Assembly (NCBI GenBank): GCA_000004985.1
Contig: GG738901.1
Source: Naegleria gruberi
Taxonomy: Eukaryota
Length of the DNA stretch: 64,000 nucleotides
Reading direction: 5' to 3' (one strand)
Shown here: positions 1-64,000 of the stretch, piece by piece
Layout of the letters: each line of letters begins with the position of its first letter
How positions within the stretch are numbered: the stretch's first letter is position 1
Made by a program: the position numbers and the translations under genes
Notes under the pieces: generated by a model
Databases searched by the model: none
Seen by the model: only the letters and a program-made list of their open reading frames with translations
What the model was told of the DNA's origin: nothing

Positions 1-180
1 AGAAATAGTGGTGCTACTGGAGGAAATGGATCATATTTTGAGAGTTCTTCTAATGACAGAAATTATGGAAATCATTATTCAAATTATGAAAATCAAACCT
101 ATCACTCATACTCTCACCACGATGATGATGATGATACACGAGATCATACAGTTTATGGAATTTCTACAACTTCCAGGTAA
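1..180 (+). CDS. 3' terminal part of a gene entering from upstream; N/S/Y/G/D-rich low-complexity tail (…RNSGATGGNGSYFESSSNDRNYGNHYSNYENQTYHSYSHHDDDDDTRDHTVYGISTTSR*)
   Basis: Frame 1 is open from position 1 to the TAA at 178-180. The composition matches the low-complexity tails of other proteins in this window. The track ORF 8..199 is a different frame starting at GTG and is probably spurious. Confidence 0.3.
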   Translation, partial: RNSGATGGNGSYFESSSNDRNYGNHYSNYENQTYHSYSHHDDDDDTRDHTVYGISTTSR

Positions 181-261
181 AGATTTTCATTTAGCATGAT
201 TATTCTTCTCAATTGTCAATAAATCCACTTTGTAAATTCAAGAAAAAAATTTAAAAGTTTA

Positions 262-440
262 TTAATCGTATGAACCCGACGGGTTCGTCTTGATGATATT
301 ACGAATATTAAATAATAAATTCTTTCTTGTTGGGATTGCTTTGTTCATTTCTTGTAACTCTGTGGACACAAATACTTGGCTTGAACACCCTATGCTGGAA
401 CCCCGGGTAGTATAGGGTACGGTGACCCGACGTAAGTATT
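262..440 (-). ncRNA. Candidate U1-like spliceosomal snRNA (minus strand)
   Basis: A GC-richer island lies in AT-rich intergenic DNA. The minus strand begins AAUACUUACGUCGGG. ACUUAC is the exact complement of the GUAAGU 5' splice sites used throughout this window, and human U1 begins AUACUUACCUGG. Several hairpins follow (GGGT-CACCG-TACCC; CACTGT..ACAGTG). A U-rich single-stranded stretch GAAUUUAUUAUUU could be an Sm site, followed by a 3' terminal stem TCGTA...[GAACCC-GTC-GGGTTC]...TACGA. The small overlapping minus ORFs here (262-593) have no coding signal. Confidence 0.3.
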
Positions 441-914
441 GCGGCAACACACTGTGGTCTCAGGGTCAACAGTGTAGTTACTGAGTGGTATGACATTTTT
501 TTTGAGACGAAATTCAAGAAAAAAATGTAATTTAGTGAATTGTATTATTATTGAGCTTTTTCTTAATGACAGAATTTCCAAAATAAAGATCATTGCATTT
601 TCCTACCATTAAGGTTAAGTTTATTTGAATCTCCGGCCACTGGTTATATAGATTTGTGGGTGATGATCTATTCTATTGCGTTGAATAAAGTCAATGACCT
701 AAAAGGCAGCATTTCTGAGCAACATACCTCATCCTTTGGATGAAGAATATGTTGAGTGAGCTTCTACCCATTGGTTTATCAACGATTGTTTTATTGTTTC
801 TTTTGGAGAAATATGCGTTTTGAAATCTCTTTGTCATTTCAATTTTGGATTTGATTTTGCAAATTTTTTGATGATCAGTCTTTCGTAAGAGGTGAACTGA
901 CTGTTCAAGAAAAA

Positions 915-2633
915 ATGTCAGCAACACTAACAAACCTCTCACACGATGATCTGTTTAATATTCTCGATTTTATTTATCCCTTCTTTTCAGAATATGTCAA
1001 GGCAGTAGGAGGAAAACAATTCGAAGCTCAACATAAACGAGAATATTTAGCCAAGATAATTTTCGGAATTATGAAAGGAAATAATGAGAGGAAGGATTGG
1101 ATTTTGGATTTTCGTGGTAAACACTCTAAAATTATGGGAATTAAACTTGTTTCCAATTTGAATTATAATGAATACTTTTACAAATCGCTCGACGATTCGA
1201 ATGTTTATGTTCCTGCTTTATATTTGAGAAAGTTTTATGAGGATTTAGTTAAGGAAGTGAAGAATTGGTTACTCATTGCAAAGAATGGTCTTTTCTATGA
1301 AATTTTAATGCAAAGTCACATTCCAATAGTTCAACTTTTTTGGGAAAGTTTATTTCACATTATTTAGAGATACTCCTATTATTATGGGAAGTATGAAGTT
1401 TAAACAATATTACAATTTGGAATTGCCAATGATTCAGGATTATATTTTGGATAATATTATTGTGCATGTGATGAAGGCAGTGGAGGAACCAGTTTGGTTA
1501 TTCGAAACTTTTGTTTTCAATGAAATTTCATCTAAAGATGCCCATAGTTTGGGATTCAAAAGTTATCTACGACATTACCAGTTAGAAGAAGGTGAAAAAC
1601 ACGAATTGTATCAGGATGTTTTGGTGGAAAAGAAAGATTGGACGAGTTTGGCAACTGACAATCATTGGGAAGGTTTCTTGATGTTTCTTTCGGATTGTTT
1701 TAACAGATATCCAACTATTTTAAGTGATTCCAAATATGTAGACTTTATCAATTCTCAATTTGAAAAAGATCTAGGAAGGATTTCAAAATTTACTACTGAG
1801 CTTGCCAAATTCCTTTACCTTGACAGAAATATTCCGATTAATCCTATAATTTCAAACAAGTTGTTTACTCTGTTATCATTCACACCAGTTTTTAAACAAA
1901 TTCTAGAAAAGAAACTGAATGAATTAAGGATAACGACAAGGAAAGAAACTCGTTTCTTGCAAATCTCTTTTTAAGAGATTCACTACTTTCTTCCTCTATT
2001 TTAAATTTACAATTCGAAATAATTGACATGCATTTAGATTATATGGACGAATGTTTGGATAGTAAGGTGATTGATTCACACTTCTCAAAGTGCCCTGTAG
2101 TGACTTATTTCATAGAGGGTGCCCTAATGATGGAAGATTTAAGCGATCCATTGAAAAGTTCCATGATTGTTATTGAGTACATTGAGAAATTTAGGAAATT
2201 ATTCGAAAGGTTCAATAGAAAAAATTTTGGTTATTCAATTTATAGAAATATCATAACATTGTTTTCAAATTTCACCCGCAGTGGTCTTACAGAAGATTCA
2301 TATGAATGGCAGTAACGTTTTATAATCTTTACTGAACTATTCCAAAACCTGGTTTCAAATAAGATTGACGATTTACCCGAAACTGACCTATCTTTTATTT
2401 TCAGATATACCTCCAATGAAAAGATTATCACCTTCCTATTCGAACAACCACCACTATTCCATCAAATGTTAGCAAGATACATTCCAGATAGAATTAATGA
2501 AAATCTTTTGAAAATTATCGAGAAATATGTTGGCAATAACAATTCATATTATCAGAGGAATCAAATTGCAATATCCAATGATGAGAAAAATCTCAATGCT
2601 AAATCTACTACCACTTCTACTTTAAGATTATAA
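915..2633 (+). CDS. Hypothetical protein, about 570 aa, encoded in four collinear segments (915-1367, 1384-1974, 2028-2311, 2405-2633)
   Basis: Four same-strand ORFs abut each other. Segments 3 and 4 join cleanly through a 93-nt GTAACG...TTTCAG intron (2312-2404, phase 1; spliced junction ...SYEW-Q-YTSNEK...). Junctions 1/2 and 2/3 each need a 1-nt frame change inside short windows that are open in both frames (1330-1367 and 1923-1974). I could only find 20-22-nt GT..AG candidates there. The cause may be a micro-intron, an indel in the sequence, or a pseudogene. There is no recognisable domain. Confidence 0.4.
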
Positions 2634-3480
2634 GAAACACATTCTCTTCTTAAGAATGTTGTTATAGGGTTGACTGATTAATGTTGTAATTTATACATAA
2701 GTTTGTTGACCATTTCCATTAGTAGGAGGAGTATAATAAGAAGGTTGTGGAGTAACATAGGTTGGTGGTGGTTGATTGACCATCATTGGTTGACCGTATT
2801 GTGGTTGATAAGGTTGTTGAGTCATCATTGGTTGACCATATGGTTGTTGTGGTGGATATGGTTGACCATAAGGTTGTTGTTGAGGTGGATAATAAACACC
2901 AGGTCCTGGATTTTGAATAACAACTGTAGTGACAGGTGGCATTGTTGGTTGAGCAGTGACAAGAGTAGAAGGCATTGTTGCTACTCCAATGGCAGCTGCT
3001 GCTTGTTGTTCTTGAGCTCTTCTCATCATCATAAGTCTTCTCTTTCTGGAAGCAGCACTAACAATAATGATAATTGCAATAAATATTATGAAACCTGGAA
3101 TTCCAAATCCTAAACCATATCCTAAAGCATCATAATCTCCATAACTATTCGAAACACAAACATTGGAAGAACAAGTTTGGGAAGAAGAACAACATGCATA
3201 ACTAGAAGCAATACATGTTGAATAACCAGATTTTCTACAACAAGTTTGTCCAGATAAGCAATAAACATAATTAGTGGAACCTGTTACTGAGCAACAAATA
3301 CTATCTTGAACAGCTGACACTTGGCTTTCATTGAGAGATGAGAAAGAAAGTTCCCCCTTTAATGAATTATCACCATAAGTTGTCAAACGGGCAGAGATTT
3401 TGGCACCTGACACGAGGAGTAATAACACAACTAGTGAGCTGGCAATTTGGACCCATATTCTAATTTGCTCTTTGATTTGA
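2605..3480. repeat. Segmental duplication, copy 1 (about 97% identical to 6605-7480)
   Basis: Direct repeat seen by eye. The segment includes the last roughly 30 nt plus stop codon of gene 915-2633 (…ctttaagattataagaaac…cttaagaatgttgttat(a/c)gggttgactgattaatg…) and almost the whole membrane-protein gene. The copies diverge at about 3437/7440. Confidence 0.8.
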
Positions 3481-3899
3481 GTTCTTTTCAAAGTTGGAGC
3501 ACTCTTTTTGATGAAACTAATTACTTTTGGAAGAAGGTTGTTGTTGGTTGGATCTGGCTTTGAAGATGAAGGATGAAGTGCTTCGTTTTGATGAATATCG
3601 CACCTTGCTTGGTGGTGATGAATTACCTTCAACTTTACATTACAAAATTCATTGCATTGACATGAAATATAGTAGTAAAGTTGAGGAGTTCCTACTTCAC
3701 ACTTATTGAATTCCTTTCTTTCTGAGTAAATGTCTTTCAATTCATAAATCATATTGTCCTTCATAACTGCTCGGCATAAAGAAGCTTGCTCAGTCACTTC
3801 ATGAACAGAGTGCACCTTCCATGGACGTTGTAAGTGGTTACAAATTCTATCGAACACATCTTGGTGCTCAATATTTGAGAGTAGTGGAGTATAACTCAT
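2691..3899 (-). CDS. Cys-rich single-pass membrane protein with PPxY/PQY-rich cytoplasmic tail, copy 1 (402-aa ORF; the N-terminal 140 aa is unrelated to copy 2 and has no signal peptide)
   Basis: The C-terminal 260 aa match copy 2 almost exactly. This part has about 30 Cys in the ectodomain, a TM segment IPGFIIFIAIIIIVSAA, a stop-transfer SRKRRLMMMRR, and a tail with repeated PPQQQPYGQPYPPQQPYGQP and a PPPTY (PPxY) motif. Upstream of the duplication breakpoint the ORF continues into a different sequence (MSYTPLLSNIEHQDVFDRICNHLQRPWKVH…CQCNEFCNVKLKVIHHHQARCD…) where copy 2 has its signal peptide. This may be a chimeric or derived gene, or an undetected intron. Confidence 0.5.
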   Translation of the reverse strand: MSYTPLLSNIEHQDVFDRICNHLQRPWKVHSVHEVTEQASLCRAVMKDNMIYELKDIYSERKEFNKCEVGTPQLYYYISCQCNEFCNVKLKVIHHHQARCDIHQNEALHPSSSKPDPTNNNLLPKVISFIKKSAPTLKRTQIKEQIRIWVQIASSLVVLLLLVSGAKISARLTTYGDNSLKGELSFSSLNESQVSAVQDSICCSVTGSTNYVYCLSGQTCCRKSGYSTCIASSYACCSSSQTCSSNVCVSNSYGDYDALGYGLGFGIPGFIIFIAIIIIVSAASRKRRLMMMRRAQEQQAAAAIGVATMPSTLVTAQPTMPPVTTVVIQNPGPGVYYPPQQQPYGQPYPPQQPYGQPMMTQQPYQPQYGQPMMVNQPPPTYVTPQPSYYTPPTNGNGQQTYV

Positions 3900-4825
3900 T
3901 CTATTTTTTTTGCTTGTTGTTGATGAATTGTTCCTTATTGTTGTTTTGTGGTTCTATTGCAAGATATATGTGTTGGTGTGTTGTGTGGTGTTTGTTGTAT
4001 CGTTAAGAATTTTTTTGATTGGTTGAACAATTGGCGCCATGTTTAATTTCCGTGTTTTGCCTTTTAGGAACAATAAAATTTGCTGTTTAAGAACAAAAAA
4101 TTGCAAATTAAGATGGATTTCTAAATTGTTCACAAATATGTACTTTACTGTGCTGGATGTAATGGAAAATAATGCTACTCAAATTAAGATATTAGACTTC
4201 CTTAAAAGTCAAAAAGACTAAGACACAAATTACAGTTTCAAGCGAGGAGCAGGGGTAGAAATCTTACTTTTAATTTAGGGTTCATCAAAAAATTGCGAAA
4301 TAATTGGGGTAAACAACATTATTTATTTATTTATTTCTTCTTTCGTGCTCTACTAGAGTTTCTCTTTACTGCTTCTTCAAATTGTGAATTCTTTGGTCCA
4401 CGTTTTTGTTTCTATAGCGGTTCTTCTTGTTCCAATTCCTTCTCTTGTTAAGGCTATGGAATTATCGTTGCTGAGAAAGTCTTCTTCACTTTTTCTTTGT
4501 TATGATGGGGTGAAGTACAAAATAATTGTATCGTGCTGGTTGTTGTGGATTAATCTTCCTTTCTATTTACAAAAGTGTATAACCAATTACCATCTCTACT
4601 AAGGTAATATATCCTTTAGTAATTTCTTGATGGAAATAGCTCTTGGCATTCATGAAGCGAAGGTAAGGTGTTTTATTGTAGGTGCAGTGGAAACATTTGG
4701 GAGTGCCTGCTTTTGTTTTGGTAGAGGATTTGGTTCCTTGAGGTTTTTTTAAATATTTACAACAAAGAACACAGCAGAAGAGGTTTTCGAAAAGATAAGA
4801 ACAGATTCGTGACAACAACTTACAA

Positions 4826-4960
4826 CAGTTGGATGGAAAACGATGCATTCGGTCAACTCTGGGAGAAAGACTCACTGAATTATCTGAGATTATTGTGTGC
4901 CTCCTTTAGGTCTGATCCCCCAAGCTCTTTTCCATCTAATCGAGAGCGAACGGAACTTTT
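4826..4960. repeat. Dispersed non-coding repeat, copy A (about 120-130 nt, similar to 5588-5700)
   Basis: Shared blocks are TTGG(A/T)T(G/A)GAAAACGATGC, TTTGGGA(G/AC)AAA(G)ACTCA, and ATTATTGTGT(G/T)CCTCC(TT/AA)TAGGTCTGAT(CC/A)CC(C)CAAGCTCT. The ORFs covering the two copies are in different frames, so the conservation is at the nucleotide level and not the protein level. Confidence 0.5.
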
Positions 4961-5587
4961 GAAGTGCTGTAGTGGCCAACTTCTCATTGGTTCTCAATAC
5001 TATTAAGGATTTCCTTAAAAGTGAGAAAGGTTCCAAGAATGCTTAGTGTGGATCCATACACCGAATTGTTCAACAAATTCGAAGTTTATGGAGCTTTCCA
5101 ATGGTTCGTAGTGATTCACAATATTCCAAGATCCAATCCTCATACAATAGAATACTTTGCAACTTACCTTTCAGAAAGGGTATGTTTTAAACAATTTGAA
5201 GCCAGCTCTTCAATCTTTTGTAGACGTTGAAGGTTGGAAACTTAATGTTCCCAATGGTTTTGCTAGACTAAAGAAAGGACTTTCATAAGGGTTACTACAT
5301 TGTTGATAGAAAGAAACTAAAAAATAAATGGAGTTTCAGCTTATGATATTAAGAATTATATTGATTCCGTGGCTTCCCATAATGAATTCACAGAATGTGG
5401 CAGGAGAATTGCAAAAGTATTTTTCATTCCATCAGAGAAAAATTCAATTGCATACAAACTTTGCTAAGCCTTTTAAGCGATTGGAAATCATCACCAGAAT
5501 TGATAAGTATGGTAGAAAAAGAATGCGGAAACCACACCATCGACAGATTTGCAACATCAGAGTAGGCAACGACAATCCAATTCAACT

Positions 5588-5700
5588 CTTGGTTAGAAAA
5601 CGATGCGGTTCAAGAACTTTGGGAACAAAACTCAATCAATTATTGTGTTCCTCCAATAGGTCTGATACCACAAGCTCTATTTCACTTGATCCCATCAAAG
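5588..5700. repeat. Dispersed non-coding repeat, copy B (pairs with 4826-4960)
   Basis: See copy A. Same orientation, about 760 bp apart, inside a 2.7-kb gene-poor stretch (3900-6600) that has only short ORFs. Confidence 0.5.
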
Positions 5701-6604
5701 GATATAGCAACATTCGTAGTTCCTTTTTGGCTAACAGCTTACTGATCTTGCTAAAGATATCTTTTGAACAGAGAAGTGTTCCGCTCCAATGGCTTATAAC
5801 AGAGCATTACAACGAACTGCACAAACTATCAGGCAATCTTTAGTTCATGGCAGTCAAAGTGAATGGAATGCTCTCCTTTCAATGAGATTTCAGGCTTTAT
5901 CTACTGCTCTTGCAGAATCCACAGTCAAAAAGTATTCTTTAACTTATTCAGAATTTTCTTATTTCTGTCTACTCCATTATTTTAAAACATTCAGAAATTA
6001 GAGCCCCACCCTCTTGCAGTTCACAAAAAGCTCTACAGGTTGAATAATTTGAAACCTACGTTAGATTTCTATTCAAATTTGGAAGGATGGATCCGTAAAT
6101 TATTCCAATCAATTCTAGAATTCAAACAAGGTTTGAATAAGTTTTATTCACGAGCTGATATTGACACTTGATACTCCTTTTATCAGTTGGGTTTCTTTTG
6201 ATCTTTCTGGTCACAAAACAGACCAAAATTTGACAGATGAAGAAACTCCTATTGAGGAAATAAGAAATACTGTCCAGTTTATAACCTTAGAAGATACATG
6301 GATTATGCCAGATCGTGAGATGAAAATTTTAAGGATTTGGCAATTATTGAATAAAGACTTGATGTTATTTGAAAAGATTTCAAAGTTGGCTCAATCTTCA
6401 GCTAATTATCAAAAGATTGATGTTTGATTTCTTGTGTTGTTTCAAAATAAAGAACTTTAAAACACAAAAAAGTTGTTTTGAGACAGCTGGTAATTGGGTG
6501 CCTAATTCAAAAGTGAGATTGAGATATCAACGTAGAATTGGCCTTGCTACTCATGGTTTAACTACTTCTATTATGAGAACTGATTAATTGTATATATAAA
6601 TAGA

Positions 6605-7480
6605 AAAATGTCAATGCTGCTACTAGTTCAACTTTAAGATTATAAGAAACCGTTTCTCTTCTTAAGAATGTTGTTATCGGGTTGACTGATTAATGTTTAA
6701 TTTATACATAAGTTTGTTGACCATTTCCATTGGTAGGAGGAGTATAATAAGAAGGTTGTGGAGTAACATAGGTTGGTGGTGGTTGATTGGCCATCATTGG
6801 TTGACCGTATTGTGGTTGATAAGGTTGTTGAGTCATCATTGGTTGACCATATGGTTGTTGTGGTGGATATTGTTGACCATAAGGTTGTTGTTGAGGTGGA
6901 TAATAAACACCAGGTCCAGGATTTTGAATAACAACTGTAGTACCACCACTGACAGGTGGCATTGTTGGTTGAGCAGTGACAAGAGTAGAAGGCATTGTTG
7001 CTACTCCAACGGCAGCTGCTGCTTGTTGTTCTTGAGCTCTTCTCATCATCATAAGTCTTCTCTTTCTAGAAGCAGCACTAACAATAATGATAATTGCAAT
7101 AAATATTATGAAACCTGGAATTCCAAATCCTAAACCATATCCTAAAGCATCATAATCTCCATAACTATTCGAAACGCAAACATTGGAAGAACAAGTTTGT
7201 GAAGAGGAACAACATGCATAACTAGAAGCAATACATGTTGAATAACCAGATTTTCTACAACAAGTTTGTCCAGATAAGCAATAAACATAATTAGTGGAAC
7301 CTGTCACTGAGCAACAAATACTATCTTGAACAGCTGACACTTGGCTTTCATTGAGAGATGAGAAAGAAAGTTCCCCCTTTAATGAATTATCATCATAAGT
7401 TGTCAAACGGGCAGAGATTTTGGCACCTGACACGAGGAGTAATAACACAACTAGTGAGCTGGTAATTAGGACGAGAATTG
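6605..7480. repeat. Segmental duplication, copy 2 (pairs with 2605-3480)
   Basis: See copy 1. Confidence 0.8.
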
Positions 7481-7487
7481 ATTTCAT
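6702..7487 (-). CDS. Secreted Cys-rich single-pass membrane protein with PPxY/PQY-rich cytoplasmic tail, copy 2 (261 aa, apparently intact)
   Basis: ATG at 7487 in A-rich context. Signal peptide MKSILVLITSSLVVLLLLVSGAKISA. Cys-rich ectodomain, one TM, a basic stop-transfer, and a PQY-repeat tail containing PPPTY. The + strand ORFs 2703-3113 and 6693-7133 are W/L-rich antisense artefacts of the CAA/CCA-rich tail. Confidence 0.65.
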   Translation of the reverse strand: MKSILVLITSSLVVLLLLVSGAKISARLTTYDDNSLKGELSFSSLNESQVSAVQDSICCSVTGSTNYVYCLSGQTCCRKSGYSTCIASSYACCSSSQTCSSNVCVSNSYGDYDALGYGLGFGIPGFIIFIAIIIIVSAASRKRRLMMMRRAQEQQAAAAVGVATMPSTLVTAQPTMPPVSGGTTVVIQNPGPGVYYPPQQQPYGQQYPPQQPYGQPMMTQQPYQPQYGQPMMANQPPPTYVTPQPSYYTPPTNGNGQQTYV

Positions 7488-8323
7488 TTTTTTTAATGGG
7501 GAAAAGTAAGAAGGAATTTATTTTGTTGATATTTACAACATAATGTTGATGAACCTGAGAGCTGCCTTTCAACAACATTCGAATAGCACTATGGTGGAAT
7601 AGAGATAGGAAGGTGAGGTGTCAATGTCAGCAGTATCTTTTGTTTGGTACTTTTTTAGACCCCAAGATTCGTTTAGGCTACGATACTTGCCAAAAATTAT
7701 GTTGTATTACGTTTTCTCAAGCCTGTTTGTGTTTCACAAAAAATAATTAGCGATTAATTTGAAAACTATATTTGTATTGATGTGTTTTGAATTCGTCCAA
7801 AAAGTAGTGAGGTGTTGTGACATTAATTTCTACTTGTTGTTGCATAGAATTGTTTTTCAGTGTAGTTTTACACTCTAACTCTATCGATTCAATCAATTGA
7901 TTGATCTACATACAACAGTGAAAGATTTTGACAATTCCTTACGATTATCTCTAAAATAATTATTGAACCAAAAACTTGTTTTATTGTTCTGGTATTAAAA
8001 ATTGAACAAATGCTCAATACTATTGCTCAATTTCTTAGTCTTTTTTTGAATGTCTTGTGATATTCAGGGTGAGAGGATCTGTGACAGGGCTTTTTTATGA
8101 TGACCAAACACTGTTAAGTTGACAAGCAAACATCTTTAGTAAACTATTTTTAACAGATATTCAGTTCTCAAAACCATAACATTTAAACTTTTTCAATTTT
8201 TACGAATTCAATAAGGAAAACAAATTCGAATAGAATTTCAATTCGTTCTAAAAATCTTTGTCATTAAGTTCACTATTCACATGTCCAGCACCATGAACTT
8301 GATTCCAAAAATCATTAAAAAAA

Positions 8324-9808
8324 ATGCTTAAAATCAGTTCTACTACTGCCTTCACGACTCGCTCACCAACAATCAAACAACAATTGCAAAAACAAATCTT
8401 TTCCGATGATATTTGCTTTGAAATTTTATCATTTCTTGATTTTAAATTTATTCTAACGAATTGTTGTTTAATTTCTCATCAGTGGGAGAATGTCATCAAT
8501 GTACAATCTAATTTATCAGTCATTTTCAATAATCAAAAAGTGACGAATGAATTTATTGATAAATTAATGAAAAATAGTTATTTGAAACGTTTCGTTTCGT
8601 TGAAAACTAGAGAAAGAAGCTTTTTGCATGATCGAGAAAAAGTTTTGAAACTTGTTGGAATGATGCAGAATTTGAAATCACTCTCCATTGTTGGTAATGG
8701 ATTAGTGGATGAACATTTGAAAGAAATTAGTGAAATGAAAGGTTTAACTTTACTCGATGTGAGTGAGAATAAGTTTGGAAAGGAAGGTGCGGAAAAAATT
8801 AGTGGAATGGTTGGATTGACCACATTGAATATTAATGATAATTATATACTTGATGAAGGGGCTAAATTCATTGGAACGATGAAACAATTGACCTTGTTGA
8901 AAATGAAATATTGTGAAATTAGAGAAGAAGGTGCGAGAGCAATAAGTGAATTGAAAAATTTAACATTTCTCAATCTGCATGGTAATTTTATAGGTGATAA
9001 AGGAGCCAGCTATATAAGTGAAATGGTCAATCTGACACATCTCAATGTTGGTAGCACCCAATTGACAGCTGAAGGGGCAAGACATGTTAGTGGACTCAAA
9101 AATCTGAAATCTCTATTGATTCATACCAATCAAATTGGACATCAAGGAGCAAAGTGGATTAGTACAATGAAAGATCTGGAAGGGTTGACTTCACTTGATG
9201 TTAGTGGAAACTCCATTCTTGATCAAGGAGTACAATATTTGAGTGAAATGTCAAATCTGACACATTTAGATATTGGAAGTAATCATGTTGGAGTTAAAGG
9301 AATTGAATCAATTATTGGAATGAAAGGATTAATCTCGCTAAATGTCAGTAGTAATGATTTGGGATCATCAGGAGCAAAGTTAATCAGTGGAATGTCAAAT
9401 TTAACCTCACTAAACATTTCAGCCAATCGACTATTAGGTGAAGGAGCTAAATTTATTGGAGAAATGCATAACGTAACAATATTAGTTATCAGAAACAATG
9501 ATATTGGTGATGAAGGAGCCAAATTCATTTGTAAAATGAAACAATTGAAATCTCTCAATGCTGTGTATAATAGAATATCTTCGAAAGGATTTGAATCAAT
9601 AAGTGAAATGAAACAATTAACATCACTTGATATTGGTTACAACAGTATTGACTCAAAAGGAGCTAAATCTGTTCGCAAATTGAAAAATTTGACTTCTCTC
9701 AATGTCAGAAGTAATATGATAGATGATGAAGGATTGAAAGCTATTGGTCAACTCAAAATTCCTTATCTAACCACTGGATATCAACAAGCAAAACAATCCA
9801 ATAATTAA
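8324..9808 (+). CDS. F-box-like / leucine-rich repeat protein (ribonuclease-inhibitor / RanGAP-type LRRs)
   Basis: ATG in A-rich context. The N-terminus DDICFEILSFLDFKFILTNCCLISHQWENVI is F-box-like. It is followed by about 15 tandem repeats of roughly 24 aa with the pattern LxxLxxLDVSxNxIGxEGAxxIsxM. It is a paralogue of 61038-61916, which has the N-terminus DDICSEIILYLPHEFLLWSGVLISKQW. Confidence 0.7.
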   Translation: MLKISSTTAFTTRSPTIKQQLQKQIFSDDICFEILSFLDFKFILTNCCLISHQWENVINVQSNLSVIFNNQKVTNEFIDKLMKNSYLKRFVSLKTRERSFLHDREKVLKLVGMMQNLKSLSIVGNGLVDEHLKEISEMKGLTLLDVSENKFGKEGAEKISGMVGLTTLNINDNYILDEGAKFIGTMKQLTLLKMKYCEIREEGARAISELKNLTFLNLHGNFIGDKGASYISEMVNLTHLNVGSTQLTAEGARHVSGLKNLKSLLIHTNQIGHQGAKWISTMKDLEGLTSLDVSGNSILDQGVQYLSEMSNLTHLDIGSNHVGVKGIESIIGMKGLISLNVSSNDLGSSGAKLISGMSNLTSLNISANRLLGEGAKFIGEMHNVTILVIRNNDIGDEGAKFICKMKQLKSLNAVYNRISSKGFESISEMKQLTSLDIGYNSIDSKGAKSVRKLKNLTSLNVRSNMIDDEGLKAIGQLKIPYLTTGYQQAKQSNN

Positions 9809-9893
9809 CTAAAATGTATGAATGCGAATAAACTTGGGCTTTCACATGTTGTTGTTATCAATTAGAAACCAAGAAAAATGTTTAAAAATATTT

Positions 9894-9964
9894 CTCCCCC
9901 TGGTGGGTTGAATATCGACCTGCAGATTAACAGTCTGACGCTCTACCGACTGAGCTAAGGGGGA
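9894..9964 (-). tRNA. tRNA-Asn(GTT)-like with non-canonical T-arm (possible pseudogene)
   Basis: The minus strand reads TCCCCCT-TA-GCTCAGTCGGTAGAGC-G-TCAGA-CTGTTAA-TCTGC-AGGTC-GATATTCAACCCACC-AGGGGGA-G. The 7-bp acceptor stem, D-arm (A box) and anticodon loop CUGUUAA (GUU) are good. The T-arm region lacks the GGTTCGA box. The 3' half CCACC is present but its 5' partner is replaced by GATAT, and the loop is shortened. A T-run follows on the minus strand. Confidence 0.5.
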
Positions 9965-10514
9965 TACATTCAGCAATAAAAAATATTTATAATATTCGAT
10001 GGAAAAAACTGTTTCTTTCCATTTTTGGAATTAACAGCCAAAGAGGTAAATATAATCAATTCGGTTTATCAATTAATAAAACAAAAAATCTGATTTCCTT
10101 CATTGCATTGTAATCATTGCCCTTCTCAGACCAATCAAAATTTGTCCAACCCATGCACAAACTCCTTGAGTATTACAACTTTCGAATAATATGACTGAAT
10201 TTCTTAGCTCATTCCCAAAATCTCATTCACCTCTTATTCATCAAAAACACATCCACAATCCATACAATAACCAAAACTCACTCATCAATATCTTCAAGTT
10301 CATTCCTTTAATCTTCTATCTGTCTTCCATTATCTAAAACCAATTACACCTTCTAATTTTCATCATCTATGTAACCCAACAAGAAGTAAACTAATCACCT
10401 TGGGTAATCAAATTGCTGGGGGAACCTGTCAAATTCTGAGTCAACTAAACTTCATTTGAACCTTTTAGAGGTTGCAGTAAATCGGTTTTTCATTGCAATT
10501 CGAAACAAAAAAAA

Positions 10515-11119
10515 ATGAGAGAAAGTGGCGTAGTAAGTATTTGCATCTTGTGAAAACAATCTCACAAACTGTCTTTCTCATTACCCAAATGGTTTCTAAT
10601 ATACTTTCGAATAATAACAATATCGTTTTGTGATGATCATTATTAATAGGCTTATCTTCTTTGGTTAGGTTGTTGTATTGGATTCTTCGGTTTGCACCGT
10701 TTCTATTTGGACTCTGTCATTTTGGGTGTCATCTGGTTCTGTACTGCTGGTTTGTTCGGCTTTGGTCAATTGATTGATCTTAGTAAGTAATCTTATTTCT
10801 AATATATGATGATTTAACCATTATCTATTACTCACACTAACACACATTCCAACTTTCTCTGTTACGAAAATCAACTTTCGAATAACAATTTAATTCTAAA
10901 GTCCTCATCCCAGGTATGGTCGATGAATGTAACCGTAAATATGGTACTCCACAAGTTACCACTGCTGTTACCAACGTAACAACTTATCAAACTCAACCAC
11001 AAGTCCAACAACCATACGTCCCACCACAACAAGCATATTATCCACCACAACAAGGTTATGTTCCTCCACAACAAGGATATGCTCAACAACCTGCTGTTAA
11101 TGTTTATGTTCAACAATAA
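10515..11119 (+). CDS. TM2-domain protein with PQY-rich C-terminal tail; 3 exons (10515-10532, 10650-10782, 10914-11119), 119 aa
   Basis: Exon 1 is ATGAGAGAAAGTGGCGTA followed by GTAAGT. Exon 2 starts after TTAATAG and encodes [44 protein letters not shown], which matches the TM2-domain signature (G..G.HRFYLG....G..QL.T.G..G.W..ID); it is followed by GTAAGT. Exon 3 starts after CATCCCAG and gives [15 protein letters not shown]…[33 protein letters not shown]…*. Phases are 0 and 1, and the exon lengths sum to 357 nt. Confidence 0.6.
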
Positions 11120-11249
11120 ATATTATTAAATAATTTTAATTATGATGATGAAATATTGTTTTGTTTCGAATAGTGCTAAAGAAGACTAATGGATTGTGAA
11201 GAAAAGTTAAGAAGGGTGATGATGGATCCATCAGAATATACAATAAAAA

Positions 11250-12480
11250 ATGATGTTAAGAAGGAGAGCAGAAGATGAGTTGCAACTCTCAGCAACCATC
11301 ATCAAGGTTGAAAATCTCCAAACAGATCCCAAGTAAGTTTATTGCTTTATTCGAAAGTTGCCAACAACCCACATCAACAGCTCTGTCTATGCCATCCTAA
11401 CTTTCAATCAGGTCCAAAAGAAAGTTTCAACAGCCGACAAAAACCTCGAAGGAAAGAATAGTTACGAATGGTCTGACAATAACAATGTGCTCTTCAAGGA
11501 AATTCCAGAATTTTGCAATGAAAGACTCAAAATTGAAGTGAGGGATAAACAATCGGATAAGTTAATGTAAGGATTTTATGGATCTCAACTTATCTAATCA
11601 AATTGATTTATTTCATTACTATATTATTAATTGATATGATTTTAATGTCGTGCAATGATCATCATCATCAGGAATTAATTTATTATTTTAATTGATGATG
11701 ATCAAATTTATTTCCGAATGATCGATCAATTGAATGTAATATTAATAATAATAATACTATGTATTGATAATGATGAAAATGGATATATATTGGAAAATTA
11801 GAGGAATGACCACAACCTCACTTGAATCATTACCAAAGAATTTGGAAATTACACGTAAACTCAAACTCTACGATACCAAGAATGCAGTTGTTCACTTGAG
11901 GATGAAAGCAATTGGATTTGGAGTTGAGCAACGTTTGTTTGAGGTTCACTCTAAAATAATGCCCTTCCTCAGATCTATTCACACACCAACTGATGCCATG
12001 AGAAATGTTGTCATTATTCCAATGACAATGGAGAATTTCTTTGGATTGGAGCCAGCTATTGAGGCATTGAAGAAGATTAGAGAGAGAAGTTCTCCAGTGG
12101 CTACTCATGCTCTCTTTCCAGTCTTGTTGATTTTCCCTGGAAAGTATTTAGTGAGAGAGACCATTAAATTGACAGCTGCTTTGAATGGTTTGGTAATTTT
12201 TGGAATTACTGACAGTAAAGATAGTAGAGTTGAAATTATTCCATACAAGAAGAGTGAACCAATATTTGATTTATCAGTTGATGTGAATATTATTCACATG
12301 CATGGGTTGACTTTTGAGGCAGATAGTTTGTGTGTTAAGGCAATTAATCCAACAACTAAATTGGAAGCCTACTCGTGTGATTTATCAAAGATTTGGCCAC
12401 CTAATAGTAGTGTTGCTGATATTGTAAATTATGAATTCTTTGGAGAGGAAAATATGGACGAAGAAGAAGGTTTCTACTAG
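11250..12480 (+). CDS. C2-domain protein with uncharacterised C-terminal domain; 3 exons (11250-11332, 11381-11566, 11802-12480), 316 aa
   Basis: Exon 1 MMLRRRAEDELQLSATIIKVENLQTDP ends at GTAAGT (11333) in phase 2. The acceptor CAACAG at 11380 gives N-SVYAILTFNQVQKKVSTADKNLEGKNSYEWSDNNNVLFKEIPEFCNERLKIEVRDKQSDKL. A GTAAGG donor at 11567 (phase 2) and the acceptor …AAATTAGAG| at 11801 give I-GMTTTSLESLPKNL…. The spliced text …LKIEVRDKQSDKLIGMTTTSLESL… reproduces the C2-domain consensus (L.V.V.DkD....D.iG...i.L..l), and the exons sum to 948 nt. The track ORF 11358 starts at TTG. Confidence 0.6.
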
Positions 12481-12656
12481 TAATATAAAAATTGTAATTG
12501 TATTACATGTCATTTCTTAACATTTTTATCTTGATCCAGTTAACTTTGTAAACCATTCAATAGAAGTCAATTAGACCTTCAAGTGTCAGAAGAAGATCAA
12601 TAGTAATCAAACTTAGTTCCAACTTCCTTAATTTACAATTTTCAAACTTTAAAAAA

Positions 12657-14180
12657 ATGCTTTCAAACAACCTTCCCTCCACAGATGTCTCCACTCAATC
12701 AGTAGCAGCAGCAACAACAACTCTTCCGAATGGTTATTCTCGGGAGTGGCCAATCATCGTTGAAAATTTACAGAAAATTGCAAATAGAGAAAAAGTGTTT
12801 GGATCGATTGCAGCTTGGATTGAATTTGTAAAGGATTTGGATCAGAAAATTGTTGATGATTGTATGAATAATAATCGTGATGATGACGATGATGGTAGTG
12901 TTCAAGAAGTTTCCAGATCAACTGATTATCACTTTAGAAATTTATCATTCCTTTATAAAAAGATGAATATTTCGGACAAGAAGGAAGCAAAAGAACATTC
13001 ATTGATGAGTGAGAAGGAATTTATGGAAAAGGTTGTTCCAAAGATTGCTCAGTGGATTTTGGATTTGGAAAGAGAGTTTCCAAGTGGAAAAATTCCAGTC
13101 TTGATGATGAATGCATCTGGTGTTGTGAGATTGACCAAGAGACAGATCAGGTCGATTATGAGTTGTGCATTTTGTTGTTTATTCAGAGAAAGAGGAGATG
13201 TATCAAAGAAAAATATGGGTGTTTTCGAGTTTGGATTATTCTGGAGTGTTGCTTCACAAAATTTCCTAATGTCATTATTTCACTATTTTGAGAGGATGTA
13301 TAAATTAGACAATGATAGCTCAACAAGCAGTTCTTTGGATGAAATAATTTTATTTGAAAGGAAGGTTTTAAAGAACAATTATAGGCGATTCATAGAAGAG
13401 GAAATTTGCAAGAGTCAACAAAAGATGTGCCCTTTATTATTCAAACAAGGAAAGATTCAAGATAATCTTAATCACTTGATGGTTGATTTTGCAAATTGTA
13501 TGATTGGTGGACATGTGCTCGGTGGTGCAGTTGCACAAGAAGAGATTTTATTTGTTGAATGTCCAGAGCTTTTTGCATCCATTTTAATTTGCCCTCAAAT
13601 GCAAGTTCATGAAACTATTAAGTTCACAGGATTTGAGAGATATTCAAATTTGAAAGGATACATTAAGAGTATGACTTATGAGACCTATCTAGACAATCAA
13701 CCAGTAATCGAGAACGTAAGAAAGAATCAACTAATTGCTATGGATGCTCTGCAAGGAGTGGGAATTTTCCAATTCCAAAAAGAATTCATTCTTAGAGAAA
13801 TATTCAAAACCACCTGTGCTTTCACATCAAAAGAGAATGATTTCCTCAAAGATTCATCATCTGATTTACCAACATTAGAAAACGAACCTATTGCAAGTGG
13901 ATTCTGGGGCTGTGGAATGTTTGGAGGTGATAAGCAATTGAAAACAATCATTCAATGGTTGAGTGCTACTTTATGTAATAGACCTTCTCTAACTATTCAT
14001 CTCTTTTCACCTGAGGATGAGAAAATTGAACAAGATTTCAACACAAAAATACTTCCATTAATTGTGGAGAAGGAGTTAAGTCTTGGTCAAGTTGCAGATG
14101 CATTACTCAACACTTACCAATCAGTTAGAAAAACAACATCTTTTTCAATTTTTGAATTTCTTCATCAAAACTTCAAATAA
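12657..14180 (+). CDS. PARG: Poly(ADP-ribose) glycohydrolase (PARG)
   Basis: The PARG catalytic signature is DFANCMIGGHVLGGAVAQEEILFVECPEL (the GGG-X6-8-QEE motif). The downstream conserved block is ASGFWGCGMFGGDKQLKTIIQWLSA (compare …WGCGAFGGD..LK…Q). It is a single exon with its ATG in A-rich context. Confidence 0.85.
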   Translation: MLSNNLPSTDVSTQSVAAATTTLPNGYSREWPIIVENLQKIANREKVFGSIAAWIEFVKDLDQKIVDDCMNNNRDDDDDGSVQEVSRSTDYHFRNLSFLYKKMNISDKKEAKEHSLMSEKEFMEKVVPKIAQWILDLEREFPSGKIPVLMMNASGVVRLTKRQIRSIMSCAFCCLFRERGDVSKKNMGVFEFGLFWSVASQNFLMSLFHYFERMYKLDNDSSTSSSLDEIILFERKVLKNNYRRFIEEEICKSQQKMCPLLFKQGKIQDNLNHLMVDFANCMIGGHVLGGAVAQEEILFVECPELFASILICPQMQVHETIKFTGFERYSNLKGYIKSMTYETYLDNQPVIENVRKNQLIAMDALQGVGIFQFQKEFILREIFKTTCAFTSKENDFLKDSSSDLPTLENEPIASGFWGCGMFGGDKQLKTIIQWLSATLCNRPSLTIHLFSPEDEKIEQDFNTKILPLIVEKELSLGQVADALLNTYQSVRKTTSFSIFEFLHQNFK

Positions 14181-14326
14181 AATCCAGAACTTGACTAATT
14201 TCAAATAGTAATCCTGTCAACTAAATCAATAAAACTAATTTACCAAATGGTATTAACAAAACCAAAGCACTTTAAAAAAGAAAACAAGTGCAGAATGTTT
14301 CTTGATATTAAAACACAAAATTACAA

Positions 14327-14400
14327 CCGCCCCACGTGGGGCTCGAACCCACGACCGTTGGATTAAAAGTCCAACGCTCTACCGACTGAGCTAGCAGGGC
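14327..14400 (-). tRNA. tRNA-Lys(TTT)
   Basis: Minus strand: GCCCTGC-TA-GCTCAGTCGGTAGAGC-G-TTGGA-CTTTTAA-TCCAA-CGGTC-GTGGG-TTCGAGC-CCCAC-GTGGGGC-G. It is a canonical cloverleaf with A and B boxes and anticodon UUU. Downstream on the minus strand the sequence is T-rich. Confidence 0.85.
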
Positions 14401-14546
14401 TGCTCATCAAAAATATCAAAGAAATTTACAAATAATACCCCATCCCTTTAGAGCTCCTAGGAGCCAAATTCCAAAGTTCATGATGAAAACCAACAGTAAA
14501 AAAATGAAAACAAGGCTAGATAGATTAAATCTTATTCGTTGGTCTG

Positions 14547-15281
14547 ATGAGGCAGAACGATTTGAGGGTTTGTTATTCTCCAAACAATGGTTTGCAAATA
14601 ATTATTAAAGATCTTATAAAATTTACAAAAAAATCAATTATTGAAATTCTTGATTCCGATTTGCCGATCCCAACCAAAGAGGAGAGAAATTGGATTGGTG
14701 GTTGTTTTAAAAGAACCATACCTGCAAAGATATGTTCCTATCGATCAATAAGAGTTCTACAACAACGAGAACAGAATGCCTCTTCTTCTCCTCATCATAG
14801 ACAATTAATTGATGATTATTTATTCAAAATTGCAAAAGAAATTATTGATGATTCAACGGAAATGATTGGATTAATAGATGAAATATTAAAGAGGGATTTA
14901 TTGGATGATGAGGATCGTTTATATTATTGCCACCTTAAAGGAGATTACTACAAAATGTTGTTTGCTATTGATGGGGAACAAGACAAGTGGAAGTTGTTGT
15001 ATTGTCAGAGTTTTGAGGATGGTAGAGATTCGTTGGAGAAGGTATCTCCTCTTAATGTTATTGGATTGAGGACGTCTCTTGCTGCCTCTGTATTCTACTA
15101 TGAAGTGATGAATGATCAGGAAAAAGCAGTTGAAATTGCAAAATCAGCATTCAACGCTGCTGTTCCTTTATTTGATGAATTGGATGAGGAAGTTACCAGT
15201 GAAATTTTGATGTTACTGCAAATGTTGAGGGATAACTTGACGCTGTGGACTTTTTCAGAAGAGCCAGATGAAGAAGATTAA
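14547..15281 (+). CDS. Divergent 14-3-3-like protein (244 aa)
   Basis: The C-terminal half aligns clearly with 14-3-3: [12 protein letters not shown] (KMKGDYYRYLAE), [55 protein letters not shown] (NFSVFYYEI…[35 protein letters not shown]), and an acidic C-terminal tail. The N-terminal half is recognisable but divergent: [38 protein letters not shown] versus [33 protein letters not shown]. Confidence 0.75.
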   Translation: [244 protein letters not shown]

Positions 15282-15800
15282 GGTTCTAAAGAACATTGTA
15301 TGCTGGTAAGAGTATTGTATTTACTTGAATGACAGAGTATTAATTTACATGCCATTTGGAAAAATTATGTAATGTTGTTGGAAGTATTAAGGGATGTATG
15401 CACACAACAGCAGGAATAATATTCACGATTAGATTATCTAGCATGCAGAGCTCTATTGCATTGTTAAATTGTAGATGGACGTATCGTTGTATACAGTAAG
15501 GGAGAGGATGATTCATTTCGATTAGATAAAGGATAGGTTCGTTGTTGGTGTTCCTACATTCAAAGTGACAGTCAAATTGAAATAGGATATTATCAGAATG
15601 TAATTGTTCCTATTTTGAAGTGAGAGAGTTCTCTGCTGAGTACTTCCTATTATTGGTTGCGTGGATGCAAAAACTCCAATAATTAAAGTGATGTCCACCA
15701 GTTGATAATAGTTTCTAATGTTCTTCTATTGTCATGAAGTTTGTTTGCAATTCAACTGATGTATTTTATGGTGTTACAGACAAGATAAGAGACGGCCTGA

Positions 15801-16595
15801 TTATTGTTTGGTCAATTGAATTATTTGCTGAACAACACTGGCAACATCTTTTTCTTGGTTATCTACCACTACTAATTTGGCATTCTTAATTGTTGGATTA
15901 ATTGTGAGTTCAAGAGTTTCGAATTGACTAGGAATTAAACTACTATTCATAAAGTGTGCAGAACGATTTTCTAATCTATCCTGTGCTTCGTTTTGAGAAA
16001 TGGACAAGTTGACAAATAGCCAGTTGATATCCAAATTAACATTGTGTTGAATTGGCTTATCCAGAAGTTCCTCCTCATTTTCACATAGTTGTGCGTCACC
16101 CAACACAAGTAATTCTCTATAAATATTCTTCAAAGCACTACAAGAAACCACCACAATCTTCCTATTCGAATGTTTAATCTCATTCATAATTTGTAAATGA
16201 ATGGCCAATAACCAAGGTCGTCTATCCTGATCATTCAATGGAATTCCCTTTGCCATTTTCTCCACATTACTCTTTGAATGAAATTTGTCTCCCTCCAAGA
16301 AACAACACTCTCCACCACATTCGTTTAAATATTGAGTCAAAGCCTCTCCAATCGTCGATTTGCCACAACCACAAACTCCAAACAATACAATCACCAAATA
16401 TTTATCATCATTTACTCTTTCATCAGTATTTAAAACATTTTCAGAAGAAGTAAATTGATTCAAATTTTTATCACTCATCATCATACAACCAGAATCAAAG
16501 CCTTGAAGTTGTTGTTTATCTTCCATTCCGACGCAATTTTCTTGCTGTGCTGCGGCCAAAGATTTTGTGTTTCCTTGTGTAAGCAAATTGTTCAT
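15801..16595 (-). CDS. Gluconokinase (GntK/IdnK family, thermoresistant gluconokinase-like) with Q-rich N-terminal extension
   Basis: P-loop VIVLFGVCGCGKSTIGEAL. The family blocks are DKFHSKSNVEKMAKGIPLNDQDRRPWL, VVVSCSALKNIYRELL and HFMNSSLIPSQFETLE, which align almost residue-for-residue with animal gluconokinase (…MGKGIPLNDQDRIPWL…VLACSALKKTYRD…HFMPPELLQSQFETLE). The first real ATG, in A-rich context, is at 16595; the track start at 16718 is TTG. Confidence 0.85.
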   Translation of the reverse strand: MNNLLTQGNTKSLAAAQQENCVGMEDKQQLQGFDSGCMMMSDKNLNQFTSSENVLNTDERVNDDKYLVIVLFGVCGCGKSTIGEALTQYLNECGGECCFLEGDKFHSKSNVEKMAKGIPLNDQDRRPWLLAIHLQIMNEIKHSNRKIVVVSCSALKNIYRELLVLGDAQLCENEEELLDKPIQHNVNLDINWLFVNLSISQNEAQDRLENRSAHFMNSSLIPSQFETLELTINPTIKNAKLVVVDNQEKDVASVVQQIIQLTKQ

Positions 16596-17494
16596 TTTTT
16601 TTAAATGGAAAAAAAGATTTGGAGGGAAAATCTGCAAATTAGCACAAACTACAAATGCAAGCAATTTCCAAACTAATGAAATTTGTTTCCATTCAAAGGT
16701 TTGGTTACAATGAAACAATATGATTTTGATACTTACAAAGAATAGTTTGTACGATGTTACACTAAAGGCAATTTGTTAATTATTTATCTTATTCGAAAGG
16801 CAAGGTGCTAGGGGAAGGAGTCCTTGACAAAAAGAAAGTTTATATCACCACTCGTTTCGTCTTAATGAACCTTAAAATTTGTTTACAATAAACTATTCGA
16901 AACTGCAGAACCCTGCTTCATACAAAGCATACTCAAATTATACTCCAACTAAATAAAGTCAGAGAATGTTTCTTGTATCATACCCAAGAATCAACACAAT
17001 AACGCACTGAAGTTACAACTGCGGCCTATTTCAGTACAAGGTCCCAACTTGCCAAGACATTAAACGAAACTATTCGAAAGGGTAGATAAGGCAACCACTG
17101 CATATTACTGCTAAAACATCCTTTTTTACAATCCTTAAAACTCGACATTGACACATTGATCCAGATTTAATGTTGACTTTTCAACAATTCCGCTAATAGA
17201 AGTGATGCATAATGCATTCGGATAGTTTCATTGAGTTGCAAACTTTAAATTATTTAAAAAAGAGCAATAGGAATCTGCAGCACTTTCTTTTATCATCATC
17301 ATTTCCTACAACATTGTAGTTTTGTCTACAACCACCAATAAACTAAACAGAACTATTGTAGACGAAACAAAAAGAACACAAAATTCCACAACAACTCCAC
17401 CAACACAATTTACCTAATTTTGAAATCATCATCAACACATTTTCCCTCCTTTCCAGAGATTTTGAAATTTACAGTCAACACTTTTTACTAAAAA

Positions 17495-20122
17495 ATGTTT
17501 GGTTTCACAAGTGAATCGAGGTCTAATAGCAATGAGGATGGTGGATTTGTTTCACCTGCCAAGATTCGTTCTCAACAACAGTCGGCTTCAGTTTCGTCTA
17601 GTCATTCGAATACAATGATTCAGAATTTACCGACCACTTCGAATACACATGCACTTGATGGAGGAGACATACAAGACATGATGCATTCACCAAGATTTGA
17701 GGAAGATGAAGTGGACTACAGAGGTAAAGCTAGAGATTCGAATAATGATGATGAAATTAATCAATACGAAATTTCAATACCTGTTAGTGCGATTGTATTG
17801 AATACTTCATTTACTCCGATTTTGGTTACTAATCAATCCAATTCCACAAATTTACTTTCGAATAATCAACAATTTATGAATGTATCAGGTTTATCAAATA
17901 ATTCTTCAAATCAGTCAGCATCTGGTTCTGGTCAACTCAATTTATTCGAAAGTTCAACTTCTCAAAAACCAAGACCACAATCAGCTAGATACTGTAACTC
18001 ATCCATTTCTTCAATTGTTCTAGCGATGAATCCACCAACACCTCCACAAGGAGAAATTCAACAAAACAAATTGTTGGCCGTTTCTAATATTGAAAATTCA
18101 TTTAATAATTCTGGAAATTCATTACTGTCAAGTCAAAACTCTGCATGCAGTGGAGCTCATACAACATCTTCAATTATTTCGAATAAGGGAAGTGGAACTG
18201 GAAGTAATGGAGAAAGTGGATGGACCATGACGAAACAGCAACGAGAAAGGTTTCAACATGTGGAAAAATTGAGAAGTAAATTATTCGAAAGTATGGAAAC
18301 AATGAATTGGTTGAATGAGAAGGCATCATCCTCCAAACATGCAGATCAGAAAAACTCAGTTGAAGTCAAGAAACAGAAATTTGTGATGGAATGTGTGAGC
18401 AAACTCAAGTTTTTGGATGAATTCTACGATGCCCTCAATGGGAGAGTGAGAACATTTGATTGTGTGAGGGATGTGGTCGAGGCTCTTGATAATTTCTGTT
18501 CAAATATTCTCAGTTTTTCACATGAAAAGTTTGGATATATTAGGAGTCAAGAATCAAATGGTTCTTCCTCCTCAAGAAAATCCATTCGAATGACAACCTC
18601 CACTGGGTTGAGTACTGTTTCAGTGGGTGAAAAGAAGAGTGGAAGTGGCAATTTACTGACCGGAGCCTTGAGTAGAGATCCCAGCTCTGAAGATATGGGC
18701 AGCGGTTCACCACTCACAACTACAGCCCTATTGAAATCATCCCTAGATAATAATATCAACGAGTTGGCCAATGCAATGGAGCAAAACAAACTCTCACCTT
18801 GTTTTCAACATGAGAGGTTGAGAGATTTTATTATTGGTATTTGGTTAGAATTGACCAAATGTGATAATAACGAGAACAAATTGAATACACTTTTGAATAC
18901 CAAGATCAAACGATCAGTTGTTGACTCTGAGAGAATCAACAATACATTTAATAACTCTAGGAGAAATTCCACTAATTTGACATCACTTTTGCAATCTACT
19001 GAAGATTCAAGTCTCTCCCTGTTCAATTCTTCATTGGTGAGGAAGGAATCAGTAAAGACCCTCGAAAAGATCCTCATCATTGAAGAAAACCTTGGAGAAA
19101 AGCTTTCTAACGATATTAGAATTTTGACCGACATGTTCCTCACTGAAATGGATGATATTCTTGCTGTATTCCACGATAAGCAGGTAAAGTTTATCAGATC
19201 GTGGTATAATGAAGCTCTAGATAAATGCTTACTCCCATTCCACTCACTGAATGCAATGAAGAAGAGAAAGGAATGCCTCAAGGGATTGAAAACAGATCAC
19301 ACACTCAGTGAGGAGGATTTCGCTCTCAAGTATGTCATTGAGAAGGATTGGAAGTTTTTAGATAGACTTTGTGAATATACTCCAGATTGGAAAATTGTAA
19401 GCAAGAATCTTCCACTTGTCTCTGCATGGACATCTAACGAAAACTATAGCAACATTTCTGATATGAGGTTGACCAAGTTTGTTGGCTATTTTGACTGTTC
19501 GATTGAGAATGCAACAAGAGCACTGAGTCACGATGTATCACTAGAAAAGATTTACAATAACAGAGTTGTGTGGCATGAGTATAGTAAGCCAAGCATGTCA
19601 AGCTCTCTCGAAAAGTTTCCAACTGCGCTCATGTCTTGTGTGAATGAAACAAGTGGTCTACACAAGAAACAATCAATGGAATTGGTAATTTCAGGAAAGA
19701 CCAAATTCATTGGTAATGAATCCACTACAGAGCTAGTCGAGTCATGCTTTTGTTTCAAGTCATGTAACATCTTGAAAGGCAATAATTCAAAGGACTCGGA
19801 TTCCTCACGTTTCATCTCAATCGGTGCCAGATATATAACCAAAGTTGACAATAACAGAATTAGAGTTATGGAAGTGAGATTTAGTAGAATTGCAGGATTT
19901 TTGAAAAAGACCTTCCTCTTTTCTATCAATATGAAAAAGGAGATGGGTTTATTCTATACATCTCTGATTGAAATTTTTACAGGAGAAGAAGAGAAAGGTT
20001 TCCCACTTGCCTCTACAAGTAATAATCTAATGAAAGTCATTTGCGACTACGCAAGAACGTATTGCCATGTGGATTTTGGTATGAAATACTCACATAGCGA
20101 GGATGAAATTCCAGTCATTTAA
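17495..20122 (+). CDS. Hypothetical protein, 875 aa; N-terminal 250 aa is S/N/T-rich low complexity
   Basis: Long intact ORF with ATG in A-rich context. I recognise no domain. Antisense ORFs 18547-19929 on the minus strand are artefacts. Confidence 0.5.
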   Translation: MFGFTSESRSNSNEDGGFVSPAKIRSQQQSASVSSSHSNTMIQNLPTTSNTHALDGGDIQDMMHSPRFEEDEVDYRGKARDSNNDDEINQYEISIPVSAIVLNTSFTPILVTNQSNSTNLLSNNQQFMNVSGLSNNSSNQSASGSGQLNLFESSTSQKPRPQSARYCNSSISSIVLAMNPPTPPQGEIQQNKLLAVSNIENSFNNSGNSLLSSQNSACSGAHTTSSIISNKGSGTGSNGESGWTMTKQQRERFQHVEKLRSKLFESMETMNWLNEKASSSKHADQKNSVEVKKQKFVMECVSKLKFLDEFYDALNGRVRTFDCVRDVVEALDNFCSNILSFSHEKFGYIRSQESNGSSSSRKSIRMTTSTGLSTVSVGEKKSGSGNLLTGALSRDPSSEDMGSGSPLTTTALLKSSLDNNINELANAMEQNKLSPCFQHERLRDFIIGIWLELTKCDNNENKLNTLLNTKIKRSVVDSERINNTFNNSRRNSTNLTSLLQSTEDSSLSLFNSSLVRKESVKTLEKILIIEENLGEKLSNDIRILTDMFLTEMDDILAVFHDKQVKFIRSWYNEALDKCLLPFHSLNAMKKRKECLKGLKTDHTLSEEDFALKYVIEKDWKFLDRLCEYTPDWKIVSKNLPLVSAWTSNENYSNISDMRLTKFVGYFDCSIENATRALSHDVSLEKIYNNRVVWHEYSKPSMSSSLEKFPTALMSCVNETSGLHKKQSMELVISGKTKFIGNESTTELVESCFCFKSCNILKGNNSKDSDSSRFISIGARYITKVDNNRIRVMEVRFSRIAGFLKKTFLFSINMKKEMGLFYTSLIEIFTGEEEKGFPLASTSNNLMKVICDYARTYCHVDFGMKYSHSEDEIPVI

Positions 20123-20777
20123 CTAAACTAATTTTTTATTGAACTGAATATTTACAATTTTTCCAATAAGAATAAGGATGTGTTGCGTGTGGAAAGACAA
20201 TTGTTCTGACATAGACGAATTGTGAAACTGTCTTAATTCCATTTCCAATAAACAATGAAGTGGATCTTCAGGAGCCTTTTCTTAAGAGAATGTCAGAATA
20301 TTCATGGTTTCTCAGTAGTGGCTATATATTGATAAAATTGAAATCTTCATCTAAAACACGTAAACAATGGATCATATTAGTATTGTAAAATACTTGTTCC
20401 GATATTTATTGTTTTTGCCTCATCACTCGAGTTAAGAATGGATTGTAAAGAAATCGAGAGGGAAACTGAAACAACAAAAAAAATACCTCAACTCGGTTTG
20501 TCAACACAGCTTGTAAGGAATCCAATCAAGGCTAAAGTCTTGCATTATCAACTTGTCAATTCAGTCTTTGAAATCATTTCGTCCACCTCACTACTCGAAA
20601 GAAGGCTAATTAACAATCACACAATCTTTCATTATTTCACTGATTCAAAGAAGGCTTCATTACTATCATCATACAATCTTCACTAATAGAAAGAAGGCTT
20701 CGTTTAACTACAATTCTCAACAAATTATCACAAGAAGCCACATTACAATTTAAAATCGCCAGGTGCTATTATAGATC

Positions 20778-21362
20778 ATGGAAGACATACAGAAATTCCT
20801 ACTATCTACTCAATCAAACAATGAATTAGTAATAGAAACATTGAAAGACAGAATCAAAGAACTGGAAGCTAAACTCCCAAACAATGATCTTCTTATGGAG
20901 AATGCTCTTTTAAAGCAATCTAATGCAAACCTCAAACAACAATATGTGTTACTTTCCGATAAAATAGCAAACATGAACACCATGTTAGAACCACTTTCAA
21001 ATCCCTTATCATCTTTGGGCTCAGGTAGTAAACCTTTAAAGAAACTGACTCTTGCAGAGGCATTACTAAAAGAAAATATTGCTCCATTCAGAGGTGAATT
21101 GGCTGATGTTTTAGTCCCTCCACAAAGGAGAGAACGTCTTAGACATTGTGATTTTAATCCTGAAAATTGTTGTACATCCCTTCGTGAATACTGTAACAAG
21201 GCAACAGAAATCATGGGAGAAAGGATTTATTTTCCTGGTGAAGAATCTGAAAAGAAGAAGACTAAAAAGAAGTCTGTAAAGAGAAAGAAAGATGGTACTG
21301 AATCAGATGAAGAATCAGATAAGAAGAAGACTTCCAAAAAGAAGTCTGTAAAGAAAAAGTAA
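20778..21362 (+). CDS. Hypothetical coiled-coil protein with Lys/Ser-rich C-terminus (KKKTKKKSVKRKK…KKKTSKKKSVKKK)
   Basis: ORF with ATG. The N-terminal half has a heptad-like Leu/Glu/Lys pattern, and the tail is a duplicated basic repeat. Function unknown. Confidence 0.45.
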   Translation: MEDIQKFLLSTQSNNELVIETLKDRIKELEAKLPNNDLLMENALLKQSNANLKQQYVLLSDKIANMNTMLEPLSNPLSSLGSGSKPLKKLTLAEALLKENIAPFRGELADVLVPPQRRERLRHCDFNPENCCTSLREYCNKATEIMGERIYFPGEESEKKKTKKKSVKRKKDGTESDEESDKKKTSKKKSVKKK

Positions 21363-21466
21363 ATGGCGTTCAAGAACAAATACCTTGACTTTTTACAATA
21401 ATAAACACTGTCACTTAAAGTTTTTTCTCAATTTCCAGCATTGATTGGAAATTAAGAGTAAAAAAA

Positions 21467-24400
21467 ATGAAACGAAAACTCCCATCATCATCTTCATCAA
21501 ATTCGGGAGGAAATTTTGATCATCATCAGCAAAATTCTCTTTCATCGTCCAATTCCCGAATGATGGAAATGATTAGGAGTCAGAAGGAGAGACGGAAAAA
21601 GATTAAACAACAGGAAAATACTTCATCAGCCTTTTTTATTATGGATACATTGCATGGAATTTATTCGGAAAAGAAGAATACATCATCATCAGCTTCATCA
21701 GAAGTACAGAGTTTATTTAATCTAGTGACGATTGGTTTATTAGCCGACTTGTCGAAATGTGAGAATTCATTGGAAATATTTAGAGAGAAAATTGAAAAGT
21801 ATATTGTGCATTCTGATCAGTATCGGGATGAAGCCAATTTAATGAATCAATTTATTGTATATCATATTTATCTTTCACAGGAGATTTTCCTTTGTTTTTT
21901 GAGGAGTAAAAGTGAGGCTGTGATTAGAGACAGATTAATAGAAATTGGATTGAAGAGCATTTTGGCTTTTGTAAATTCTAATAGCAATATTATCGAGTAT
22001 TATTTTAATAGATTCTTCAAGTTTTTAAACTGTGAATTTATTAACAAGTTGGCAGATAGAAATGTGTGGATACACATGCTGTCCAGCACGGAATTTCTAC
22101 AATTTACTTCAAAGGGGATTCAAAGGTTGTTTAATGTGACAAGTGAAGATACTCTCACATTGCACATTACAACTCTGTCACTTCTACAAGAATCTCAAAC
22201 TATTTCAATACCTAATTTTATAATGACATGCTCCGACTACTTTATAGATAATTTGGCACATAGGACAATATTGGAAAATCATAACTTTGAGAGCAATCCA
22301 AATATTGTTCAACACTTTGAGAATGTTTCATATCAGTGTATTTGGTTTATAACATTCTATGATAAGAAACGAGACACATCAAAATTACTGAGATTTATTT
22401 CGAATTTCAGGAAAGTTAGACAAGGGGAGAATTCACCTCTAATGATATGGGAAAACCTCTCTAATAATTTATCCAATCCTTTACCGCTGAAATCATACAT
22501 GACACTGTTAAAATCTGGAAAGAAGATTATTGACAAGCCTCTATTTCAATCTTTTGTAATTAGCGAGTTTTATAATTTATTCCAAGTTTCAGACAAATTA
22601 TCAACAGAGGAAATATTTAAAAAGAACAAGGAGCCAATCTACTTGACTGTAGAACCAGGATCTGACAAGATCTTAGAAGAGGTATTTCAATGGAATATGG
22701 ATAATTTGGAGAATTTTAATGAGCAAATGTGTGACATTTTGCGAGAGTTATTCTCCTTTCAGAATCTTGATTTTGTAGTCATGACACATTTTGTTAACAA
22801 GTTGTTAAAACTACAAGAGAATACTATTCTTAAATTATTGGATGAATTAGTTTTGGAATATATCAATAGAGAGGACATTCCTGGATGTGTAAATTGCCTA
22901 ATTATTGGAAGGAATATCTTTCCAATCCCAAAAACAATGAAACCTAAAAATGCTGTCTCCAATGGTAACCTACATCTTTCAACCATTGATCAGTGGATGA
23001 AGGACAACTTTTTCGTATACCTTTCTTCAGGTGGAACCAATACTGGAATTGAAAGAAATACGAGGCAGGCGTCCTTTGTGACTAAATTGATAGAGTATAT
23101 TATTCCACTAGAGAATAGCCTTCTGTTGACATTGTATCAAAAGGTTTTAAATAACCTTGTAAATTCTAGGTATGAATTAGTGAGTACCTTATTGAATAAG
23201 ATTAAGAAGGCACAACAATCTGAAACTGAAACCGATCAAGACTCAACAGCTGACTCCGACTATGAGGAATTAAAAACAATATTATTGGAGTATGAAAAAT
23301 ATGGAGAGAATGCCTATAACACATCATCCAAGTCCTCAATTCTTCCCCTCTCCTACTATCCAGTCATGAAAAAGACCAAATGGTGCAATGTGATTGTTCC
23401 CCAACTTCTCTCCTTCACACTAAGGGACAGTCATGATGGAGTAATGAGAACAAAATTTGAGAAACTCAAGTCAGCTCTCATTTCATCATTGGTCAATAGA
23501 AAGCTAATTCCAAAGGATATGATACAAATTGCAGATCCAAAAGAGGATAGCCAAGGTGTGGAAAGCGCTTCTTCAACACTCCATCTCAAAGTTTCATTAG
23601 TGGAGGGATGTTTGTTACGAGTTGTTTCTGAAATTGAAAATCAAATCAAGAAACAATCAACTAACATTGATTCACTCTTGGCACTCTTTTTTGAATGCCA
23701 CACAGCTATTACAGCTGTTACTAATATTTTAAAATCAGAAACATTTGATGTGAAAGTGAGGAACTCTACTCAAAGCAAACTGGTGGAAATAGTACTTCAA
23801 TCATTTTATGAATGTTGTATGGTAATGGGATCATTTAGCCAACACGAGGGATTACTTGTTACTATTTTGAGTGATGGAAATTCTCAAATATCTGAAACCT
23901 CGTCAAGTCAAAGAAAGCAAAACCATCTCGATTGGATAGTGCTATTCAAAGTTTCAGTTCTGATGCCTTTGGCTAATGTTAGTTCTTTGATCAAAGATAG
24001 AATACTGAAACTGCTGAAAAATATCAATACCAAAGACTCTAACTCTGATTTGATATTTACAATGTCAGTGCTATTGTCATCATTAATTACTGTTTCTACT
24101 AATGAAGTTACAATTATTCAAGAATTTATAGAATTGACCAACAAAGGAAAAGATCAATCCTCCCACAAAGTATTAGCAAATGGACTTGAAGAAAGAATGG
24201 CTTTGATTAAAGCCTGCTTTTTCATTTGGGATGAAATCAAGCCAAAGAATTTTGTTGAATCAATTATATTTGCCAAGTTGATAGTCTCCTGTTTAGAATT
24301 GTGCCACCATTTTCAAAACTATAACTCTGATTTTGGTGAATCCATCAATGTAATTGATTGTATTTCACATAATATTCTTGAAGAGACCTTCCAAAGATCT

Positions 24401-26393
24401 ATAGTCGAGCACTTTACTTCCTCTCAACCTAGAGATAATGAGTTCTTTTGCTTTATTCCAGCCAAAATGCAAAGATTATACTTTTGGATTAGCTCAAGAT
24501 ACTCTTTACTATTTTCTCAGGTGGATATTTCATCAAGAAAGAGTGAGAAGGTCCAACAATTTTCAAATTTGACCAAGCAAGATGAGTCTAAATTCAAGCA
24601 AGTGAAAAATCATTTAGAAAGCATACACTCATCCTTTAATAATGAATTTATTGATAATCTATTTAATGGAATTCAATTACTTGACTTTGATGAGTGGACA
24701 TATTTCGAGTTAAATATCCAGGATGAAATGTGCCACAAGGTATTATCTTCCTACTATAAGAATCAATTCCTTCAATATAATACCCTACTCTCATCCAAAA
24801 TGTCCCAAAACTCATTACCGTTCATGCTTTCAACATTGTTTTCACAGGCATTGTCTTTTGAAAGGGAATGCGAGCATCATTCTATAATGATACAATCCCT
24901 GATTGGCTTGATTCCAAAATTCAGTACGAATGACCAATTTTCCAACCAAGACCAATTTTGGCTATTTAAATCATGGCTACAAGCTATGCAATCAAGTCAA
25001 GAACATTCGAGAAAATGCCTCTATGATTTCGTAATATTTACCGAGCATCTAGATCCAATTATTTATTATTTGGGAACATATTCACTCTCTGTATTCTCCC
25101 AAGATTTTGATTCGAATATCAAGGTTTTGAAAAATACCCTTTCTCAATTTTCAAAATCTTGCCTTATACCAATATCACATCTGCATCCTTGGCCAGTTTT
25201 GTTTACCTCAAAGATTTTGGAAGGATTATTTTCACTAGTTTCCATTTCTCTAACCTGGATACCAAAGAGAGATACTTCAACTAGGGAACTGAAACAGTTG
25301 TTCAGAAATTTCATAACAGAAAACGAAATACTCAAACTTAATATTACAAGACATCTAGGATTACATGTATCAAATTTGGAGACTTGGATTTTCAATTACT
25401 TTTCAAACTCTCAAACAAACAAGGAAGAACTTTTATATAATTCAAAGGAAACACTCAAGGAAATTGTATCAGATTTGGAAAGGGATTATAATTTTGGTTT
25501 AAAGTTTTTGGTAAAGGAAACTCCTCTTGCCTTACTGAACACAATGTTGAACAAAATTGATTGCAATTTTGGAGGTTTATTGATTTCAGACATGTTGATT
25601 TCACTATTTATTAGTCCAACAGCTTCGAAATATTTGGATCCATTCTTTGAATTGAAAGAAAAAACAATTGAACAGCTGCCATCTCAGATATCAATCCATT
25701 CCCAAACAATTCTTGATTATCTAGATGAAACCAAATTCTCAAATACCACAGACACCAATAGATTGTCCAAAATAATAGAACTTGTATTTGGGAGAATAAG
25801 TTCCTTACTGAACACTCAGGAATTGGGTAGAGAAATGGTTCGACTTTTTCCAACAATTACTTAAATCCCTTTTCATCCACTACATTTCATTCATTAAGAA
25901 AATAGAACACATCTCTACCGCAACAATTCCAAATCCTCAAATTAACACCATCCACCAAGATATTCCCAAAATTTTAAAAACTATTATCCATCAAATATTA
26001 GCAAGCAATCCGATTAATTTTATTGCCATTGCCGAACAAGCCATACATGGCAACATTTCAGGTTTGCCACACTTTGAAGAAGACTCCTACCAAAAAGCGG
26101 AATATCAATCATTAATTACCATAGCCCTAGTTCAAATAATTTTGGCAAATGATGAGTTAATAAGATGCATCCTTAATCCAGATAGTGAGTCTCCATGGCT
26201 CGCTTTAACAAACTCTGCTGAATTCCAAAATATACTTTCTCAATTATTGGAAAATATTAATTCAATGGCTCTCCATAGTGAGATTCTTGTAAATTCACAA
26301 AGAATCAAGCTCAACCGAATCACTCCAACAGCACTCAATTTGGCTAGAAAGTTAATTCAAAAGAAATTAATCTCTGAAAGCGCCATTATCTAA
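21467..26393 (+). CDS. Large hypothetical protein (about 1620 aa): 21467-25837 joined to 25899-26393, either through a putative 61-nt intron or because of a +1 frameshift
   Basis: The 4.4-kb ORF ends at 25864. The +1 frame is open with no stop from 25863 to 26393, so the downstream part belongs to the same gene (its track start at 26064 is TTG). A donor ATG|GTTCGA (25838) and acceptor CATTAAG| (25898) would join both frames in phase 0 (…GREM-KIEHISTATIPNP…), but the donor is non-consensus. A sequencing or biological frameshift is equally possible. I recognise no domain. Confidence 0.5.
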
Positions 26394-28076
26394 TCATCTG
26401 ATACAATCAAGTACATAATGTAGGAAATAATAAATATCAGCGAAGGTGTACTTGATTTGATCATTTCATAAAGAACTTTTCTATTCTTAAGATTAGAATA
26501 AATCACCATAAGGAATTGTCTAGGAGCAATTTGACCCTTGAATTTTCCCAACTTGTCATTGATCTGAATTTGCCTCACATCGCTTACACTAAATCCAAAT
26601 GCTGTCAAAATCCAATTAATCAAGGAAATGTATTTTGTTGCCTGAACTGTTTTTAACTCTGAAACTAAATCTGTTTTTGGATCATACTTCATGACAGTAT
26701 ATTGTCCATTGAAAAAGTTTGAAGGTTGTAACCAAATTGAAGGAGCATTTTGAATACTCTTTGTATGTTTTCTCTTTTGAGCTTCCATGAAAAAATAATA
26801 ACGACTATAAACTTCTGACATCATGGCTCTCTTCCAAATGAAAATGAGTCCCAAACAGAATAGACCAATCCAGAAAACATTGCTTTGTTTCCATCTATTC
26901 AATCTACTGGCAGTCAACCAAGAATAGAAAAATACAATGAGTGTAAAGTCCCAACTCGTTACAATACCAAATGAATATAATTCTGATGAAATTGGATACA
27001 AGAGTGCAGTACCAAAATTAGTCATGAAATCCAACAATAAATGAGAACTCAAGCAACATGCAGATAATGTTGTACAATGTGTAAAGCTGTTAAATCCATG
27101 CAAGCCCAACACTTTCTGAACTCCAAAACCAATGAGTGGGGATAATAATAAATTAATAGGCAGAGAATGTGAAATAGTTCGCCTAAATGTAAGACTATTC
27201 TTGTCACGTCTTTCAAGCATGGCTTTCCAATTTCTTCTTGCGTTAGTAACTGTTGGTTGAGTATCCTCAGAATCAGAATCATATTGAGATAAATTACTAG
27301 AGCTACCAGCAGGAGTCTGTGCTGCATTAAGTGAAGAACTACTGAAACTTGAAGTCATTCCACCACCAGAAGATTCCTCCTGTTTCTTATTTGTTAATGA
27401 AATAAAAAGCTCCCACAATCTATGAATTCTGTCAATCATTCTCGAAAATCCCTTGAAGAATGACAAGAAAAACGAAATGATGAATAATGCAATATCTACA
27501 TCAGGTAAATTAGCCAAAATCATTCCAACTACGTAATACTTTTGTTCAAAAGTCAAATGGGAGAAGAATCGTTTAATTCTCCTCAGAAATTTAAACATAT
27601 TCGTGCTCAACACTTTAAAGAATTGTTTGAGTGATGTTTTTCTCAATAATTGTATCTTATCCTTTCCCATCATTAATTTACTTGCTCTATAGAGTTTCAA
27701 TTATAATATTTGGATCATTATTTTCCAATCAAGGCAATACATTCCATTGTCATCATTATCCGATAACAATATTTAAATAACAATTAATAGTAAATTTAAA
27801 TAATAATATTGATGATAATAATAATAATATTATAAATTAAATTGATGATCATCAAACATACCCATTAGCAGCCATTACTCCTCCATCCACAAGTGATTTT
27901 CCAATCAAGTAGAGAAATTGTTGTTGATCGGAGGTGTGTTTCAAATGTTCACTGTGTTTGACCATTGGACTCTCAGGAATCATTCGAAATCTCTTCCCTT
28001 TATCCGATACAAAATTCCTCTCAAACAAGTATCTCGAAATGACATAACCAAATATTGAGTGAATATCTGTTAACAT
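26390..28076 (-). CDS. Polytopic membrane protein, 504 aa, 2 exons (28076-27862, 27686-26390)
   Basis: Exon 1 starts at an ATG in A-rich context and ends …AANG with donor GTATGT (phase 2). The 175-nt AT-rich intron ends CTCTATAG. Exon 2 continues G-ASKLMMGKDK… in the frame of the 26390-27700 ORF. There are at least 8 hydrophobic helices. A HxxxD-like motif (LSSHLLLDF) and SFTH hint only weakly at PAP2-like chemistry, so I leave the family unassigned. Confidence 0.55.
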
Positions 28077-28300
28077 TTTTTTATCTTAGTTTTGTTTCTG
28101 TTGTGTAAACAATTGTTGTTTGATAATTTTAATACTTTAAATAATAAAATTAAATAATAATTATTAAATATTTATATATTATTAAATTATGGTTGAATTA
28201 TCGTGCTTGGGTCATCATCGTCTTGATCTTGAGAAAATATCGCAACTGACTCTAATATCCTAGGAGGTGAATAATAAATTAGTGCTGGTTCTCTGAATAT

Positions 28301-29406
28301 TTATTCAGTCTTAGTCTTCTTCTTCTTGTTCCAATGAGGCTTACCACCACGTCCACCAAAGCCCTTTCTCTTATTCTTATTGCTTTCAGCAAACTTAGCT
28401 TCACAGGTCTTAGCAATATACTTTTCCAAATCTTCTGGAGCCATTTCCGAAGCAACAGCTTTACCTGGAAGTTCAATCTTTCCTTCATCGAATTGTTGTT
28501 TAAGAGAATCGAAAACTTCCTTTGATTCCAATCGAAGAATAGCCTTGGTCTTATCACCATCGAGTGGGAAATCAATAAACTTCAAACCATTCTTCTTGTT
28601 GTATGGCAATTTCTTGGAGAAATCAGCAAATCCGAACTTTTCGTCACCTTCAATTCCTTGAATGTGCAAGAAAAAGTTTTGCTTCAATTCAGTTTGCATA
28701 TTAGAAACATCTTCTTGCTTCTTTTCTTGATTCTTCTTTTGCTTACTTTCTTCACGTTCCTTTCTCTTTCTATCAAAATGTTGTTGCTTGGTTTCCAAGA
28801 GGAGAACAGATTCTCCAAACTTGAAGTCAGACTTTCCAGCCAATTCATTAACAGTAGATTCAGAATCGAATTCAATGAAAGCAGATCCCTTGAATGTACC
28901 ATTCTTTTCTCTTCTGGCTCTAACACAGACAACTTTACCAAAAGGTTCAAAAAGAGCCTTGATTGAATCGAGATTAGCAACACTTTCATCGAGTGGGAAT
29001 CCCTTAGCATATAAAGTACGAGCATTGCTAGTATCAACTTCTGGAAGAGCAGTGATTCTTCTAACCAACTTTCCTTCAGCATCAATTTCCAACATGGAAC
29101 TCTTCTTCAAAGCAGAAACAATAAGATCCATATCAGTAGAAATTTGTTTCATTCTATTAAAGGAAGCAATAGTCTTAAGTTCAACATCTATTCATCATCA
29201 TCATTATCAAATTATCATCATCATCAACAATAATATCAATGTATGGGATATCGGTTAATCAATATTGACAATATAAAACACTTACATCCTTCAGGATTGT
29301 TAGCAACGAGACTTCTCAAAAATTTATCCTTTGGAAGATTACTATCACTAAAGTAGAATTCAACTTGTTCACGAATCTTGTTTGAAGTAATTTCAGCGTC
29401 AGACAT
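28301..29406 (-). CDS. La protein (La motif + RRM), 336 aa, 2 exons (29406-29286, 29187-28301)
   Basis: Exon 1 MSDAEITSNKIREQVEFYFSDSNLPKDKFLRSLVANNPEG matches the La motif (…[20 protein letters not shown]…). It ends at donor GAT|GTAAGT in phase 1. The 98-nt intron ends GAATAG. Exon 2 continues YVELKTIASFNRMKQIST… (compare WVPLEIMIKFNRLNRLT). RRM1 follows: RTLYAKGFPLDESVANLDSIKALFEPFGKVVCVRARR…FKGSAFIEFDSESTVNEL, with a basic C-terminus. Confidence 0.8.
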
Positions 29407-29832
29407 TTTGGTTATTGTTGTATTTTTTTAAAGACGAAAAAACGTTCAAATTTATTTCTGCAATAACATTTGTTGAAGTTGCTCAGAAATGCATAACAGA
29501 TAATAATAAAATATTTGATGATGGTGATGATGAACATGGAGATCAAGATCTGCATGATATGGTTCGGAATGATTCGTTTTTGAAATATAACGTGTTTATA
29601 AATACATTATCATAATGATGTGAGTTAGGTAATTGTTAATTGTTTAATATTAATGTGAGCATTATTAAGGATATAATTTCAATTGTCATCCTCAATGACA
29701 TTTCATGATAGGACTTCTTGGTTCACTACACTTTTGTTGGAATAACTATCTAGAGCTTGATCTCATTTTCATATCTAATCTTGGTTCCCTATAATATAGG
29801 AACAGCTAAGCAAAGCTTATTGCCTAAACAGC

Positions 29833-31136
29833 TTAGTTTTGATGTTCAGGGTGATTATGTCTCGAGTAGAGTGGTTGATCATCTATTTCGTCAGATAAAT
29901 CTTGTATATGAAGACCAGCAAAGGTACTTGAGCTCAGTGTACTCAATTTGATAACTTGCATTTTGCTGAGGGAGATTTCTAATTCTTGTTCAATTTCCTT
30001 TGAGGATTCCTCAGTGATGGCATTCTGATTTTGTAACCAATTGATAAAGTATTCTTCACTGGAGCAAGTGAGGATTGAGAAAACTATTCCTCTATAGTAG
30101 GACCAAAAGTAGTAACTGCCAACAAATATTGGTGTCATGGAGATGACAATTCTGATTGGAATTATTCTGTGAAGTGATAAGAGCCATGTCAGTAAGGCAA
30201 TAATAATACTAGCTACAATAAGAATGAGTCCACTGGTTTCAGTTGCTGCAGAACTGAACTCTTCAAGTACTCTGGAGAAAGTGAATATTGTAAATAAATT
30301 ATTAGTGAACACTTACTTTCTACTAAGAATAATCATAATAACAATCAATACCAAGTAAAAAATTGTAAATGAAAAATTGACAGCAACAGAAGTGACACTA
30401 TATCTACACTTGTCATTGCTAATATAAATTTCCTCAATTGCACTCGCAATAATACAGTAAATTATTACAGGAATCAGCAAGAGCACAATGAAAACCATGT
30501 TAATATATTTGAGTTTTCTCTTTGTTTTAAATCCAATCAAGACAATGAGTTGTCTTGTGAGCAATGTGCAAATCCAACCAAACTATTTCAATTTTTTAGA
30601 ATAATCCATTGCGAAGAAAATACTTACAAATCCAATATTGAAAAACCAAATTGAAAATGTCACACACAATCCCTTTGTTGAATTTGCGAGTAATCCATTA
30701 TTGAACTGTAAAATTCGAAAGATTAAGAATGTATCATTTCTAATACTGAAAAATATGAAATACCTACACAATATCCAATAAACATGACTGCATTGAAGAA
30801 TAAAGTTTTTGCCATTAGAAAGGGATGTTTCGAACGGACAGCAATCTTCTTGTACTTGGTAAAAACCAAAGCCATAGCAACGAAATTACACAAAATCATG
30901 AAACAACCAACAGAAAAAGCAACAATATCTGCAGGTGTTTGTGATGGTACTGGTTTAAATCCGAAAGGGTTTAGAATAGATGAATTAGAGGAATCTCCTG
31001 AATATAATGGTTGATATTGTTCCGTATCAAAATCTCCAAATAAATTAAACAGAGTTGATAGGAGTGGTGTTTGTTGTTCTTCTCCTATCGAATGAAATGT
31101 TAAATGTGTCATGTCATCCACAGTATGTTGAGACAT
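29833..31136 (-). CDS. Seven-transmembrane receptor-like (GPCR-like) protein, 384 aa, 4 exons (31136-30768, 30705-30628, 30582-30317, 30271-29833)
   Basis: Four minus-strand ORFs in different frames join exactly. Exon 1 ends GYC with donor GTAGGT and a 62-nt intron ending TTTTACAG. Exon 2 (FNNGLLANSTKGLCVTFSIWFFNIGF) ends with donor GTAAGT and a 45-nt intron ending GAAATAG. Exon 3 ends in phase 2 with donor GTAAGT and a 45-nt intron ending TCTCCAG. Exon 4 runs to the TAA. The exon lengths sum to 1152 nt. Seven hydrophobic helices sit between an extracellular N-terminus of about 60 aa and an acidic C-terminal tail of about 70 aa. Confidence 0.6.
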
Positions 31137-31269
31137 TTTTTATTATAATTGTTTGATGGGCTGACAAGCTTGATTACAATACTTTCGAATATTGTGATAC
31201 ATACATTTATTATGTATAGTGGAGAACTAAATACTGATTAAATATTAAATACATGCAGAATATCTTTGA

Positions 31270-32250
31270 TTACAGAACAAATCTTGGTACGTTCTCATTT
31301 TCCTGTGCTAAATAATTTATATTATCAATGTTATTCATTGATAACATGTTTCCAATATTAAATTGAGTAAGGTCTGTATTCTGAGAGAGGAGAAATGTCA
31401 GAATAGTTTCAGAATCATTTGGTCCTGTATATTCTGTGAAATAATCAGAGAAGGGATACTTTTCCAATTTTTCCTTAAAGAGATCAAGCTTGGTAAAAAC
31501 TATTGAAACATCCGCTGGTATATATTCTGAATAATTTACAAATTCACTAAAATTTTGTAAAGCCAACCAAAGACAATTAGCTCCAGAAATTGAGTCTGTT
31601 AAATTGTAATCTGCAAGGGAAATTAAATAAATTACTCGTGTCATGGTATTGTCAAAATGAGAAATCCACTTTCGTTTCTCATTTCTTTGTGGACTAGGAT
31701 CAATTAGTTTACTTGTTTCAAATGAAAATTCATAAATTGATGACTTGGAATGAGGTATTTTAGTTTGTAAAAGATCATGAATTGTAAAATCTGCATTGAT
31801 TGCTTGTAATTTGGCAATGAAATTCTCAGAAAAAAAGTATCGAATATTTTCCATATATCTGAAATGATGTGAAATGAATTCCAATTCCTCACTCTTTAGC
31901 ATTGTTAAATATTTCATAAATTCGATCATGCTTGATGTGAAAACTCCACTTTTCCTAGCTTTTTTAATTTCCTCATTTAAATTACTGAATTTAAAATCGA
32001 CTATTTTGAATGTTTGCCAACAGATGTCCAAACATCGAATGACATACTTTCGAATATGCAATTCTCTTTCTTCCGCATTCATCATGCTATTAGTTTCTTT
32101 CGATAGATGATAAATTCCATGTCGAAAGGTTGACTTTCCACTTGAACATGCTCCTAGAATTAGTATTTGTTTTTTGCATGGTGTAATTCTGCGTCTCAAA
32201 GCAGTATCAATAGCTTGACTGTGAAGTTTCTGCTGCTTTCGTTTACTCAT
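31270..32250 (-). CDS. Divergent heterotrimeric G-protein alpha subunit-like protein (326 aa)
   Basis: G1 P-loop KQILILGACSSGKSTF (compare KLLLLGAGESGKST). G3/switch II region DPSPQRNEKRKWISHFDNTMTRVIYLISLADYN (compare [32 protein letters not shown]). G4 TKLD with LFKEKLEKYPFSDYFTEYTGPNDSE (compare [26 protein letters not shown]). A helical-domain insert lies between G1 and G3. DVGG is replaced by DPSP and the C-terminal TCATDT motif is not evident. Confidence 0.75.
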   Translation of the reverse strand: MSKRKQQKLHSQAIDTALRRRITPCKKQILILGACSSGKSTFRHGIYHLSKETNSMMNAEERELHIRKYVIRCLDICWQTFKIVDFKFSNLNEEIKKARKSGVFTSSMIEFMKYLTMLKSEELEFISHHFRYMENIRYFFSENFIAKLQAINADFTIHDLLQTKIPHSKSSIYEFSFETSKLIDPSPQRNEKRKWISHFDNTMTRVIYLISLADYNLTDSISGANCLWLALQNFSEFVNYSEYIPADVSIVFTKLDLFKEKLEKYPFSDYFTEYTGPNDSETILTFLLSQNTDLTQFNIGNMLSMNNIDNINYLAQENENVPRFVL

Positions 32251-32623
32251 TTTTTTCTTTCGTGGTTCTGCAAAAAGTTCTTGTCTTGTTCACTATAAGT
32301 AAGAGAAAGTAAGTTTGACTACAGCTCTGAAAAGTAATCTATTCGCAAATGAGGCAGTTTTACCACATTCCTAAATGAAAATTTTCTTTCCAAAAAAACA
32401 TTTGTTGAATTTTGGCTCCTTTTACCCAGGAAAAATGAAAGTCCTTTAAAGTGCATTCCGACTTACTCACATATCTGTTCGTTCATTATTATCTGATCTA
32501 TTTACCACATGCAATGAACCTCTTAAGAATCCATCAAGTGATAAAAAAACAAATAAATTGATCTCAATCATTGTAGAGGATTAAAATAATATTGTTTTTA
32601 TTCAATTACTATTTTTAAAATCA

Positions 32624-33061
32624 ATGTTGAACAATAAATCTGAGCGAAGTGGTGATGAAAAAGAGGAGGATCTTGTGATTCAGAATCCCTCTAACTGTAA
32701 ATGTAATAATCACAACAATGGTAAGCAGCATCTTGAAGGGACAAATTTAATGCAACAACCACAACCACTGTTGGATGATGATGTGAATGATATTCTTCAA
32801 TTATTAACAATAGAAAGTTGCAGTGGAGGTTGTAGCTTTGATTGTCTTAAATTCGAAGAGAAGGAAGCAGTCGAAGAGGATACCTGTAATCCAATGTCGC
32901 AACAACATCTTCCTTCCGATATCAAATCGGAACCAATTCTCCTACTGCTTACTGATAAGAAGGCAACATCAACAATGGATCACAACGTAAGTTATCATCA
33001 AACATGTAAATTAACGTGCCATTTGGGCGATTTGACTAATTCAGAAGTCGTATGCATCTAA
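32624..33061 (+). CDS. Hypothetical acidic/Cys-containing ORF (145 aa) in the Gα–cyclase intergenic region; possibly a separate small gene or a 5' exon
   Basis: ORF with ATG only. No similarity recognised. Confidence 0.25.
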   Translation: MLNNKSERSGDEKEEDLVIQNPSNCKCNNHNNGKQHLEGTNLMQQPQPLLDDDVNDILQLLTIESCSGGCSFDCLKFEEKEAVEEDTCNPMSQQHLPSDIKSEPILLLLTDKKATSTMDHNVSYHQTCKLTCHLGDLTNSEVVCI

Positions 33062-33239
33062 CAAACAAGGCGACAATTTTCATCATGAAAAAAGAACAGA
33101 CAATATCATCAACAAGAAGAACAAGGCTTCCTCATCATTAGGCAGTGCTTTTAAAGAAGATTTTGTAAATTTTGTTTCAGAATCCACAAGTTCCTCTTAC
33201 ATTCCGCAACAGCCATTCACAACATTATATTCGAAAAGA

Positions 33240-36200
33240 ATGAAGGACGAAGAGATGGTGGAGAATAATCAATCTACTGTTAATGAAGATGGAATCAAGA
33301 CATCATCTGAAGCTAAACCAACACAATTTAACCACTCCTCACATCATCAAAGGCCTCATCATATTAACAAGGGTCTCGGAGAAGAACAACAATACAAATT
33401 TCCTTCATCTATTACACCACTTTCACTGGCCAATATTCATGCCAATGCATCGACTAACTTACTGCTAACTTCATCAACATTATTTAATTCTTCAAGTGAA
33501 TCACATGGTGGTGGAACCATTTCGAGAAGCTCCTCCAATACTTCAATGGATAGCTCCTCCTATTCACTCTTGAATAATCACCATCATCTAACCACATCTT
33601 CCTCACCCTCTGATGGTTTTCACTCAACTCTAAAATCCCTAGAAAATGTTCTCCCTCCATTCTTTACTCCATGCGTGCCACCTCATGCATCATTCAATTA
33701 CTATTCAGAACATTATTGGGGAGAACATCCCTTATCACTAACCTCCTTCTCTCCAATTCTTCATTATGAAAAGAAGTCATCTCTAACGATTATTTGTCGA
33801 TACACACCACAACAAACTAGGAATTCTCCAAGAAGGGAGAGACCTTCCTCTCAAAAAGAATTAATAGAGAATGAGATTTATTGTCTGAAAGTTTCACTGG
33901 ACAAACCATCCATTCCAAAGCTGGAAAGGGATGCAGAAATTTCTCGATTCTTGACCAATGAATTTTCTCAAGTGTTGGATCCAGCACAACAGGTTATTGT
34001 CAGTACTAAGGCCTATTTGTCTGATTATTTTATTCTCGTGAGGGAGTTTATTGATTGTGTTTCGTTGAGATCATTTATTGATAGATCGAAAACATATGCT
34101 AGAGCAGAACCAATTACTGATGAGAATTTTGAAACCTTAACAGATGATACTGTAACACTTCTCAATGAAGAACAACGAGTGAAAGAAAACATTACAATAT
34201 TGGAAAGTAATTTAACACTTGCTATTTCTATTTGTATGAGTGTTGCTCAACTGCATCACTCAAGAGTTTGTCATGCTGACATTAGGCCAGAAAATATAAT
34301 TGTAGAAGGACCTAAATGCAATATAAGATTGATTGATTTTGGAAAGAGTACATTCCTCCCTTTGGAGCATCCATTTTTATATACCGATAAAATTATTGGT
34401 AGTCAAATGTATTGTGCTCCAGAGGCAACAGGAAAGATTCCAAAACCAATAGGTTTCCACACTGATATATATTCACTTGGATTTGTTCTCTTTGAGTTAT
34501 TTTCCAAAGAACATCCATTTACCAAGTTTAGGACATTAGATTTCGTATTTCAACATTTGACTCAACAGCCAGAGTCCTTGTTTCAAAATCTAGCGAGAAG
34601 GTCTTTTATATCAGCCAATGAAGGAAACCTATTCACAGCTGCTACTAAAGCAATTTCAAGACTAATTACCAAAGCAATTCAAAAATCTATTGAGAAACGT
34701 TATTTGAGTATTTTTGGATTGAAACGAGATTTGGTCTACATACAGAATGCTATTCAACTAGAAGATATGGAAGCTCTTGAAAATTTTCAAGCTGGTATGA
34801 ATGATGTTCAAACAACTTTATCCATACCTTATGGTGTATATGGTAGAGAGGAAATTTTCAAAAAATTGGAACTGAAACTTGAAAATATGATGGAATCTAG
34901 TGAGCCAACGATTGTCCTTCTGGGGGGCTATAGTGGCATAGGTAAATCATGTATTGTTAAGGAGTTTAGGACAAGAAGTAAAACAGCAATACAATTCTTT
35001 GAGGCAAAATACGATCAACATATGAATGTACCTTACTATGCCATTATTTCCATATGTAAACAAATTATTGGCGACGTTCTTGGAGAATCTGAATCAGTGA
35101 TTAAGGATTTCAGATTCCAACTTGGTACACTTATCAATTCAGATCAATTAGAAATGTTGAGTGATGCAATTCCTGACATGTCATATTTATTTACAACTAA
35201 TGCAACCAAAAAGCATACCTCCCCATCAATGGGAGATCAGAATGGAGAGCGTATGAAGCTCTTTTCACAAGGAAGTAAGTAATATTTTGAATTTAACATT
35301 ATAACAATATTATATTGCTCAGTTATTCATCTCTTTAGTGTTTATACTCATTTAAAGAAAAAGAGGTTATGCATTTTCTTGGATGACTTGCAATGGACTG
35401 ATTTTGATAGCATGAAGCTATTGAAGGAAATTCTTGGAACTGGTTCTTGTGATACTGTTCCTCTTTTAATTATTGGAGCATATAGAAATAACGAAGTGGG
35501 AAAGGACCATCCTCTATTTTACTTTTTAGAAAATCTCAAACTTAAAGTGAACATTGAAGAAATTGAAGTTGTTGAGTTGACAGAAGATCAATCTAACATG
35601 ATTGTCTCAGAGTCTTTAAGGAAAAATAGAGCTGAAACAGAAGAACTAACCAAAATACTCTTCTCTAGGACGAATGGAAACCCCTTCTTTTTAAAGCAGT
35701 TATTGGCTGGTTTATTTAAGGACGGATCTATTTATTTCGATACTCAAACAGATACTATTACATGGGATAAAAAGAAAATAGAAAATGCAGAATACTCTGA
35801 AAATGTTATTGACTATCTCCTTGGACATTTGGAAAAATTACCAAAACAAACACAAGATATTCTTGCATTTGCTTCTTGCTTTGGAAATAAGTTTTCCAAT
35901 GAAGACATGCTCCACCTACTCAATCAGCAACAAGAAGAAAAGATAGACTTGATGCAACTTAAAGAAAGATTGAACTATGCGGTGAAGGAGGGATGGATTT
36001 CAAATATCAATTCTGGTAATTTACGATTTAATCATGATAGACTCCAACAAGCTGCTTATGAATCACTGCCTTTGAATGAAAGGTTGAGAATTCACTATAC
36101 CTATGGTAAGCAGCTTCTCAAAAAAGCAGAAGAAGATGATTCTTTGGAGGAACGTTTATTTGATATAGTTGTACAGTTAAATCACAAACATAATGATCCT

Positions 36201-39200
36201 GCTTTCTTGGAGAATAGAGATGAGAGAAGATTACTCATTGACCTCAATAATAGAGCTGCAAAGAAGGCTTTGGAAACATCATCTACAGATAAAGCCATTG
36301 GCTTTGTTTATATTGCAAGGCAAATTCTAGAACACGAACCAGACTGTTGGAGTGAAGAAACTTATAAGTTGGCTTTTGAGAGTTTACTAATTGTTGGTAA
36401 TTGTAACTATTCTGTAAATATAGAATTGGCAACCTCTCTATTCATGGAAGCTATTCAAAAAGCTCAAAACAAGACAGATCTTTATGAGGCATGCAACCAT
36501 GGATTGATGGCCTATCTTTCACAAGGAAAATATGAAGATGTGTTTAAAATTTTGACTGATCATGTATTTACTACATATGAAGAGTTGAATTTCCTTACTC
36601 AGGAGCATACTGTTGAATCCTTGACAACATGGATACTTAACAAGATGAAATACATGAAAGAACATGTGCTCGTTAATTTTACTCAAAAATCTGACATTCT
36701 CAATTTGCCAGATATTGATGATTTGGAAAAGTGGCATCTTATTTGTTTGCTCACTCAATCCTGTCCTGCTGTTTTTCATATGAATAACTCACTCAGCAAA
36801 CACTACTTTATGATTATGATATTAATATCGTCTGATATAGTTTTAAATAATGGCATTACTCCTCTTTCCCCATTGTTAATTTCAGTCTTTGCATGGTCTT
36901 GGTGTAATTTTGAGTTTTATCCTCAGATGAACATGTTCTTAGAGGCAGGATTAGAGATGGAAAAGACTAGATTCAGGAATGAGCATGAATTGGCAAGTTG
37001 CACATTGATGAAGTTGATGAGTTATTACTTTTCGCCAACAATTAACCCTCTTGAGGTGTGGAATATATCCGAGGAAGCCTTCTTATTGTCTGTGAAATCA
37101 AAGAACAAACACTATGGCGGTTTCTCTATTCTGTGGTATCCATTCCATCACTTATTCTATAGCCACGGAGATGTAAAGACTTCTATTGGATTGAGCTTGA
37201 ATTCAATTGAGATTTTCAAGAGAAATGGAAATGTTATGTTGATGGATGCCAGTAAAATGATACTGGAATTGAAATATGTTCTTTCAGGAGATGTAGACCA
37301 TTACCTGCCAACGTATGTAAGCCAAGTGAAGGAATATCCATTCTTTAGACAAATGCACTACTCGTTCAAGGGAATTTCACTCTATTTCCAAAATGATATT
37401 GAAAAATCTTTCAAGTGTATGGAAAAATCGTATGATTTTAGAGAAGACTCTGTTGGTATGTGTTCAAGCTGGATTGATTTAATCTTCCTAGGTTTAATCT
37501 CAGCTATCTTTTTGAGAAGTGCTCAAGAAAAGATTGAAAAAGCCCAAGAAATACTGAAATATTCTATAGAAAGATTGGAAATGATTTCCCAAGCTAATTC
37601 TTCTGTTTTTCTTGCTCCTTTGGAGTTCATAAGAGCCGAGACATTGTACTCAGAATATTGTAGAACAGGTGTCGAAAATACTAGAAAAATCATTTCTCAC
37701 TACAGAAAGAGTTATATTATGGCTGAAAAGGAAAGAAACACCTTTTTAGCTAGGCTGATTAATTTGAGAACAGGAGAGTTTTACAACAGTCTAGGTATGG
37801 ATGATGGTATTAGTGGAAACTACTTCCTTAGAGCTATGGAATCTTTTGAACAGTTTGGTGCTTCCATCGTTGTTGATTATATTTTGGAGAATTATTCAGG
37901 TCACATCGATGGCTATTCATCATTTAGTAATAGAAATCCTGAACAAGTATTCTCTAACACTTCTCTATCTGATGAAACAACAGATCACTCTCTTGCTGGA
38001 GTAACAAAGAGCAGAATTTCTGAATCAACAGAATTGGATTTTAGAGAGATTTTCATTTCAATTCTGCCAATTCTTTCAGAACAAACGTTATCACCAAGAT
38101 GTTGTTTGATTTTGAAGAGAGATTCAACAGTTTATGTAGATGCCGAATTTAATGCAGACCTGAATTCTATTGAAGCACTTTCGTCTACCAAACAATTCGA
38201 AAATAGTGATTTGGACAAATTTTCAGATTTATTCCCTCTCAAGATGATTCACAGAACTCTAAGATCCAGAACAGAGCAACAACTCGTATGGAATGACAAT
38301 GAGAAAGAGTATTACTTTGTGAAGAATGTAGTGGCCTCTGCTTTATCTATTCCTATCATGAAGAAAAAGACAGTCATAGGTATGCTTTTTATTATTATTT
38401 TATTTATATTATTTAATGTATTAAGGTTGTATATACTTGGAAAATAAGGAAACGAAGGATGTATTCACAACTGAAAAAATTAACCTTGCCAAACTTATCA
38501 TCTCGATCAGTTTGGACAATGCTGGAATTTTCACATCTATTAACAAATCCTATGCTAGGTTTTTACCTGCTGAATTCTTAAAGTTGCTTGGAAAGAGTCA
38601 CGTAACTAAGGTAAGGTTGGGCGATGCAGTTTCTAGAGAAATGACAGTGCTCTTCAGTGATATTTATGGATTTACAGAGATTATGGAGGGACTTTCTGCA
38701 AAGGATGGCTTTGCTTTTATTAATCTACTATTGAAGAGTATTGCACCTCCAATTTCAAGAAACTCTGGATTTATTGACAAGTTTGTTGGTGATGGAATAT
38801 TGGCATTGTTTATTGAACCGCAAGGAGCTGTCACTGCAGCTTTAGAAATGATTTCAGAATTGGAAGTTTTCAATAGTAGAAATAATACCAATGTAAAGTT
38901 GGGAGTTGGTTTGCATCATGGTATTGTTCAACTTGGTACGATTGGATATGAGCAACGATTGGATGCTACTGTTATTTCAGATACTGTGAACACAGCTAGC
39001 AGATGTGAATCTCTCACAAGAACTTTTCATTCACATATTCTAGTTACTAAACCAGTTATGGATGCTGTTACAGTGCCACACAGTGTGATAAGTACCGAGT
39101 TGGGTAAATTCATGCTGAAAGGAAAACACATACCTCATCAAATTTACAATATCGCTTCTAAATCATGGAAAGGAAGTGGTAGTGCTAAAGAATTCGCTTT

Positions 39201-39423
39201 ACTAAGCAAAGTTATTGATCTCTTCTCCAGGAGTGAATTTACCGAATCATTTGCCCTCGCAGAAACAATTCTCAAGAATACAAAGAACAATACCATTATA
39301 GCTGCATGCAACATGTATAAGGAAGCATCAACATTATACGGATCAGTTGTTTTACCAAGTGAATGGCAAGGTGAAATTCGGTTGACCAAGGATGGAGAAG
39401 TCAGAGAGTACTTTTCAAAATAA
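33240..39423 (+). CDS. Multidomain signalling protein of about 2017 aa: Ser/Thr protein kinase – STAND P-loop NTPase – long helical region – GAF-like segment – class III adenylyl cyclase; 3 exons (33240-35278, 35366-38379, 38426-39423)
   Basis: Kinase: HADIRPENIIV, DFGKS, CAPE, DIYSLGFVLFEL. NTPase Walker A IVLLGGYSGIGKSCIV lies at the end of ORF 1, and Walker B LCIFLDDLQW is created only after splicing an 87-nt intron (GTAATA at 35279 to AAAAAGAG| at 35365). The adjacent GTAAGT at 35275 gives the wrong phase. The second intron, GTATGC at 38380 to TTAAG| at 38425 (46 nt, phase 1), regenerates …SALSIPIMKKKTVIG-CIYLENKE…, a GAF-like terminal strand. Cyclase: MTVLFSDIYGFTEIM, DKFVGDGILALF (Lys consistent with adenine specificity), GLHHGIVQLGTIG, DTVNTASRCES. 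The exons sum to 6051 nt. The N-terminal 230 aa are S/H/N-rich. Confidence 0.7.
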
Positions 39424-39582
39424 ATGAGAGATTTCAGATAAATGAAAATTAATTTTCAACAAGCAATCCATCAAACCATTCAGAATCCAATTTAAATATA
39501 AATGGAAATTATCACATTGTACAACAATTAGCATATTAGTCACCTCATCCCAATAAATCACAACAAACCAAATTGAAAAAAA

Positions 39583-42039
39583 ATGAAAAAACGACATTCA
39601 ACCTTTTCCACCACAATCAATCATCGAGATTTGATTAAATCATCTAATTTTAATTCATTATCTACTAGTAATATTCAATCATCATCATCACCAATATTGA
39701 GCACTACTTCTAGAAAAGGCTTCCGAGAACGACCACTCATCAAATTCATATTAAAACAACGTTCCAAACGATTGCAACAACAAGGCTCTAGTGAGTTTGC
39801 TGGTGCGGAAGTGGAAATTTTGAAGGCTTGTTGGAGAAAAATAGAGGAAGAGGAGATGAAGGACTATCGAGAAAATCTCTCGAATCGATTGGGGTTTTAT
39901 TTTGATGATGAGGAATTGTTGGCCATGTTCGGAAATCAATTGATGAAGGATGAAGAGGAACTACAGCAGAGGACGACAATGGATACTACCAACACTGAAC
40001 CAAGTTCGGCTGGTGGTGCTACTCTTGACAATTCTTCACTGAAGAGTGGTGACAGTGCTCGTTCATTGACAAGTTTCGGATCTGACTCGAAACTAAATTC
40101 GCCAATTAGTCCCAACCTCGACAAGAAGCATTTGCAGTCAACTTCATCGACCAAAAGCTCCACTTCATTTGCATCCTTCTCTGGTGCACCATCATCACTC
40201 ACACCAAGCCCAAACATTGAGGAGAACAAAAATCTTTCCTACCTCTACGATATTCATACTTTTCCTAGCAAGCTGAATCTGATACCAACCATGCATTATA
40301 ATGTGTTGGATGTTGTTGAGTTGTCCTCTGTACAGCAAATTGTAAATATAACAAGTCCTTCTTCGGAGATTGGGATACTTAAAGATTGTACAAATGATTC
40401 TTCTCCTACTGTAAATATTGAATCAACCACTTTTAGTCTCGAGATTTTAGATAGTTTTATTACTGTTGATTCTTTTGAAGATTTTTCAAATCCTTCATAT
40501 AATCCACTCAATATTAGACATTTATATTGTGATTATTGGTCCAACAAACTAGAATTCAAACAAAGGATCAGTAAATCTTCTCTTACTTCAAACAATAAGA
40601 AGGAAAATGAAAAATCAAAAAACTATATACCATTTGAAGAATTGGAAAAATGTAGAAATTGTACAGAACTCAAATTGAACAATAACAAGATTAGATCTCT
40701 AGATTCTAAACATTTTACCAATTTTGCACACTTGACAGAATTGAATCTATCTTCGAATAGAATGTCTAAAGCAAGACTGCCTGAGGATATTTTCTCACAT
40801 ATGCCACATTTGCAGAGGCTTTCTCTCGATTATATGGGTCTTAAGACTCTACCAAAATCAATTAACAAATTGGTAGAGCTTACCTACCTTTCACTTTCCT
40901 TTAACAAATTGAACACTTTCAACTTGCTACATGGAAAAGACAGACACTTGAATGATTTTTGGCCAAAATTGACCAATTTGGAGTACTTGAATTTGTCTGG
41001 AAATAGATTGAATAGATTTCCTTCAGAAATTTGTAATTGCAAATCATTGGAATTTTTGAGTTTGTCCAACAATAGAATAATTAACGAGATACCAAAGGAA
41101 ATTGAAAATCTCAAAAAATTAGCAATACTCTTCTTGAATGGAAACAAAGTTACTGCTCTTGATATTAATAGAAATTTGGAATTTTTAGAGAATTTGACCC
41201 ATTTGGAATTGGGTCACAATCCTAATATCCATGTGGTTCCACCTCCTGTTTACAATTTAACCAAATTAGAATCACTCTGTTTGAGCCATCTAACCATTAG
41301 TCATTTATCGGATGATATTGGAAAATTAAGAAATTTGACTCACTTGGATTTGTATGGCTCCAAACTAACTGGTCTTCCAAAGGGTATTTCACAGCTTATC
41401 AACCTTAGGAATTTGGATATGCGATATTGCAGAGGTATCAAGGAGTTCCCTATTGAATTGTTTGGTCAAAAAGTTTCAAGTAGCACTATCACTACTACCT
41501 CTCCAATGAAATCCCTTACTAGATTGAGTCTTAGCTATACAATGATAGAGAGCATTCCTGAGGATATTTCCTCTCTCCAGAGTTTACAAGCACTTTTGGT
41601 GAATGACTGTCCCTTGCTCGAAGAAATTAAGGGTATTGACAAGCTTGTCAATCTTGTAGAGTTTGACATCAGTCGTTGCATCTCCCTTGTTGAGCCTCCT
41701 TCTGATGTGTGTGAGAGAGGTCTTGCCCACATTAGAGGATATCTGAAAGAAAAGGACGATGGACCTTCTATTTTTTTAAAGTTTATTGGATCAGTATTTG
41801 GTGGAAATACCTCAAATAATTCCTCCACCAACAAGAAGAAACTACCTTCACCAATAGGCACAGAAAACAACCTCAAAGTGGAACACAATGAATTACTTGT
41901 TGCCTCACCAGTACCAAGCATTAATTCTGGAGATGATGATGGTGATAGTGATTCTGATGATGAGATTGGCGCATCTAAAAAGAAGAAACCAAGTCCAAGT
42001 GGCAGTACTGTCAAGTCATTATTTTCCTTTTGGAAATAA
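39583..42039 (+). CDS. Leucine-rich repeat protein (classical LxxLxxLxLsxNxLxxlP repeats), 818 aa, S-rich N-terminus, acidic/basic C-terminus
   Basis: ATG in A-rich context. About 18 tandem 22-24-aa LRRs run from about aa 330 to 690 (ELNLSSNRMSKARLPEDIFSHMPHLQRLSLDYMGLKTLPKSI…). The C-terminal tail is DDDGDSDSDDE…KKKKPSPSG. It starts 160 bp downstream of the cyclase gene on the same strand. Confidence 0.65.
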   Translation: MKKRHSTFSTTINHRDLIKSSNFNSLSTSNIQSSSSPILSTTSRKGFRERPLIKFILKQRSKRLQQQGSSEFAGAEVEILKACWRKIEEEEMKDYRENLSNRLGFYFDDEELLAMFGNQLMKDEEELQQRTTMDTTNTEPSSAGGATLDNSSLKSGDSARSLTSFGSDSKLNSPISPNLDKKHLQSTSSTKSSTSFASFSGAPSSLTPSPNIEENKNLSYLYDIHTFPSKLNLIPTMHYNVLDVVELSSVQQIVNITSPSSEIGILKDCTNDSSPTVNIESTTFSLEILDSFITVDSFEDFSNPSYNPLNIRHLYCDYWSNKLEFKQRISKSSLTSNNKKENEKSKNYIPFEELEKCRNCTELKLNNNKIRSLDSKHFTNFAHLTELNLSSNRMSKARLPEDIFSHMPHLQRLSLDYMGLKTLPKSINKLVELTYLSLSFNKLNTFNLLHGKDRHLNDFWPKLTNLEYLNLSGNRLNRFPSEICNCKSLEFLSLSNNRIINEIPKEIENLKKLAILFLNGNKVTALDINRNLEFLENLTHLELGHNPNIHVVPPPVYNLTKLESLCLSHLTISHLSDDIGKLRNLTHLDLYGSKLTGLPKGISQLINLRNLDMRYCRGIKEFPIELFGQKVSSSTITTTSPMKSLTRLSLSYTMIESIPEDISSLQSLQALLVNDCPLLEEIKGIDKLVNLVEFDISRCISLVEPPSDVCERGLAHIRGYLKEKDDGPSIFLKFIGSVFGGNTSNNSSTNKKKLPSPIGTENNLKVEHNELLVASPVPSINSGDDDGDSDSDDEIGASKKKKPSPSGSTVKSLFSFWK

Positions 42040-42137
42040 AGTGTTGAGTAAATAAAAACTGATGAAACATTTAGACATCACCAAATATAATGTCGTTTTT
42101 TCCCGTAAATGAGAAATATTTGCATTAAGAACAAGAT

Positions 42138-42209
42138 TCCCGTGTAGTCCAATGGCTAGGATACCTGGCTTTCACCCAGGAGGTCCGGGTTCAATTCCCG
42201 GCATGGGAG
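42138..42209 (+). tRNA. tRNA-Glu(TTC)
   Basis: TCCCGTG-TA-GTCC-AATGGCTA-GGAT-A-CCTGG-CTTTCAC-CCAGG-AGGT-CCGGG-TTCAATT-CCCGG-CATGGGA-G. Canonical cloverleaf with anticodon UUC and an intact B box GGTTCAATTCC. Confidence 0.9.
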
Positions 42210-42214
42210 AATCG

Positions 42215-42220
42215 TTTTTT
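42215..42220 (+). terminator. RNA polymerase III T-run terminator (TTTTTT) 5 nt downstream of tRNA-Glu
   Basis: T6 directly follows the tRNA 3' end. A second T5 follows at 42222-42226. Confidence 0.6.
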
Positions 42221-42271
42221 ATTTTTAAAAGTAATCTACAATGAAGTATTGTATTTTTTAAGCTTGATTCT

Positions 42272-43690
42272 TTATTCAGTACTTGGATTGTAAAATTCGT
42301 TAATGGAAGAGTGAGAAATAGATGCCACAAACTTTTCTTTGGTAATTTCATAGTACGACTCGACAGAATTATAATCTGCATCAGGATTTTTTGCTAGCAT
42401 GTTGGCATTGGTGATAAGATGATGCATTAGAGAGTCTTTCTCTATTAAATTGTCCTGAATCATTTTGTGAACCATTCCTGAACTGAAATAATTTGTTGAA
42501 TCCCATCTATTATGTGGTAACTGTGTTAAAATCTCTAAATAGAGAAGACCTCCAACAATATCCAATGTAAATATATTCTCCAACAATGACACATATTTCA
42601 CAGATAACCTTACCAGTTTTGGAAATCTGCTTCTAGTAATTCCTTGTAAAATATTCTTCTCTGCGGTATCATCTAAAAATTGAGGCATTTTGATTGTCAA
42701 ATCAATTACGTTTTGGAAAGAACAGTCCTCTAAAAATTTAACATTCGTCCAATCACTATCTCCACCTAAAATTAAGGATAGAAAAAGGACACTGTTTGGT
42801 ATTTGAAACTTTTCACTTTCCTCCTGTGATATTTCTATTGACATGGCAATAAATCTGTTTGAAAACAACAAATTATCTTTTGCATCTGAAGAGGAAACCA
42901 TCAATCCAATAGCATTGCTATTCAGAGTACTACTGAGAGATGTGAGTAAACCTAGGTTCATTAGTTGGCATTCCTCAAGAGTAGAAAACTCATTATAACT
43001 CGAATTTCTCTCACTATCAAAGTATGATATCATTTCCAATGATAAAATCAATGCCTTATGTAGAAACAACTCATAGCTGCCAAGGGAGAGGTTTTTCTCA
43101 ATCCTTTGCATCTTTTCATTGTCCACCATTAACTTGGCGAATCTATGATCAAATATCTCCTCAACATCCCAGTCGTAATATTCATTTTCCATTTGATTGA
43201 AATCTATTGTAAAACCATACGTGCTAAAAATGTTGTTTAATTCAACAATGTTGCGATATTCACTATTTACGCCCATTTCAGTTCTTTCAATCAACTTTTG
43301 TAAGTTAGCCATTTTCAACGTCTCTTCTTCATTAATATCACCCCTGGCGAGTTGAAGCCCACTATAAGAGTCATATCTTCTCAAATACAGAGTCATTTCA
43401 AATATGTTGGAAACTTTCAGCCAAAACTCTTGCATTTCCTCATCGTTTAATAATTGATCCCTAAGAGATTTAGAAACACAACAACAAACTGCATGAACTG
43501 CTCTTACCTGTGTCAATTTAATATACGAAAATAAGTATTGGTCGTAAAATCGAAAATAGACACACGGATACATTTTACCAAAGCGGCTGATAGGTCCTAG
43601 AAGATATTCAAAAATACTAAATTTCCACAGGTCTGTGGGAATATCCAACAAGGAAGAGTGTGGGTGATGGGGTTGTTGTGATGTGAACAT
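42272..43690 (-). CDS. F-box-like protein (472 aa), remainder uncharacterised
   Basis: ATG in A-rich context. The N-terminus SLLDIPTDLWKFSIFEYLLGP fits the F-box pattern LxxLPxElwxxIfxyL. The remainder is helical/Leu-rich with no clear repeat register. Confidence 0.5.
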   Translation of the reverse strand: MFTSQQPHHPHSSLLDIPTDLWKFSIFEYLLGPISRFGKMYPCVYFRFYDQYLFSYIKLTQVRAVHAVCCCVSKSLRDQLLNDEEMQEFWLKVSNIFEMTLYLRRYDSYSGLQLARGDINEEETLKMANLQKLIERTEMGVNSEYRNIVELNNIFSTYGFTIDFNQMENEYYDWDVEEIFDHRFAKLMVDNEKMQRIEKNLSLGSYELFLHKALILSLEMISYFDSERNSSYNEFSTLEECQLMNLGLLTSLSSTLNSNAIGLMVSSSDAKDNLLFSNRFIAMSIEISQEESEKFQIPNSVLFLSLILGGDSDWTNVKFLEDCSFQNVIDLTIKMPQFLDDTAEKNILQGITRSRFPKLVRLSVKYVSLLENIFTLDIVGGLLYLEILTQLPHNRWDSTNYFSSGMVHKMIQDNLIEKDSLMHHLITNANMLAKNPDADYNSVESYYEITKEKFVASISHSSINEFYNPSTE

Positions 43691-43740
43691 TTTTTTTTCA
43701 GTGTCGAACTAATCCAAAGTTCATATTTACAAAGGTGCAT

Positions 43741-46563
43741 TTAAAGGTCATCATCTGATTCAACCTCTTCGACTCCCTCCACTATTGGTTCTTCTTCTTC
43801 TACAATCATAGGGCCACTTTGATTGTCAACTCTGGCTTTGGTGAATTTGTAGAGTTTGTCCAAGAGTGAACGACCTTGATCCCACCAAGAAATATCAACC
43901 TCATGATAGGTGCCACGAAGTGGATTGATAACTCCAATATTCTTAATTTCCATTCCATCCAATCTAGCCATGGCTGCATAGCAGAGTAATTGAATAATCC
44001 ACTCAACTTCAATATCTTGGGATACCGAACATTTAATATCAATAATGGTCTCGCCATCAATGATGATATCTGCCTCTCCAGTAACATGTTTTCCATAACT
44101 GAGACTTCTATGGGTATTAACTGAGCTTTCAGTTTTTTCTACAATAAATGGAACAAAGTGCTCTTGTAAATTATTGAACAGTTCTGTATAGTTTGGAGCA
44201 ATGTCCTTAATAAAGTCAAACTTTTTCTTTAGATTGGTATTGCCAAGATAGAGCATTCTGGTTCTTCCCTCTTTAACAACTGCATCAAGTTTGGAAATTT
44301 CGAATACACTTTCTAGAATATCAATTGACTCATAATTTGGATTTGTAAAAATTCTGTAAGCTGTTTTTAAACTGTCTACATAACCGGGTGGGAAGGCATA
44401 TTCTGTCATTACTGGAATAACCTCGAATGAAAATTGTCCCTTCTCCAATATTTTCTCGAAAGATTCAATAATCTCAGTCATGACTATCTTTTCATAGCCA
44501 TCAGTAATAGATTTTAACAAAGCTTTTGGAGGTTTTCCATTTCTCATCAACTGCTTCAATTTCTTTGCATATCTATTAAAGACCTGGATACTGCCTGTAT
44601 TTAATACGATTGCCTCGTTAATGAAGAGTTCAGTGCATGTATGACTAAAACCTCCTCCATTAGGTATTTTCTCAGAAATCATTCTACAAAATAAAGTATC
44701 AATAAAGTTTCCAAAGTCTGTAAACATTTGATTTTCGTAAACCACGTCACAGTATGCAAAGTCTGTATCCACAATTTTGGTTTTCGTAAATTCGATTTGT
44801 GGCAAACATCCTTCTTCCTTGAGTATTGTCATGAGTTCTCCATCAATATTACGAACCATATTTGTTACGGTGTATGGATTAATAGATGAGTCGGATGCTG
44901 ATCTTGGCTGTTCTGAAATACGCAAGTCTGTGGGACTATGTAATCTGAATACGCTACGATCAATCTCTGTTATATAACTCAAACAAGTTGCTGTCTTGGG
45001 GAGAACAATGTGTAACTCATCCTTTGCTCTGGTAACAGCCACATATAATACACGTCTTAGTTCCGCATCATTATCACCTTTCCATTTATCATTTGATGAA
45101 TCCACCAAGAAAACAATATCCCACTCCAAACCTTTAGACTTGTGTATGGTTGATAGGCAAACTTTTCCAGTTGTTGTGTGTCTTTCCATTTCCTTTAAAG
45201 ATTTTGATTTTTCCATAATAGTAATATGTGGAATGAAGAATTTAGATAATTGTTCCTCTACCTTATAGAGACCATAATTTGTTGGAGAAAGGATTGCTAT
45301 TCTTTCTCTTGGCACTCCACGTTTCAAATATTCTGATATTTTCTTAGCAACATACAAACCCTGGTTATCATTTACAATGATTGGTTTAAGATTAGATTCT
45401 CTTGTGGTTGTCATTTCTTTTGGAATATTATCTGGATTATTTCTCAAAATTGCATTTGCCACTTGCAAAATTTCTGGCGTACTTCTATAATTTCTAGTCA
45501 GTGTTAACAGCTTAGAGTTTGGATATTTTGAGTGAAAATTCAAAATATGTTCCACACTGGATCCTCTCCATGAGTAAATGTTTTGCGAATCATCTCCTAC
45601 GGCAATTATCTTGCATCCTCTTTTGTGAAACTCTTCAAAAATCTCTGCTTGAAAATTATCAATATCTTGATACTCATCAATTATGAGATACTTTTTCTTT
45701 TTACAAATTTCATCCGCAATTTCTGGATAATTCTTCATTAAGTTCCTCAATCTATATCCATATTCAATCACACAAGCTTGAGAATCAAAATATTGCCAAT
45801 ATTTCTTCAATGTCTTGTAAGCAAATGCATCAATGGTTCCAATAGTAAATTTACTCTTAACTCCAATACTGGCAAGCTTTTCCTTCATATCATTTGCTGC
45901 CAATCTTGAAAATGTTGTCAACATGATCTGATGAGCTGGAATTTTCAAATACTTTATCATGTAAACAATTTTACAAATAATGGTTGTTGTCTTTCCACTT
46001 CCAGCGCAAGCCAACACTAACAAGTCATCATTCACATCTCCAAAAACAACTTGCTTTTGTTCTTCACTCAAATCAATCTGTACATCATCAATTGTAAATG
46101 TTTTCATAATTTCCTCTTCGGATGGAAAAACAATTTCCTTCTTCTTCCTTACTCTTTTTACAGGCTTTGAAATTTCCTCATCACCTCCAAAATTAATTTC
46201 CGGCATTAAACTAATTGCCTCATTACTCATAGCATTAATGATTTCTTCCTTTTCTTGAGGTTGGTGAGTAGAAAATAATTCCTTCACCTCATCATCTTGT
46301 TGCTTCAAAGTCTGTTTCCTTCTCGTAGCATTATTAATCAAAGATTGAGAAAAACATCTCCTCATCATTACATGATTCAATAAAGTAGAGTTATTGGTTT
46401 TCAACAAGGCTGATGAAGATCCTGTCGGGAATGATTTATTTCCACCATTAATTTTAATATGATTAATTATATTATTGTTATTACTATTTAAATGATGTAA
46501 AGTTGAAGTGGATGATAATGTATTCAAGCGATAGAGAAGTGAATTGTGCTTGATGTTGCGCAT
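43741..46563 (-). CDS. UvrD/PcrA/Rep-family SF1 helicase fused to a C-terminal RecB-like PD-(D/E)xK nuclease domain (940 aa)
   Basis: Helicase motifs: I LVLACAGSGKTTTI, Ia TFSRLAANDMKEKL, II LIIDEYQDI, III VGDDSQNIYSWRG, IV TLTRNYRSTPEIL, and V/VI TIHKSKGLEWDIVFL…RRVLYVAVTRAKDEL. The C-terminal 150 aa carry GEADIIIDGETIIDIKCS (the D…D.K core of the PD-(D/E)xK fold) followed by QLLCYAAMA (the QxxxY motif of RecB-family nucleases). An N-terminal extension of about 150 aa is N/S-rich. Confidence 0.8.
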   Translation of the reverse strand: MRNIKHNSLLYRLNTLSSTSTLHHLNSNNNNIINHIKINGGNKSFPTGSSSALLKTNNSTLLNHVMMRRCFSQSLINNATRRKQTLKQQDDEVKELFSTHQPQEKEEIINAMSNEAISLMPEINFGGDEEISKPVKRVRKKKEIVFPSEEEIMKTFTIDDVQIDLSEEQKQVVFGDVNDDLLVLACAGSGKTTTIICKIVYMIKYLKIPAHQIMLTTFSRLAANDMKEKLASIGVKSKFTIGTIDAFAYKTLKKYWQYFDSQACVIEYGYRLRNLMKNYPEIADEICKKKKYLIIDEYQDIDNFQAEIFEEFHKRGCKIIAVGDDSQNIYSWRGSSVEHILNFHSKYPNSKLLTLTRNYRSTPEILQVANAILRNNPDNIPKEMTTTRESNLKPIIVNDNQGLYVAKKISEYLKRGVPRERIAILSPTNYGLYKVEEQLSKFFIPHITIMEKSKSLKEMERHTTTGKVCLSTIHKSKGLEWDIVFLVDSSNDKWKGDNDAELRRVLYVAVTRAKDELHIVLPKTATCLSYITEIDRSVFRLHSPTDLRISEQPRSASDSSINPYTVTNMVRNIDGELMTILKEEGCLPQIEFTKTKIVDTDFAYCDVVYENQMFTDFGNFIDTLFCRMISEKIPNGGGFSHTCTELFINEAIVLNTGSIQVFNRYAKKLKQLMRNGKPPKALLKSITDGYEKIVMTEIIESFEKILEKGQFSFEVIPVMTEYAFPPGYVDSLKTAYRIFTNPNYESIDILESVFEISKLDAVVKEGRTRMLYLGNTNLKKKFDFIKDIAPNYTELFNNLQEHFVPFIVEKTESSVNTHRSLSYGKHVTGEADIIIDGETIIDIKCSVSQDIEVEWIIQLLCYAAMARLDGMEIKNIGVINPLRGTYHEVDISWWDQGRSLLDKLYKFTKARVDNQSGPMIVEEEEPIVEGVEEVESDDDL

Positions 46564-46660
46564 TTTTTTTTGATTTAATTTCTATCAATTTTAATTTACA
46601 TAATTGTTAATAATGTAATACTTTTGTAAAGTATTAATGTCATATCAAGGGTTAACCAAC

Positions 46661-48030
46661 TCAGCGTCTCTTGACTCTTATTTTCTTCTTCTTTGTAGTA
46701 GGTACATTATATTCATCGTCATCCTCTTTCATTAGTAAGGGAACTTCATCTTTCAAAGATTCTGCAACAATATTACTGAAAGATTTCTCAAACTGAACAA
46801 TAGATTCAGGTTGTTTTGGTACAGAGGATGACAAAGAAGGAGCCAAACTAGCTTCTTCTTTCGGTTCTTCTTCTGGTGTGGGTTTAGCAGAGATGCATTC
46901 CTTACATATATTGAATTTAATATCTAGTGGATAATCAAATACAAGTTGAGAAACAGCTTTGCTGATAGTAGTTTCTTTAAAATCTAAATTAGAAGGATTG
47001 TGTTTCTGGGTGAAAAATATTGGACTAGTGTCAAGTTGTTTACAATTCAAATCTTGTAAGGTAGATTCAATTTGATGTTCTGCAGTGATAAGGGATGTAA
47101 TATTCCTGAAATGAATGACTTTTTCAAAAGCATTTTTGATTCCTTGCATGTTTTCAATGAGACCTGACATGGTTGAGTATTGATCTTGAACAATTGCCAT
47201 TCTCTCTTGATGTTCTGATTGGCTTTTGTCAAGAATTTCTTTTCTTTTGTCTTCCACTTGTGCCAAATAGTTGTCAATCATAGTATTAACCCTCATTTCG
47301 TAAGTTTCTTGATTACTGACTAGTTTAGTTTGGAGAGAGCCAATCTTTTCCAATGCAACATACAAGAATTCAATATCTTGATCAACTTGCTCAATCTTGT
47401 TAGACATTCCTGCCTTAGCCTCTTCCATATGTTCATCAATTGGGACACATGTATGATTACTATGATTAGTTGATAAAGAACACAAATGACAAACTTATGT
47501 CTCTTACATTTTCCAACAGTTAGAATTGTTCCAAGTGGAGCTTTTTTATGAGAAGCAAAGAACTTGGGAGCATGAATGGATGTGAAACATTCCTCACAGA
47601 ATCTACTATTACAATCCTCACATTCAACTTGAACAATGTTAGTTTCACAATTGGCACAAGTTTCTCCCTTCTCCCTCTCCATCATATAATTTTCTACAGT
47701 ACTCTTGAGATCGTAATTAATAGGAAAGACACTTGGTACATCTTCAGAATGATTGACTTTACATTCCTTGTTGCAAGAGGGACAATTGAAACAAATTCCT
47801 TCCTTCTTGTTACTTTGATCACTTGTTGTTCCATACAATTTGTTGATCTTTGTTTGATTTCCCAGCACAGGAGCTTGAAGAAATGGTTCTTTGAGTTTTA
47901 ACTTTTTAAAATTGATATTTGCCATAATGCATCGGGTGCACATTGAATGACCACAAGGTAAAACTCTTGGATCTTGAAGAAGTTCAAAGCAAAACTTGCA
48001 TGAAAGTGATTCCTCGTCAATTACTAACAT
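46661..48030 (-). CDS. RING finger – B-box – coiled-coil (TRIM-like) protein, about 445 aa; 48030-47495 joined to 47459-46661 through a putative 35-nt intron (or a frameshift)
   Basis: C3HC4 RING CKFCFELLQDPRVLPCGHSMCTRC. B-box CANCETNIVQVECEDCNSRFCEECFTSIHAPKFFASH. Then about 200 aa with a heptad pattern (…YEMRVNTMIDNYLAQVEDKRKEILDKSQSEHQERMAIVQDQ…) and an acidic/basic C-terminus. The two ORFs overlap at 47320-47485 in different frames. Donor CATAA|GTTTGT and acceptor ATCATAG|T join them in phase 2 (…KRHN-NHTCVPIDEH…). The intron is unusually short and GTTTGT is a weak donor, so an indel is an alternative. Confidence 0.55.
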
Positions 48031-48914
48031 TTTTTTTTGTATTTTAGAAGAAGGAATTCGTCAATTTGTTCTCAATATCGAACGCACCAACCTTTTAAGT
48101 ACCATCAGAATAATAGGAACAAAAAATGCAGCAGAATTTAGTTCAGAAAAGGTCACAGTGATAGGAACTCATCAAATTTCTCAATGTACACTGTAAAACG
48201 CTATTTCTCAAATTATGTTCAACGAACATGGACGAACCAAAGTAACCCCGATGAACATCCCAAAAAACTTTAAAGTGCCTCGACTCGTCACGAACCCACG
48301 ACTGCCCTTGTAACCGTGGTGAACATGTTGAAATCTCTTTAGAGAATTGAAACCATCAAACATATGGTTAGAATGCTTATTTGATATGTTTGAGAACTTG
48401 CATGATTTGACCTTGCAACAATTAGAATCACGACCAATTCGAAAGGATTCGTCTAACCATCTAATTAAATAGATTTGTCAATATTTATATATGGACAAAC
48501 AGTGACAAATCTCGAGATGTTTAACCAACATCCTCAATTGATAGTATAGAGCTACTTAACGGGGAAAAGTTTAGTTTAGTTTCTTATTACTGACGCAACG
48601 AATCATCAAAATAACTCGTTTATCTCTTCAACAACAAGCCCTGAACAAATCATTTCGTCCAAATATCGACATTTTTCCGTGTTCTCGCCCTTTCTTTTAG
48701 AAACATTTGACACCTGAAATAGATGTCAAACATTGTGTGTGATTAGAACACTCATCATACCATGCAACCGTGATTTTTGCCTGCGAACATTATATCGTGG
48801 TTTTGTCCACCCTGTCTTGACCCATTCGCTCTAGGTATTTGTTGATTCAGCTGGATACCTATACTAAACTAACTTTCGAATTGGAATGCAAACTAATCAG
48901 AAAAAAACAGTGCC

Positions 48915-49925
48915 ATGTCTCACCTACCAAGTACACCACAACTATTCTGCAACAACATGTTTCCAACGCAACAACTTATACCCAACAATAAGACAAACAT
49001 CAACATGCCACCATTCACTTATCACTTTCCTTATTTGTCAGTCAACGAACAAGCATCAACAGTACCTTCAGCAAGTGTTGTGGGAAACACAAGCATTGAC
49101 ATGCTTCCCACCATCATGTATAATTACATGCTTTTGAATCAACAAATGTATCAAATACTAAACCTGCAACTCTTTCAAACATGCCAAGTTGACTCTTCGC
49201 CACATGCATATGTTTATGATGAAATTGCATTGGAATCACTCTTTCCTGCACCATTGTGTTTTAATAATGGTTCTGAAACCATGTTGAAAGCAATTCAACC
49301 TGAAGATTTATTGGAAAGTAGACTAAATGACAATACATGCTGCTCGGATGTATTTTTGTTGGAAGAGGAAGAAATCACCACATGCACTGCTATTGGAAGT
49401 GATGAAACAAACATGCTTCAATTATTAACAAGTGATATCAGTCCAGCATGTTCCTCTGTTAATGAGACAATGTTTAGTCGACAGAATATTGAGGCCTATC
49501 AACAAAATTCGAATGCAATAATTAGAAATAGTAATTGTGAATCGACATCTACTGATTCTAATTCATTCAATTCATCAAGCAAGCTAGCATTATCACCAAC
49601 TATCGGAAACATTTCTCCTTCATCTTCTTCTGAGACTAAACTTCAAAAAAACAGAAAATGCAAAGAAACCAAATCTCAACATTATTCTTCACAAGACATG
49701 TCCAAACTCTTCAATTCACTCATTAAAAAGAAGAGAGGAAGGCCACCAAAAGTAAATTTTAAAGTGGAATTTAGTGAACACGCCTATTCAATGATTTACA
49801 ATGGAAAAGTGGAGGAAGCAATTAAAGTAGAAAGTGCTAGTAGTAGAAGAGGAAAGAGTAGAGTATTGAAAAGTATTCCACAGCACATTCTAGAACAGAA
49901 TAATGAAACTCAGAGTAGTAAGTGA
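48915..49925 (+). CDS. AT-hook-containing, S/N-rich putative DNA-binding protein (336 aa)
   Basis: ORF with ATG. An AT-hook core KKKRGRPPKV lies near the C-terminus. The rest is low complexity. Confidence 0.45.
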   Translation: MSHLPSTPQLFCNNMFPTQQLIPNNKTNINMPPFTYHFPYLSVNEQASTVPSASVVGNTSIDMLPTIMYNYMLLNQQMYQILNLQLFQTCQVDSSPHAYVYDEIALESLFPAPLCFNNGSETMLKAIQPEDLLESRLNDNTCCSDVFLLEEEEITTCTAIGSDETNMLQLLTSDISPACSSVNETMFSRQNIEAYQQNSNAIIRNSNCESTSTDSNSFNSSSKLALSPTIGNISPSSSSETKLQKNRKCKETKSQHYSSQDMSKLFNSLIKKKRGRPPKVNFKVEFSEHAYSMIYNGKVEEAIKVESASSRRGKSRVLKSIPQHILEQNNETQSSK

Positions 49926-50120
49926 TTGGATGAACGTGGAAATTTAATGGTGATTGGTAGCTTGAGGAGAATTAAGTTACATGTTGTGTAAATAGCAAGA
50001 TTTTTCGAATGTAAAATGAAATAGAATATCGAGATTAATGTAATAAATTGTATTGATAAAGCGAAAAATTCAGATATCTTCTTGTAGTATAGGAATAATT
50101 TCCAAATCTAGTAGATTACT

Positions 50121-51413
50121 TCAAATATTTAATATTATGGAAATATCAGAAAATGAACTATTTCGAATCAGGTCTGAATATTTGGAAAAGAATGGTAGTG
50201 AGTTTTCAATCCAGATAGTGTTTGTATCTGATAGATACCTCACTTTTCTTATCTTTCCTAATGCAACAACCATATTCCTGAACTTGATCATGCATAGCCC
50301 ACTACTTTGACATTTTTCAAAGTTTGTTACAAAGGTTGGTTGTCGCGTTGATTGGAAACTTGTTTCTTTCAAACTGGGTTTGTTTAAAAGCACATCATTG
50401 AATGGCTTGAATTCAATTAGAAGTGATTCATGGTTTGACTTGGATGGATTAGTTTGGAGTACTCGACATATTAATGCTCTCTGTCCACAATAAATTTTAA
50501 ATTCTCTTTCCTTAGAAAAATCAACGGCTGAAAGAGGGTTGTGAATTGTGAGCTCGACCCAAAAGGAGTCCACCACTACTTAAGATCCTTTGGATTTATC
50601 AAACCAATTTCCTAACAACGCTCCTCTCAACAACCTCATTTCGTTCGAACTTCGAGTTTTATACTTCAGTGATTGTAAATTAATAGGAACTAATTGACCA
50701 GCATATGCTCTTTCCCAGTCTATTGCATCATTGAATGAAGAATATCCATAAGATGGATTTCTTTCAATTTTTAAACTAGTTGGATTTTCAGAATTAATGT
50801 CAACAGTTCCCAAATGTGTTAAATATCCACTCTCGATTTTCACCAATACGTTTGTGCCATAATAATTCTTAAATGAGTTAATTGAAGAACATAAAGGTGG
50901 CTGATTTTTCAAATTTTCATAATTCAAGTTTGGACCTAAACTTCGTAGCCATTCCAATAGTTCATTTGATTCATTAGAAGTCTCCACTCTTTTCAAATAT
51001 CTGGATAAATTGTCGTCGCTTGAATAGCCAGCGAATGAAACTACTTTGAAAATCAAATTTCTTTTGATTAGTTTATCGAATTCATTCTCAAAATCATATA
51101 TTTGAATTGTTGGATGAACTAGCACAAGGACATTTCTGATCGATGTAGAATTGTTGATAATTAACAGAATATTCTGAAACATTTCAAAATTATTATTATG
51201 ACTATTAATTGCAATAATACAAGCATCTGCTATGCAACATAATCGGAAGGCACTTGGTACTGACAATCGTTCCAAAATTGCAAAATTTATTTGCAATTTG
51301 TTGATTAGAAACCGATCATATGCAAAAACAGAGCTTGTTCCTCTTCTATAATCAATTTCACCAAGCAGTCCGAACAATGCAACTGACAAACAAGGTGGAT
51401 CATCTATCGTCAT
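50121..51413 (-). CDS. Hypothetical protein interrupted by a single in-frame TAA (track ORFs 50580-51413 and 50121-50576 are in the same frame)
   Basis: The minus strand reads …AAA GGA TCT TAA GTA GTG GTG GAC TCC…. The downstream 151-aa ORF has no ATG for its first 110 codons (the track start is GTG), so it is most likely a continuation. No GT..AG pair removes the stop with correct phase. Possibilities are a pseudogene, stop-codon readthrough, or a sequencing error. I recognise no domain. Confidence 0.35.
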
Positions 51414-51644
51414 TTTTTTAAGTGAAAGTTGGTCAATTTACAGCTTGTAGACTCCAAAGTTTACAAAGTCAGTTGGGCAATTGTGAAAAGTGTTATCATG
51501 TCTGTTTGAGACAATAATGGTAATACTGTTATTATTCAATTCCAAAAAAGAAATAAACCCACTTTAGTATTTGTATTGTTCTGGCTGTTGAAAAAAGCAA
51601 TAAATTCTTCCAAATCAAACGTGGGGATTTTCCTCATTTAAAAA

Positions 51645-53587
51645 ATGGTAGAAATAAAGAAGGAAAAGAAGTCAAAACAATCTCATCAATTACATGAGAA
51701 GCACAAGAAGCAACCACTCTTGGAGAAGACTTCTCAATCATCTGTGCCAAAGTATGAAGACATTGTAAAGCACAAGATCAGACCTTCCTATCCATCACCA
51801 ATTATTGAGAAGGGAAAGGATAAGAACTTTGAGGAATTGGTAAAACATTCACTTGATGAAATTCTCAAACTCAAACACAAAGAAAAGGCTCACAGTTCAT
51901 TCTTGGGAACACCTGAGAGAATACTCAATTGTGAAGAGGATATTGTTGAACAGAGATCCAAGGTAGAAATTCCTCAATCCTGTAAAACTCCACAGGAAGT
52001 TATCTCAAAAGTTTCTTCCTACTTTAATGGTGTGTTAGATAATGCAAGTCCAATCATGTTGGAGAATGTTCATCCTCCTTCAAATATTCCAGCAATTATT
52101 TCAACTCTATTTGCTTCGCTGTACAATGTTGGTATGGTACAAGATGAATTTTCATGGAATGTTGTGCTAACAGAGATTGAAACTATTGGAATGATGGCTA
52201 AATTGATTGGTTGGGATGCCAAGAAAGCTAATGGTGTATTTACCTTTGGTGGAACAGGAAATGAGTTGGTAAGTTTTAATGACTAATCTATTTCTAACAC
52301 CATGATGATTATCTAATACAGTACGGAATCAAAGTTGCCCTAACAAGAGCCTTGGGAATGGACTACCGTTACAAGGGTATTAGAGAAAATGTAAAGATTT
52401 TCGTTTCAGAAATTGGCCACTATTGTAAATTCAATGTTACAGATTGGCTAGGCATTGGTATGGACAATGTTGTTCCAATTAGTATTACAGAAGATAACTC
52501 TATGAATTATGATGATCTCTATGATAAATTATCCAAATCTGTCAAGAATGGTGAAAAGATTGCTGCCATTGTCTCAACTTGTGGTTCCACAGACCCATTC
52601 TCTGTTGATGATGTTTCAGAAATTGTAAAGATTAGAGATAGAATTGTTGAGGAGAATAATCTAGATTACAAACCATTTGTCTATGCTGATTCAGTCATTG
52701 GTTGGCCATGGCTCTTCTTTAAGACCTATAACTTTGAAGAGAATCCACTTCAAATCGAAGCTGACTATGTCTTGCCAGCAATCAAGTCAGTTCTCTCCAA
52801 AATGGAAAAGTTAGAATTGGCAGATGCTGTAGGATTAGATTTCCACAAGACTGGTTTCTGCCACTACATTTGTAGCTGTGTAATGTTCAAGGATGGAAAA
52901 GAGTTCGAAGAAAACCTATCCAGACCGAAAGACTTTGCTCAATATCTGTACAACTTTTCAGTTTACAAACCAGGAACATACACTCTCGAATGTTCAAGAG
53001 CTGCATCTTGTCTCGCTGCATTTAGTACCATTCACTTGTTTGGTGTTGAAGGTTATCAATCACTCATAGCTCACTTGATAAGTGTTCAACATGCTCTTCG
53101 AACAAACCTCACAGAACAGATGAAGAATGTGGCCATTGTTAATGATTTGGACAATGGTTTTGTTTCCTTGTTCAGAGTCTATCCACAAGGAGTTGATGCC
53201 AAGAAGGAATTTGAAAAGGAGTTGAATGGTCAACTCTCCGATGATGAAATTAACAAGTACAATGAATATCAAAAGCACATTGCCAATGTTCTCCATCTGA
53301 AGAGAGTACAAGAAGATGGTCCAGCTCTATCCTATACACGTTGCTTTAGAAAGAACAAGAATGGCTGTCCAATTTCTGCTCTCAAGGTCTTCCCTATGAG
53401 TCCATTCTGCTCAAAGGACATGATGATTAATCATGTTGTTCCCTTCATCAAGGATACTGTTGAGCAAGTAGGCTCACAAGAAGATATGGAAGAACACAAG
53501 AAGAAGGTTGAGAGTGAAGATCATCCAAAGTGGGCCTATCCAAGACATAGACACTTTGAGAATGTTACCCTCCACAATACATGGTGA
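51645..53587 (+). CDS. PLP-dependent group II amino-acid decarboxylase family protein, 630 aa, 2 exons (51645-52268, 52322-53587)
   Basis: Exon 1 ends …FTFGGTGNEL with donor TTG|GTAAGT in phase 0. A 53-nt intron ends TAATACAG. Exon 2 continues YGIKVALTRALGMDYR…KIFVSEIGHYC (compare GGS.ANL.A…AR……YVS…HYS). The PLP-lysine motif is GLDFHKTGFCHY (D.HK). The N-terminal 100 aa are Lys-rich. The substrate (tyrosine, glutamate, sphingoid base…) cannot be told from motifs alone. Confidence 0.75.
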
Positions 53588-53723
53588 GAAGATCATATAA
53601 GATCATCATCCAACAATAATAATAAAACGCTTGAATATTTTGTGATTATTGGTAAGCCTTTGGCGCTATTTTTTATTTTTTAAAATAATTAAAATTTCTT
53701 ACCGTTAAAAAATCTTTTAGAAA

Positions 53724-56084
53724 ATGCTTGGAAAGAGAAGCAACAACTCTTCAACGTGCTGTGCCAGCAAGAAAACCAAATATGATTCTTGCTGTTCATC
53801 TTCATCCTGTTACTCTCCGTTTAATGTAGAATGGGATGGAGTGGAACGTTCCGAATTAGCCAACGTTTTACATCAAATTGGCTCCAATCCTCATCAATAT
53901 TCGTATGGCAAAAGAAATAGTGAAAAGGAAGGCTTGTTAGGCTTTCCTGGGTTGAAAATTCATTTCGATCATGATGTTTCCATCAATGTTGGATTGCCTC
54001 TCTGTTCGGAACAACTTGAATCCATACGGAATAATTTAAATTCTAATTTGCAATTAATATCGTCAAATTCTTCATCATCAACTTTATCGGAGAAGATGAT
54101 TTGTTTGAATGATGAAGATTTATTCTCCATTGAAAATCCCTATTGGATGGAACAATTAGAGGAAATACTGAAGGACGTTCTTTCACAATTACAAGTTGAA
54201 AATCACATATCTGGATTGATTAGAAAGAATTCACTCATCATTGCTAGTGAAGGGTGTTCGGATATTCCCATTACGAGTACACGAGAGAATTGTTTTGTCA
54301 AGTTGGTTGTGAGATTGCCTTCTAATTGTGAGGGTGGTCATGTAGTAGTTAATTCGGGAAAGATTTCTTACAACTTCTCTAAGGGGTCGTGCTATTCCAG
54401 TACTTTGACTGCTTGCTATTCTAACATTGATGCCACTATCAAGGGAATCACCAAAGGTTGTGCAATGTATTTGGTGTTTGATATTTGTCATCAGGATGGA
54501 TGTGAAACACCAACATTTATTAATTCTAAAGAGCTATTTAGCAAATTTATGGACAATTGGGAGAAATCACCCTACTTTGTAATAGAGTACAAGCAGAATT
54601 CTGATTATTATAAATCAATAACAAGCATATTGAATTGGTACGTACATGAAATGCCAATAGGAAGTTTAGAATTTGAATTTGGAACGCTGAATAATGATGT
54701 ATTGTACTTTCGTAGAATCAATGCAGATTTAGACATTAATTCGCAATCACTCCTCTTCTCTAAAGGAGATCGAGAAAATATTGAATGTATTATTATCATT
54801 TCAAAACATTTCACTACTGAAGTATATTTACATTTGGGCATGGAGATTGCTCTTGATTATTTGAAGAGAGTTTTCAATGGTGCCACTTCTCAACATATTA
54901 TTAACTTTTTAAAGAAAATAATTGACAAGTATTCCAAACAATTGGATGGAAAGAAGATTGTAGATTATATAATAGAATTGAACGATTTGGAGCTAGCAAA
55001 GTTACTGTTGAGAGAAATATTATGCCATAATTTCAATCATGAGGTTCTTTTCAAATTAGTACAAGCTTTCACACTCAAAGAATTGCGTACAGAAGTAATC
55101 AAGGTGTTATCAGTTTGTTTCATCGATCATTTGGATGGATGTGTGGATGTATTGGAGGCTCTTAATTGTCCTACAGTTTCTGCTTCAGTTTTACCTCAAT
55201 GTAGTCTGAGTGAACAAACATGTACATGCTCTCAGTTGGAAAAGGTTTTGGATTTGGCTTCAAAATTTGATATTGTCATTCAACAAATACCTGAAAACAT
55301 TAGCAAGCTATCAGGAAACCCAGATGATATGTACAGATTATCTAAAAAGATCAAAAATAAGAGTTGTATTAAGGAAACGTTACAAAGATCTTGGAAATCT
55401 AAAACACTCAATCCTAAAATGATTGTTGAATGTGTGGGTACTATAGGATTGACTGAATCTAGGGATTTAATGAGGGACGGAGTTGATTCATTCTGCTCAA
55501 GTCATAAAAATGTGGAAATCCTAGAAACTATTGGATCATTCTCGGAAATTCTCAACTCATCAAACGATGCTTCCTGCAATCTTGTAATGTCAATGCTAGC
55601 AAGAAACCTTATCAGCCGTACGAATTTTACAATTAGGTTTGTTCATCACCTAGTTATTCCATTCCTCAAACAATTGACCAATAAGGAAGCTCTATCTAAA
55701 AGTGCTACTCAATCAATTGCAAAACACTGCTTAAAACTTTACAATAACCAAAACAAGGTTGCTATCGAACACCTGCAACCTCTCAATAGCAAGATTTCCC
55801 ATATTATTCTATCATGTTCATGTGAAACGTGTGCTCCAGTTCAGGAATTTATAGAGTCGAATGAGAGAATTTACACTATCCCATTTGCTACAAAGGTTAA
55901 TGTTGACCATTTGGTCGAGAAAGTTTCGGGCTTCTACTCTGACATTCTCCTCAGCCAATCTTCAAATGGAAATGCAATAATTGAAAAAGTACTCCTCAAG
56001 CAAACCAAAATTGAAATCAAGGAGAACATTGCATTCTTAAACTCCTTACACGATTTGACTCTCCTTGAAGATGATGTAGAGTAG
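53724..56084 (+). CDS. Hypothetical protein, 786 aa (S-rich N-terminus, Cys-containing middle region, helical C-terminal half)
   Basis: Intact ORF with ATG. No confident domain call. Confidence 0.5.
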   Translation: MLGKRSNNSSTCCASKKTKYDSCCSSSSCYSPFNVEWDGVERSELANVLHQIGSNPHQYSYGKRNSEKEGLLGFPGLKIHFDHDVSINVGLPLCSEQLESIRNNLNSNLQLISSNSSSSTLSEKMICLNDEDLFSIENPYWMEQLEEILKDVLSQLQVENHISGLIRKNSLIIASEGCSDIPITSTRENCFVKLVVRLPSNCEGGHVVVNSGKISYNFSKGSCYSSTLTACYSNIDATIKGITKGCAMYLVFDICHQDGCETPTFINSKELFSKFMDNWEKSPYFVIEYKQNSDYYKSITSILNWYVHEMPIGSLEFEFGTLNNDVLYFRRINADLDINSQSLLFSKGDRENIECIIIISKHFTTEVYLHLGMEIALDYLKRVFNGATSQHIINFLKKIIDKYSKQLDGKKIVDYIIELNDLELAKLLLREILCHNFNHEVLFKLVQAFTLKELRTEVIKVLSVCFIDHLDGCVDVLEALNCPTVSASVLPQCSLSEQTCTCSQLEKVLDLASKFDIVIQQIPENISKLSGNPDDMYRLSKKIKNKSCIKETLQRSWKSKTLNPKMIVECVGTIGLTESRDLMRDGVDSFCSSHKNVEILETIGSFSEILNSSNDASCNLVMSMLARNLISRTNFTIRFVHHLVIPFLKQLTNKEALSKSATQSIAKHCLKLYNNQNKVAIEHLQPLNSKISHIILSCSCETCAPVQEFIESNERIYTIPFATKVNVDHLVEKVSGFYSDILLSQSSNGNAIIEKVLLKQTKIEIKENIAFLNSLHDLTLLEDDVE

Positions 56085-56115
56085 GAGTGCAATTACTGGG
56101 AGTACAAATTTACTA

Positions 56116-57224
56116 TTGGAGCCATTTGGATGCGGAGAATATTTAAAAAAAATGCTACATATTTCACCGCAATCCTTGCTACTCTTATTGCTCGTTATTT
56201 GCACTTGTTGCTGTTTGGGAGTGTCTTGTACACATTGTCCACCAGGTAGTTTCTTTGAGAAATCAGTTTGGGGAGGATGTTTTGGATGTGATCCGGGAAC
56301 ATATTGTAGGTTTATTAATTATTATGAAATAATTGTTAACTTGTAAAAGGTCCTGGTGATGATAGAGCTTATCCTTGTCAAGTTGGTACTATAGCCCCGA
56401 ATACTGGATCTGTTTCATGTAGTCCTTGTCCTAGTGGATACAACACGAATCCGGCTCATACTAATTGCTCAAAATGTTCTAGTGGAAGAATGTCTCCTGA
56501 TGAGACTTTTTGTTTGTTGCCAAATACTCCTTTTAATGCTGTTCCATTTATTGGAAATGTTTTAACAATTGGAGGAAAGCAAACATTTTCCTATGTTGAG
56601 GTTTCCTTCCTCAATACTGATGAAACTGAAAGAGGAATGACCCAACTTACATTGATGAGTAAGGATAGAACCAATCTATTGGTTTATGCATCATCAGTGA
56701 CAGGATCTCCTAGCCCTGTAAATTATGAGTATTCTGGTTTTGGGCAGAATGTCACTTTAGCTATTAAGGGAAAGGCAGATACCACTTCTCTAATTTACTT
56801 GAACATTACTATTGTTGATAATCCAGAAAAACTACCATTCACACTAACTTCCACATTTTACAATATGAAAATCGATCAAATCAAGAAGGTTGACGATGGA
56901 GACAATTTCATTACTTTGGATACCAACTTTGAAGGAGAGGTTATTTTACAATATTCCAACATTAATATTCATGCAGATATTCAGTTCACCATCTCACTAC
57001 AGGGCTACATGTTCTATCATGTGTTTTACAGTTCTAACCAATTGATTCAATATCCAAATCCAAATAATGCTGATTTTGTCTATTATGGAGGAGATGCCAG
57101 AACCAATCCTATTGTTCAAGTCAATGCCATGAATAGAGCACCAGGATTTGTCAACGTTGCCATTCAATCCAAGTACGGCAATAGTGATGTTATTAAGGTG
57201 AATGTTAAAACTCTCAAACATTAA
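56116..57224 (+). CDS. Secreted Cys-rich protein with TNFR/ephrin-receptor-like Cys repeats plus a beta-rich C-terminal domain, 355 aa, 2 exons (56116-56305, 56350-57224)
   Basis: Signal peptide MLHISPQSLLLLLLVICTCCCLGVSC, then CTHCPPGSFFEKSVWGGCFGCDPGTY. A donor TAT T|GTAGGT (phase 1), a 44-nt intron and an acceptor TGTAAAAG| regenerate the Cys codon (…GTYC-PGDDRAYPCQVGTIAPNTGSVSCSPCPSGYNTNPAHTNCSKCSSG…). This is the C..C..G.y…C..C..G pattern. Exons sum to 1065 nt. Confidence 0.6.
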
Positions 57225-57239
57225 TTTATTTACACTTTC

Positions 57240-58526
57240 CTAATTGCTTGTAATTTCATTAATCTTACCAACAAAGAGAACACTCTGAGTTGGAACGTGA
57301 TGCAAAATAAAAGCAAAAGGTCTGTCAGCAATGAATTCATAAACCTCCTCAGATGCAGCCCTTCTCTTTCGTTTACAAGCTACGGCAGTTGCAGCACTTG
57401 CCACTGTTCCTGACTCATCTACTTGAATGCATGCCTTGTGAATTATTTGACTGACACATACACCATCAACTTGTGGATTGGAGAGCATATTGGAAAAATC
57501 AGCATTGGTTGGACTAAACAATCTATTGATTTCGAATGGTTTCTTGGCTATAGTTGGAATGATATTGTCAAATTGCTTTTCAAATTTGAATTTTGGAATT
57601 TGAATTCTGTTCATTTTGACTGATTCACTTGGATTGAGTCGACTAATATCGGTCAACTTGGATTGAAGCCACTTGTTAAATTCTGTTTCGTTTTCTTCAT
57701 CAATCTCTAAATCATCATTTGGTTTAATAAATGTCATACAATATTCTTCATCTGTGTATGGTAATTGTAAAATTTGATAATCATCCATTTCTTCATAGAG
57801 GAATTTTGACTTGCAATCTTCCAAACTCATCATTTGACAGTTGCATTCTCCATTCAAGGTGTTAAATGATTTTTCAATAGTTCTATTCTTGTTAAATTGA
57901 TGTTTCCACTTTCCATTAAAGTAAATTGCATTTACAATGACCATAAGTGTGTCTGAATCCAATTTAGATATTAAATTCTTGATATTATTCTTAGTATTGG
58001 ATGCAACCCATGCATTGATATTCTTCACTTCTATATTGGCCATACCCTTAAAGTTTGCCAATTGAGTTTGAGAATCAAATTGGTCAACCAACTCATTAAT
58101 AAATTCATTCTTAACACCAAGAGATTTTTCCAGATAAATTCTATTGGCAATTGATAAAACGCTCTCATTTTGAACAATATTCTTAATCATACCCGAATAT
58201 TGCTTCAATTCACTTTCCTTCCATTTTTGGAATTGCTCAACTGCATTTTCCATTTTACAACTATTAAAACTTTCTCTCAAAAACAAGCCATCAATCATTT
58301 CCCTCAATGTTTCTCCACCTGTTCCCAACATGCAATTCATCATTGCAATATAAATCGAAAATGGTGAAATGATCAAATTTCCATTTCCATTTTCCTGCAC
58401 AAATTGACCAAACAATGCAGAGGAAAATTCATTCTGGGCCAACAACATGTTATTCTGTGCTTGTTTCTTATTATTGGAAGCATTGTTTCTAGTACTTGAT
58501 AATTTCTTACTGTTTACCTTGACCAT
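57240..58526 (-). CDS. Serpin (serine protease inhibitor), 428 aa, no signal peptide, polybasic reactive-centre loop
   Basis: Serpin hinge and RCL ESGTVASAATAVACKRKRRAASEEV, followed by the invariant FIADRPFAFIL…VLFVGKI C-terminal block. Breach/shutter blocks are NAIYFNGKWKHQF and TDEEYCMTFIKP. The ATG is in A-rich context. Confidence 0.85.
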   Translation of the reverse strand: MVKVNSKKLSSTRNNASNNKKQAQNNMLLAQNEFSSALFGQFVQENGNGNLIISPFSIYIAMMNCMLGTGGETLREMIDGLFLRESFNSCKMENAVEQFQKWKESELKQYSGMIKNIVQNESVLSIANRIYLEKSLGVKNEFINELVDQFDSQTQLANFKGMANIEVKNINAWVASNTKNNIKNLISKLDSDTLMVIVNAIYFNGKWKHQFNKNRTIEKSFNTLNGECNCQMMSLEDCKSKFLYEEMDDYQILQLPYTDEEYCMTFIKPNDDLEIDEENETEFNKWLQSKLTDISRLNPSESVKMNRIQIPKFKFEKQFDNIIPTIAKKPFEINRLFSPTNADFSNMLSNPQVDGVCVSQIIHKACIQVDESGTVASAATAVACKRKRRAASEEVYEFIADRPFAFILHHVPTQSVLFVGKINEITSN

Positions 58527-58823
58527 TTTTTATTCTGAATATAAGTTATTAATGTTGATGAAGATCTGATTACAGAGTGTTATTGTTTTGTTTTTTTTGA
58601 ATTGTTTTTTTTGTTGTGATCGGTTAAATATCTAAAGAAATGTTGCGATTGCGATTGGATATTTTTTGTTGTAACATGGTAAAGTTTGGAGGTCACATTC
58701 CAGTTCAAAGATACCAAAATATTTGTATGTTTGAATATTCTTCATAGATCATGCATGAAAAATGTTGAAGTTCAATAAAGTTTATTACAAATTATTGTTG
58801 AAACTAAACTAAATTCTTTAATG

Positions 58824-59372
58824 TTAATCCATTTTGATTCGTTTACTGCTGCTGGAAGAAGAAACACAATTAGATGAAGAAGAATTGTTCATTGATTCGA
58901 AACTATTCTTACGAGGTCGTCCCCTTGGTCGTTTCGGAAGAGTTTTCTTCAATTCTTCTTCTTCCTTAATAGATTCCAGAGTCGATACGATGAAGAATAC
59001 ATTATTAGGTTTGCTAATGTTGCTCGGAGTAGTATTTACATGCGGAGGATAAGAGGAGTTGATCTTTGGAGTGGTGGTGGAGTTATAATTGAGGGTTTTC
59101 ATTGAATGCTTCTTGTTGGAAGTATGATTGGATGACTTCATCTCGATTAGTTTGGATGGTTGTAATTTGCATTCTTCTACCTTCTCAAACACAATATTAT
59201 TATTAGCATAGGTATTATTCGTAGTATTATTAGTGGAAGTATTATTCACTGGACAATAATTGTTATCATCGTTTTCCAAGCACGGAAGGAATGAATCATC
59301 ATTAGAGTTCTGTAACAGCAGATGTAACAAGAATAAAAGTGTCTGTTCGTGTATTGTATTGGTTGGAAGCAT
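58824..59372 (-). CDS. AT-hook-containing N/S/T-rich protein (182 aa)
   Basis: AT-hook KRPRGRPRKN near the C-terminus. The remainder is low complexity (NNTTNNTYANNN, SSSSSNCVSSSSSS). Confidence 0.4.
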   Translation of the reverse strand: MLPTNTIHEQTLLFLLHLLLQNSNDDSFLPCLENDDNNYCPVNNTSTNNTTNNTYANNNIVFEKVEECKLQPSKLIEMKSSNHTSNKKHSMKTLNYNSTTTPKINSSYPPHVNTTPSNISKPNNVFFIVSTLESIKEEEELKKTLPKRPRGRPRKNSFESMNNSSSSNCVSSSSSSKRIKMD

Positions 59373-59816
59373 TCTTTTTGAGCTGTTTAATCTACAACAC
59401 TATGTATACGTGTATTAATAGCAAAATAATAAGATCCTCTACTATGGTAATGGTTTACGACAACTCAGGAAATATGTCTCCACCTTATTTGGAATATCTC
59501 TGTGAATAAGTCCATATTTCTCAAAACTCAGAATTATGAAAGATGCACAGTATTAAGTAATGACAGTCTCAGTTATGGTAAATGAAAATGGTTGATTGTT
59601 ATCCAAATTTTTGAGATTATATATAAGACTTTTTATGGGAACGTTGTATATTATTTTCAGCATTGATTCTCATTACATGAACTTCCACTGAAATAACCAC
59701 AGGAATATCTCCAATTCGAATGAACTGAGAGGGAGATTTGAAAGTGTAATCCTCAATCTTGTCTGCAATGAAAGTTTCACCTTAAGGTAAACTATGAGCT
59801 GAAGTGATCATGATGG

Positions 59817-60782
59817 TTACCCTCCACGCAATCTAAATATCATGGTCAATTTAGAATCGCTGTTAATCTCCAATTCTTTCAATGTTTTTTCATCATCTTC
59901 CTCTGGAATTGGTTTTGACTTGTGAACAATTCTGACACCATCCAAATTTCCCCATGCCTCTACTACCTGGAGACGAATCATTCTGAAACTATCTTCTGGA
60001 TTCACATAAACTTTCAAATCTCTTCCAGCCATTGATTTAATGTGCAATTCCATAGAGCTGGCCTTTGTGGAAAATATGGAAATTTTCTTATCATATAACA
60101 AGTCTTGTCCCACAAATCGAAATGCATTAGGATTTTGATTCAGGGCAGTTAAATTAATTTCTCTATCATTCTTGAGTGATTTTCCAATATATTCCAATGA
60201 TAAACCATACTGTTTCACAATTTCCAACATGAATTCTCTATTATTCAATAAATCTTGATTGTGAACATATCTGATAGCTCTTGGATTTCGTTTCAGAGCA
60301 GCCCTACAAATTTCCTCATCTTCCCTAATGTCCAAATCCATATCTTTTAACAAGATCCAATTTTCCTGAACTAATTCCTTGACAAATTTTCGATCTCTTC
60401 TCAATGTCTTTCCAATATATCCACTATTCATAAAATCATCCTTCGAAACGGCTTTCAAAATAATCTCCCTATCATTTCTCAACGTTTCATGAATAATTTT
60501 CAATGCATCACTTCCATGTTTACTGACCACAGCAAGGGCAACATCTCTATCCAAACCAAAATCGAATGGTTTTCTACTCGGAACAAATGGAACATTCGAG
60601 TGTCTAATCTGCTTTAAAATCATTAATTTTGAATAGAGCAAATTTGTTCGTTCTTGTGATTTCTTCATCATTTCATTCCGTAACATTTGTTGCAAATTAA
60701 ATTCAGAAGAATAATTATTTGTATTTGTCGATTCATCATGGTGATGACTTTGAAAATCGATGAGAATAATTTTTGTGGGCAT
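59817..60782 (-). CDS. DUF4116-type repeat protein with C-terminal ubiquitin-like domain ending …RLRGG* (321 aa)
   Basis: ATG at 60782. There are four or five repeats of roughly 35 aa matching the DUF4116 pattern (DREIILKAVSKDDF…, DEEICRAALKRNPRAIRYV…, NREFMLEIVKQYGLSLEYI…, DREINLTALNQNPNAFRFV…). The last 78 aa, MELHIKSMAGRDLKVYVNPEDSFRMIRLQVVEAWGNLDGVRIVHKSKPIPEEDDEKTLKELEINSDSKLTMIFRLRGG*, align with ubiquitin, including the terminal diglycine. Confidence 0.65.
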   Translation of the reverse strand: MPTKIILIDFQSHHHDESTNTNNYSSEFNLQQMLRNEMMKKSQERTNLLYSKLMILKQIRHSNVPFVPSRKPFDFGLDRDVALAVVSKHGSDALKIIHETLRNDREIILKAVSKDDFMNSGYIGKTLRRDRKFVKELVQENWILLKDMDLDIREDEEICRAALKRNPRAIRYVHNQDLLNNREFMLEIVKQYGLSLEYIGKSLKNDREINLTALNQNPNAFRFVGQDLLYDKKISIFSTKASSMELHIKSMAGRDLKVYVNPEDSFRMIRLQVVEAWGNLDGVRIVHKSKPIPEEDDEKTLKELEINSDSKLTMIFRLRGG

Positions 60783-61037
60783 TTTGGTGGTTTTCTTATT
60801 TTTTTGATCTTTTCCAAGTTTTGATCTTAATTAAGTTGGAAATTGAGGTCTTTTGTAATGTTTTAGAGTTTTTTGAATGGAATTTCAAGAGATTTAAAGA
60901 GTTCAAACATTCGAGTGACGATTCAAAACATAAGAATGAATGTGAATCCATCTAGTTTTCCTGCTTTTGTTATAAAATTCAAGTGAATTCACAATAGTAA
61001 AAACATGATGAATAGTGAAATAGGAAAATGAATTGTT

Positions 61038-61916
61038 TTAATTTAGTTTAATAAAACTAGGTGGAACACTTGGAAAGTGTTTAATATATTCAATTCCTCC
61101 TCCATTAGCTATTTCGTCCCTATGAATATCGAGATATTTCAAATTCTTCATTTCACTAATCAATTTTGCACTATCAGCTTTCAAACGATTATCGAAAATA
61201 TTGAGAGCTGTCAGATTGTTCATTTCACAAATGTGTTTAGCTCCGTTGTGAGTTATATCACTGCAGGCAATGTCGAGTTTAGTCAACTGATTTAGTTCAC
61301 TTAAATATTTGGCTCCTTCTTTCTCAATACTATTTCTGTGAATACTGAGATCGGTCAATTGTTTCAATTTGCAAATTGATTTGACTCCCTCGACATCCAT
61401 TCTATTACAAGCAATATCAAGATATGTTAAATTTTCAAGTTGACTAATATATTCAGCTCCTTCATTTCCAATATTATTGTAAATAATATTGAGCTCTCTC
61501 AATTGTTTCAATTTACCAATCTCCTTGGCACCTTTTACTCCAAGTTTGTTCATTCCTATATCAAGCTTTGTCAATTGACTCATCTTTTGTAAAGCATCCA
61601 AAACATTGTCCAAAACTCCATCTTCCAACAATGTGTTTAATTGAAATTTCGCACCAATAACATTTTCCAAAAATTCACTTTGCATCATTAGTCTACTATT
61701 TTCTAAAGTGATACTTTGGGTAAAGTGCAAATTAATTTTGGTGAATTGTTTAATAATTTGCTTCCACTGTTTAGAAATTAAAACACCACTCCATAGTAGA
61801 AATTCATGTGGAAGATATAAAATTATTTCTGAACAAATATCATCGGGAAAGTTGAAATTATTCAGAGTTTTGATGCTTGTGGTTGTGGTGGTGGTGCTTG
61901 TTGTGTGATTAATCAT
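61038..61916 (-). CDS. F-box-like / RNI-type leucine-rich repeat protein (paralogue of 8324-9808)
   Basis: The first ATG in A-rich context is at 61916 (MINHTTSTTTTTT…). The track start at 62084 is TTG. F-box-like FPDDICSEIILYLPHEFLLWSGVLISKQWKQII, then about 9 repeats of 24 aa with the pattern L..L..LdI..N.iG.eGak.I..l. Confidence 0.65.
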   Translation of the reverse strand: MINHTTSTTTTTTSIKTLNNFNFPDDICSEIILYLPHEFLLWSGVLISKQWKQIIKQFTKINLHFTQSITLENSRLMMQSEFLENVIGAKFQLNTLLEDGVLDNVLDALQKMSQLTKLDIGMNKLGVKGAKEIGKLKQLRELNIIYNNIGNEGAEYISQLENLTYLDIACNRMDVEGVKSICKLKQLTDLSIHRNSIEKEGAKYLSELNQLTKLDIACSDITHNGAKHICEMNNLTALNIFDNRLKADSAKLISEMKNLKYLDIHRDEIANGGGIEYIKHFPSVPPSFIKLN

Positions 61917-62061
61917 TTTTTTCTTGTTAAATTCATTAGAGTTTAATGAAACCTTCTTGGTTTTGGAGATTTTTTGGTGTTTCTTTTTGGTTGACTTGTT
62001 AAAAGTGGTAACACTCAATATTTCTATAAATAATTTGAGTGTGTTTGTAATTATCTCGAGA

Positions 62062-63751
62062 TTATTTGTTGTTGAATAGCTCAATAATTTCCTTTACCTG
62101 GGTTGGGTAGAACTTGGATTCAAATGTCATTCCAGTGCATTGAATAATTTGTGATCTGTGACATGGACCAAAGAGTTTGAGAATGCATTTGGCAAAATCA
62201 TTGCTAGTTGTCTTCTTTTTATCATCGTCTAGTAGTGTCCAATTAATATCCAAAATTTCCAAAATTAATTTGGAAATACTCGCATTTTCACCATCCAATT
62301 TGAGGATTACTTTCTTGGATGGATAAGAATAAGTGAACAACATTTCTAATTTGAAAGAAAGCTCAGATAAAGTACCATTTGCCATCTCAAACATGGCATT
62401 GGCAAATATCTTCTCCTCATGAATATATTCTGTAAATCCAATGCTGTAAGCTTCATGAAGTGTGAAATACTTGAGCTTGGAAGATGAATTCATTGATGGA
62501 AATGTCGTAACTTGGCGATTGAATCACTGAATCGAACGAGAACAAATTCTGAGATTTTCTTGCCGAGTGTTTAAGGATTTCCCTCCTAATGTAATGGAAA
62601 TATTCCATTCGTTGAGAGTGTCTCAAATCAGATTGAATAATTGGAGTTAGAATTTCCTCCTCTAAATATTTCAATCCTTCCTTTACAGTATCTGATTCAG
62701 ATTTCAATCTATTATCATCCTCTTCGTCCTCTTCATATGATATTTCTTCTATGGATCCCAATTCCTTAATCATACTCTCCATGACATTACTATTATTGTT
62801 AGCAAACGGTGCCAGACAGTTATATGTTTTGGAGCCAGCACAAATCATTAAAAAATTGAGGAAATCTTCCCAATTCCACATGATAGGAATATCCAACTCT
62901 TTCATTACTTCCGTAATGGCTTCAGAGTCAATTTTTCCAATAGCTTCATAAGAATGGTAATTGTTTTGATATTGAACTAGAATCTTCTCTTCATTATTCG
63001 AATCTCTCACCGTCAATTCATAAAATCTCTCCAGATTATAGGTTCTAGTATTCGGTCCATAAACAAAATGTTGAGAAAATATCATAAATTCCCTAATATC
63101 ATTCTCTTGTTGATTTGATTTTTTCAAAATCTTCAACTCTGCTCTTCCTCCCTGAGCTTGTGAAAAAATTCCACCAATAAATGAATTAAACGAAACTCTT
63201 CCACTCTTGAACAAGTCGCAATTTTCCATAATAACGAAGAACTCTGCAAAATGTTCATCATTTTCAAACAAATAATCAAAATACGAATCATCATTAGTAC
63301 AAATCATGCAATTTCTAATTTCGGCATTGATTTTCAATAGGCAACCATGAAAAAATTCACAACTTTTATCCTCTAGATCTATCTTGATTTTTGATAATCT
63401 ATTCATGAAGAATAATGGATCGGTGGATGAAGATGAAATGTGCAATTCTTCAGAAATTGCTTGATTGACCAATCGGAAAGTTAAAACCTCATGCAGTGGT
63501 AGAAAGGAATAAATATTGAACAAGACAGCACCATTTAGCCATGTTGAATGATGTGGTAATGTGATGCCAGATTTTTCTTGTTTAAATTCTTCCATTTTTT
63601 TCAAAATCAAATTGTAATTTAAATGTACTTTAATGGAAGTGCCATCTCCATATTGAAATGGTTGGTTGCTGGCATAATGACGAGCAAAGTAGGGCTGATT
63701 CCTTGGAAAATGTCTTTTCATCAATAATTTTGCTATTAGAATCTGATTCAT
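62062..63751 (-). CDS. F-box-like protein encoded by two overlapping minus-strand ORFs (62453-63751 and 62062-62493); probably one gene with an unresolved frame change
   Basis: The upstream ORF has an F-box-like LFNIYSFLPLHEVLTFRLVNQAISEEL and ends SINEFIFQAQVFHTS*. The downstream ORF overlaps by 41 nt in another frame. The obvious donor (CAA|GTATTT) does not give a phase-compatible acceptor, so the junction is unresolved. It may be a frameshift or pseudogene, or I may have missed a splice pattern. Confidence 0.4.
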
Positions 63752-63789
63752 CTCTGGTATTTAATGGTGGGTTGTTAAATGATTATAAT

Positions 63790-64000
63790 TCATTTGAATT
63801 TAATAATTCGTCCTGAACTAGCAATCAATAATTCGCCAGAACGTTCATCCAAACAAATTCCAGTAATTTTCCCATCCATTTTGTGTTCCTTTACAATTTC
63901 CAAATCGCTTCTTCTCAAAACTAAAACGCTATCAGTAAAGGTATTGGTAAGAATAATATATTGTCTTGATGAGTCATAAACTATTCCATAAAAGTCACTT
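63790..64000 (-). CDS. 3' end of a gene continuing beyond the window; beta-propeller-like repeat text (…SDFYGIVYDSSRQYIILTNTFTDSVLVLRRSDLEIVKEHKMDGKITGICLDERSGELLIASSGRIIKFK*)
   Basis: The minus-strand frame is open from the window edge to the TGA at 63792-63790. The pattern of alternating hydrophobic residues with D/G turns is typical of NHL/YVTN-like blades. Confidence 0.35.
   Translation of the reverse strand, partial: SDFYGIVYDSSRQYIILTNTFTDSVLVLRRSDLEIVKEHKMDGKITGICLDERSGELLIASSGRIIKFK

Follow-up and report, generated by a model that had tools for sequence, protein, structure and literature searches.

The 64,000-nucleotide stretch of Naegleria gruberi NEG-M DNA examined here (the window) carries a genuine and fairly old tandem duplication in the arrangement A-B-A, accompanied by a spacer of transposon debris and by protein tails that probably evolved independently of one another. 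Unit A (870 bp) is nearly the whole gene of a Naegleria-specific type-I membrane protein together with its 3' flank. Because A was duplicated around a 3.1-kb stretch of dead transposon remains, copy 1 lacks a start of its own and is fused to a transposase fragment. Overall, the rearrangement is ordinary and its interest modest.

The duplicated unit and its single-copy relative

Self-BLAST pairs A1 with A2 at 95.7% identity over 878 columns, 16 gap columns included (E = 0). In the MAFFT alignment, 836 positions match, 26 mismatch and 16 columns carry gaps; ungapped identity is 97.0%, in agreement with the figure of about 97% given in the original prediction, whose ends for the copies (2605-3480 and 6605-7480) were roughly 20-30 nt off. 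The offset between copies is 4011-4020 nt, not 4000. All differences amount to 26 substitutions and three indels, with identity reaching 98.3% in coding sequence and 91% in non-coding sequence.

Both boundaries of the unit fall inside genes. At one end, A1 contains about 16 last codons and the stop of a convergent plus-strand gene (ending in NAKSTTTSTLRL, with its TAA at 2631-2633), followed by a 57-bp intergenic segment and then, running backward from the stop codon as far as codon 6, the membrane-protein coding sequence. The last codons and stop of the convergent gene recur at the edge of A2, here ending in NVNAATSSTLRL and a stop, and thus the duplication does take in the end of the upstream gene, as had been proposed. 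At the other end, homology ceases at 3452/7472, which corresponds to codon 6 of copy 2.

Table 1. Coordinates of features in the window and the evidence for each
Feature	Position	Strand	Evidence
Duplicated unit A1 (869 bp)	2584-3452	-	Self-BLAST, alignment, three-way comparison, boundaries
Duplicated unit A2 (871 bp)	6602-7472	-	Self-BLAST and alignment; relic of the convergent gene's end (last codons, stop) at 6602-6645
Copy 1, chimeric ORF (402 aa)	2691-3899	-	ORF list; exact database match
Copy 2, intact gene (261 aa)	6702-7487	-	ORF list, L001 orthologue, homologue alignment, AF2 model
Tail-building tandem repeats, copy 1	2770-2880	-	Tandem Repeats Finder, periods 42 and 30 nt
Spacer B (3149 bp)	3453-6601		Absent from the related strain's single-copy locus (L001)
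MULE transposase head, first ~148 codons	3453-3899	-	P0004, P0007, L003, omega vs L002
DIRS1-like fragment 1, frameshifted	4790-5290	+	Three-frame translation; direct repeats; P0005 tblastn
DIRS1-like fragment 2	5395-6430	+	Pfam Dam; P0005 identity; literature on DIRS1
TM2-domain gene, 3 exons	10515-11119 (10515-10532, 10650-10782, 10914-11119)	+	Splice sites GTAAGT...AG; Pfam TM2

A contig from a related strain (L001; Logan ERR1078381) holds one copy of A. Its upstream flank matches the flank of copy 2 (7473-7703) at 98.7%, and its downstream flank matches that of copy 1 (2373-2583) at 98.6%. The three sequences A1, A2 and L001 lie at similar distances from one another (97.0, 96.4 and 96.4% identity), and a three-way comparison identifies 12 A1-specific and 12 A2-specific sites that are interleaved. 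Since the assembly of L001 might have collapsed two copies into one, or the strain might have lost B secondarily by recombination between A1 and A2, the single-copy state is not proven to be ancestral.

Copy 2 encodes a signal peptide (MKSILVLITSSLVVLLLLVSGAKISA), an ectodomain with 10 Cys residues, a membrane helix, an RKRR stop-transfer signal and a disordered tail rich in Pro, Gln and Tyr (P/Q/Y) with one PPTY motif. The AF2 model contains a beta-hairpin domain at residues 56-106 (pLDDT 76-80) and a helix at residues 123-160, with the tail below 50. This layout, including the normal signal peptide claimed earlier, agrees with that of homologues from N. fowleri (XP_044558924.1) and N. lovaniensis (XP_044546796.1), which are 233-245 aa long and have signal-peptide-type N-termini and no additional head. 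It likewise agrees with the single-copy locus of the related strain, where the orthologue is 97% identical and shares the same upstream flank. We infer that copy 2, having kept its native promoter, start codon and signal peptide, is the working orthologue and presumably the copy that is expressed. Exact protein matches for the window are the NEG-M entries XP_002671948.1 and XP_002672021.1, the latter (NAEGRDRAFT_52539, annotated as 'predicted protein') being the copy 1 chimera.

Spacer B, the head of copy 1 and a proposed route to A-B-A

Spacer B, which measures about 2.7 kb when the head ORF is left aside, had been described as a gene-poor stretch holding its own dispersed repeat. The repeat is present (4823-4941 and 5583-5691, 70-81% identity), but the spacer is not merely gene-poor. 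Rather, it consists largely of dead transposon pieces: on the minus strand, the 5' end of the transposase gene of a Mutator-like element (MULE), and on the plus strand, two degenerate fragments of DIRS1-like retrotransposons, which account for the repeat.

Fragment 1 comprises the C-terminal part of a methyltransferase-like domain (NSWMENDA..VPPLGLIPQALFHLI) and the N-terminal region of a tyrosine recombinase. Its direct repeats, D1 and D2, match fragment 2 at 72-81%, and P0005, an N. gruberi protein encoded on another scaffold, matches it by tblastn at 5172-5282 with 51% identity. In fragment 2, a methyltransferase-like domain (HTIDRFATSEN...VPPIGLIPQALFHLI...VVPFW) overlaps the tyrosine-recombinase ORF in three-frame translation, and about 57 codons have been deleted internally. 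Here P0005, which bears the tyrosine-recombinase-type motif ARPGQLANLSW...HKTDQ, is 95% identical over 5789-5977 and 78% identical over 6013-6162. The Pfam Dam match to fragment 2 (E 5.7e-5, 23.3 bits) lies under the 28.1-bit cut-off, and Phage_integrase gives no match on the spacer. Likewise, neither reverse transcriptase (RT), RNase H, gag, inverted terminal repeats (ITRs) nor an ICR was found within the window, and no terminal inverted repeats were found for B. DIRS1 elements are known to combine RT/RH/MT with YR and to carry MT domains within their polyproteins (PMC4738411), and degenerate DIRS1-like copies have been reported from N. gruberi (PMC3266345).

The head of copy 1 is the 5' part of a MULE transposase gene, broken off internally at the A1 junction. 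It retains a conserved Met start and a CxCx3C...HHH motif. P0004 is 74% identical to it and has the same Met start, and P0007 matches residues 7-137 (E 5e-7 by phmmer, 1e-11 by tblastn). On contig L003, the ORF next after that of P0007 carries Pfam MULE and SWIM domains; the MULE match (E 0.005) spans profile positions 4-99 of 99 and falls below the gathering cut-off, and the SWIM match scores 19.8 bits against a cut-off of 19.6. Comparison of the head with its L002 homologue yields an omega of 0.12. The assertion that copy 1 had been 're-headed' by unrelated sequence is thereby upheld, and the sequence is given a source.

At both A|B junctions, transposon-internal sequence directly abuts host sequence, and neither transposon ends nor target-site duplications were found there. 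From this arrangement we infer illegitimate recombination rather than transposition. The likeliest route would be break or replication repair with template switching, which may have duplicated A and captured transposon-rich filler DNA; by our own estimate, not a calculation, this account stands at about an even chance. On the same uncalculated footing, we consider it possible, if somewhat doubtful, that a simple duplication was followed by transposon insertions and trimming deletions.

Whether copy 1 is a new N-terminal fusion or a dead copy, as posed by the original prediction, is the right question to ask of it. As claimed, the frame stays open far past the start of copy 2 into unrelated sequence, giving an ORF of 402 rather than 261 aa. 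Copy 1 has its native downstream flank and has lost its promoter and codons 1-5, and the transposase fragment now reads in frame into its body. If the result were a functional chimeric gene, the fragment would supply a promoter, a start codon and a cytosolic N-terminal domain of about 150 aa. The old signal peptide, now an internal hydrophobic segment, would serve as a signal anchor, and the resulting protein would cross the membrane twice, with both ends cytosolic and its Cys-rich domain still outside. The hydropathy peaks at residues 154-165 (the former signal peptide) and 267-278 (the membrane helix) are consistent with this topology.

We regard such a function as unlikely, despite several features in its favor. 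The in-frame join preserves the conserved Met of a head that derives from a gene under purifying selection, and all 249 codons of the body are intact, without a stop or frameshift; the sole coding indel is 9 nt long and in frame. Copy-1-specific variants include this 9-nt deletion at 2929 and SNPs at 2721, 2860, 2990, 3156 and 3285. On the A1 branch, 3 of 177 synonymous sites and 2 of 579 non-synonymous sites have changed, which corresponds to an omega of about 0.2, the same as for copy 2, and the higher identity of coding than of non-coding sequence in A points the same way. However, five substitutions are too few to demonstrate constraint (binomial p about 0.09), an identical pattern could stem from gene conversion by copy 2, and an in-frame join has a 1-in-3 chance of arising at random. 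Moreover, no homologue combining head and body was found among the 1.8 billion representatives searched, and a fragment of a transposase DNA-binding region has no obvious role on a membrane protein. Copy 1 nevertheless bears no signs of decay, and thus its status as a dead by-product is not established.

It is very unlikely that the A-B-A layout is an assembly artefact in which alleles or a mis-resolved repeat were wrongly set in tandem in the Sanger assembly. In favor of an artefact, the layout is known from one assembly, the independent contig L001 shows one copy with both outer flanks, and NEG-M is, according to its genome paper, reportedly heterozygous or polyploid. Against this reading, the substitutions and indels between copies, with a non-coding divergence of about 9%, far exceed the expectation for alleles, and the window contains no Ns. 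In addition, B is unique sequence that meets A at two different, non-homologous points, while the stacking of alleles would set the right end of B beside 7473 rather than 6602. Finally, homology at the left edge of A2 decays in the graded fashion typical of real evolution.

Probable independent origins of the P/Q/Y-rich tails

The same tail had been proposed to recur as the last exon of a three-exon TM2-domain gene that sits outside the duplication. The exon structure and the P/Q/Y richness of this gene are as described, but the claim that its tail is the same module is not supported. Its Pfam TM2 match (E 6.7e-13) covers residues 5-50, so that exon 3 is exactly the post-domain tail, and this exon contains a 21-nt repeat (PPQQxYV) in 3.6 copies at 11006-11081. 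The tail of copy 1 is built from different units, with a counterpart array in copy 2 at 6781-6891. We conclude that the likeness of the tails reflects parallel low-complexity evolution and not a shared shuffled exon; each tail probably lengthened as a short Pro/Gln/Tyr unit of its own was amplified locally in tandem.

The alternative, that a mobile exon-level module bearing PPxY gave different membrane anchors a common WW/Nedd4-binding tail, is already largely refuted, and we give it hardly any credence. It draws on the fact that the TM2 tail is exactly one exon beginning right after the domain, on the finding that the 64 kb contain only three P/Q/Y-rich stretches (one per gene, all within 8.5 kb), on the single PPTY of the duplicated gene, on the hexapeptide YYPPQQ (p 0.049), which is the sole element common to both tail types, and on a 64-nt local DNA alignment between tails that beats codon shuffles. 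Yet the Smith-Waterman score of the tails does not rise above composition-matched shuffles (p 0.08-0.36), BLASTP in a single pairwise comparison gives E = 0.1, no shared motif order was found between them, and repeat periods differ (30 and 42 nt vs 21 nt). The TM2 tail has no PPxY, and this motif is likewise absent from the homologues of the duplicated gene in N. fowleri and N. lovaniensis, whose P/T/Q/M-rich tails are quite different. Furthermore, the duplicated gene is one uninterrupted, intronless ORF and therefore has no exon boundary at its tail, and the DNA match arises because one shared peptide motif uses the strongly preferred codons TAT, CCA and CAA. Being marginally above composition, YYPPQQ may be a short shared motif, as distinct from a shared exon.

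Comparison with known systems

Copy 1 resembles transposon-host gene chimeras that arise through duplication or rearrangement, such as gene fragments fused to MULE or other transposon sequence and those of the Pack-MULE type, in that the coding sequence of a host gene continues in frame from that of a transposase, the transposon fragment provides the start codon and upstream region, and the family involved is Mutator-like. It is not a Pack-MULE, however, because the host fragment is not surrounded by terminal inverted repeats or a target-site duplication. The host copy also remains at its native locus on one side, and a junction inside the transposase ORF indicates illegitimate recombination.

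DIRS elements often sit side by side, as do the two fragments in spacer B. Further likeness to DIRS1-like tyrosine-recombinase retrotransposons (Piednoel et al. 2011, PMC3266345) lies in the methyltransferase-like domain followed by an overlapping tyrosine-recombinase ORF, in the paralogous copy elsewhere in N. gruberi, and in the frameshifted, degenerate state of the copies, as reported for this species. Unlike complete elements, the spacer holds 5'-truncated fragments only, without the remaining DIRS1 components sought in the window and with Pfam matches that are sub-threshold (Dam) or absent (Phage_integrase).

The duplicated gene recalls the Shisa-like / STMC6 single-pass adaptors, which reportedly combine a Cys-rich ectodomain with PY-motif tails: in its product, too, a signal peptide precedes a small Cys-rich ectodomain, a single membrane helix and a cytosolic, proline-rich tail with PPTY. 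This analogy may serve as a lead and is not a test. The gene has no sequence match among Pfam families, Shisa and Granulin included, its Cys pattern (CC..C..CC..C..CC..C..C) is different, and the homologues from the other two species do not share the PPxY motif. The gene at 10515-11119 clearly belongs to the TM2 domain proteins (Pfam PF05154); it has no relationship to the duplicated gene, and its tail is a separate tandem repeat of 7 aa.

Duplicated unit and its transposon-rich spacer

The NEG-M locus is a tandem duplication with a spacer of transposon debris and a chimeric open reading frame (ORF) that joins transposase to host sequence, a known kind of event whose parts are well resolved here. 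Self-BLAST returns a single strong internal match in the window, between the two copies of the duplicated unit A (A1 and A2), which are 95.7% identical over 878 columns with 16 gap columns. In the MAFFT alignment, 836 columns match, 26 mismatch and 16 contain gaps, and the repeat finder places the two starts 4011-4020 nt apart. Compared with these results, the coordinates of the original prediction are correct to within 20-30 nt, and its claim that the unit takes in the last codons and the stop of the upstream gene is confirmed. Identity is uneven, reaching 98.3% (749/762) in coding sequence and 91% in the 100-nt non-coding 3′ part. On the 5′ side, the copies differ only in the first five codons and in all upstream sequence. 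The coding strand of copy 2, the intact gene, begins ATG AAA TCA ATT CTC GTC CTA ATT ACC AGC (M K S I L V L I T S), and the corresponding strand of copy 1, the chimeric ORF, reads AGA ATA TGG GTC CAA ATT GCC AGC (R I W V Q I A S).

Coordinates of the features discussed in the text
Feature	Coordinates	Strand	Remark
A1	2584-3452
A2	6602-7472
Spacer B	3453-6601
A component: end of convergent gene	TAA 2631-2633; relic copy 6602-6645	+	last ~16 codons and TAA
A component: intergenic stretch			57 bp
A component: membrane-protein gene		-	stop back to codon 6
Copy 1, chimeric ORF	2691-3899	-	402 aa
Head of copy 1	3453-3899	-	cut off at the A1 junction
Copy 2, intact gene	6702-7487	-	261 aa
Putative DIRS1-like fragments 1 and 2	~4790-5290 and 5395-6430	+	frameshifted, colinear, 70-81% identical to each other
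LRR gene	8324-9808	+	494-aa ORF
TM2 gene	10515-11119	+	3 exons
PARG ORF	12657-14177/14180		XP_002671948.1, exact match
tRNA-Lys(UUU)	14328-14400	-	just downstream of PARG gene
tRNA-Glu(UUC)	42137-42210	+

A1 and A2 have diverged by about 0.04 at synonymous sites (7 synonymous differences over 177 sites) and by about 9% in non-coding sequence. A 1526-bp contig from a related strain (L001, Logan run ERR1078381) carries one copy of A. Because its upstream flank matches 7473-7703 (98.7%) and then 8119-8283, and its downstream flank matches 2373-2583 (98.6%), the arrangement in this strain is left flank, A and right flank without the spacer. The three copies (A1, A2 and that of L001) lie at about equal distances from one another, with 12, 12 and 17 specific sites, respectively, and 9 of the 17 L001-specific sites form one cluster in the tail repeat region. 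Since the divergence between A1 and A2 resembles the non-coding divergence between strains (about 7% at 8119-8283), the duplication dates from roughly the time at which the two strains separated; in the L001 strain, it was either never present or has been lost. A single-crossover A1/A2 hybrid is ruled out as the origin of L001, given that A1-like and A2-like sites are interleaved (14 runs vs 13 expected). At first A seemed more diverged than its flanks (Fisher p 0.02), but this signal faded, both because the nine clustered differences amount to one repeat-slippage event and because intergenic sequence further out is about 7% diverged. NEG-M also has a 416-bp segment (7704-8118) that is missing from L001, which matches both sides; its ends are not GT...AG, which marks it as a promoter-distal intergenic indel rather than an intron.

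The dispersed repeat that had been noticed between the copies is real, and its identity can be refined to two putative DIRS1-like fragments. A domain in fragment 2 (HTIDRFATSEN...VPPIGLIPQALFHLI...VVPFW) matches the Pfam Dam methyltransferase family with E 5.7e-5 and 23.3 bits, below the 28.1-bit cut-off, and the motifs IDRFATSEN and VPPIGLI are visible in three-frame translation of the spacer. The ORF overlapping this methyltransferase-like domain shows 95% and 78% identity with P0005, a protein predicted from a different N. gruberi scaffold. P0005 carries a tyrosine-recombinase-like motif (ARPGQLANLSW...HKTDQ) whose resemblance is at the motif level only; Pfam gave no match to this protein and a PDB search returned nothing. 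A methyltransferase domain beside a tyrosine-recombinase ORF is a hallmark of DIRS1-like retrotransposons. The fragments are 5′-truncated, and three-frame translation and repeat scans of 3300-6750 found no RT/RNase H, gag, ITR/ICR or terminal inverted repeats (TIRs). Based on these motifs, spacer positions 4790-6430 are putative DIRS1-like debris. Degenerate DIRS1-like copies have been reported in N. gruberi (PMC3266345), and a methyltransferase domain inside DIRS1 polyproteins has been described (PMC4738411). The interval 3900-4790, between the head of copy 1 and the first DIRS1-like fragment, holds a 23-nt tandem repeat (4056-4102), and a minus-strand 102-aa ORF at 4567-4875 has no Pfam match.

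Transposase-derived head of copy 1

The head of copy 1 is 74% identical to P0004, a protein from a metagenomic Naegleria-like contig (L002), and both begin at the same methionine; comparison of the two gives dN 0.16, saturated dS and omega 0.12. Head residues 7-137 also align with a second protein, P0007 (E 5e-7 by phmmer, 1e-11 by tblastn). On the contig encoding P0007 (L003), a 696-aa ORF that starts 25 bp after the P0007 ORF carries the Pfam domains MULE (E 0.005, profile 4-99 of 99, below cut-off) and SWIM (19.8 bits vs a 19.6-bit cut-off). From these homologies and the adjacent MULE/SWIM ORF, we conclude that the head corresponds to the N-terminal region of a Mutator-like (MULE) transposase. 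The head has a conserved CxCx3C...HHH motif; its structure model (pLDDT 35) is unusable. A tblastn search of the window with the L003 transposase found nothing beyond the head, and neither a MULE catalytic domain, TIRs nor a 9-10-bp target-site duplication was found at this locus, where inverted repeats of at least 40 nt are absent and one 23-nt pair matches at 83%. The MULE-derived head is a fragment, not an element. In the L002 homologue (ENA ERZ4903137 k141_931375), there is a frameshift relative to the window at about 560-623, just after a KLK(V/I) motif, and this homologue may be a pseudogene or contain a sequencing error.

Transposon-internal sequence abuts host sequence at both A/B junctions, and neither element termini nor target-site duplications are present there. 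As a result, neither junction is a transposition product, and we infer an origin by illegitimate recombination. The preferred mechanism, to which we would give an even chance, is that break- or replication-repair with template switching duplicated A and captured TE-rich filler. By our own estimate, a plain tandem duplication followed by later TE insertions and deletions is possible though less probable. Pack-MULE capture and ordinary transposition are ruled out by the absence of TIRs and target-site duplications. With neutral divergence between the copies of about 4-9% and a related strain that is single-copy, the locus offers a clean, dated case, in a protist, of duplication of a host gene and its fusion to transposase coding sequence.

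In place of its native promoter and start codon, copy 1 has acquired from the transposase fragment a conserved methionine and an upstream region. Its product is an exact match to XP_002672021.1, a ‘predicted protein’ in the N. gruberi reference proteome, whereas the exact sequence of copy 2 is not present in a 15-billion-protein collection. The locus has modest annotation value. Because two hydrophobic segments (residues 154-165 and 267-278) are kept in the chimera, a two-pass topology in which the Cys-rich domain is still extracytosolic is possible. On the A1 branch, 3 synonymous and 2 non-synonymous changes have accumulated together with a 9-nt deletion that keeps the frame, and the pattern on the A2 branch is the same. 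Constraint would fit this pattern, but the changes are far too few to demonstrate it (p about 0.09), and gene conversion could produce the same picture. Among 1.84 billion representatives, no head-plus-body homologue was found. On this sequence evidence, it is unlikely that copy 1 is a functional chimera. We give somewhat less credence still to the fuller proposal that copy 1 would be an expressed and selectively maintained newborn gene, wherein a MULE 5′ fragment with a putative zinc-binding CxCx3C...HHH motif replaced the secretory start, the cleavable signal peptide became a signal anchor, and a transposase-derived domain came to face the cytosol on a Cys-rich membrane protein. If true, copy 1 would represent an early stage in the exaptation of a heterolobosean transposon through duplication and fusion.

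Tail comparison and neighbouring genes

The original prediction further suggested that a P/Q/Y-rich tail had been shuffled as an exon between the duplicated gene and the TM2 gene. Its three-exon model of the TM2 gene is borne out by splice sites and by Pfam (PF05154, 49.1 bits vs a 27.9-bit cut-off, E 6.7e-13, residues 5-50, profile 6-50 of 51), and exon 3 coincides exactly with the tail that follows the domain. The exchange itself finds no support, since the tails have no significant colinear homology. Composition-adjusted BLASTP of tail against tail gives E 0.1 in a single comparison, Smith-Waterman scores fall within the shuffle range (p 0.08-0.36), and Tandem Repeats Finder assigns each tail its own array, with periods of 42 and 30 nt in the duplicated gene versus 21 nt x 3.6 in the TM2 gene. 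Moreover, the tail is a separate exon in the TM2 gene only, the duplicated gene being a single uninterrupted ORF with no intron. The longest common string is YYPPQQ (p 0.049), and a 64-nt DNA alignment of the tails, which beats codon shuffles, consists of this motif in TAT/CCA/CAA codons. The TM2 tail is without PPxY; the duplicated gene has one PPTY, which its N. fowleri and N. lovaniensis homologues do not conserve. The cluster of differences between L001 and NEG-M sits in the tail array, as repeat slippage would produce.

Judged by sequence comparison, the tails most probably expanded independently as low-complexity sequence, and they may have in common a short linear motif of the (Y)PPQQxY type. 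Thus, the observation behind the original prediction stands and its interpretation is supported in part, the exchanged tail exon being the unsupported part. On small membrane proteins, local repeat expansion can give rise to P/Q/Y-rich tails independently, and a composition-aware test is needed before such tails are read as shared modules.

The LRR gene, built from 72-nt repeats, specifies a leucine-rich-repeat protein of the RNI type (Pfam LRR_6, E 8.5e-46) whose N-terminus bears a weak F-box. A second LRR gene at about 61197-61534 cross-matches it at 68%, indicating that the family is dispersed. Like copy 2, this F-box-like/LRR ORF and the 118-aa TM2 model are not found as exact sequences in the 15-billion-protein collection; the reference annotation may thus lack these genes or model them differently. 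Exact-sequence searches with the proteins of copy 1, copy 2, the LRR gene and PARG, and with P0005, retrieved no contig encoding them. Pfam gave no match for the neighbouring ORFs at 915-2315 and 11764-12480. Elsewhere in the window, a short local direct repeat of 57-59 nt (21239-21366) has copies that are 87% identical and 69 nt apart.

Copy 2 and its protein family

Copy 2 encodes an N-terminal hydrophobic segment resembling a signal peptide, a domain with ten conserved cysteines (CC..C..CC..C..CC..C..C), and a membrane helix, then RKRR, then a tail of 100 residues. When 5.8 billion proteins were searched by word index, one cluster only was recovered, with a representative (P0001, Logan run ERR1078381) that is 97% identical. 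Exhaustive phmmer over 1.84 billion representatives brought in two further homologues: P0008, which is N. lovaniensis XP_044546796.1, and P0006, from a cluster that contains N. fowleri XP_044558924.1. These two proteins have 233-245 aa and signal-peptide-type N-termini, and share with copy 2 the cysteine pattern and a YGLxxGxPxGF membrane segment; their tails differ strongly from that of copy 2, being P/T/Q/M-rich and without PPxY. The membrane-protein gene alone is common to this locus and an N. fowleri contig (L004). No copy 2 match appeared in a JGI metagenome scan, and neither the gene identifiers nor the run ERR1078381 are mentioned in the literature.

AlphaFold is confident solely for the Cys-rich domain of copy 2 (residues 56-106, about 50 residues, pLDDT 76-80), which is modeled as beta hairpins, and the tail is disordered. 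Foldseek gave no PDB match to this model below E 3.8, phmmer of the family against the PDB found nothing significant, and no Pfam family matched the ectodomain or the homologues at E up to 10. UniRef calls the N. fowleri homologue ‘Granulins domain-containing’, but a granulin identity is rejected because the 12-Cys Pfam Granulin profile has no match at E up to 10; no granulin was retrieved from the PDB by phmmer with the family. Copy 2 and its relatives are predicted to be small Cys-rich type-I membrane proteins restricted to Naegleria, and the locus serves to delimit this small single-pass family.

One known group for comparison is that of the Shisa-like and PY-motif transmembrane adaptors. 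A Shisa-type Cys-rich N-terminal domain is not recognisable by profile in copy 2 or its homologues. As a candidate for the PPxY motif that binds Nedd4-family WW domains, one PPTY occurs in copy 1, copy 2 and L001; the N. fowleri and N. lovaniensis homologues lack it.

Follow-up and report, generated by a model that had tools for sequence, protein, structure and literature searches.

Can a G-alpha protein that has lost both glycines of its G3 box still run a GTP-driven switch, and if not, how would it act? This question is raised by a locus in a 64,000-nucleotide stretch of Naegleria gruberi DNA (contig GG738901.1; the whole stretch is hereafter called the window), in which an open reading frame encodes a G-alpha-like protein (Table 1). 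Its product is identical over the full length (100%) to NAEGRDRAFT_72962 (XP_002672027.1; D2VVC0), an N. gruberi "predicted protein". The gene is thus already public as an uncharacterised predicted protein, and what is gained here is an interpretation and not a new kind of system.

Membership in the G-alpha family, claimed by a first-pass annotation made from the sequence alone, was borne out by homology. The Pfam profile PF00503 matched NAEGRDRAFT_72962 with 151.6 bits (E 3.9e-44; gathering cut-off, 48.8 bits), residues 10-296 covering profile positions 3-302 of 333, and a phmmer search against the PDB returned G-alpha chains only. An exhaustive HMMER search of a 1.84-billion-protein library gave 2181 relatives at E <= 0.001. 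The distribution of relatives was taken from this search; a word-indexed search, whether with the single protein or with the clade profile, gave as few as 2-3 proteins and overlooked members of the clade that were already known. The AF2 model (pLDDT 86.3, pTM 0.83) contained both the Ras-like and the helical domain, with a drop in confidence to 70-80 over switch II. The top 50 Foldseek matches of this model were all G-alpha chains (TM 0.67-0.75, 307-342 columns), and the TM score was ~0.74 over ~313 columns against Gi, Go and Gq. As modelled, NAEGRDRAFT_72962 has the full G-alpha fold: a Ras-like domain into which an all-helical domain is inserted, and a helix at the N-terminus.

Table 1. Features of the G-alpha-like gene and of its two neighbours, with positions in the window and residues of the encoded protein.
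Feature	Position	Strand	Description
G-alpha-like coding sequence	31270..32250	-	Complete, single exon; 326 aa; stop codon within the coordinates
alphaN, residues 2-20	32191..32247	-	AF2 helix 2-20; basic start MSKRKQQK
G1/P-loop, residues 33-41	32128..32154	-	GACSSGKST; placed by alignments
All-helical domain, ~residues 55-161	31768..32088	-	AF2 helices 59-161; whole-length structural match to G-alpha
Degenerate switch I, residues 162-174	31729..31767	-	QTKIPHSKSSIYE; placed by alignments
G3/switch II, residues 184-200	31651..31701	-	DPSPQRNEKRKWISHFD; placed by alignments
DPSPQ within G3, residues 184-188	31687..31701	-	Aligned on DVGGQ
G4, residues 253-256	31483..31494	-	TKLD; placed by alignments
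beta6, G5-loop relic and short alpha5, residues 298-326	31273..31359	-	NIGNM LSMNN IDNINYLAQENEN VPRFVL
7TM gene	29833..31136	-	Approximate splice model, ~390 aa; introns 30706..30746, 30583..30627, 30272..30316
Kinase-STAND-cyclase gene	~32624..39423	+	Pkinase, AAA_16 and Guanylate_cyc domains; divergent from the G-alpha-like gene

We then read the nucleotide-binding motifs of the protein in Gi1 numbering, which was assigned via HMM and MAFFT alignments after the Gi1 sequence had been verified against the PDB. The P-loop, described as clearly G-alpha in the first-pass annotation, does keep GxxxxGKS, with Gly42 replaced by Cys and Glu43 by Ser. The reported change from DVGGQ to DPSPQ was also correct: the two motifs aligned exactly, with Asp and Gln retained and both glycines lost. 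The switch II helix that follows is retained as R-x-E-x-R-K-W-x-x-x-F (R205, E207, K210, W211 and F215). The alignment likewise agreed with the annotation on G4, where TKLD is the single [NT]KxD of the protein and Asn269 is replaced by Thr. Guanine recognition through the Asp of this motif may survive. As had been noted, no TCATDT box was recognisable: the G5 position reads L-S-M-N-N-I-D instead of T-C-A-T-D-T, in an ambiguous register with no Ala available. Residues 298-326, which contain this position, fall outside the Pfam match (it ends at residue 296, and the profile is unmatched past position 302), and were modelled by AF2 as a strand (298-302), a helix (308-320) and a disordered end (321-326). 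Only 17 residues follow the G5 position, compared to 25 in Gi1, so that alpha5 is ~8 residues shorter; the C-terminal tip (RFVL) is hydrophobic, like that of canonical G-alphas.

The losses went beyond those first described and included Arg178, Thr181, Gly183, Gly42, Asn269 and the lipidation signal, in addition to the shortening of alpha5. In switch I, Arg178 is replaced by a lysine (K164), Thr181 by His and Gly183 by Lys, and two residues are inserted; I172 and E174 (I184 and E186 of Gi1) are retained. The N-terminus contains neither Gly2 nor a Cys in MSKRKQQK and thus has no myristoylation or palmitoylation signal.

Could the aberrant motifs result from a misreading of the gene? Mis-registration of G3 was ruled out, since both the HMM and MAFFT put DPSPQ on DVGGQ and no DxxG occurs anywhere in the protein. 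A downstream exon encoding TCATDT was ruled out as well: 133 nt separate the stop codon from the next ATG (31136), and the three frames of this interval contain no such exon. Moreover, a six-frame scan of the whole window did not find any canonical G-alpha motifs. That G3 was mis-registered, or that an exon with a canonical G5 was missed, is hardly credible given that the public gene model has the same 326 aa and that the collinear position in relatives reads VNLTDT, itself degenerate.

To put the losses in proportion, we compared the key residues with those of 104 other full-length G-alphas. The residues at positions 203 (Gly in 97/104), 178 (Arg in 88/104), 181 (Thr in 93/104) and 269 (Asn in 97/104) are all replaced in NAEGRDRAFT_72962. 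Among the 54 positions that are >=80% conserved in canonical G-alphas, it retains 29, compared to a mean of 92% for canonical members. Canonical residues were kept at 9/15 positions of the nucleotide pocket and at 20/39 positions elsewhere (Fisher p = 0.76). Erosion specific to the pocket, or targeted remodelling, was rejected on this basis, as the losses are spread over the whole protein. The "re-modelled switch II" of the first-pass annotation is thus real as far as DPSPQ is concerned, and overstated in its specificity. Since the protein is divergent throughout, the pattern of losses alone is no proof that switching was lost in a targeted manner.

The annotation had also suggested a search of relatives for the same substitutions. 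Four relatives were found to share the losses: the N. gruberi paralogue NAEGRDRAFT_63704, the N. lovaniensis protein C9374_010133 and two metagenomic proteins from two contigs of ENA sample ERZ27315067. Together with NAEGRDRAFT_72962 they form a clade, which we define here by an ID[PT][SN]x[QM] G3, a T-x-x-D G4, Lys or Gln at the Arg finger, a VN[LI]T-type G5, a basic non-lipidated N-terminus, a CxxxC in helix alphaA and monophyly. Monophyly was recovered in 100/100 NJ bootstrap replicates (Poisson distances), a grouping that could gain from long-branch attraction, the next branches out being other degenerate G-alphas (P0029 and P0150). A clade HMM scored the members at 371-498 bits and all other hits at <=240 bits. 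The four relatives have IDP[SN]xQ or IDTSGQ as G3, TxxD as G4 and a VNLTDT-type G5, compared to which the G5 of NAEGRDRAFT_72962 is more eroded. Pairwise identity within the clade is 27-36%, indicating that the shared degenerate state is old; the fact that the substitutions are common to all five proteins further indicates that they have been maintained. By sequence searches, the clade appears to occur solely in Naegleria and on the two metagenomic contigs. A scan of JGI metagenomes with the clade profile found no further members (80 loci, all of canonical DVGGQ G-alphas).

Across the five members, the Arg-finger position reads K/K/K/Q/K and the G5 Ala position, with bulky residues throughout, M/L/L/I/L. 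The Asn of G4 is replaced by Thr in 5/5, its Asp is invariant, and Lys270 is present in 3/5; Gln204 is retained in 4/5. An MG start was seen in 48/74 canonical relatives versus 0/5 clade members. Of 304 ungapped columns, 38 are invariant, and they include G40, S44, G45, K46, D200, D272, I184, E186, E207, K210 and F215, as well as I19 and L23 of alphaN (I14 and L18 of NAEGRDRAFT_72962). The CxxxC of alphaA, the first helix of the helical domain (C73 and C77), is clade-specific and invariant.

These data bear on whether the protein is decaying or already without function, a leftover of the large G-alpha expansion in Naegleria whose annotation is owed solely to its open frame. The retention of only 29 of 54 conserved positions, the even spread of the losses, the rarity of the clade, without any extra member in the JGI scan, and an apparent 1-nt frameshift in one of the relatives (P0006, at locus L002) would all suit such a relic. 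We nevertheless regard decay as a poor explanation. A frame of 326 codons would stay open by chance in DNA of this composition with p ~2e-11, five lineages that differ to the extent given above all have full-length frames with common invariant residues, and the fold is predicted with confidence by AF2. As for the frameshift at L002, the metagenome assembly may be at fault.

What, then, would such a protein do? Judged by sequence, G1 of NAEGRDRAFT_72962 conforms to that of a canonical GTPase switch; its switch I, G3, G4, G5 and N-terminus do not. None of Gly42, Arg178, Thr181 and Gly202/Gly203, by which the gamma-phosphate is sensed or attacked, is retained; gone too are Gly183, which contacts RGS proteins, the NKxD Asn, the G5 Ala and the lipidation signal of the N-terminus. 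Conversely, the protein still has the phosphate-binding GxxxSGK, Asp200 (Mg/Walker-B), Lys270/Asp272, Ile184/Glu186 of switch I, the switch II helix and alphaN. We consider it somewhat better than an even bet that NAEGRDRAFT_72962 is a full-length, folded G-alpha paralogue, belonging to a clade without a GTP-driven switch and acting via constitutive protein binding. By analogy with the plant XLG proteins, it probably binds partners without switching. The proline at the Gly203 position would offer no backbone NH for the bond to the gamma-phosphate and would stiffen the hinge. Switch II would thus be unable to move from its GDP to its GTP shape or back, and next to no hydrolysis would be expected.

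An alternative is that NAEGRDRAFT_72962 is a working nucleotide switch of unorthodox chemistry, which would take GTP via the P-loop, Asp200 and T-K-x-D and would be slow or have a dedicated GAP or GEF. In that case, Gln188 and Lys164 would replace the Gln/Arg pair. The conservation of GxxxSGK, D200 and D272 in the clade speaks for such a switch, together with the partial conservation of K270 and Gln204. In SRP-type GTPases, TKxD works as a G4, and it was found in 7/104 other G-alphas, although just 1 of these 7 is otherwise canonical at nine key positions. In addition, the kinetics of N. fowleri G-alphas are very diverse (PMC9283941). Still, a working switch seems unlikely to us, with a Pro at the DxxG glycine leaving the gamma-phosphate without its backbone NH. 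Thr181, the Mg ligand of the GTP state, and Gly42 are lost as well, and a bulkier residue takes the place of the G5 Ala. Moreover, substitutions of Arg178 in Gs and Gi cripple hydrolysis, and this very residue is replaced. Finally, nucleotide binding is 100-1000 times weaker in XLG2, whose G3 is similar.

Under the non-switching reading that we prefer, constitutive binding would most likely use the surface formed by alphaN and switch II, with G-beta-gamma predicted as the likeliest partner. The protein may serve as a decoy, as a dominant-negative element or as an alternative scaffold, and is predicted to be RGS-insensitive. Binding of G-beta-gamma via alphaN and switch I/II is predicted, with indirect support from the clade-invariant I19, L23, I184, E186, E207, K210 and F215, which we take to be contact residues by reference to Gi1/Gt heterotrimer structures. 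The segment whose conservation points to this partner is the best conserved one in all G-alphas.

Regarding the nucleotide itself, we lean, by a modest margin, towards a guanine nucleotide that is still held as a structural cofactor, since the P-loop, Asp200 and Asp272 are clade-invariant. The bulky residues at the G5 Ala position count against tight guanine binding. Moreover, the presence of Gln204 in most members along with an intact P-loop suggests that some nucleotide chemistry may persist. The first-pass annotation had predicted altered hydrolysis and switching in a protein that may be GDP-like or a nucleotide-independent scaffold, and this prediction would fit, by analogy, both the G203A and G42 mutants and Arabidopsis XLG2.

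We also investigated the genomic surroundings. A 7TM gene does adjoin the G-alpha-like gene, as first reported, 133 nt downstream on the same strand. Hydropathy of its product showed six segments, three of them long enough for two helices each; seven helices were read from the sequence. Its match to Pfam 7tm_3 (27.9 bits, profile positions 6-237 of 251) is below the threshold of 33.5 bits. Given this gene on one side and the divergent Pkinase/AAA_16/Guanylate_cyc gene on the other, NAEGRDRAFT_72962 could be a transducer dedicated to the 7TM protein, and perhaps to the kinase-STAND-cyclase as well, working as a nucleotide-independent adaptor in a cluster of receptor, transducer and effector; the canonical-like hydrophobic tip RFVL would agree with this. 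We find such a dedicated role doubtful, because alpha5, the main receptor contact, is shortened and no 7TM or cyclase neighbour was present in the three relatives' loci that could be read (L001-L003), where tblastn with the 7TM protein found nothing either. The adjacency thus lends no support to a functional pairing. In these loci, P0004 and P0006 adjoin a protein of unknown kind, and P0005 a possible RGS fragment. In N. lovaniensis, the only resemblance to the window was a kinase C-lobe fragment ~5 kb from P0004 that is similar to the kinase gene, in a different order and orientation. In a compact genome with expanded signalling families, adjacency by chance is plausible; indeed, the signalling families of N. 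gruberi, including GPCR components, are expanded (PMC3971589). The more specific idea of a three-gene module, in which a switch-dead G-alpha would link a class-C-like 7TM receptor to the cyclase independently of nucleotide, appears very improbable. If true, it would be a G-protein pathway that runs without a GTP cycle.

Should the non-switching reading hold, Naegleria would have made its own nucleotide-independent G-alpha "decoys", separately from plant XLG. This would add weight to the idea that non-switching scaffolds arise repeatedly from G-alpha paralogues where the family expanded. The clade would be a natural experiment on which G-alpha parts remain necessary without a GTP cycle; it keeps the P-loop, Asp200, Asp272, the switch II helix and alphaN. 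For Naegleria, with its pathogenic species N. fowleri, a G-protein network that is being considered as a drug target would gain an element with a negative or a scaffolding role.

Among known systems, NAEGRDRAFT_72962 is homologous over the whole length to canonical G-alphas (e.g. human Gi1/Go/Gq), with ~21-24% identity. It shares with them both domains, alphaN, the P-loop, Asp200, Gln204, RxExRKWxxxF, K270/D272 and the "LFKEKLxKxPxxxxFxEYTGPN" segment. Unlike them, it lacks Arg178, Thr181, Gly183, Gly42, Gly202/203, Asn269, the TCAT box and the MG(C) signal, has the shorter alpha5 and carries the 2-residue insertion in switch I. Within the genus, the G-alphas of N. fowleri resemble it in their lineage-specific diversification and in the conserved Trp of switch II (PMC9283941). 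However, the switch I glycine is present in 13/13 of N. fowleri G-alpha1-13, and those tested show nucleotide-dependent activation (Bosch et al. 2022; PMC9283941). Lacking this glycine, the clade is apparently not among these 13 proteins. Replacement of the switch I Gly by Ser is the classical RGS-insensitivity mutation (PMC9283941).

PseudoGTPases such as the p190RhoGAP domains and AAGAB have degenerate G motifs and use the GTPase fold for protein-protein interaction (PMC12490416, PMC5593906). Their folds are small-GTPase-like, unlike the G-alpha fold of NAEGRDRAFT_72962. Our literature search found no paper joining "pseudoGTPase" and "G alpha".

The dominant-negative mutants Gs G226A, Gi-Go G203A and Gi1 G42R/V are substituted at the same glycine positions as NAEGRDRAFT_72962. 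Once the DxxG glycine or Gly42 is replaced, GTP no longer changes switch II, but G-beta-gamma is still bound. Mutant chains were among our matches: phmmer matched an engineered "dominant negative Go alpha" with DVGAQ (PDB 7ts0), and Foldseek matched the Gi1 mutants A326S, G42V and G42R, the last of them titled "G42R prevents transition to the activated state" (PDB 3qi2). The dominant-negative mutants are single substitutions in otherwise canonical proteins, whereas the changes in NAEGRDRAFT_72962 are natural, multiple and ancient.

A natural counterpart is Arabidopsis XLG2, in which DVGG has become R/N/P and GTPgammaS binding is reduced, by the factor given above, relative to canonical G-alphas (10.1101/795088). 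XLG2 binds RGS1 and G-beta-gamma with normal affinity and was proposed to be a decoy (10.1101/795088). NAEGRDRAFT_72962 is similar to XLG2 in its degenerate G3 with Pro at the Gly203 position and in the replacement of the P-loop Gly42 and of the G5 Ala; in contrast to XLG2, it has lost the RGS-contact Gly183. The XLGs begin with a long Cys-rich/NLS extension and lack both Asp200 and the Lys of the P-loop, whereas NAEGRDRAFT_72962 is G-alpha-sized without an extension (the match starts at residue 10) and keeps both residues. The resemblance to the XLGs is thus functional, by analogy only, and degeneration of the G-alpha switch appears to have occurred independently in plants and in Naegleria.

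The window is AT-rich (31-37% G+C) and its genes carry short GT..AG introns; the G-alpha-like gene consists of a single ORF, with exactly the boundaries that the first-pass annotation had assigned to it. The chance probability of so long an open frame is about 2e-11 at a window-like base composition. The encoded protein matched the N. gruberi 'predicted protein' XP_002672027.1 (NAEGRDRAFT_72962, UniProt D2VVC0) with 100% identity along its entire length, and the public gene model is this same ORF. Residues 10-296 matched positions 3-302 of the 333 in the Pfam G-alpha profile PF00503 with 151.6 bits (E 3.9e-44; curated cut-off, 48.8 bits), and the solved structures matched were G-alpha chains only. 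An AlphaFold2 model built with 77 aligned relatives was confident (mean pLDDT 86.3, pTM 0.83) and contained alphaN, both the Ras-like and the helical domain, and a short helix at the C-terminus. Foldseek comparison with the PDB returned only Gi, Go, Gq and Gt structures, with a TM of about 0.74 across about 313 columns. Thus, the protein is a member of the G-alpha family by homology and fold, as first proposed.

We aligned the protein with human Gi1, a reference sequence confirmed against PDB Gi1 chains over its full length, and with 104 further full-length relatives. This alignment bore out the motif assignments made previously from the DNA: the P-loop retains GxxxxGKS, DPSPQ replaces DVGGQ while keeping the Gln, TKLD is the G4 motif, and no TCATDT can be recognized. 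Gly203, Arg178, Thr181, Asn269 and Ala326 (Gi1 numbering), which are present in 97, 88, 93, 97 and 92 of the 104 comparison proteins, respectively, are all replaced. The N-terminus, MSKRKQQK, lacks the Gly2/Cys lipidation signal; an MG start was found in 48 of 74 canonical relatives. With just 17 residues beyond G5 (25 in Gi1), alpha5 is short, spanning residues 308-320 in the AlphaFold2 model with the final six residues disordered, and the C-terminal tip RFVL is still hydrophobic despite this shortening. Of the six sequence features of a canonical switch, the protein lacks five: the Arg/Thr of switch I, DxxGQ, NKxD, the TCAT box and N-terminal lipidation. The name 'functional G-alpha' is therefore not warranted. 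A misregistered G3 and a hidden downstream exon encoding G5 and alpha5 were both rejected: D-x-x-G is absent throughout the protein, which has just one [NT]KxD, and no frame in the gap of only 133 nt between the stop codon and the next ATG encodes such an exon. On these grounds, it is hardly conceivable that the substitutions are a reading artefact.

Motifs of the G-alpha-like protein and features of the window and of the relatives' loci L001 (carrying metagenomic P0005), L002 (metagenomic P0006) and L003 (N. lovaniensis)
Feature	Location	Strand	Description
G-alpha-like gene	window 31270..32250	-	326 codons
G1			Gi1 GAGESGKST, here GACSSGKST; Gly42 to Cys, Glu43 to Ser
Switch I			Gi1 RTRVKTTGIVE, here QTKIPHSKSSIYE; R178 to Lys164, Thr181 and Gly183 replaced, 2-residue insertion
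G3	window 31687..31701		Gi1 DVGGQ, here DPSPQ; residues 184-188
Switch II helix			RNEKRKWISHFD; conserved relative to Gi1
G4	window 31483..31494		Gi1 NKKD, here TKLD
G5			Gi1 TCATDT, here L-S-M-N-N-I-D
CxxxC	window 32020..32034	-	C73 and C77, first helical-domain helix
7TM gene	window 29833..31136	-	133 nt downstream of G-alpha-like gene
Divergent large gene	window 32624..39423	+	other side of G-alpha-like gene
ORF	window 32624-33061		possible first exon of large gene
ORF	window 33240-35282	+	Pkinase and AAA_16/STAND NTPase
ORF	window 35379-38447	+	no Pfam match
ORF	window 38437-39423	+	adenylate/guanylate cyclase domain, E 1e-16
Putative La-type gene	window 28301..29406	-	RRM domain in ORF 28301-29152; N-terminal exon in ORF 29236-29406 (-)
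Poly(ADP-ribose) glycohydrolase gene	window 12657..14180	+	PARG_cat_C, E 7e-51; unrelated to G-alpha-like gene
UvrD/REP-type helicase gene	window 43741..46563	-	E 4e-40; unrelated to G-alpha-like gene
P0006 N-terminus	L002 792..1040		encodes P-loop; other frame than rest of gene
Pfam-less neighbour	L002 2795..3736	+	adjoins P0006
Pfam-less neighbour	L003 8884..9867	-	adjoins N. lovaniensis clade gene
Gene fragment	L001 3796..3996	+	contig end, directly downstream of P0005
Kinase C-lobe ORF	L003 16139..16552	+	137 aa, unannotated

The protein retains 29 of the 54 positions with at least 80% conservation among canonical G-alphas; canonical members retain 92% on average. The losses were not enriched in the nucleotide pocket (9/15 kept there versus 20/39 elsewhere, p = 0.76), so the sequence is divergent throughout, and switch II is not a surgical alteration in an otherwise canonical G-alpha. 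Inside the pocket, the pattern is nonetheless orderly. Residues for the alpha and beta phosphates and the base are retained (Gly40, Gly45, Lys46, Ser47, Thr48, Leu175, Asp200, Lys270 and Asp272), and those for the gamma-phosphate, Mg and catalysis are lost (Gly42, Arg178, Thr181 and Gly203), with Gln204 the only one of these groups retained. Asn269 and Ala326 are also lost.

An exhaustive HMMER search over 1.84 billion representative proteins (E <= 0.001) returned 2181 relatives, only four of which were markedly closer (114-164 bits; none of the others exceeded 88 bits). These were the N. gruberi paralogue NAEGRDRAFT_63704 (G3 DPSDM, G4 TKTD, G5 VNLTDT), N. lovaniensis C9374_010133 (DPNEQ, TKSD, VNLCDT) and two metagenomic proteins, P0005 (DTSGQ, THID, VNITSS) and P0006 (DPSGQ, TYVD, VDLTDY), from separate contigs of a single ENA metagenome sample, ERZ27315067. 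The substitutions that relatives were to be searched for thus recur, as all four have a degenerate G3, a T-x-x-D G4 and an altered G5. Moreover, Lys or Gln takes the place of the Arg finger in all four, and each lacks Thr181, Gly183 and the MG start. With an HMM of the five proteins, members scored 371-498 bits and all other matches at most 240 bits, and neighbour-joining grouped the five in 100/100 bootstraps. Some long-branch attraction is possible, since the next branches are other degenerate G-alphas, but the derived motifs common to the five speak for a genuine clade. Because its members are only 27-36% identical, the degenerate state is ancient and several lineages have carried it. Degeneracy in itself is not unique to these proteins: scattered fungal and amoebozoan sequences among the 104 also depart from the canonical G3, G4 or switch I. 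No further members were found in the scanned JGI metagenome contigs, and the clade is small and rare.

The database protein of P0006 (255 aa) is truncated because its N-terminus is out of frame; the cause, near position 1000, is a frameshift of 1 nt or else a fault in the metagenome assembly. With this N-terminus restored from the neighbouring frame, 38 of 304 ungapped columns were invariant in the clade, including Gly40, Ser44, Gly45 and Lys46 in the P-loop region, the acidic Asp200 and Asp272, Ile184 and Glu186, Glu207, Lys210 and Phe215, as well as Ile19 and Leu23 in alphaN. The CxxxC motif is invariant in all five proteins and clade-specific (Ser80 and Ile84 in Gi1); it may bind metal, serve in redox chemistry or acylation, or simply contribute to core packing. 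That the frame is open, the clade old, the fold confident and the invariant residues shared speaks against a relic without function, which we regard as improbable.

The proline at the Gly203 position would offer no backbone NH for the gamma-phosphate bond and would stiffen the switch II hinge; as Thr181, Arg178 and Gly42 are missing too, both hydrolysis and the rearrangement induced by GTP should be prevented, effects for which one substitution at such a site is enough in a canonical protein. PDB 7ts0, an engineered 'dominant negative Go', has DVGAQ, and Gi1 G42R, according to the title of PDB 3qi2, 'prevents transition to the activated state'; switch I Gly-to-Ser is the classical RGS-insensitivity mutation (PMC9283941). 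By analogy with these proteins and with plant XLG2, and given that conservation is best in alphaN, Ile184/Glu186 and the switch II helix, we lean slightly towards a switch-dead G-alpha with a constitutively bound partner. This partner would most likely be G-beta-gamma, although its identity is less certain than the switch-dead reading. Such a protein would be RGS-insensitive and have no lipid anchor, its basic N-terminus perhaps lending some electrostatic membrane affinity. Retention of a nucleotide as structural ligand is favoured by the invariance of the P-loop, Asp200 and Asp272, and disfavoured by the bulky residues that the clade has in place of the G5 alanine (M/L/L/I/L). A GTPase that is slow or partner-dependent and of unorthodox chemistry seems unlikely.

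The reported 7TM neighbour is indeed present, on the same strand. Its protein of about 390 aa matches nearly the whole 7tm_3 profile (class-C GPCR transmembrane domain) below threshold (27.9 bits; cut-off, 33.5 bits), and lacks a large extracellular domain; the C-terminal tail is about 100 aa, and the introns, of which the approximate gene model has three, are very short (41-45 nt). In the divergently transcribed gene, the three ORFs from 33240 to 39423 look like exons of a single kinase-STAND-cyclase gene, of which ORF 32624-33061 may be the first exon. The order of receptor, G-alpha-like and cyclase genes is eye-catching, and a dedicated transducer of the adjoining 7TM protein would be compatible with the switch-dead reading. 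However, a functional link is unsupported, with no 7TM or cyclase neighbour at three relatives' loci, the N. gruberi genome is compact and its signalling families are expanded (PMC3971589); we give this role little credence. Beyond the 7TM gene, an RRM domain and an N-terminal exon that is La-motif-like by eye, 'EFYFSDSNLPKDKFL', point to an intron-split gene for a La-type RNA-binding protein.

At the relatives' loci, the Pfam-less neighbours of the N. lovaniensis and P0006 genes are homologous (blastp E 1.9e-15) and may each form a conserved gene pair with the clade gene; no homologue was found in the window. The N. lovaniensis neighbour begins MGQ, a possible myristoylation signal. The fragment downstream of P0005 weakly matches the start of an RGS domain (E 0.05, 14.4 bits). 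The N. lovaniensis kinase C-lobe lies about 5 kb from that species' clade gene; its 54% identity to window 34230-34517 might reflect a remnant of synteny or a copy in decay.

Our literature search found no paper on this clade and none combining 'pseudoGTPase' with 'G alpha'. Lineage-specific diversification of N. gruberi G-alphas has been published (PMC3971589). The 13 G-alphas of N. fowleri are all said to retain the switch I glycine (PMC9283941), so the clade is apparently not among them. The protein is a degenerate G-alpha paralogue that probably does not switch, unsurprising in a genome already known for expanded signalling families, and would be a tidy and directly testable case of convergence with plant XLGs. 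In Arabidopsis XLG2, DVGG is replaced by R/N/P, GTPgammaS binding is 100-1000 times weaker than in canonical G-alphas, and G-beta-gamma and RGS1 are bound with normal affinity; a decoy role is proposed (10.1101/795088). XLG2 is the closest natural precedent for the switch-dead reading. In contrast to XLGs, the Naegleria protein has no N-terminal extension and is therefore not an XLG, but by analogy it probably works like one.

What the first reader, a model, noticed from the sequence alone, without database searches (positions are those of the whole stretch)
33240..39423. Single 2017-aa gene fusing an active-looking Ser/Thr kinase, a STAND P-loop NTPase, a long helical/GAF-like region and a C-terminal class III adenylyl cyclase
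The three track ORFs are one gene. The Walker B motif of the NTPase (LCIFLDD) and a Gly codon at the GAF-like/cyclase junction are created only by splicing the 87-nt and 46-nt introns. Domain combinations with cyclase + STAND NTPase are known. One form has an N-terminal cyclase (bacterial LuxR-type cyclases, sAC-like enzymes) and another has kinase + NTPase (PknK/MalT-like). A protein with kinase at the N-terminus, NTPase and helical array in the middle, and a single cyclase catalytic domain at the C-terminus is not an architecture I know to be characterised. The single C-terminal cyclase domain implies homodimerisation for activity, possibly controlled by the NTPase switch and by autophosphorylation.
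Basis: partly seen in the sequence, partly recalled or inferred. Interest (0 to 1): 0.75.

Follow-up and report, generated by a model that had tools for sequence, protein, structure and literature searches.

The report
Annotated Naegleria kinase–NTPase–GAF–cyclase gene
The three reading frames are one real gene for a giant signalling protein (kinase-like domain, switch ATPase, helical array, GAF sensor, cAMP-making cyclase), but it is already annotated in Naegleria gruberi and the same layout is common in bacteria, so it is an uncharacterised member of a known family, not a new architecture.

Summary
The three + strand ORFs are one gene. Spliced, it is identical to Naegleria gruberi NEG-M XP_002671953.1 / UniProt D2VVC1 ("serine/threonine protein kinase", 2148 aa). 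That model adds an upstream exon (32750-32986).

- Intron 1 is 48 nt (35275-35322), not 87 nt.
- Walker B (LCIFLDD) lies wholly in exon 2.
- Intron 2 (38380-38425) is right, but the split Gly codon sits inside the GAF domain.

All the proposed domains hold:
- a PknB-like kinase fold with Lys, HxD, Asn, DFG and APE but no Gly-rich loop;
- an AAA_16/STAND NTPase;
- an alpha-solenoid of about 600 aa;
- a true GAF domain;
- a class IIIb cyclase with every catalytic residue (Lys/Thr pair, so predicted to make cAMP).

The same colinear layout occurs in other Naegleria proteins, in two eukaryote-like metagenome contigs, and as single ORFs in 10 of the 80 best bacterial loci. The kinase-ATPase-GAF module matches the described, functionally unknown "CP1" kinase/pseudokinase family and resembles fungal group X histidine kinases. 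No member with a cyclase output has been tested. Verdict: real, ordinary, already known, modest interest.

The parts
32750..32986 (+). Upstream exon 0 of the GenBank model (79 aa, low complexity, not conserved). Its reality and the true start codon are unverified.
   Evidence: P0306 (XP_002671953.1) residues 1-79 map here exactly. It is followed by a GTAAGT donor. No homologue conserves this stretch.
32987..33119 (+). Annotated intron 0 (133 nt, GTAAGT...AAG)
   Evidence: Gap between the two N-terminal pieces of P0306 on the window. Taken from the database model only.
33120..35274 (+). Exon 1. It encodes the low-complexity N-terminus, the kinase-like domain and the Walker A half of the NTPase.
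33747..34769 (+). Protein-kinase-like domain (residues about 170-510 counted from ATG 33240). Motifs: beta3 Lys in YCLKV (33876-33899), catalytic loop HADIRPEN (34269-34295), DFG (34329-34349), APE (34410-34430). It has no Gly-rich loop.
   Evidence: Pfam Pkinase 1.2e-22. The AlphaFold model has mean pLDDT 82.9 and its best solved match is PknB, TM 0.76. Residue census.
34836..35474 (+). AAA_16 / STAND P-loop NTPase core, spanning intron 1. Motifs: Walker A GGYSGIGKS (34923-34952), Walker B LCIFLDD (35364-35396), GAYRNNE Arg (35463-35495).
   Evidence: Pfam AAA_16 at 84.6 bits in the correct model. The motifs are invariant or nearly so in family alignments.
35275..35322 (+). Intron 1, 48 nt, GTAAGT...CAG, 19% GC.
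35323..38379 (+). Exon 2: Walker B, winged-helix/GNPFF motif (35670-35699), alpha-solenoid, most of the GAF domain.
36072..37928 (+). All-helical solenoid of about 30 helices (TPR-like sensor/scaffold arm of the STAND module)
   Evidence: The AlphaFold model of exon 2 has mean pLDDT 80.6. Foldseek hits TPR proteins, including the STAND-TPR protein 6mfv and Avs3.
38031..38535 (+). GAF domain (residues 1582-1734), interrupted by intron 2
   Evidence: The family profile hits PDE5, PDE10 and PDE2 GAF domains (5.7e-13). Pfam GAF scores 23.3 bits, above the cut-off of 22.4, and matches 18 of 18 relatives.
38380..38425 (+). Intron 2, 46 nt, GTATGC...AAG, 11% GC, phase 1. It splits the invariant GAF Gly codon.
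38426..39423 (+). Exon 3 including the stop codon: last GAF strand and helix, linker, cyclase, C-terminal tail.
38551..38595 (+). Conserved linker motif YARFLPAEFLKLLGK between the GAF domain and the cyclase
   Evidence: F-x-P-x-x-F-x-x-x-L is at least 90% conserved in 55 class IIIb cyclases. It aligns to the pre-catalytic segment of bPAC.
38542..39171 (+). Class IIIb adenylyl cyclase catalytic domain. Residues: metal Asp in FSDI (38644-38676); Lys and the second metal Asp in DKFVGDG (38773-38811); Thr, Asn and Arg in DATVISDTVNTASR (38959-39009); Lys in LKGK (39109-39129).
   Evidence: Pfam Guanylate_cyc 2.8e-15. The nearest solved chains are bPAC, OaPAC, CyaB, Slr1991 and Spirulina CyaC. Thr occupies the specificity position in 98 of 113 relatives.
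39172..39420 (+). C-terminal tail: helix pair plus the conserved motif LPSEWQGEIRLTKDGE (39352-39399)
   Evidence: Conserved in the Naegleria proteins with this layout and in Acrasis kona 'cya'. Function unknown.

Best explanation
This is the already annotated N. gruberi gene for a soluble multidomain signalling enzyme of about 2000-2150 aa. It is a eukaryotic member of the mainly bacterial family in which a Hanks-type kinase-like domain, a COG3899/AAA_16 STAND NTPase with a long TPR-like solenoid, and a GAF domain form a conserved sensor module. In this family the output domain is exchangeable. Here the output is a class IIIb adenylyl cyclase.

Proposed mechanism:
1. The STAND NTPase acts as a nucleotide-dependent switch and oligomerisation device.
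2. The solenoid and/or the GAF domain receive the still unknown input.
3. Self-association brings two C-terminal cyclase domains together. Each active site needs residues from both subunits, so the pair forms the head-to-tail homodimer that makes cAMP from ATP.
4. The signal reaches the catalytic domain through the conserved helical linker that follows the GAF domain.
5. The kinase-like domain most likely binds nucleotide and regulates the protein, by autophosphorylation or allosterically. It is less likely to act as a general protein kinase.

Shown here: the gene structure, the identity of the domains, the intactness of the catalytic residues, and colinear homology with bacterial and eukaryotic relatives.

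Inferred: cAMP as the product, activation driven by dimerisation, the roles of the NTPase and the kinase-like domain, and possible CO2/bicarbonate sensitivity, which is typical of class IIIb cyclases.
For: Gene model:
- Searches give the splice junctions. The spliced product is identical to XP_002671953.1.

Domains:
- Pfam, the GAF profile, the kinase fold and the STAND-TPR-like solenoid.

Cyclase:
- The nearest solved structures are all class IIIb adenylyl cyclases: bPAC, OaPAC, CyaB, Slr1991 and CyaC.
- Both metal Asp residues are present, together with Lys, Thr at the specificity position, and Asn, Arg and Lys.
- Class IIIb is partly defined by the Asp-to-Thr replacement, and all prokaryotic IIIb cyclases tested responded to inorganic carbon (PMC2613629).

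Family:
- The protein is colinear over its full length with the bacterial proteins P0004 and P0008, which sit in bacterial gene neighbourhoods.
- The exon 2 module matches 24203 representative clusters.
- 35 of 188 sampled family members carry a C-terminal cyclase.
- 10 of the 80 best bacterial genome loci are single kinase-GAF-cyclase ORFs.
- The CP1 description fits: cytosolic, always fused to the COG3899 ATPase, often with GAF (PMC12599244).
- No strong transmembrane segment was found.
Against: - No transcript or protein data were available, so the start codon and exon 0 are unverified.
- No activity has been measured for any member with this output.
- The kinase-like domain lacks the Gly-rich loop, and its catalytic-loop Lys is Arg, so phosphotransfer is uncertain.
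- The family members P0002 and P0160 have lost cyclase or kinase catalytic residues. Some members are therefore non-enzymatic, and the module can work without catalysis.
- The GAF ligand is unknown.
- Oligomerisation of this STAND type has not been shown.
Confidence: 0.7

Rival explanations
1. The N-terminal domain is a true, active Ser/Thr kinase. Autophosphorylation or phosphorylation of substrates is then a second output or the main control of the cyclase.
For: - beta3 Lys, alphaC Glu, HxD Asp, Asn, DFG Asp, APE Glu and alphaF Asp are all present.
- The fold is PknB-like, with a complete N-lobe in the model.
- Arg at the catalytic-loop +2 position also occurs in active Src-type tyrosine kinases (HRDLRAAN; my own knowledge).
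- The 96-97% identical second copy has Lys there (HADIKPEN).
Against: - The GxGxxG loop is absent. It is replaced by HYEKKSS here and by I-Y-E-S-x-x-S in the bacterial relatives.
- The +2 position is N, K or R across the family.
- About 40% of CP1 members are classed as pseudokinases (PMC12599244).
- I found no report of kinase activity for the homologous fungal S/TKr domain (PMC6324907, PMC5383687).
Confidence: 0.35
2. The kinase-like domain is a pseudokinase. It binds ATP only as an allosteric cofactor, as the kinase-homology domain of receptor guanylyl cyclases does. Regulation then runs through nucleotide occupancy of two sites, the pseudokinase and the STAND NTPase.
For: - The Gly-rich loop is missing across the whole family while the structural motifs (APE, alphaF Asp) are about 100% conserved.
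- Family members with a degraded HxD or DFG still keep the domain (P0160 HGGIRPEN, P0008 IELDRG).
- The CP1 literature supports this reading (PMC12599244).
Against: The window protein keeps every catalytic side chain. That is unexpected if catalysis were dispensable in this particular copy.
Confidence: 0.45
3. The enzyme is a guanylyl cyclase, as the UniRef names of the N. lovaniensis homologues ('Guanylate cyclase') suggest.
For: The database names. Pfam family PF00211 covers both activities.
Against: - The specificity positions are Lys (DKFVGD) and Thr. This is the class IIIb adenylyl cyclase signature, not the Glu/Cys (or Glu/Ser) pair of guanylyl cyclases.
- All the best solved matches are adenylyl cyclases.
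- The UniRef names appear to be automatic and derived from the Pfam family name.
Confidence: 0.05
4. The three ORFs are separate genes, or a pseudogene or assembly artefact, rather than one functional transcript.
For: The 96-97% identical second copy in the same assembly is annotated as two models, XP_002678938.1 (partial) and XP_002678939.1. No RNA data were examined.
Against: - Both introns are short, AT-rich and GT..AG, and they carry stop codons in the exon frame.
- Splicing restores residue-by-residue colinearity with full-length homologues from Naegleria, other eukaryotes and bacteria, including inside the NTPase and GAF folds.
- There are no internal stops over 6.1 kb.
Confidence: 0.04

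Closest known systems
Naegleria gruberi NEG-M XP_002671953.1 / EFC39209.1 / UniProt D2VVC1 ('serine/threonine protein kinase', 2148 aa)
   Same: Identical sequence over all 2029 residues of the corrected model, with the same 48-nt and 46-nt introns. It is this gene.
   Different: The database model adds a 119-aa N-terminal extension through an upstream exon and a 133-nt intron. The name mentions only the kinase. No function has been tested.
Bacterial kinase-like / AAA_16 (COG3899) / GAF / class III cyclase proteins, e.g. Symploca sp. SIO2E6 (L003), Thiomargarita sp. (L018), Chloroflexaceae (L023), Okeania (L050, L059), Spirosoma (L049), and the metagenomic P0004 and P0008
   Same: The domain order is the same and the proteins are colinear from end to end. 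Shared motifs include FLDDLQWAD, GNPFF, G-x-LYLEN, F-[VL]-P-x-EFL-x-x-LGK and the class IIIb residues.
   Different: Only 21-30% identity. They are intron-less single ORFs, and some carry an extra PAS domain. They lack the Naegleria low-complexity N-terminus and kinase inserts. None has been characterised.
CP1 kinases/pseudokinases of cyanobacteria and proteobacteria (PMC12599244), including the cyanobacterial 'dual protein kinases' with Ser/Thr kinase + GAF + HisK (PMC1262709)
   Same: A cytosolic kinase-like domain that is always fused to a COG3899-type predicted ATPase, often followed by GAF or PAS. The catalytic motifs are degraded to varying degrees.
   Different: The outputs described are mostly histidine kinase or FhlA-type. 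A cyclase output and eukaryotic members are not discussed. Assignment by the authors' own profiles was not tested here.
Fungal group X hybrid histidine kinases (S. pombe Mak2/Mak3, C. albicans Chk1)
   Same: Large eukaryotic proteins with an N-terminal Ser/Thr-kinase-related domain and a central GAF domain (PMC6324907, PMC5383687). Pfam TPR_CHK1 (PF25503) hits bacterial relatives of the window protein.
   Different: The output is HisKA/HATPase/REC, feeding a phosphorelay (peroxide and stress signalling), not a cyclase. The window protein itself does not reach the TPR_CHK1 threshold.
GAF- or BLUF-regulated class IIIb adenylyl cyclases (Anabaena CyaB1/CyaB2, bPAC, OaPAC, Slr1991, Spirulina CyaC)
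   Same: The catalytic domain belongs to the same subclass. The enzymes are homodimers with a sensor directly N-terminal through a helical linker, and the linker motif is shared. CO2/bicarbonate responsiveness is reported for class IIIb (PMC2613629).
   Different: These are small proteins of 350-860 aa without a kinase-like domain or a STAND NTPase.
Other kinase/cyclase/STAND combinations: NCBIfam TIGR03903 'TOMM system kinase/cyclase fusion protein'; M. tuberculosis Rv0386-type cyclase-AAA_16-TPR-LuxR; PknK (kinase + AAA_16/MalT-like)
   Same: They combine two or three of the same domain types. The AAA_16 region of the window protein aligns to TIGR03903.
   Different: The domain order differs: the cyclase is N-terminal or directly after the kinase (my recollection for TIGR03903, Rv0386 and PknK). 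They have no GAF domain. The score is 94 bits against a cut-off of 705.75, so the window protein is not a member of TIGR03903.

Membership tests
Class III nucleotidyl cyclase, subclass IIIb (adenylyl cyclase) | Catalytic domain matches PF00211 above the gathering score | tested here: met
   56.8 bits against a cut-off of 21.9; 56.7 bits in P0306
Class III nucleotidyl cyclase, subclass IIIb (adenylyl cyclase) | Two metal-binding Asp residues, transition-state Asn and Arg, and the phosphate-binding Lys | tested here: met
   FSD(1776)I, GD(1820)G, TVN, ASR and LKGK align with the same residues of bPAC and OaPAC and are invariant or nearly so in 55 relatives
Class III nucleotidyl cyclase, subclass IIIb (adenylyl cyclase) | Substrate-specifying Lys, plus Thr replacing the class IIIa Asp | tested here: met
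   Lys in DKFVGD. Thr lies 7 residues before the Asn (DATVISDTVN), aligned to the Thr of bPAC 'DHTLLGDAVN'. Thr is present in 98 of 113 relatives. Definition from PMC2613629.
Class III nucleotidyl cyclase, subclass IIIb (adenylyl cyclase) | Homodimeric enzyme that forms cAMP; response to inorganic carbon | not testable with these tools
   Needs an enzyme assay
STAND P-loop NTPase (AAA_16 / COG3899 type) | Walker A GxxGxGK[ST], Walker B hhhhDD, conserved Arg after Walker B | tested here: met
   GYSGIGKS, LCIFLDD and GAYRNNE. G, G, K, D, D and R are invariant or at least 90% conserved. AAA_16 scores 84.6 bits.
STAND P-loop NTPase (AAA_16 / COG3899 type) | Helical/winged-helix module with a GxP motif, followed by a C-terminal repeat (TPR-like) sensor arm | tested here: met
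   GNPFF is invariant. The model shows an alpha/beta core, then about 30 helices. Foldseek hits STAND-TPR 6mfv (TM 0.46) and Avs3.
STAND P-loop NTPase (AAA_16 / COG3899 type) | Nucleotide-dependent oligomerisation switch | not testable with these tools
   Needs biochemistry (SEC-MALS or cryo-EM with and without ATP analogues)
Catalytically active Hanks-type Ser/Thr protein kinase | Bilobal kinase fold with beta3 Lys, alphaC Glu, HxD Asp, catalytic Asn, DFG Asp and APE Glu | tested here: met
   K217, E233, D347, N352, D366 and E395. Model pLDDT is 82.9 and the best PDB match is PknB.
Catalytically active Hanks-type Ser/Thr protein kinase | Gly-rich (GxGxxG) nucleotide-positioning loop | tested here: not met
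   The beta1-beta2 turn reads HYEKKSSLT. No Gly motif occurs here or in the aligned relatives shown.
Catalytically active Hanks-type Ser/Thr protein kinase | Catalytic-loop Lys (HRDxKxxN) | tested here: inconclusive
   Arg is in place of Lys (HADIRPEN). The family shows N (61), K (53) and R (18) at this position. The near-identical second copy has Lys.
CP1 kinase/pseudokinase family (PMC12599244) | Cytosolic kinase-like domain physically linked to a COG3899-type predicted ATPase, often with GAF or PAS | tested here: met
   Architecture. No strong transmembrane segment. The bacterial relatives are mostly cyanobacteria and proteobacteria.
CP1 kinase/pseudokinase family (PMC12599244) | Assignment by the authors' kinase-family profiles | not tested
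   The profiles are not available in these tools
GAF domain | Sequence-profile match to GAF domains of known structure and to Pfam GAF | tested here: met
   The family profile hits the PDE5 GAF at 5.7e-13. PF01590 scores 23.3 bits against a cut-off of 22.4 for the isolated segment and matches 18 of 18 relatives.
GAF domain | Identified ligand (cNMP, haem, bilin, metal) | not tested
   No ligand-motif analysis was conclusive. Needs binding assays.
Fungal group X hybrid histidine kinase | HisKA + HATPase_c + REC output | tested here: not met
   Pfam finds none of these domains. The C-terminus is a cyclase.
NCBIfam TIGR03903 TOMM system kinase/cyclase fusion protein | Whole-protein score above the curated cut-off | tested here: not met
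   94 bits against 705.75. Only the NTPase region aligns.
Mycobacterial Rv0386-type cyclase-AAA_16-TPR-LuxR regulators | N-terminal cyclase and C-terminal LuxR-type HTH | tested here: not met
   The cyclase is C-terminal and Pfam finds no HTH domain. Relatives with an N-terminal cyclase (P0021, P0023, P0024) match only weakly.

The most novel reading that the evidence does not exclude
This family could be a eukaryotic, inflammasome-like STAND sensor whose read-out is a second messenger. In this reading, ligand- and ATP-driven oligomerisation of the NTPase/solenoid forces the C-terminal class IIIb cyclase domains into active dimers, an induced-proximity burst of cAMP. The Gly-loop-less kinase-like domain would serve as a second nucleotide-gated lock. 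If so, Naegleria and some unidentified eukaryotes would use a bacterial-type 'STAND-to-cAMP' pathway that has not been described in any organism. The same logic would explain the thousands of uncharacterised CP1-COG3899-GAF proteins with other outputs.
Probability: 0.25. Interest if true: 0.6.

Novelty: already known. Interest (0 to 1): 0.27.

Why it matters
The finding adds little that is new. The gene has been in GenBank and UniProt as a single model under the N. gruberi NEG-M genome project accessions, and its layout is widespread.

Its residual value is threefold.

- It is an intact representative of a very large and almost unstudied signalling family: kinase-like domain, COG3899 STAND ATPase, GAF domain and a variable output. 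The exon 2 module alone matches 24203 cluster representatives. A cyclase output gives an easy biochemical read-out (cAMP) for working out how the sensor module operates.
- It flags annotation problems. The product name hides the cyclase. The second N. gruberi copy is split into two models. The N. fowleri homologue looks truncated.
- It documents that this bacterial-type architecture is established, with introns and a multi-gene family, in Heterolobosea and in at least two other eukaryote-like metagenome contigs. This bears on how Naegleria built its unusually large cyclase repertoire, at least 81 cyclases according to PMC9928731.

Tried and rejected
- **87-nt intron 1.** Rejected on homologue alignment, the GenBank model and the AAA_16 score.
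- **A hidden in-frame intron.** I looked in the 19-aa insert (FNYYSEHYWGEHPLSLTSF) and in the kinase insert. Neither has GT..AG boundaries that fit, and both are kept in the database model and the near-identical copy.
- **First whole-protein search.** It did not return the identical N. gruberi entry, because that entry is a non-representative member of a 90% cluster. It was found only through the exhaustive search and a cluster look-up.
- **Structure prediction across intron 2.** I modelled exon 1 (kinase) and exon 2 separately. The GAF-cyclase junction and the cyclase itself were therefore not modelled.
- **PexR (PMC12754779).** It looked like a characterised relative, but it is only a GAF-sigma54 regulator. 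The 'STAND' hit came from the word 'standard'.
- **Origin of the architecture.** An NJ tree of the core gives a monophyletic Naegleria clade (100/100). Its sisters are P0189, P0250 and P0167. P0189 and P0167 lie on contigs with eukaryote-type neighbours, and the context of P0250 was not examined. The core is not closer to cyclase-bearing bacterial members than to the others (22.6% against 23.0% identity, p = 0.91). The cyclase domain is equally similar (40-48%) to many bacterial IIIb cyclases. Transfer of the whole architecture and independent fusion therefore cannot be told apart.
- **Bacterial contamination.** Rejected because of the introns, the neighbouring G-alpha and LRR genes and the identity to the N. 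gruberi scaffold.

Full report
**1. The observation**

The window (33% GC) carries three + strand ORFs at 33240-35282, 35379-38447 and 38437-39423. I enumerated all GT..AG introns that keep the frame.

At the second junction only one candidate is plausible: 38380-38425 (46 nt, GTATGC..AAG, 11% GC). It yields ...KKKTVIGCIYLENKETKDVF.... This aligns without any indel to Naegleria lovaniensis ...RDKSVLGCVYLENRETEDVF....

At the first junction two candidates keep the frame. The other is a 48-nt intron (35275-35322, GTAAGT..CAG, 19% GC).

- All Naegleria homologues read SQSIIHLLRVYAQMKRKNLCIFLDDLQW or a close variant. Bacterial relatives also have residues at these positions.
- Only the 48-nt intron reproduces this stretch, as SQGIIHLFSVYTHLKKKRLCIFLDDLQW. 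The 87-nt intron deletes 13 conserved residues.
- The AAA_16 score rises from 77 to 84.6 bits with the 48-nt intron.

Walker B is therefore encoded contiguously in exon 2. The corrected product is 2029 aa counted from ATG 33240.

**2. Identity of the gene**

The word-indexed protein search returned N. lovaniensis and N. fowleri homologues as the best hits (48% and 40% identity). The exhaustive search with exon 2 found two fragments that are 96-97% identical. A cluster look-up then gave the following:

- The two fragments are N. gruberi NEG-M XP_002678938.1 (911 aa, 'kinase domain-containing protein, partial') and XP_002678939.1 (854 aa, 'soluble adenylate/guanylate cyclase').
- A further cluster member is XP_002671953.1 / EFC39209.1 / UniProt D2VVC1, 'serine/threonine protein kinase', 2148 aa.

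The last 2029 residues of that protein are identical to my corrected model.

So the window is N. gruberi NEG-M, and the gene is already annotated as one gene with the 48-nt and 46-nt introns. The N-terminal extension is low in complexity and is not conserved in N. lovaniensis. I could not verify it.

**3. Domains**

*Kinase-like domain.*
- Pfam finds Pkinase at residues 326-488, covering the C-lobe only.
- An AlphaFold model of residues 130-678 has mean pLDDT 82.9 and shows a complete bilobal kinase. Its best solved match is M. tuberculosis PknB (TM 0.76).
- The residues beta3 Lys (K217), alphaC Glu, HxD Asp (D347), Asn, DFG Asp, APE Glu and alphaF Asp are all present.
- There is no Gly-rich loop, and the catalytic-loop Lys is Arg (HADIRPEN).
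- I surveyed 166 relatives with a kinase-like N-terminus. None of the aligned relatives I displayed has a GxGxxG loop. Lys, Asp, Asn and DFG Asp are mostly kept. The +2 catalytic-loop position is N, K or R.

*NTPase and solenoid.*
- AAA_16 is present, with Walker A GYSGIGKS, Walker B LCIFLDD, the GAYRNNE arginine and an invariant GNPFF motif.
- The exon 2 model (pLDDT 80.6) continues from the alpha/beta core into about 30 helices.
- Foldseek returns TPR solenoids, including the STAND-TPR protein 6mfv and Avs3.

*GAF domain.*
- The first Pfam hit was weak (E = 0.012).
- A profile of 18 family GAF segments hits the PDE5, PDE10 and PDE2 GAF domains (5.7e-13).
- The isolated window segment passes the Pfam threshold, and all 18 relatives match.

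*Cyclase.*
- The nearest solved chains are bPAC, OaPAC, P. aeruginosa CyaB, Synechocystis Slr1991 and Spirulina CyaC.
- Both metal Asp residues, the adenine-specifying Lys, and Asn, Arg and Lys are present.
- The second specificity position is Thr, which is the class IIIb signature (PMC2613629). This Thr is shared by 98 of 113 relatives.
- The prediction is therefore cAMP, not cGMP, despite the 'Guanylate cyclase' names in UniRef.

*Other features.*
- A conserved linker, F-[LV]-P-x-E-F-L-x-x-L-G-K, precedes the catalytic domain.
- A conserved tail, LPxxWxGEIRLxKDGE, follows it. The tail is shared with Acrasis kona 'cya'.
- No strong transmembrane segment is present.

**4. Relatives**

- The protein is colinear from end to end with the metagenomic proteins P0004 and P0008. 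Both lie among bacterial genes such as type VI secretion IcmF/DotU, PemK and Spore_YtfJ.
- The exon 2 module matches 24203 cluster representatives at E <= 1e-3.
- Of 188 sampled family proteins, 35 carry a cyclase.
- A scan of one genome per bacterial or archaeal species found more than 592 loci. Among the best 80, 10 are single ORFs with the order kinase-like, GAF, cyclase. They come from Symploca, Thiomargarita, Chloroflexaceae, Stenomitos, Microcoleus, Spirosoma, Okeania and a proteobacterium. Pfam confirmed two of them.
- Other family members end in histidine kinase, PP2C, GGDEF or sigma-54 modules.
- Among eukaryotes, N. lovaniensis has at least five full-length proteins with this layout. 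Some have degraded cyclase or kinase residues.
- The N. fowleri model stops just before the GAF domain, and a Logan fragment continues it.
- The nearest non-Naegleria relatives in the tree are P0189, P0250 and P0167. P0189 and P0167 lie on contigs with eukaryote-type neighbours (GNT-I, NRDE-2, retro-element integrase).
- Whether the eukaryotic clade received the whole architecture from bacteria could not be resolved.

**5. Literature**

- The module fits the 'CP1' kinases/pseudokinases. These are cytosolic, found in cyanobacteria and proteobacteria, always fused to the COG3899 predicted ATPase, and often carry GAF or PAS. About 40% are classed as pseudokinases, and 'almost nothing is known' of their role (PMC12599244).
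- Cyanobacterial 'dual protein kinases' combine a Ser/Thr kinase, GAF and HisK (PMC1262709).
- Fungal group X histidine kinases such as Mak2/Mak3 and Chk1 have an S/TKr domain plus a GAF domain (PMC6324907, PMC5383687). Pfam TPR_CHK1 hits bacterial relatives of the window protein.
- NCBIfam's 'TOMM system kinase/cyclase fusion protein' matches only the NTPase region, at 94 bits against a cut-off of 705.75.
- I found no experimental work on a kinase-STAND-GAF-cyclase protein.
- The Naegleria pangenome paper counts at least 81 cyclases but does not single this type out (PMC9928731).

**6. Mechanism**

Best reading (confidence 0.7): this is a soluble sensor. The STAND NTPase, the solenoid and the GAF domain control self-association, and with it the obligatory homodimerisation of the class IIIb cyclase. 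The product is cAMP.

The kinase-like domain is a nucleotide-binding regulator. It is slightly more likely to be allosteric (pseudokinase-like) than a true protein kinase.

The anatomy, the residues and the homology are shown here. The activity, the regulation and any CO2/bicarbonate sensitivity are inferred.

**7. Verdict**

- One intron, the protein length and the Walker B claim are wrong.
- The claim of an unknown architecture does not hold. The gene is already annotated and the layout is common in bacteria.
- Novelty: already known, but uncharacterised. Interest: modest.

Noticed in passing
window 31270-32250 (-): A G-protein alpha subunit ORF (Pfam G-alpha, 3.9e-44) lies head-to-head with the kinase-cyclase gene, about 0.5 kb from annotated exon 0. 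A shared divergent promoter is possible, but the arrangement may be coincidence.
   Followed up: no
not in the window: N. gruberi XP_002678938.1 (P0161) and XP_002678939.1 (P0157): A second copy of this gene, 96-97% identical, sits on another NEG-M scaffold. It is annotated as two adjacent models (911 aa 'partial' kinase and 854 aa 'soluble adenylate/guanylate cyclase'), with about 236 residues missing between them. Its catalytic loop reads HADIKPEN (Lys) instead of HADIRPEN. It may be an allele or a recent duplicate, and its annotation probably needs merging.
   Followed up: partly
not in the window: N. fowleri FDP41_008422 (P0003) and Logan fragment P0038: The N. fowleri homologue model (1619 aa) ends at ...AYDQF, just before the GAF domain. 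A separate 407-aa fragment, 65% identical to the window protein, begins with the next residues and carries the GAF domain and the start of the cyclase. The N. fowleri annotation looks truncated.
   Followed up: partly
L083 6001-12339 and L084 10001-15463: The closest non-Naegleria relatives (P0189, 2112 aa; P0167, 1820 aa) are intron-less ORFs on metagenome contigs. Their neighbours look eukaryotic: GNT-I, ankyrin, retro-element integrase, NRDE-2, WD40. Other, unidentified eukaryotes therefore carry this architecture. P0189 shows no Pfam kinase hit.
   Followed up: partly
window 39352-39399 (+): A conserved C-terminal motif, LPSEWQGEIRLTKDGE, follows a helix pair downstream of the cyclase. It is shared by the Naegleria proteins with this layout and by Acrasis kona 'cya', and more faintly by bacterial P0008 (EPWDGIERPEK). 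No known function.
   Followed up: no
window 26390-27700 (-): An ORF matches YdjM (PF04307, 2.1e-14), described by Pfam as an inner membrane protein, in this eukaryotic genome.
   Followed up: no
window 39583-42039 (+), 43741-46563 (-), 21467-25864 (+), 17495-20122 (+): Neighbouring large ORFs: an 818-aa LRR protein that starts 160 nt after the cyclase gene's stop; a 940-aa UvrD/REP-type helicase; and two long ORFs (1465 and 875 aa) with no Pfam match.
   Followed up: no
window 14328-14400 (-) and 42137-42210 (+): tRNA-Lys(UUU) and tRNA-Glu(UUC) genes predicted by ARAGORN.
   Followed up: no
N. lovaniensis P0002 and P0160: Related proteins with the same layout have lost catalytic residues. P0002 has its cyclase Asn changed to Ala and its Arg changed to Trp. 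P0160 has the first cyclase metal Asp changed to Gly (VVFAGI) and the kinase HxD changed to HGG. The gene family therefore contains likely non-catalytic members.
   Followed up: partly

Follow-up and report, generated by a model that had tools for sequence, protein, structure and literature searches.

An open reading frame (ORF) in the genome of Naegleria gruberi raises the question of how a eukaryote came to encode a helicase and a putative nuclease in one chain, and what such a protein would do there. The ORF lies on the minus strand of a 64-kb stretch of DNA, referred to here as the window, and an earlier note made from the sequence had read it as a bacterial AddA/RecB-like end-resection machine placed in a eukaryote. 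Our analysis points to a different source. We put at about 70% the joint probability that the ORF is a functional gene for a single-polypeptide helicase–nuclease, that it is of viral origin and that it works by the mechanism proposed below.

A single-chain helicase–nuclease gene in N. gruberi

The ORF opens with an ATG and encodes a product of 940 aa. The annotated N. gruberi protein P0001 ('predicted protein / DNA 3'-5' helicase', 874 aa) is 100% identical over 93% of this product, with its annotation beginning at Met67 (46363–46365). The first ATG of the ORF, which is preceded by a run of A, adds 66 residues relative to that start, and the resulting 940 aa are close to the lengths of the orthologues in N. 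lovaniensis (923 aa) and N. fowleri (926 aa). The features of the locus are as follows.

43741..46563, minus strand: complete intronless ORF of the helicase–nuclease gene, 940 aa plus stop (ORF call and identity to P0001)
46087..46563, minus strand: N-terminal extension, aa 1–159, N/S-rich and basic, with a KRVRKKK patch and no D/E before residue 90
44929..46086, minus strand: SF1A (Rep/UvrD/PcrA-like) helicase core, aa 160–545, with RecA-like 1A and 2A, a vestigial 1B and no 2B
45988..46008, minus strand: helicase motif I (Walker A) AGSGKTT, aa 186–192, including K191; invariant in a 46-sequence alignment
45664..45678, minus strand: helicase motif II (Walker B) DEYQD, aa 296–300 (motif reading and the 46-sequence alignment)
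44329..44928, minus strand: helical linker or 'arch' subdomain, aa 546–745, with a conserved DFGxFxD...R segment
43819..44328, minus strand: predicted PD-(D/E)xK nuclease core, aa 746–915 (alpha-beta-beta-beta-alpha-beta-beta-alpha), from structural comparison
43978..44079, minus strand: predicted catalytic motifs, aa 829–862, G-E-A-D832 (II), D842-I-K844 (III) and Q858-L-L-C-Y862 (alignments, motif reading and hhalign)
43744..43818, minus strand: acidic, disordered C-terminal tail, aa 916–940, with pLDDT below 50; present in N. gruberi only

The closest relatives outside the heteroloboseans are giant-virus proteins

Outside the heteroloboseans, the closest relatives of the N. gruberi protein were giant-virus and NCLDV-metagenome proteins of the same architecture (30–35% identity, around 80% coverage, E = 1e-124 to 1e-79). 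All of the best 120 homologues (120/120) carry a C-terminal region of the query's size that can be aligned to the query's, and a profile of the C-terminal domain retrieved 1,032 cluster representatives (E ≤ 1e-3), almost all of which place the domain after a helicase of 400–650 aa. At 50% identity the family comprises around 1,000 clusters. Among the named viruses that encode a member are Sylvanvirus, Hokovirus (A0A1V0SET7), Fadolivirus (A0A7D3QTW5), Moumouvirus Monve (H2EDS0), Naegleriavirus (CDS 493) and Catovirus CTV1 (P0042), with Pithovirus-like fusions also present; BFVD matches to the Fadolivirus, Hokovirus and Moumouvirus helicases had E values from 5e-20 to 5e-10. The contigs that encode P0018, P0036 and P0006 are NCLDV-like, with PolB, TFIIS, PBCV_P4, histone and NDK genes among dense intronless ORFs, and P0077 lies on a 1.4-Mb record with a likewise dense, intronless gene layout. 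No conserved neighbour gene was found across the viral loci L002, L005, L010 and L011.

Full-length homology, a shared domain order and a common arch-plus-nuclease C-terminal region make the N. gruberi protein a member of this family. It shares with the viral proteins a helicase lacking 2B, a helical arch, a nuclease at the C terminus and a set of conserved motifs. Many viral members carry an extra DnaQ-like RNase_T exonuclease (N- or C-terminal) and some contain inteins, whereas the Naegleria proteins have a low-complexity basic extension instead, and the Naegleria genes, unlike the viral ones, reside on a eukaryotic chromosome and can have introns. A literature search for a characterised eukaryotic or giant-virus helicase–nuclease of this type returned only a 2019 in-silico paper that terms the Mimivirus UvrD/Rep-like helicase 'AddA-like' and a supplementary table on Naegleriavirus. 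The APMV protein analysed in PMC6466248 probably belongs to the family as well. The earlier note had allowed that the same architecture might turn out to be widespread and already characterised in eukaryotes; it is widespread in giant viruses instead.

Phylogeny favours transfer from a virus

We built separate phylogenies of the helicase and the nuclease, as the earlier note had proposed, using neighbour-joining only and very distant outgroups (E. coli UvrD, Rep and RecB root the helicase tree). In the helicase tree the Naegleria clade was monophyletic in 100/100 replicates and nested inside the giant-virus family in 93/100. The nuclease tree recovered the clade in 59/60 replicates, with P0018 and P0036 as its sister in 38/60; the helicase tree, too, most often placed this pair as sister, with sister support of at most 63%. 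Support for the placement was weaker in a broader sample, where the clade that includes P0127, a further orthologue on a 130-kb heterolobosean contig, appeared in only 17/40 replicates and nesting was shallower. That the two trees share a sister suggests that the helicase–nuclease fusion is older than its arrival in the Naegleria lineage.

Because the relatives are almost all giant-virus genes, a viral source long ago is most likely. The eukaryotic members seen form a single small clade, Naegleria and relatives, among the giant-virus sequences. The note's proposal of an old horizontal acquisition that was since domesticated is supported, and the gene is restricted to one lineage. Our trees give moderate support to a scenario in which an ancestor shared by Naegleria and related heteroloboseans took up the gene, already fused, from one of the giant viruses (Imitervirales and others) that typically carry the family. 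Following such an acquisition, the gene would have been inherited vertically while its composition drifted towards that of the host genome; one lineage would have gained introns, the basic N-terminal extension would have been added, and the viral DnaQ-like exonuclease module would have been lost from the heterolobosean gene or never have been part of it.

A supplement of the Naegleriavirus paper (PMC11043551, Arthofer et al. 2024) had already connected the N. gruberi protein with a UvrD gene of a giant virus. There a UvrD/REP gene, CDS 493, with N. gruberi XP_002672029.1 as its eggNOG seed, is described as a 'sister branch to or within Naegleria homologs', and such genes are treated as host-derived, that is, as having moved from host to virus. 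On that reading giant viruses picked up an old heterolobosean gene, or an even older eukaryotic one, from hosts resembling Naegleria and later passed it among themselves. In its favour, our rooting relies on neighbour-joining trees with very distant outgroups from E. coli, and nesting support falls in the broader data set. We nevertheless consider host-to-virus capture unlikely. It would have to account for a family of this size, for its occurrence across various lineages of giant viruses (Klosneuvirinae, Moumouvirus, Sylvanvirus and the Pithovirus-like fusions) and for the confinement of the eukaryotic members seen to one small clade; no other named eukaryote appeared among the best 120 matches of a word-indexed search, which missed the heterolobosean orthologue P0127. 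Nor is the viral sequence nearest to the Naegleria clade that of Catovirus, which lies closest to Naegleriavirus.

The C-terminal domain is a predicted PD-(D/E)xK nuclease

Sequence profiles failed to detect the nuclease. It was missed by Pfam (with the full protein and with a C-terminal fragment), by NCBIfam, by PHROGs and by a family profile searched against PDB sequences. Between the curated models PF12705 (PDDEXK_1) and PF01930 (Cas_Cas4), the sole match was to Cas_Cas4 (E = 0.14), which scored 12.7 bits where 22.7 are required, and a precomputed PF12705 match is present on one homologue, P0049. Alignment with hhalign to the E. coli RecB nuclease domain (E = 0.9) placed GEADI and IIDIK on the GFIDL and LLDYK of RecB. 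Current domain databases leave the domain unrecognised, an annotation gap.

Structural comparison alone was decisive for the identification. The modelled nuclease has the core fold of the RecB/Cas4 family (alpha-beta-beta-beta-alpha-beta), and among structural neighbours it is nearer to Dna2, MGME1 and Cas4 than to RecB. D832 lies on the model's strand 283–291, D842 and K844 on its strand 295–299, and Q858 and Y862 in its helix 309–324. An AF2 model of the full-length protein reached pLDDT 88.2 and pTM 0.88. Four of these residues (D832, K844, Q858 and Y862) are conserved in at least 90% of 46 sequences, with position 842 alternating between D and E, and the nuclease motifs are likewise conserved in a 27-sequence alignment. 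The C-terminal RecB-family nuclease read by the earlier note is thus borne out at the level of a structural model, although sequence HMMs do not see the domain. We assign the C-terminal domain, on the predicted structure, to the RecB/Cas4/MGME1/Dna2-type PD-(D/E)xK nucleases, with metal-binding and catalytic residues present. An Fe–S cluster of the Dna2/AddB/Cas4 type was rejected for N. gruberi, in which two family-conserved cysteines are other residues.

The domain could in principle be a structural relic, a dead nuclease as in RecC, in which case the protein would work purely as a helicase or translocase of the UvrD/Srs2 kind. The retention of D832, (D/E)842, K844, Q858 and Y862 in 5/5 heterolobosean sequences, as across the wider family, argues against such decay, as does a nuclease region as conserved between Naegleria species as the helicase (84% versus 81%), and we hold this reading to be improbable.

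The motor is a minimal SF1A helicase without a 2B domain

The helicase belongs to superfamily SF1A, with motifs Q, I, Ia, II, III, IV, V and VI all present and with Pfam matches across aa 165–525 to UvrD-helicase (E = 4.3e-40), UvrD_C (2.6e-25) and AAA_19 (1.4e-18), the first two above the gathering score. Its top PDB sequence matches were PcrA, UvrD and Rep, and the note's description of a UvrD-type helicase holds. The four-subdomain 1A/1B/2A/2B architecture of these enzymes is incomplete, however. In the PDB sequence match, query residues 246–276 align to PcrA 94–203, reducing 1B to around 30 aa versus around 110 aa in PcrA, and just beyond query residue 447 the match resumes at around PcrA 534, so that 2B, the domain that regulates these enzymes and binds partners, is missing; in the AF2 model the strands flanking this site are only around 20 residues apart. 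NCBIfam equivalog scores were low for pcrA (183 against a cut-off of 911), rep (172 against 951) and uvrD (153 against 1144), as well as for addA_Gpos (82 against 708), recB (100 against 696) and the RecB-like model (85 against 650), leaving the AddA, RecB, PcrA and UvrD models 5–10 times under cut-off. The protein is thus not a UvrD/Rep/PcrA orthologue. PADLOC matches, to generic UvrD-helicase entries (GajB and a DRT-associated helicase), covered the motor region only and are not taken to indicate a defence system.

Comparison with known systems sets the protein apart from each. Rep, UvrD and PcrA lack a nuclease but possess complete 1B and 2B domains, and the Naegleria protein scores 150–180 bits against their cut-offs of 900–1,150. 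Dna2 and MGME1 are eukaryotic nucleases that act on ssDNA ends in the upkeep of nuclear and mitochondrial genomes. Dna2 differs in its reverse domain order, SF1B (5'→3') motor and Fe–S cluster, and MGME1 is a nuclease without a helicase; PDB sequence searches detected no homology to either. Srs2 and FBH1 lack a nuclease domain, the Naegleria protein lacks an F-box, and neither is its nearest relative (the FBH1 sequence match was marginal, E = 0.97).

The layout is shared with AddA and RecB, which likewise join an N-terminal SF1A motor to a RecB nuclease at the C terminus of a single chain. This order, found also in AdnB, and the 'AddA-like' label given to the Mimivirus helicase are what a direct acquisition from a bacterial AddA/RecB-type gene has in its favour. 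AddA, RecB and AdnA/AdnB, however, are chains of 1,100–1,230 aa, whereas the Naegleria protein has a much smaller core of around 780 aa, a vestigial 1B and no 2B, the domain through which RecB and AddA contact their partner subunit. AddAB and RecBCD further have an obligate partner and Chi recognition, neither of which was identified for the Naegleria protein in the window, where no candidate AddB/RecC/RecD-type partner was found. With equivalog scores far short of the bacterial models and all of the best full-length homologues viral or heterolobosean, we regard a bacterial donor as very improbable, and the bacterial machine of the earlier note gives way to a giant-virus relative.

The gene is resident in the Naegleria genome

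The helicase–nuclease gene is a resident eukaryotic gene, and contamination is excluded. Its composition resembles that of its neighbours (GC 0.341, GC3 0.296, codon-frequency r = 0.93 versus the pooled neighbours), as the note had also judged, and the window is uniform in both GC content and codon usage. The surrounding genes are of ordinary eukaryotic types (PARG, serpin, kinases, LRR and RING/B-box), with no viral hallmark gene among them in the window. The adjoining LRR gene has an orthologue in N. lovaniensis (51% identity) in shared synteny, and orthologues of the helicase–nuclease itself occupy the syntenic position in three Naegleria species, the N. lovaniensis copy carrying two GT-AG introns. 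Between N. fowleri and N. lovaniensis the catalytic domains are 81–84% identical, which we count as a sign of constraint. That the best non-heterolobosean homologues are viral might have suggested an assembly contaminant or a recent endogenous giant-virus element (GEVE), an explanation that these eukaryotic surroundings, uniform composition and syntenic, in one case intron-bearing, orthologues leave with next to no likelihood.

A basic N-terminal extension may direct localisation

The N/S-rich N-terminal extension described earlier is present, with no acidic residue before position 90, and is less conserved than the catalytic domains. Its identity across species is 19–33% versus 49–84% in the catalytic domains; between N. 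fowleri and N. lovaniensis it is 33%, compared with 81% in the helicase and 84% in the nuclease. All four eukaryotic copies with a complete N terminus (4/4) start with an extension that is basic, poor in acidic residues and missing from the viral proteins; one of the four begins MLRLISPMRRQLLPKRLIHHRIISKSF, which looks strongly presequence-like. The possibility that the extension is a degraded viral RNase_T exonuclease was rejected, zero similarity having been found.

On these sequence features the extension may direct the protein to the mitochondrion or the nucleus, and may act in the heterolobosean copies as a mitochondrial presequence. The four basic, acid-poor N termini lend some circumstantial support to an organelle role. 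A more specific proposal, that heterolobosean amoebae, N. fowleri included, domesticated the giant-virus enzyme for organellar genome maintenance, as a mitochondrial single-chain analogue of AddA, Dna2 or MGME1, is a tentative one that we think rather unlikely. Mitochondrial RNA polymerase and the Twinkle helicase are of phage origin; if the mitochondrial reading were true, it would parallel these cases with a giant virus as the donor instead.

Proposed mechanism and implications

By analogy with SF1A motors and with AddA, RecB and AdnB, we infer the polarity, substrate and nuclease activity of the helicase–nuclease. It would load at a 3' single-stranded tail or DNA end, and ATP-driven 3'→5' translocation by the motor would unwind the duplex. 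The tracked strand would then be passed, as in AddA, RecB and AdnB, into the protein's own nuclease. The outcome would be ATP-driven end resection or degradation for which a partner of the AddB/RecC type is not obligatory, and the N. gruberi protein has most likely been kept as a DNA end-processing enzyme.

Helicase–nuclease fusions are textbook bacterial end-resection enzymes; the form shared by Naegleria and giant viruses is minimal, without 2B and apparently partner-free, and it is abundant in the viruses. In Naegleria it provides a specific case, open to testing, of an enzyme of DNA metabolism passing from a virus to a eukaryote, in a lineage that includes the brain-eating amoeba N. fowleri and with a copy long kept under constraint, and this direction is the opposite of the one assumed in the Naegleriavirus paper (PMC11043551). 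Naegleria offers a tractable cellular setting in which to study the function of a giant-virus enzyme. Should the protein prove mitochondrial or otherwise essential, it would be a candidate drug target, because a close human homologue is lacking.

An intact helicase–nuclease with a Dna2-like nuclease

The gene product joins an intact SF1A ATPase/helicase core to an intact RecB-family nuclease site in one chain, confirming the helicase–nuclease observation of the earlier note. The nuclease motifs had been read correctly, with the qualification that sequence statistics alone are insufficient as proof. Pfam returned only Cas_Cas4 for the C terminus (E=0.14), a 27-sequence profile found no match among PDB sequences, and hhalign against the Escherichia coli RecB nuclease domain was insignificant; the alignment nonetheless set GEAD832-I on GFIDL and IID842-I-K844 on LLDYK of RecB. 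Structural comparison placed Dna2 and MGME1 as the closest neighbours of the nuclease domain.

Structural comparison with the nuclease domain (score)
Dna2, 12.0
MGME1, 11.3
Cas4-Cas1, 10.2
AdnA, 9.6
ACE1, 9.5
SSO0001, 9.2
RecE, 9.0
Exo5, 8.6
AddA, 8.5
RecB, 7.3
lambda exonuclease, 6.9

The Dna2 alignment spans 210 residues, a length probably explained by a helical subdomain of around 200 residues (aa 546-745) immediately N-terminal to the nuclease core. Family-wide, the catalytic residues of the nuclease are conserved, and they are invariant in all five heterolobosean sequences.

A resident gene with a basic N-terminal extension

The following features of the window bear on the gene and its surroundings.

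43741-46563 (-): helicase–nuclease gene
42272-43690: 472-aa ORF adjoining the helicase gene
42137-42210 (+): tRNA-Glu(TTC), between the LRR gene and the 472-aa ORF
33240-39423 (+): three successive ORFs (kinase plus AAA_16; 1,022 aa; 328 aa)
46661-48030 (-): RING-finger/B-box ORF (47320-48030) overlapping a 274-aa ORF of another frame (46661-47485)
14328-14400 (-): tRNA-Lys(TTT), adjoining the PARG gene
62453-63751 (-): 432-aa ORF

The helicase–nuclease ORF is genuine, encoding 940 aa from an ATG. An 874-aa Naegleria gruberi database protein ("predicted protein / DNA 3'-5' helicase", P0001) is 100% identical to it and begins at Met67. The first ATG, at 46563, is preceded by an A-run and lies about 100 nt past the adjacent gene's stop codon; starting there (46363-46565) adds 66 basic, acid-free residues. 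Because the N-terminal regions of the orthologues are similarly long (total lengths of 923 aa in N. lovaniensis and 926 aa in N. fowleri), the public gene model may be too short.

All full-length eukaryotic proteins (4/4) open with a basic, acid-poor extension, whereas the viral proteins lack one, and the acid-free run of 89 residues in N. gruberi is the longest among 30 ORFs of the window. In the heterolobosean orthologue P0127, the N terminus (MLRLISPMRRQLLPKRLIHHRIISKSF) looks like a classical mitochondrial presequence. In the N. gruberi extension, KRVRKKK, a basic patch, might just as well serve as a nuclear signal. The N terminus of the 432-aa ORF (MNQILIAKLLMKRHFPRNQPYFARHYAS), for which Pfam gave no match, is likewise presequence-like.

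The surroundings are those of ordinary Naegleria genes (PARG, LRR proteins, a kinase/AAA_16 gene, a RING/B-box gene, a serpin and two tRNAs), with no viral hallmark genes among them. The GC content is uniform across the window at about 33-35%, and the helicase–nuclease gene is indistinguishable from surrounding genes in GC (0.341), GC3 (0.296) and codon use (r=0.93 against pooled neighbours), in contrast to its viral homologues, the GC of which ranges from 22% to 66%. The N. lovaniensis orthologue adjoins an orthologous LRR gene (51% identity) and a kinase/guanylate-cyclase gene, so that a helicase–LRR–kinase block is kept between the two species, with the LRR gene inverted relative to the helicase and the 472-aa ORF and tRNA extra in N. 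gruberi. The three ORFs at 33240-39423 probably form one large gene, which would match the 1,990-aa kinase/AAA_16/guanylate-cyclase gene of N. lovaniensis (L001 15291-21688), and the RING/B-box and 274-aa ORFs are probably one gene split by an intron or frameshift. The N. lovaniensis orthologue is split by a 122-nt and a 53-nt GT-AG intron, after codons 326 and 627 respectively (L001 10980-11101 and 12005-12057); neither the N. gruberi gene nor that of P0127 has introns.

P0127 is a previously unlisted orthologue (L012 10001-12559), found by profile search and 41% identical to the N. lovaniensis protein; the 130-kb contig that carries it has split genes of eukaryotic type. It belongs to another heterolobosean, as the adjoining HYOU1-type HSP70 is closest to those of Willaertia magna and Acrasis kona. 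A word-indexed homology search missed it, and absence from such lists is therefore weak evidence. Identity between the N. fowleri and N. lovaniensis proteins is 81-84% in the helicase and nuclease domains compared to 33% in the N-terminal extension, a sequence pattern indicating purifying selection on the enzyme.

Relatives in giant viruses and the direction of transfer

A C-terminal region of around 330-450 aa or longer, alignable with that of the N. gruberi protein, is present in 120 of the 120 best homologues. Its profile retrieved 1,032 representatives (E<=1e-3, library clustered at 50% identity), nearly all carrying the region after a 400-650-aa helicase. Named members are giant-virus proteins, including the Catovirus CTV1 "UvrD/REP helicase" and, in BFVD, proteins of Fadolivirus, Hokovirus, Moumouvirus Monve, Sylvanvirus and a Mimivirus MAG. 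The homologue contigs inspected were NCLDV-like: P0018 neighbours PolB, TFIIS and a PBCV_P4-like gene; P0036, from a genome of 65% GC (L011), has histone and DNA methylase genes next to it; P0006 neighbours NDK, a Ras-family GTPase and short ORFans; and P0077 comes from a 1.4-Mb record densely packed with intronless genes. P0036 belongs to the pair of nearest viral relatives; its gene has 65.5% GC and 91% GC3 on an unusually GC-rich, giant-virus-like contig.

Viral versions are modular (P0009-P0050, P0107-P0120, P0029 and P0046; BFVD A0A481Z608). Many contain, by Pfam, a DnaQ-like RNase_T exonuclease, which usually lies in an extended N-terminal region and in some apparently in an extended C-terminal one; two have intein (Hom_end_hint) insertions. 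Pithovirus-like MAGs encode a protein, labelled AP endonuclease, that matches the model of the C-terminal nuclease.

In a neighbour-joining tree of the helicase core rooted on E. coli UvrD, Rep and RecB, three Naegleria proteins and an environmental relative, P0004, were monophyletic in 100/100 bootstraps and nested among viral and metagenomic sequences in 93/100. The nuclease-domain tree recovered the same clade in 59/60 replicates, with P0018 and P0036 as its sister in 38/60; the pair was also the commonest sister in the helicase tree. This agreement points to one shared history of both domains, and thus to a fusion older than its arrival in the amoeba. A more widely sampled tree united all five eukaryotic sequences, with P0127 basal, in only 17/40 replicates.

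A large, virally broad family containing a single, small eukaryotic clade to which Catovirus is not nearest favours a single old virus-to-heterolobosean transfer. From these sequence comparisons we put the probability of a viral donor at roughly 0.65-0.7, a direction resting on distance-based trees, remote outgroups and incomplete eukaryotic sampling. The opposite direction was assumed for Naegleriavirus, in which the UvrD/REP gene NiV CDS 493, with N. gruberi XP_002672029.1 as its eggNOG seed, is listed among putatively host-derived genes (Supplementary Table 2, PMC11043551); the family distribution suggests otherwise. Of the earlier note's interpretation, the horizontally acquired, domesticated helicase–nuclease holds up; the affinities were misjudged, the relatives being giant viruses rather than bacterial AddA/RecB.

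Proposed mechanism and roles

In the predicted model (pTM 0.88), helicase and nuclease adopt a defined mutual arrangement. By analogy with SF1A motors, AddA, RecB and AdnB, the motor would translocate 3'->5' along single-stranded DNA, unwinding duplex from an end or gap, and the tracked strand would be threaded into the C-terminal nuclease, with ATP-driven resection or degradation as the net outcome. Rep, UvrD and PcrA are autoinhibited by their 2B domain, which in RecB and AddA touches the partner subunit; the absence of 2B here suggests, on this comparison, an enzyme that is constitutively active and partner-free. Free ends of ssDNA are the substrate of Dna2 and MGME1, the nearest structural neighbours of the nuclease.

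A literature search found no experimental characterization of any family member; the Mimivirus UvrD/Rep-like helicase was termed "AddA-like" in a 2019 in silico study (PMC6466248). Architecturally, the protein varies on a known theme that is widespread in giant viruses, and a database connection to Naegleria was already on record. New in this analysis are the structural proof of the nuclease, the design without 2B, the history shared by both domains, the probable transfer from virus to host and the presequence-like extension. In the viruses, the enzyme may plausibly process genome ends or intermediates of replication or recombination.
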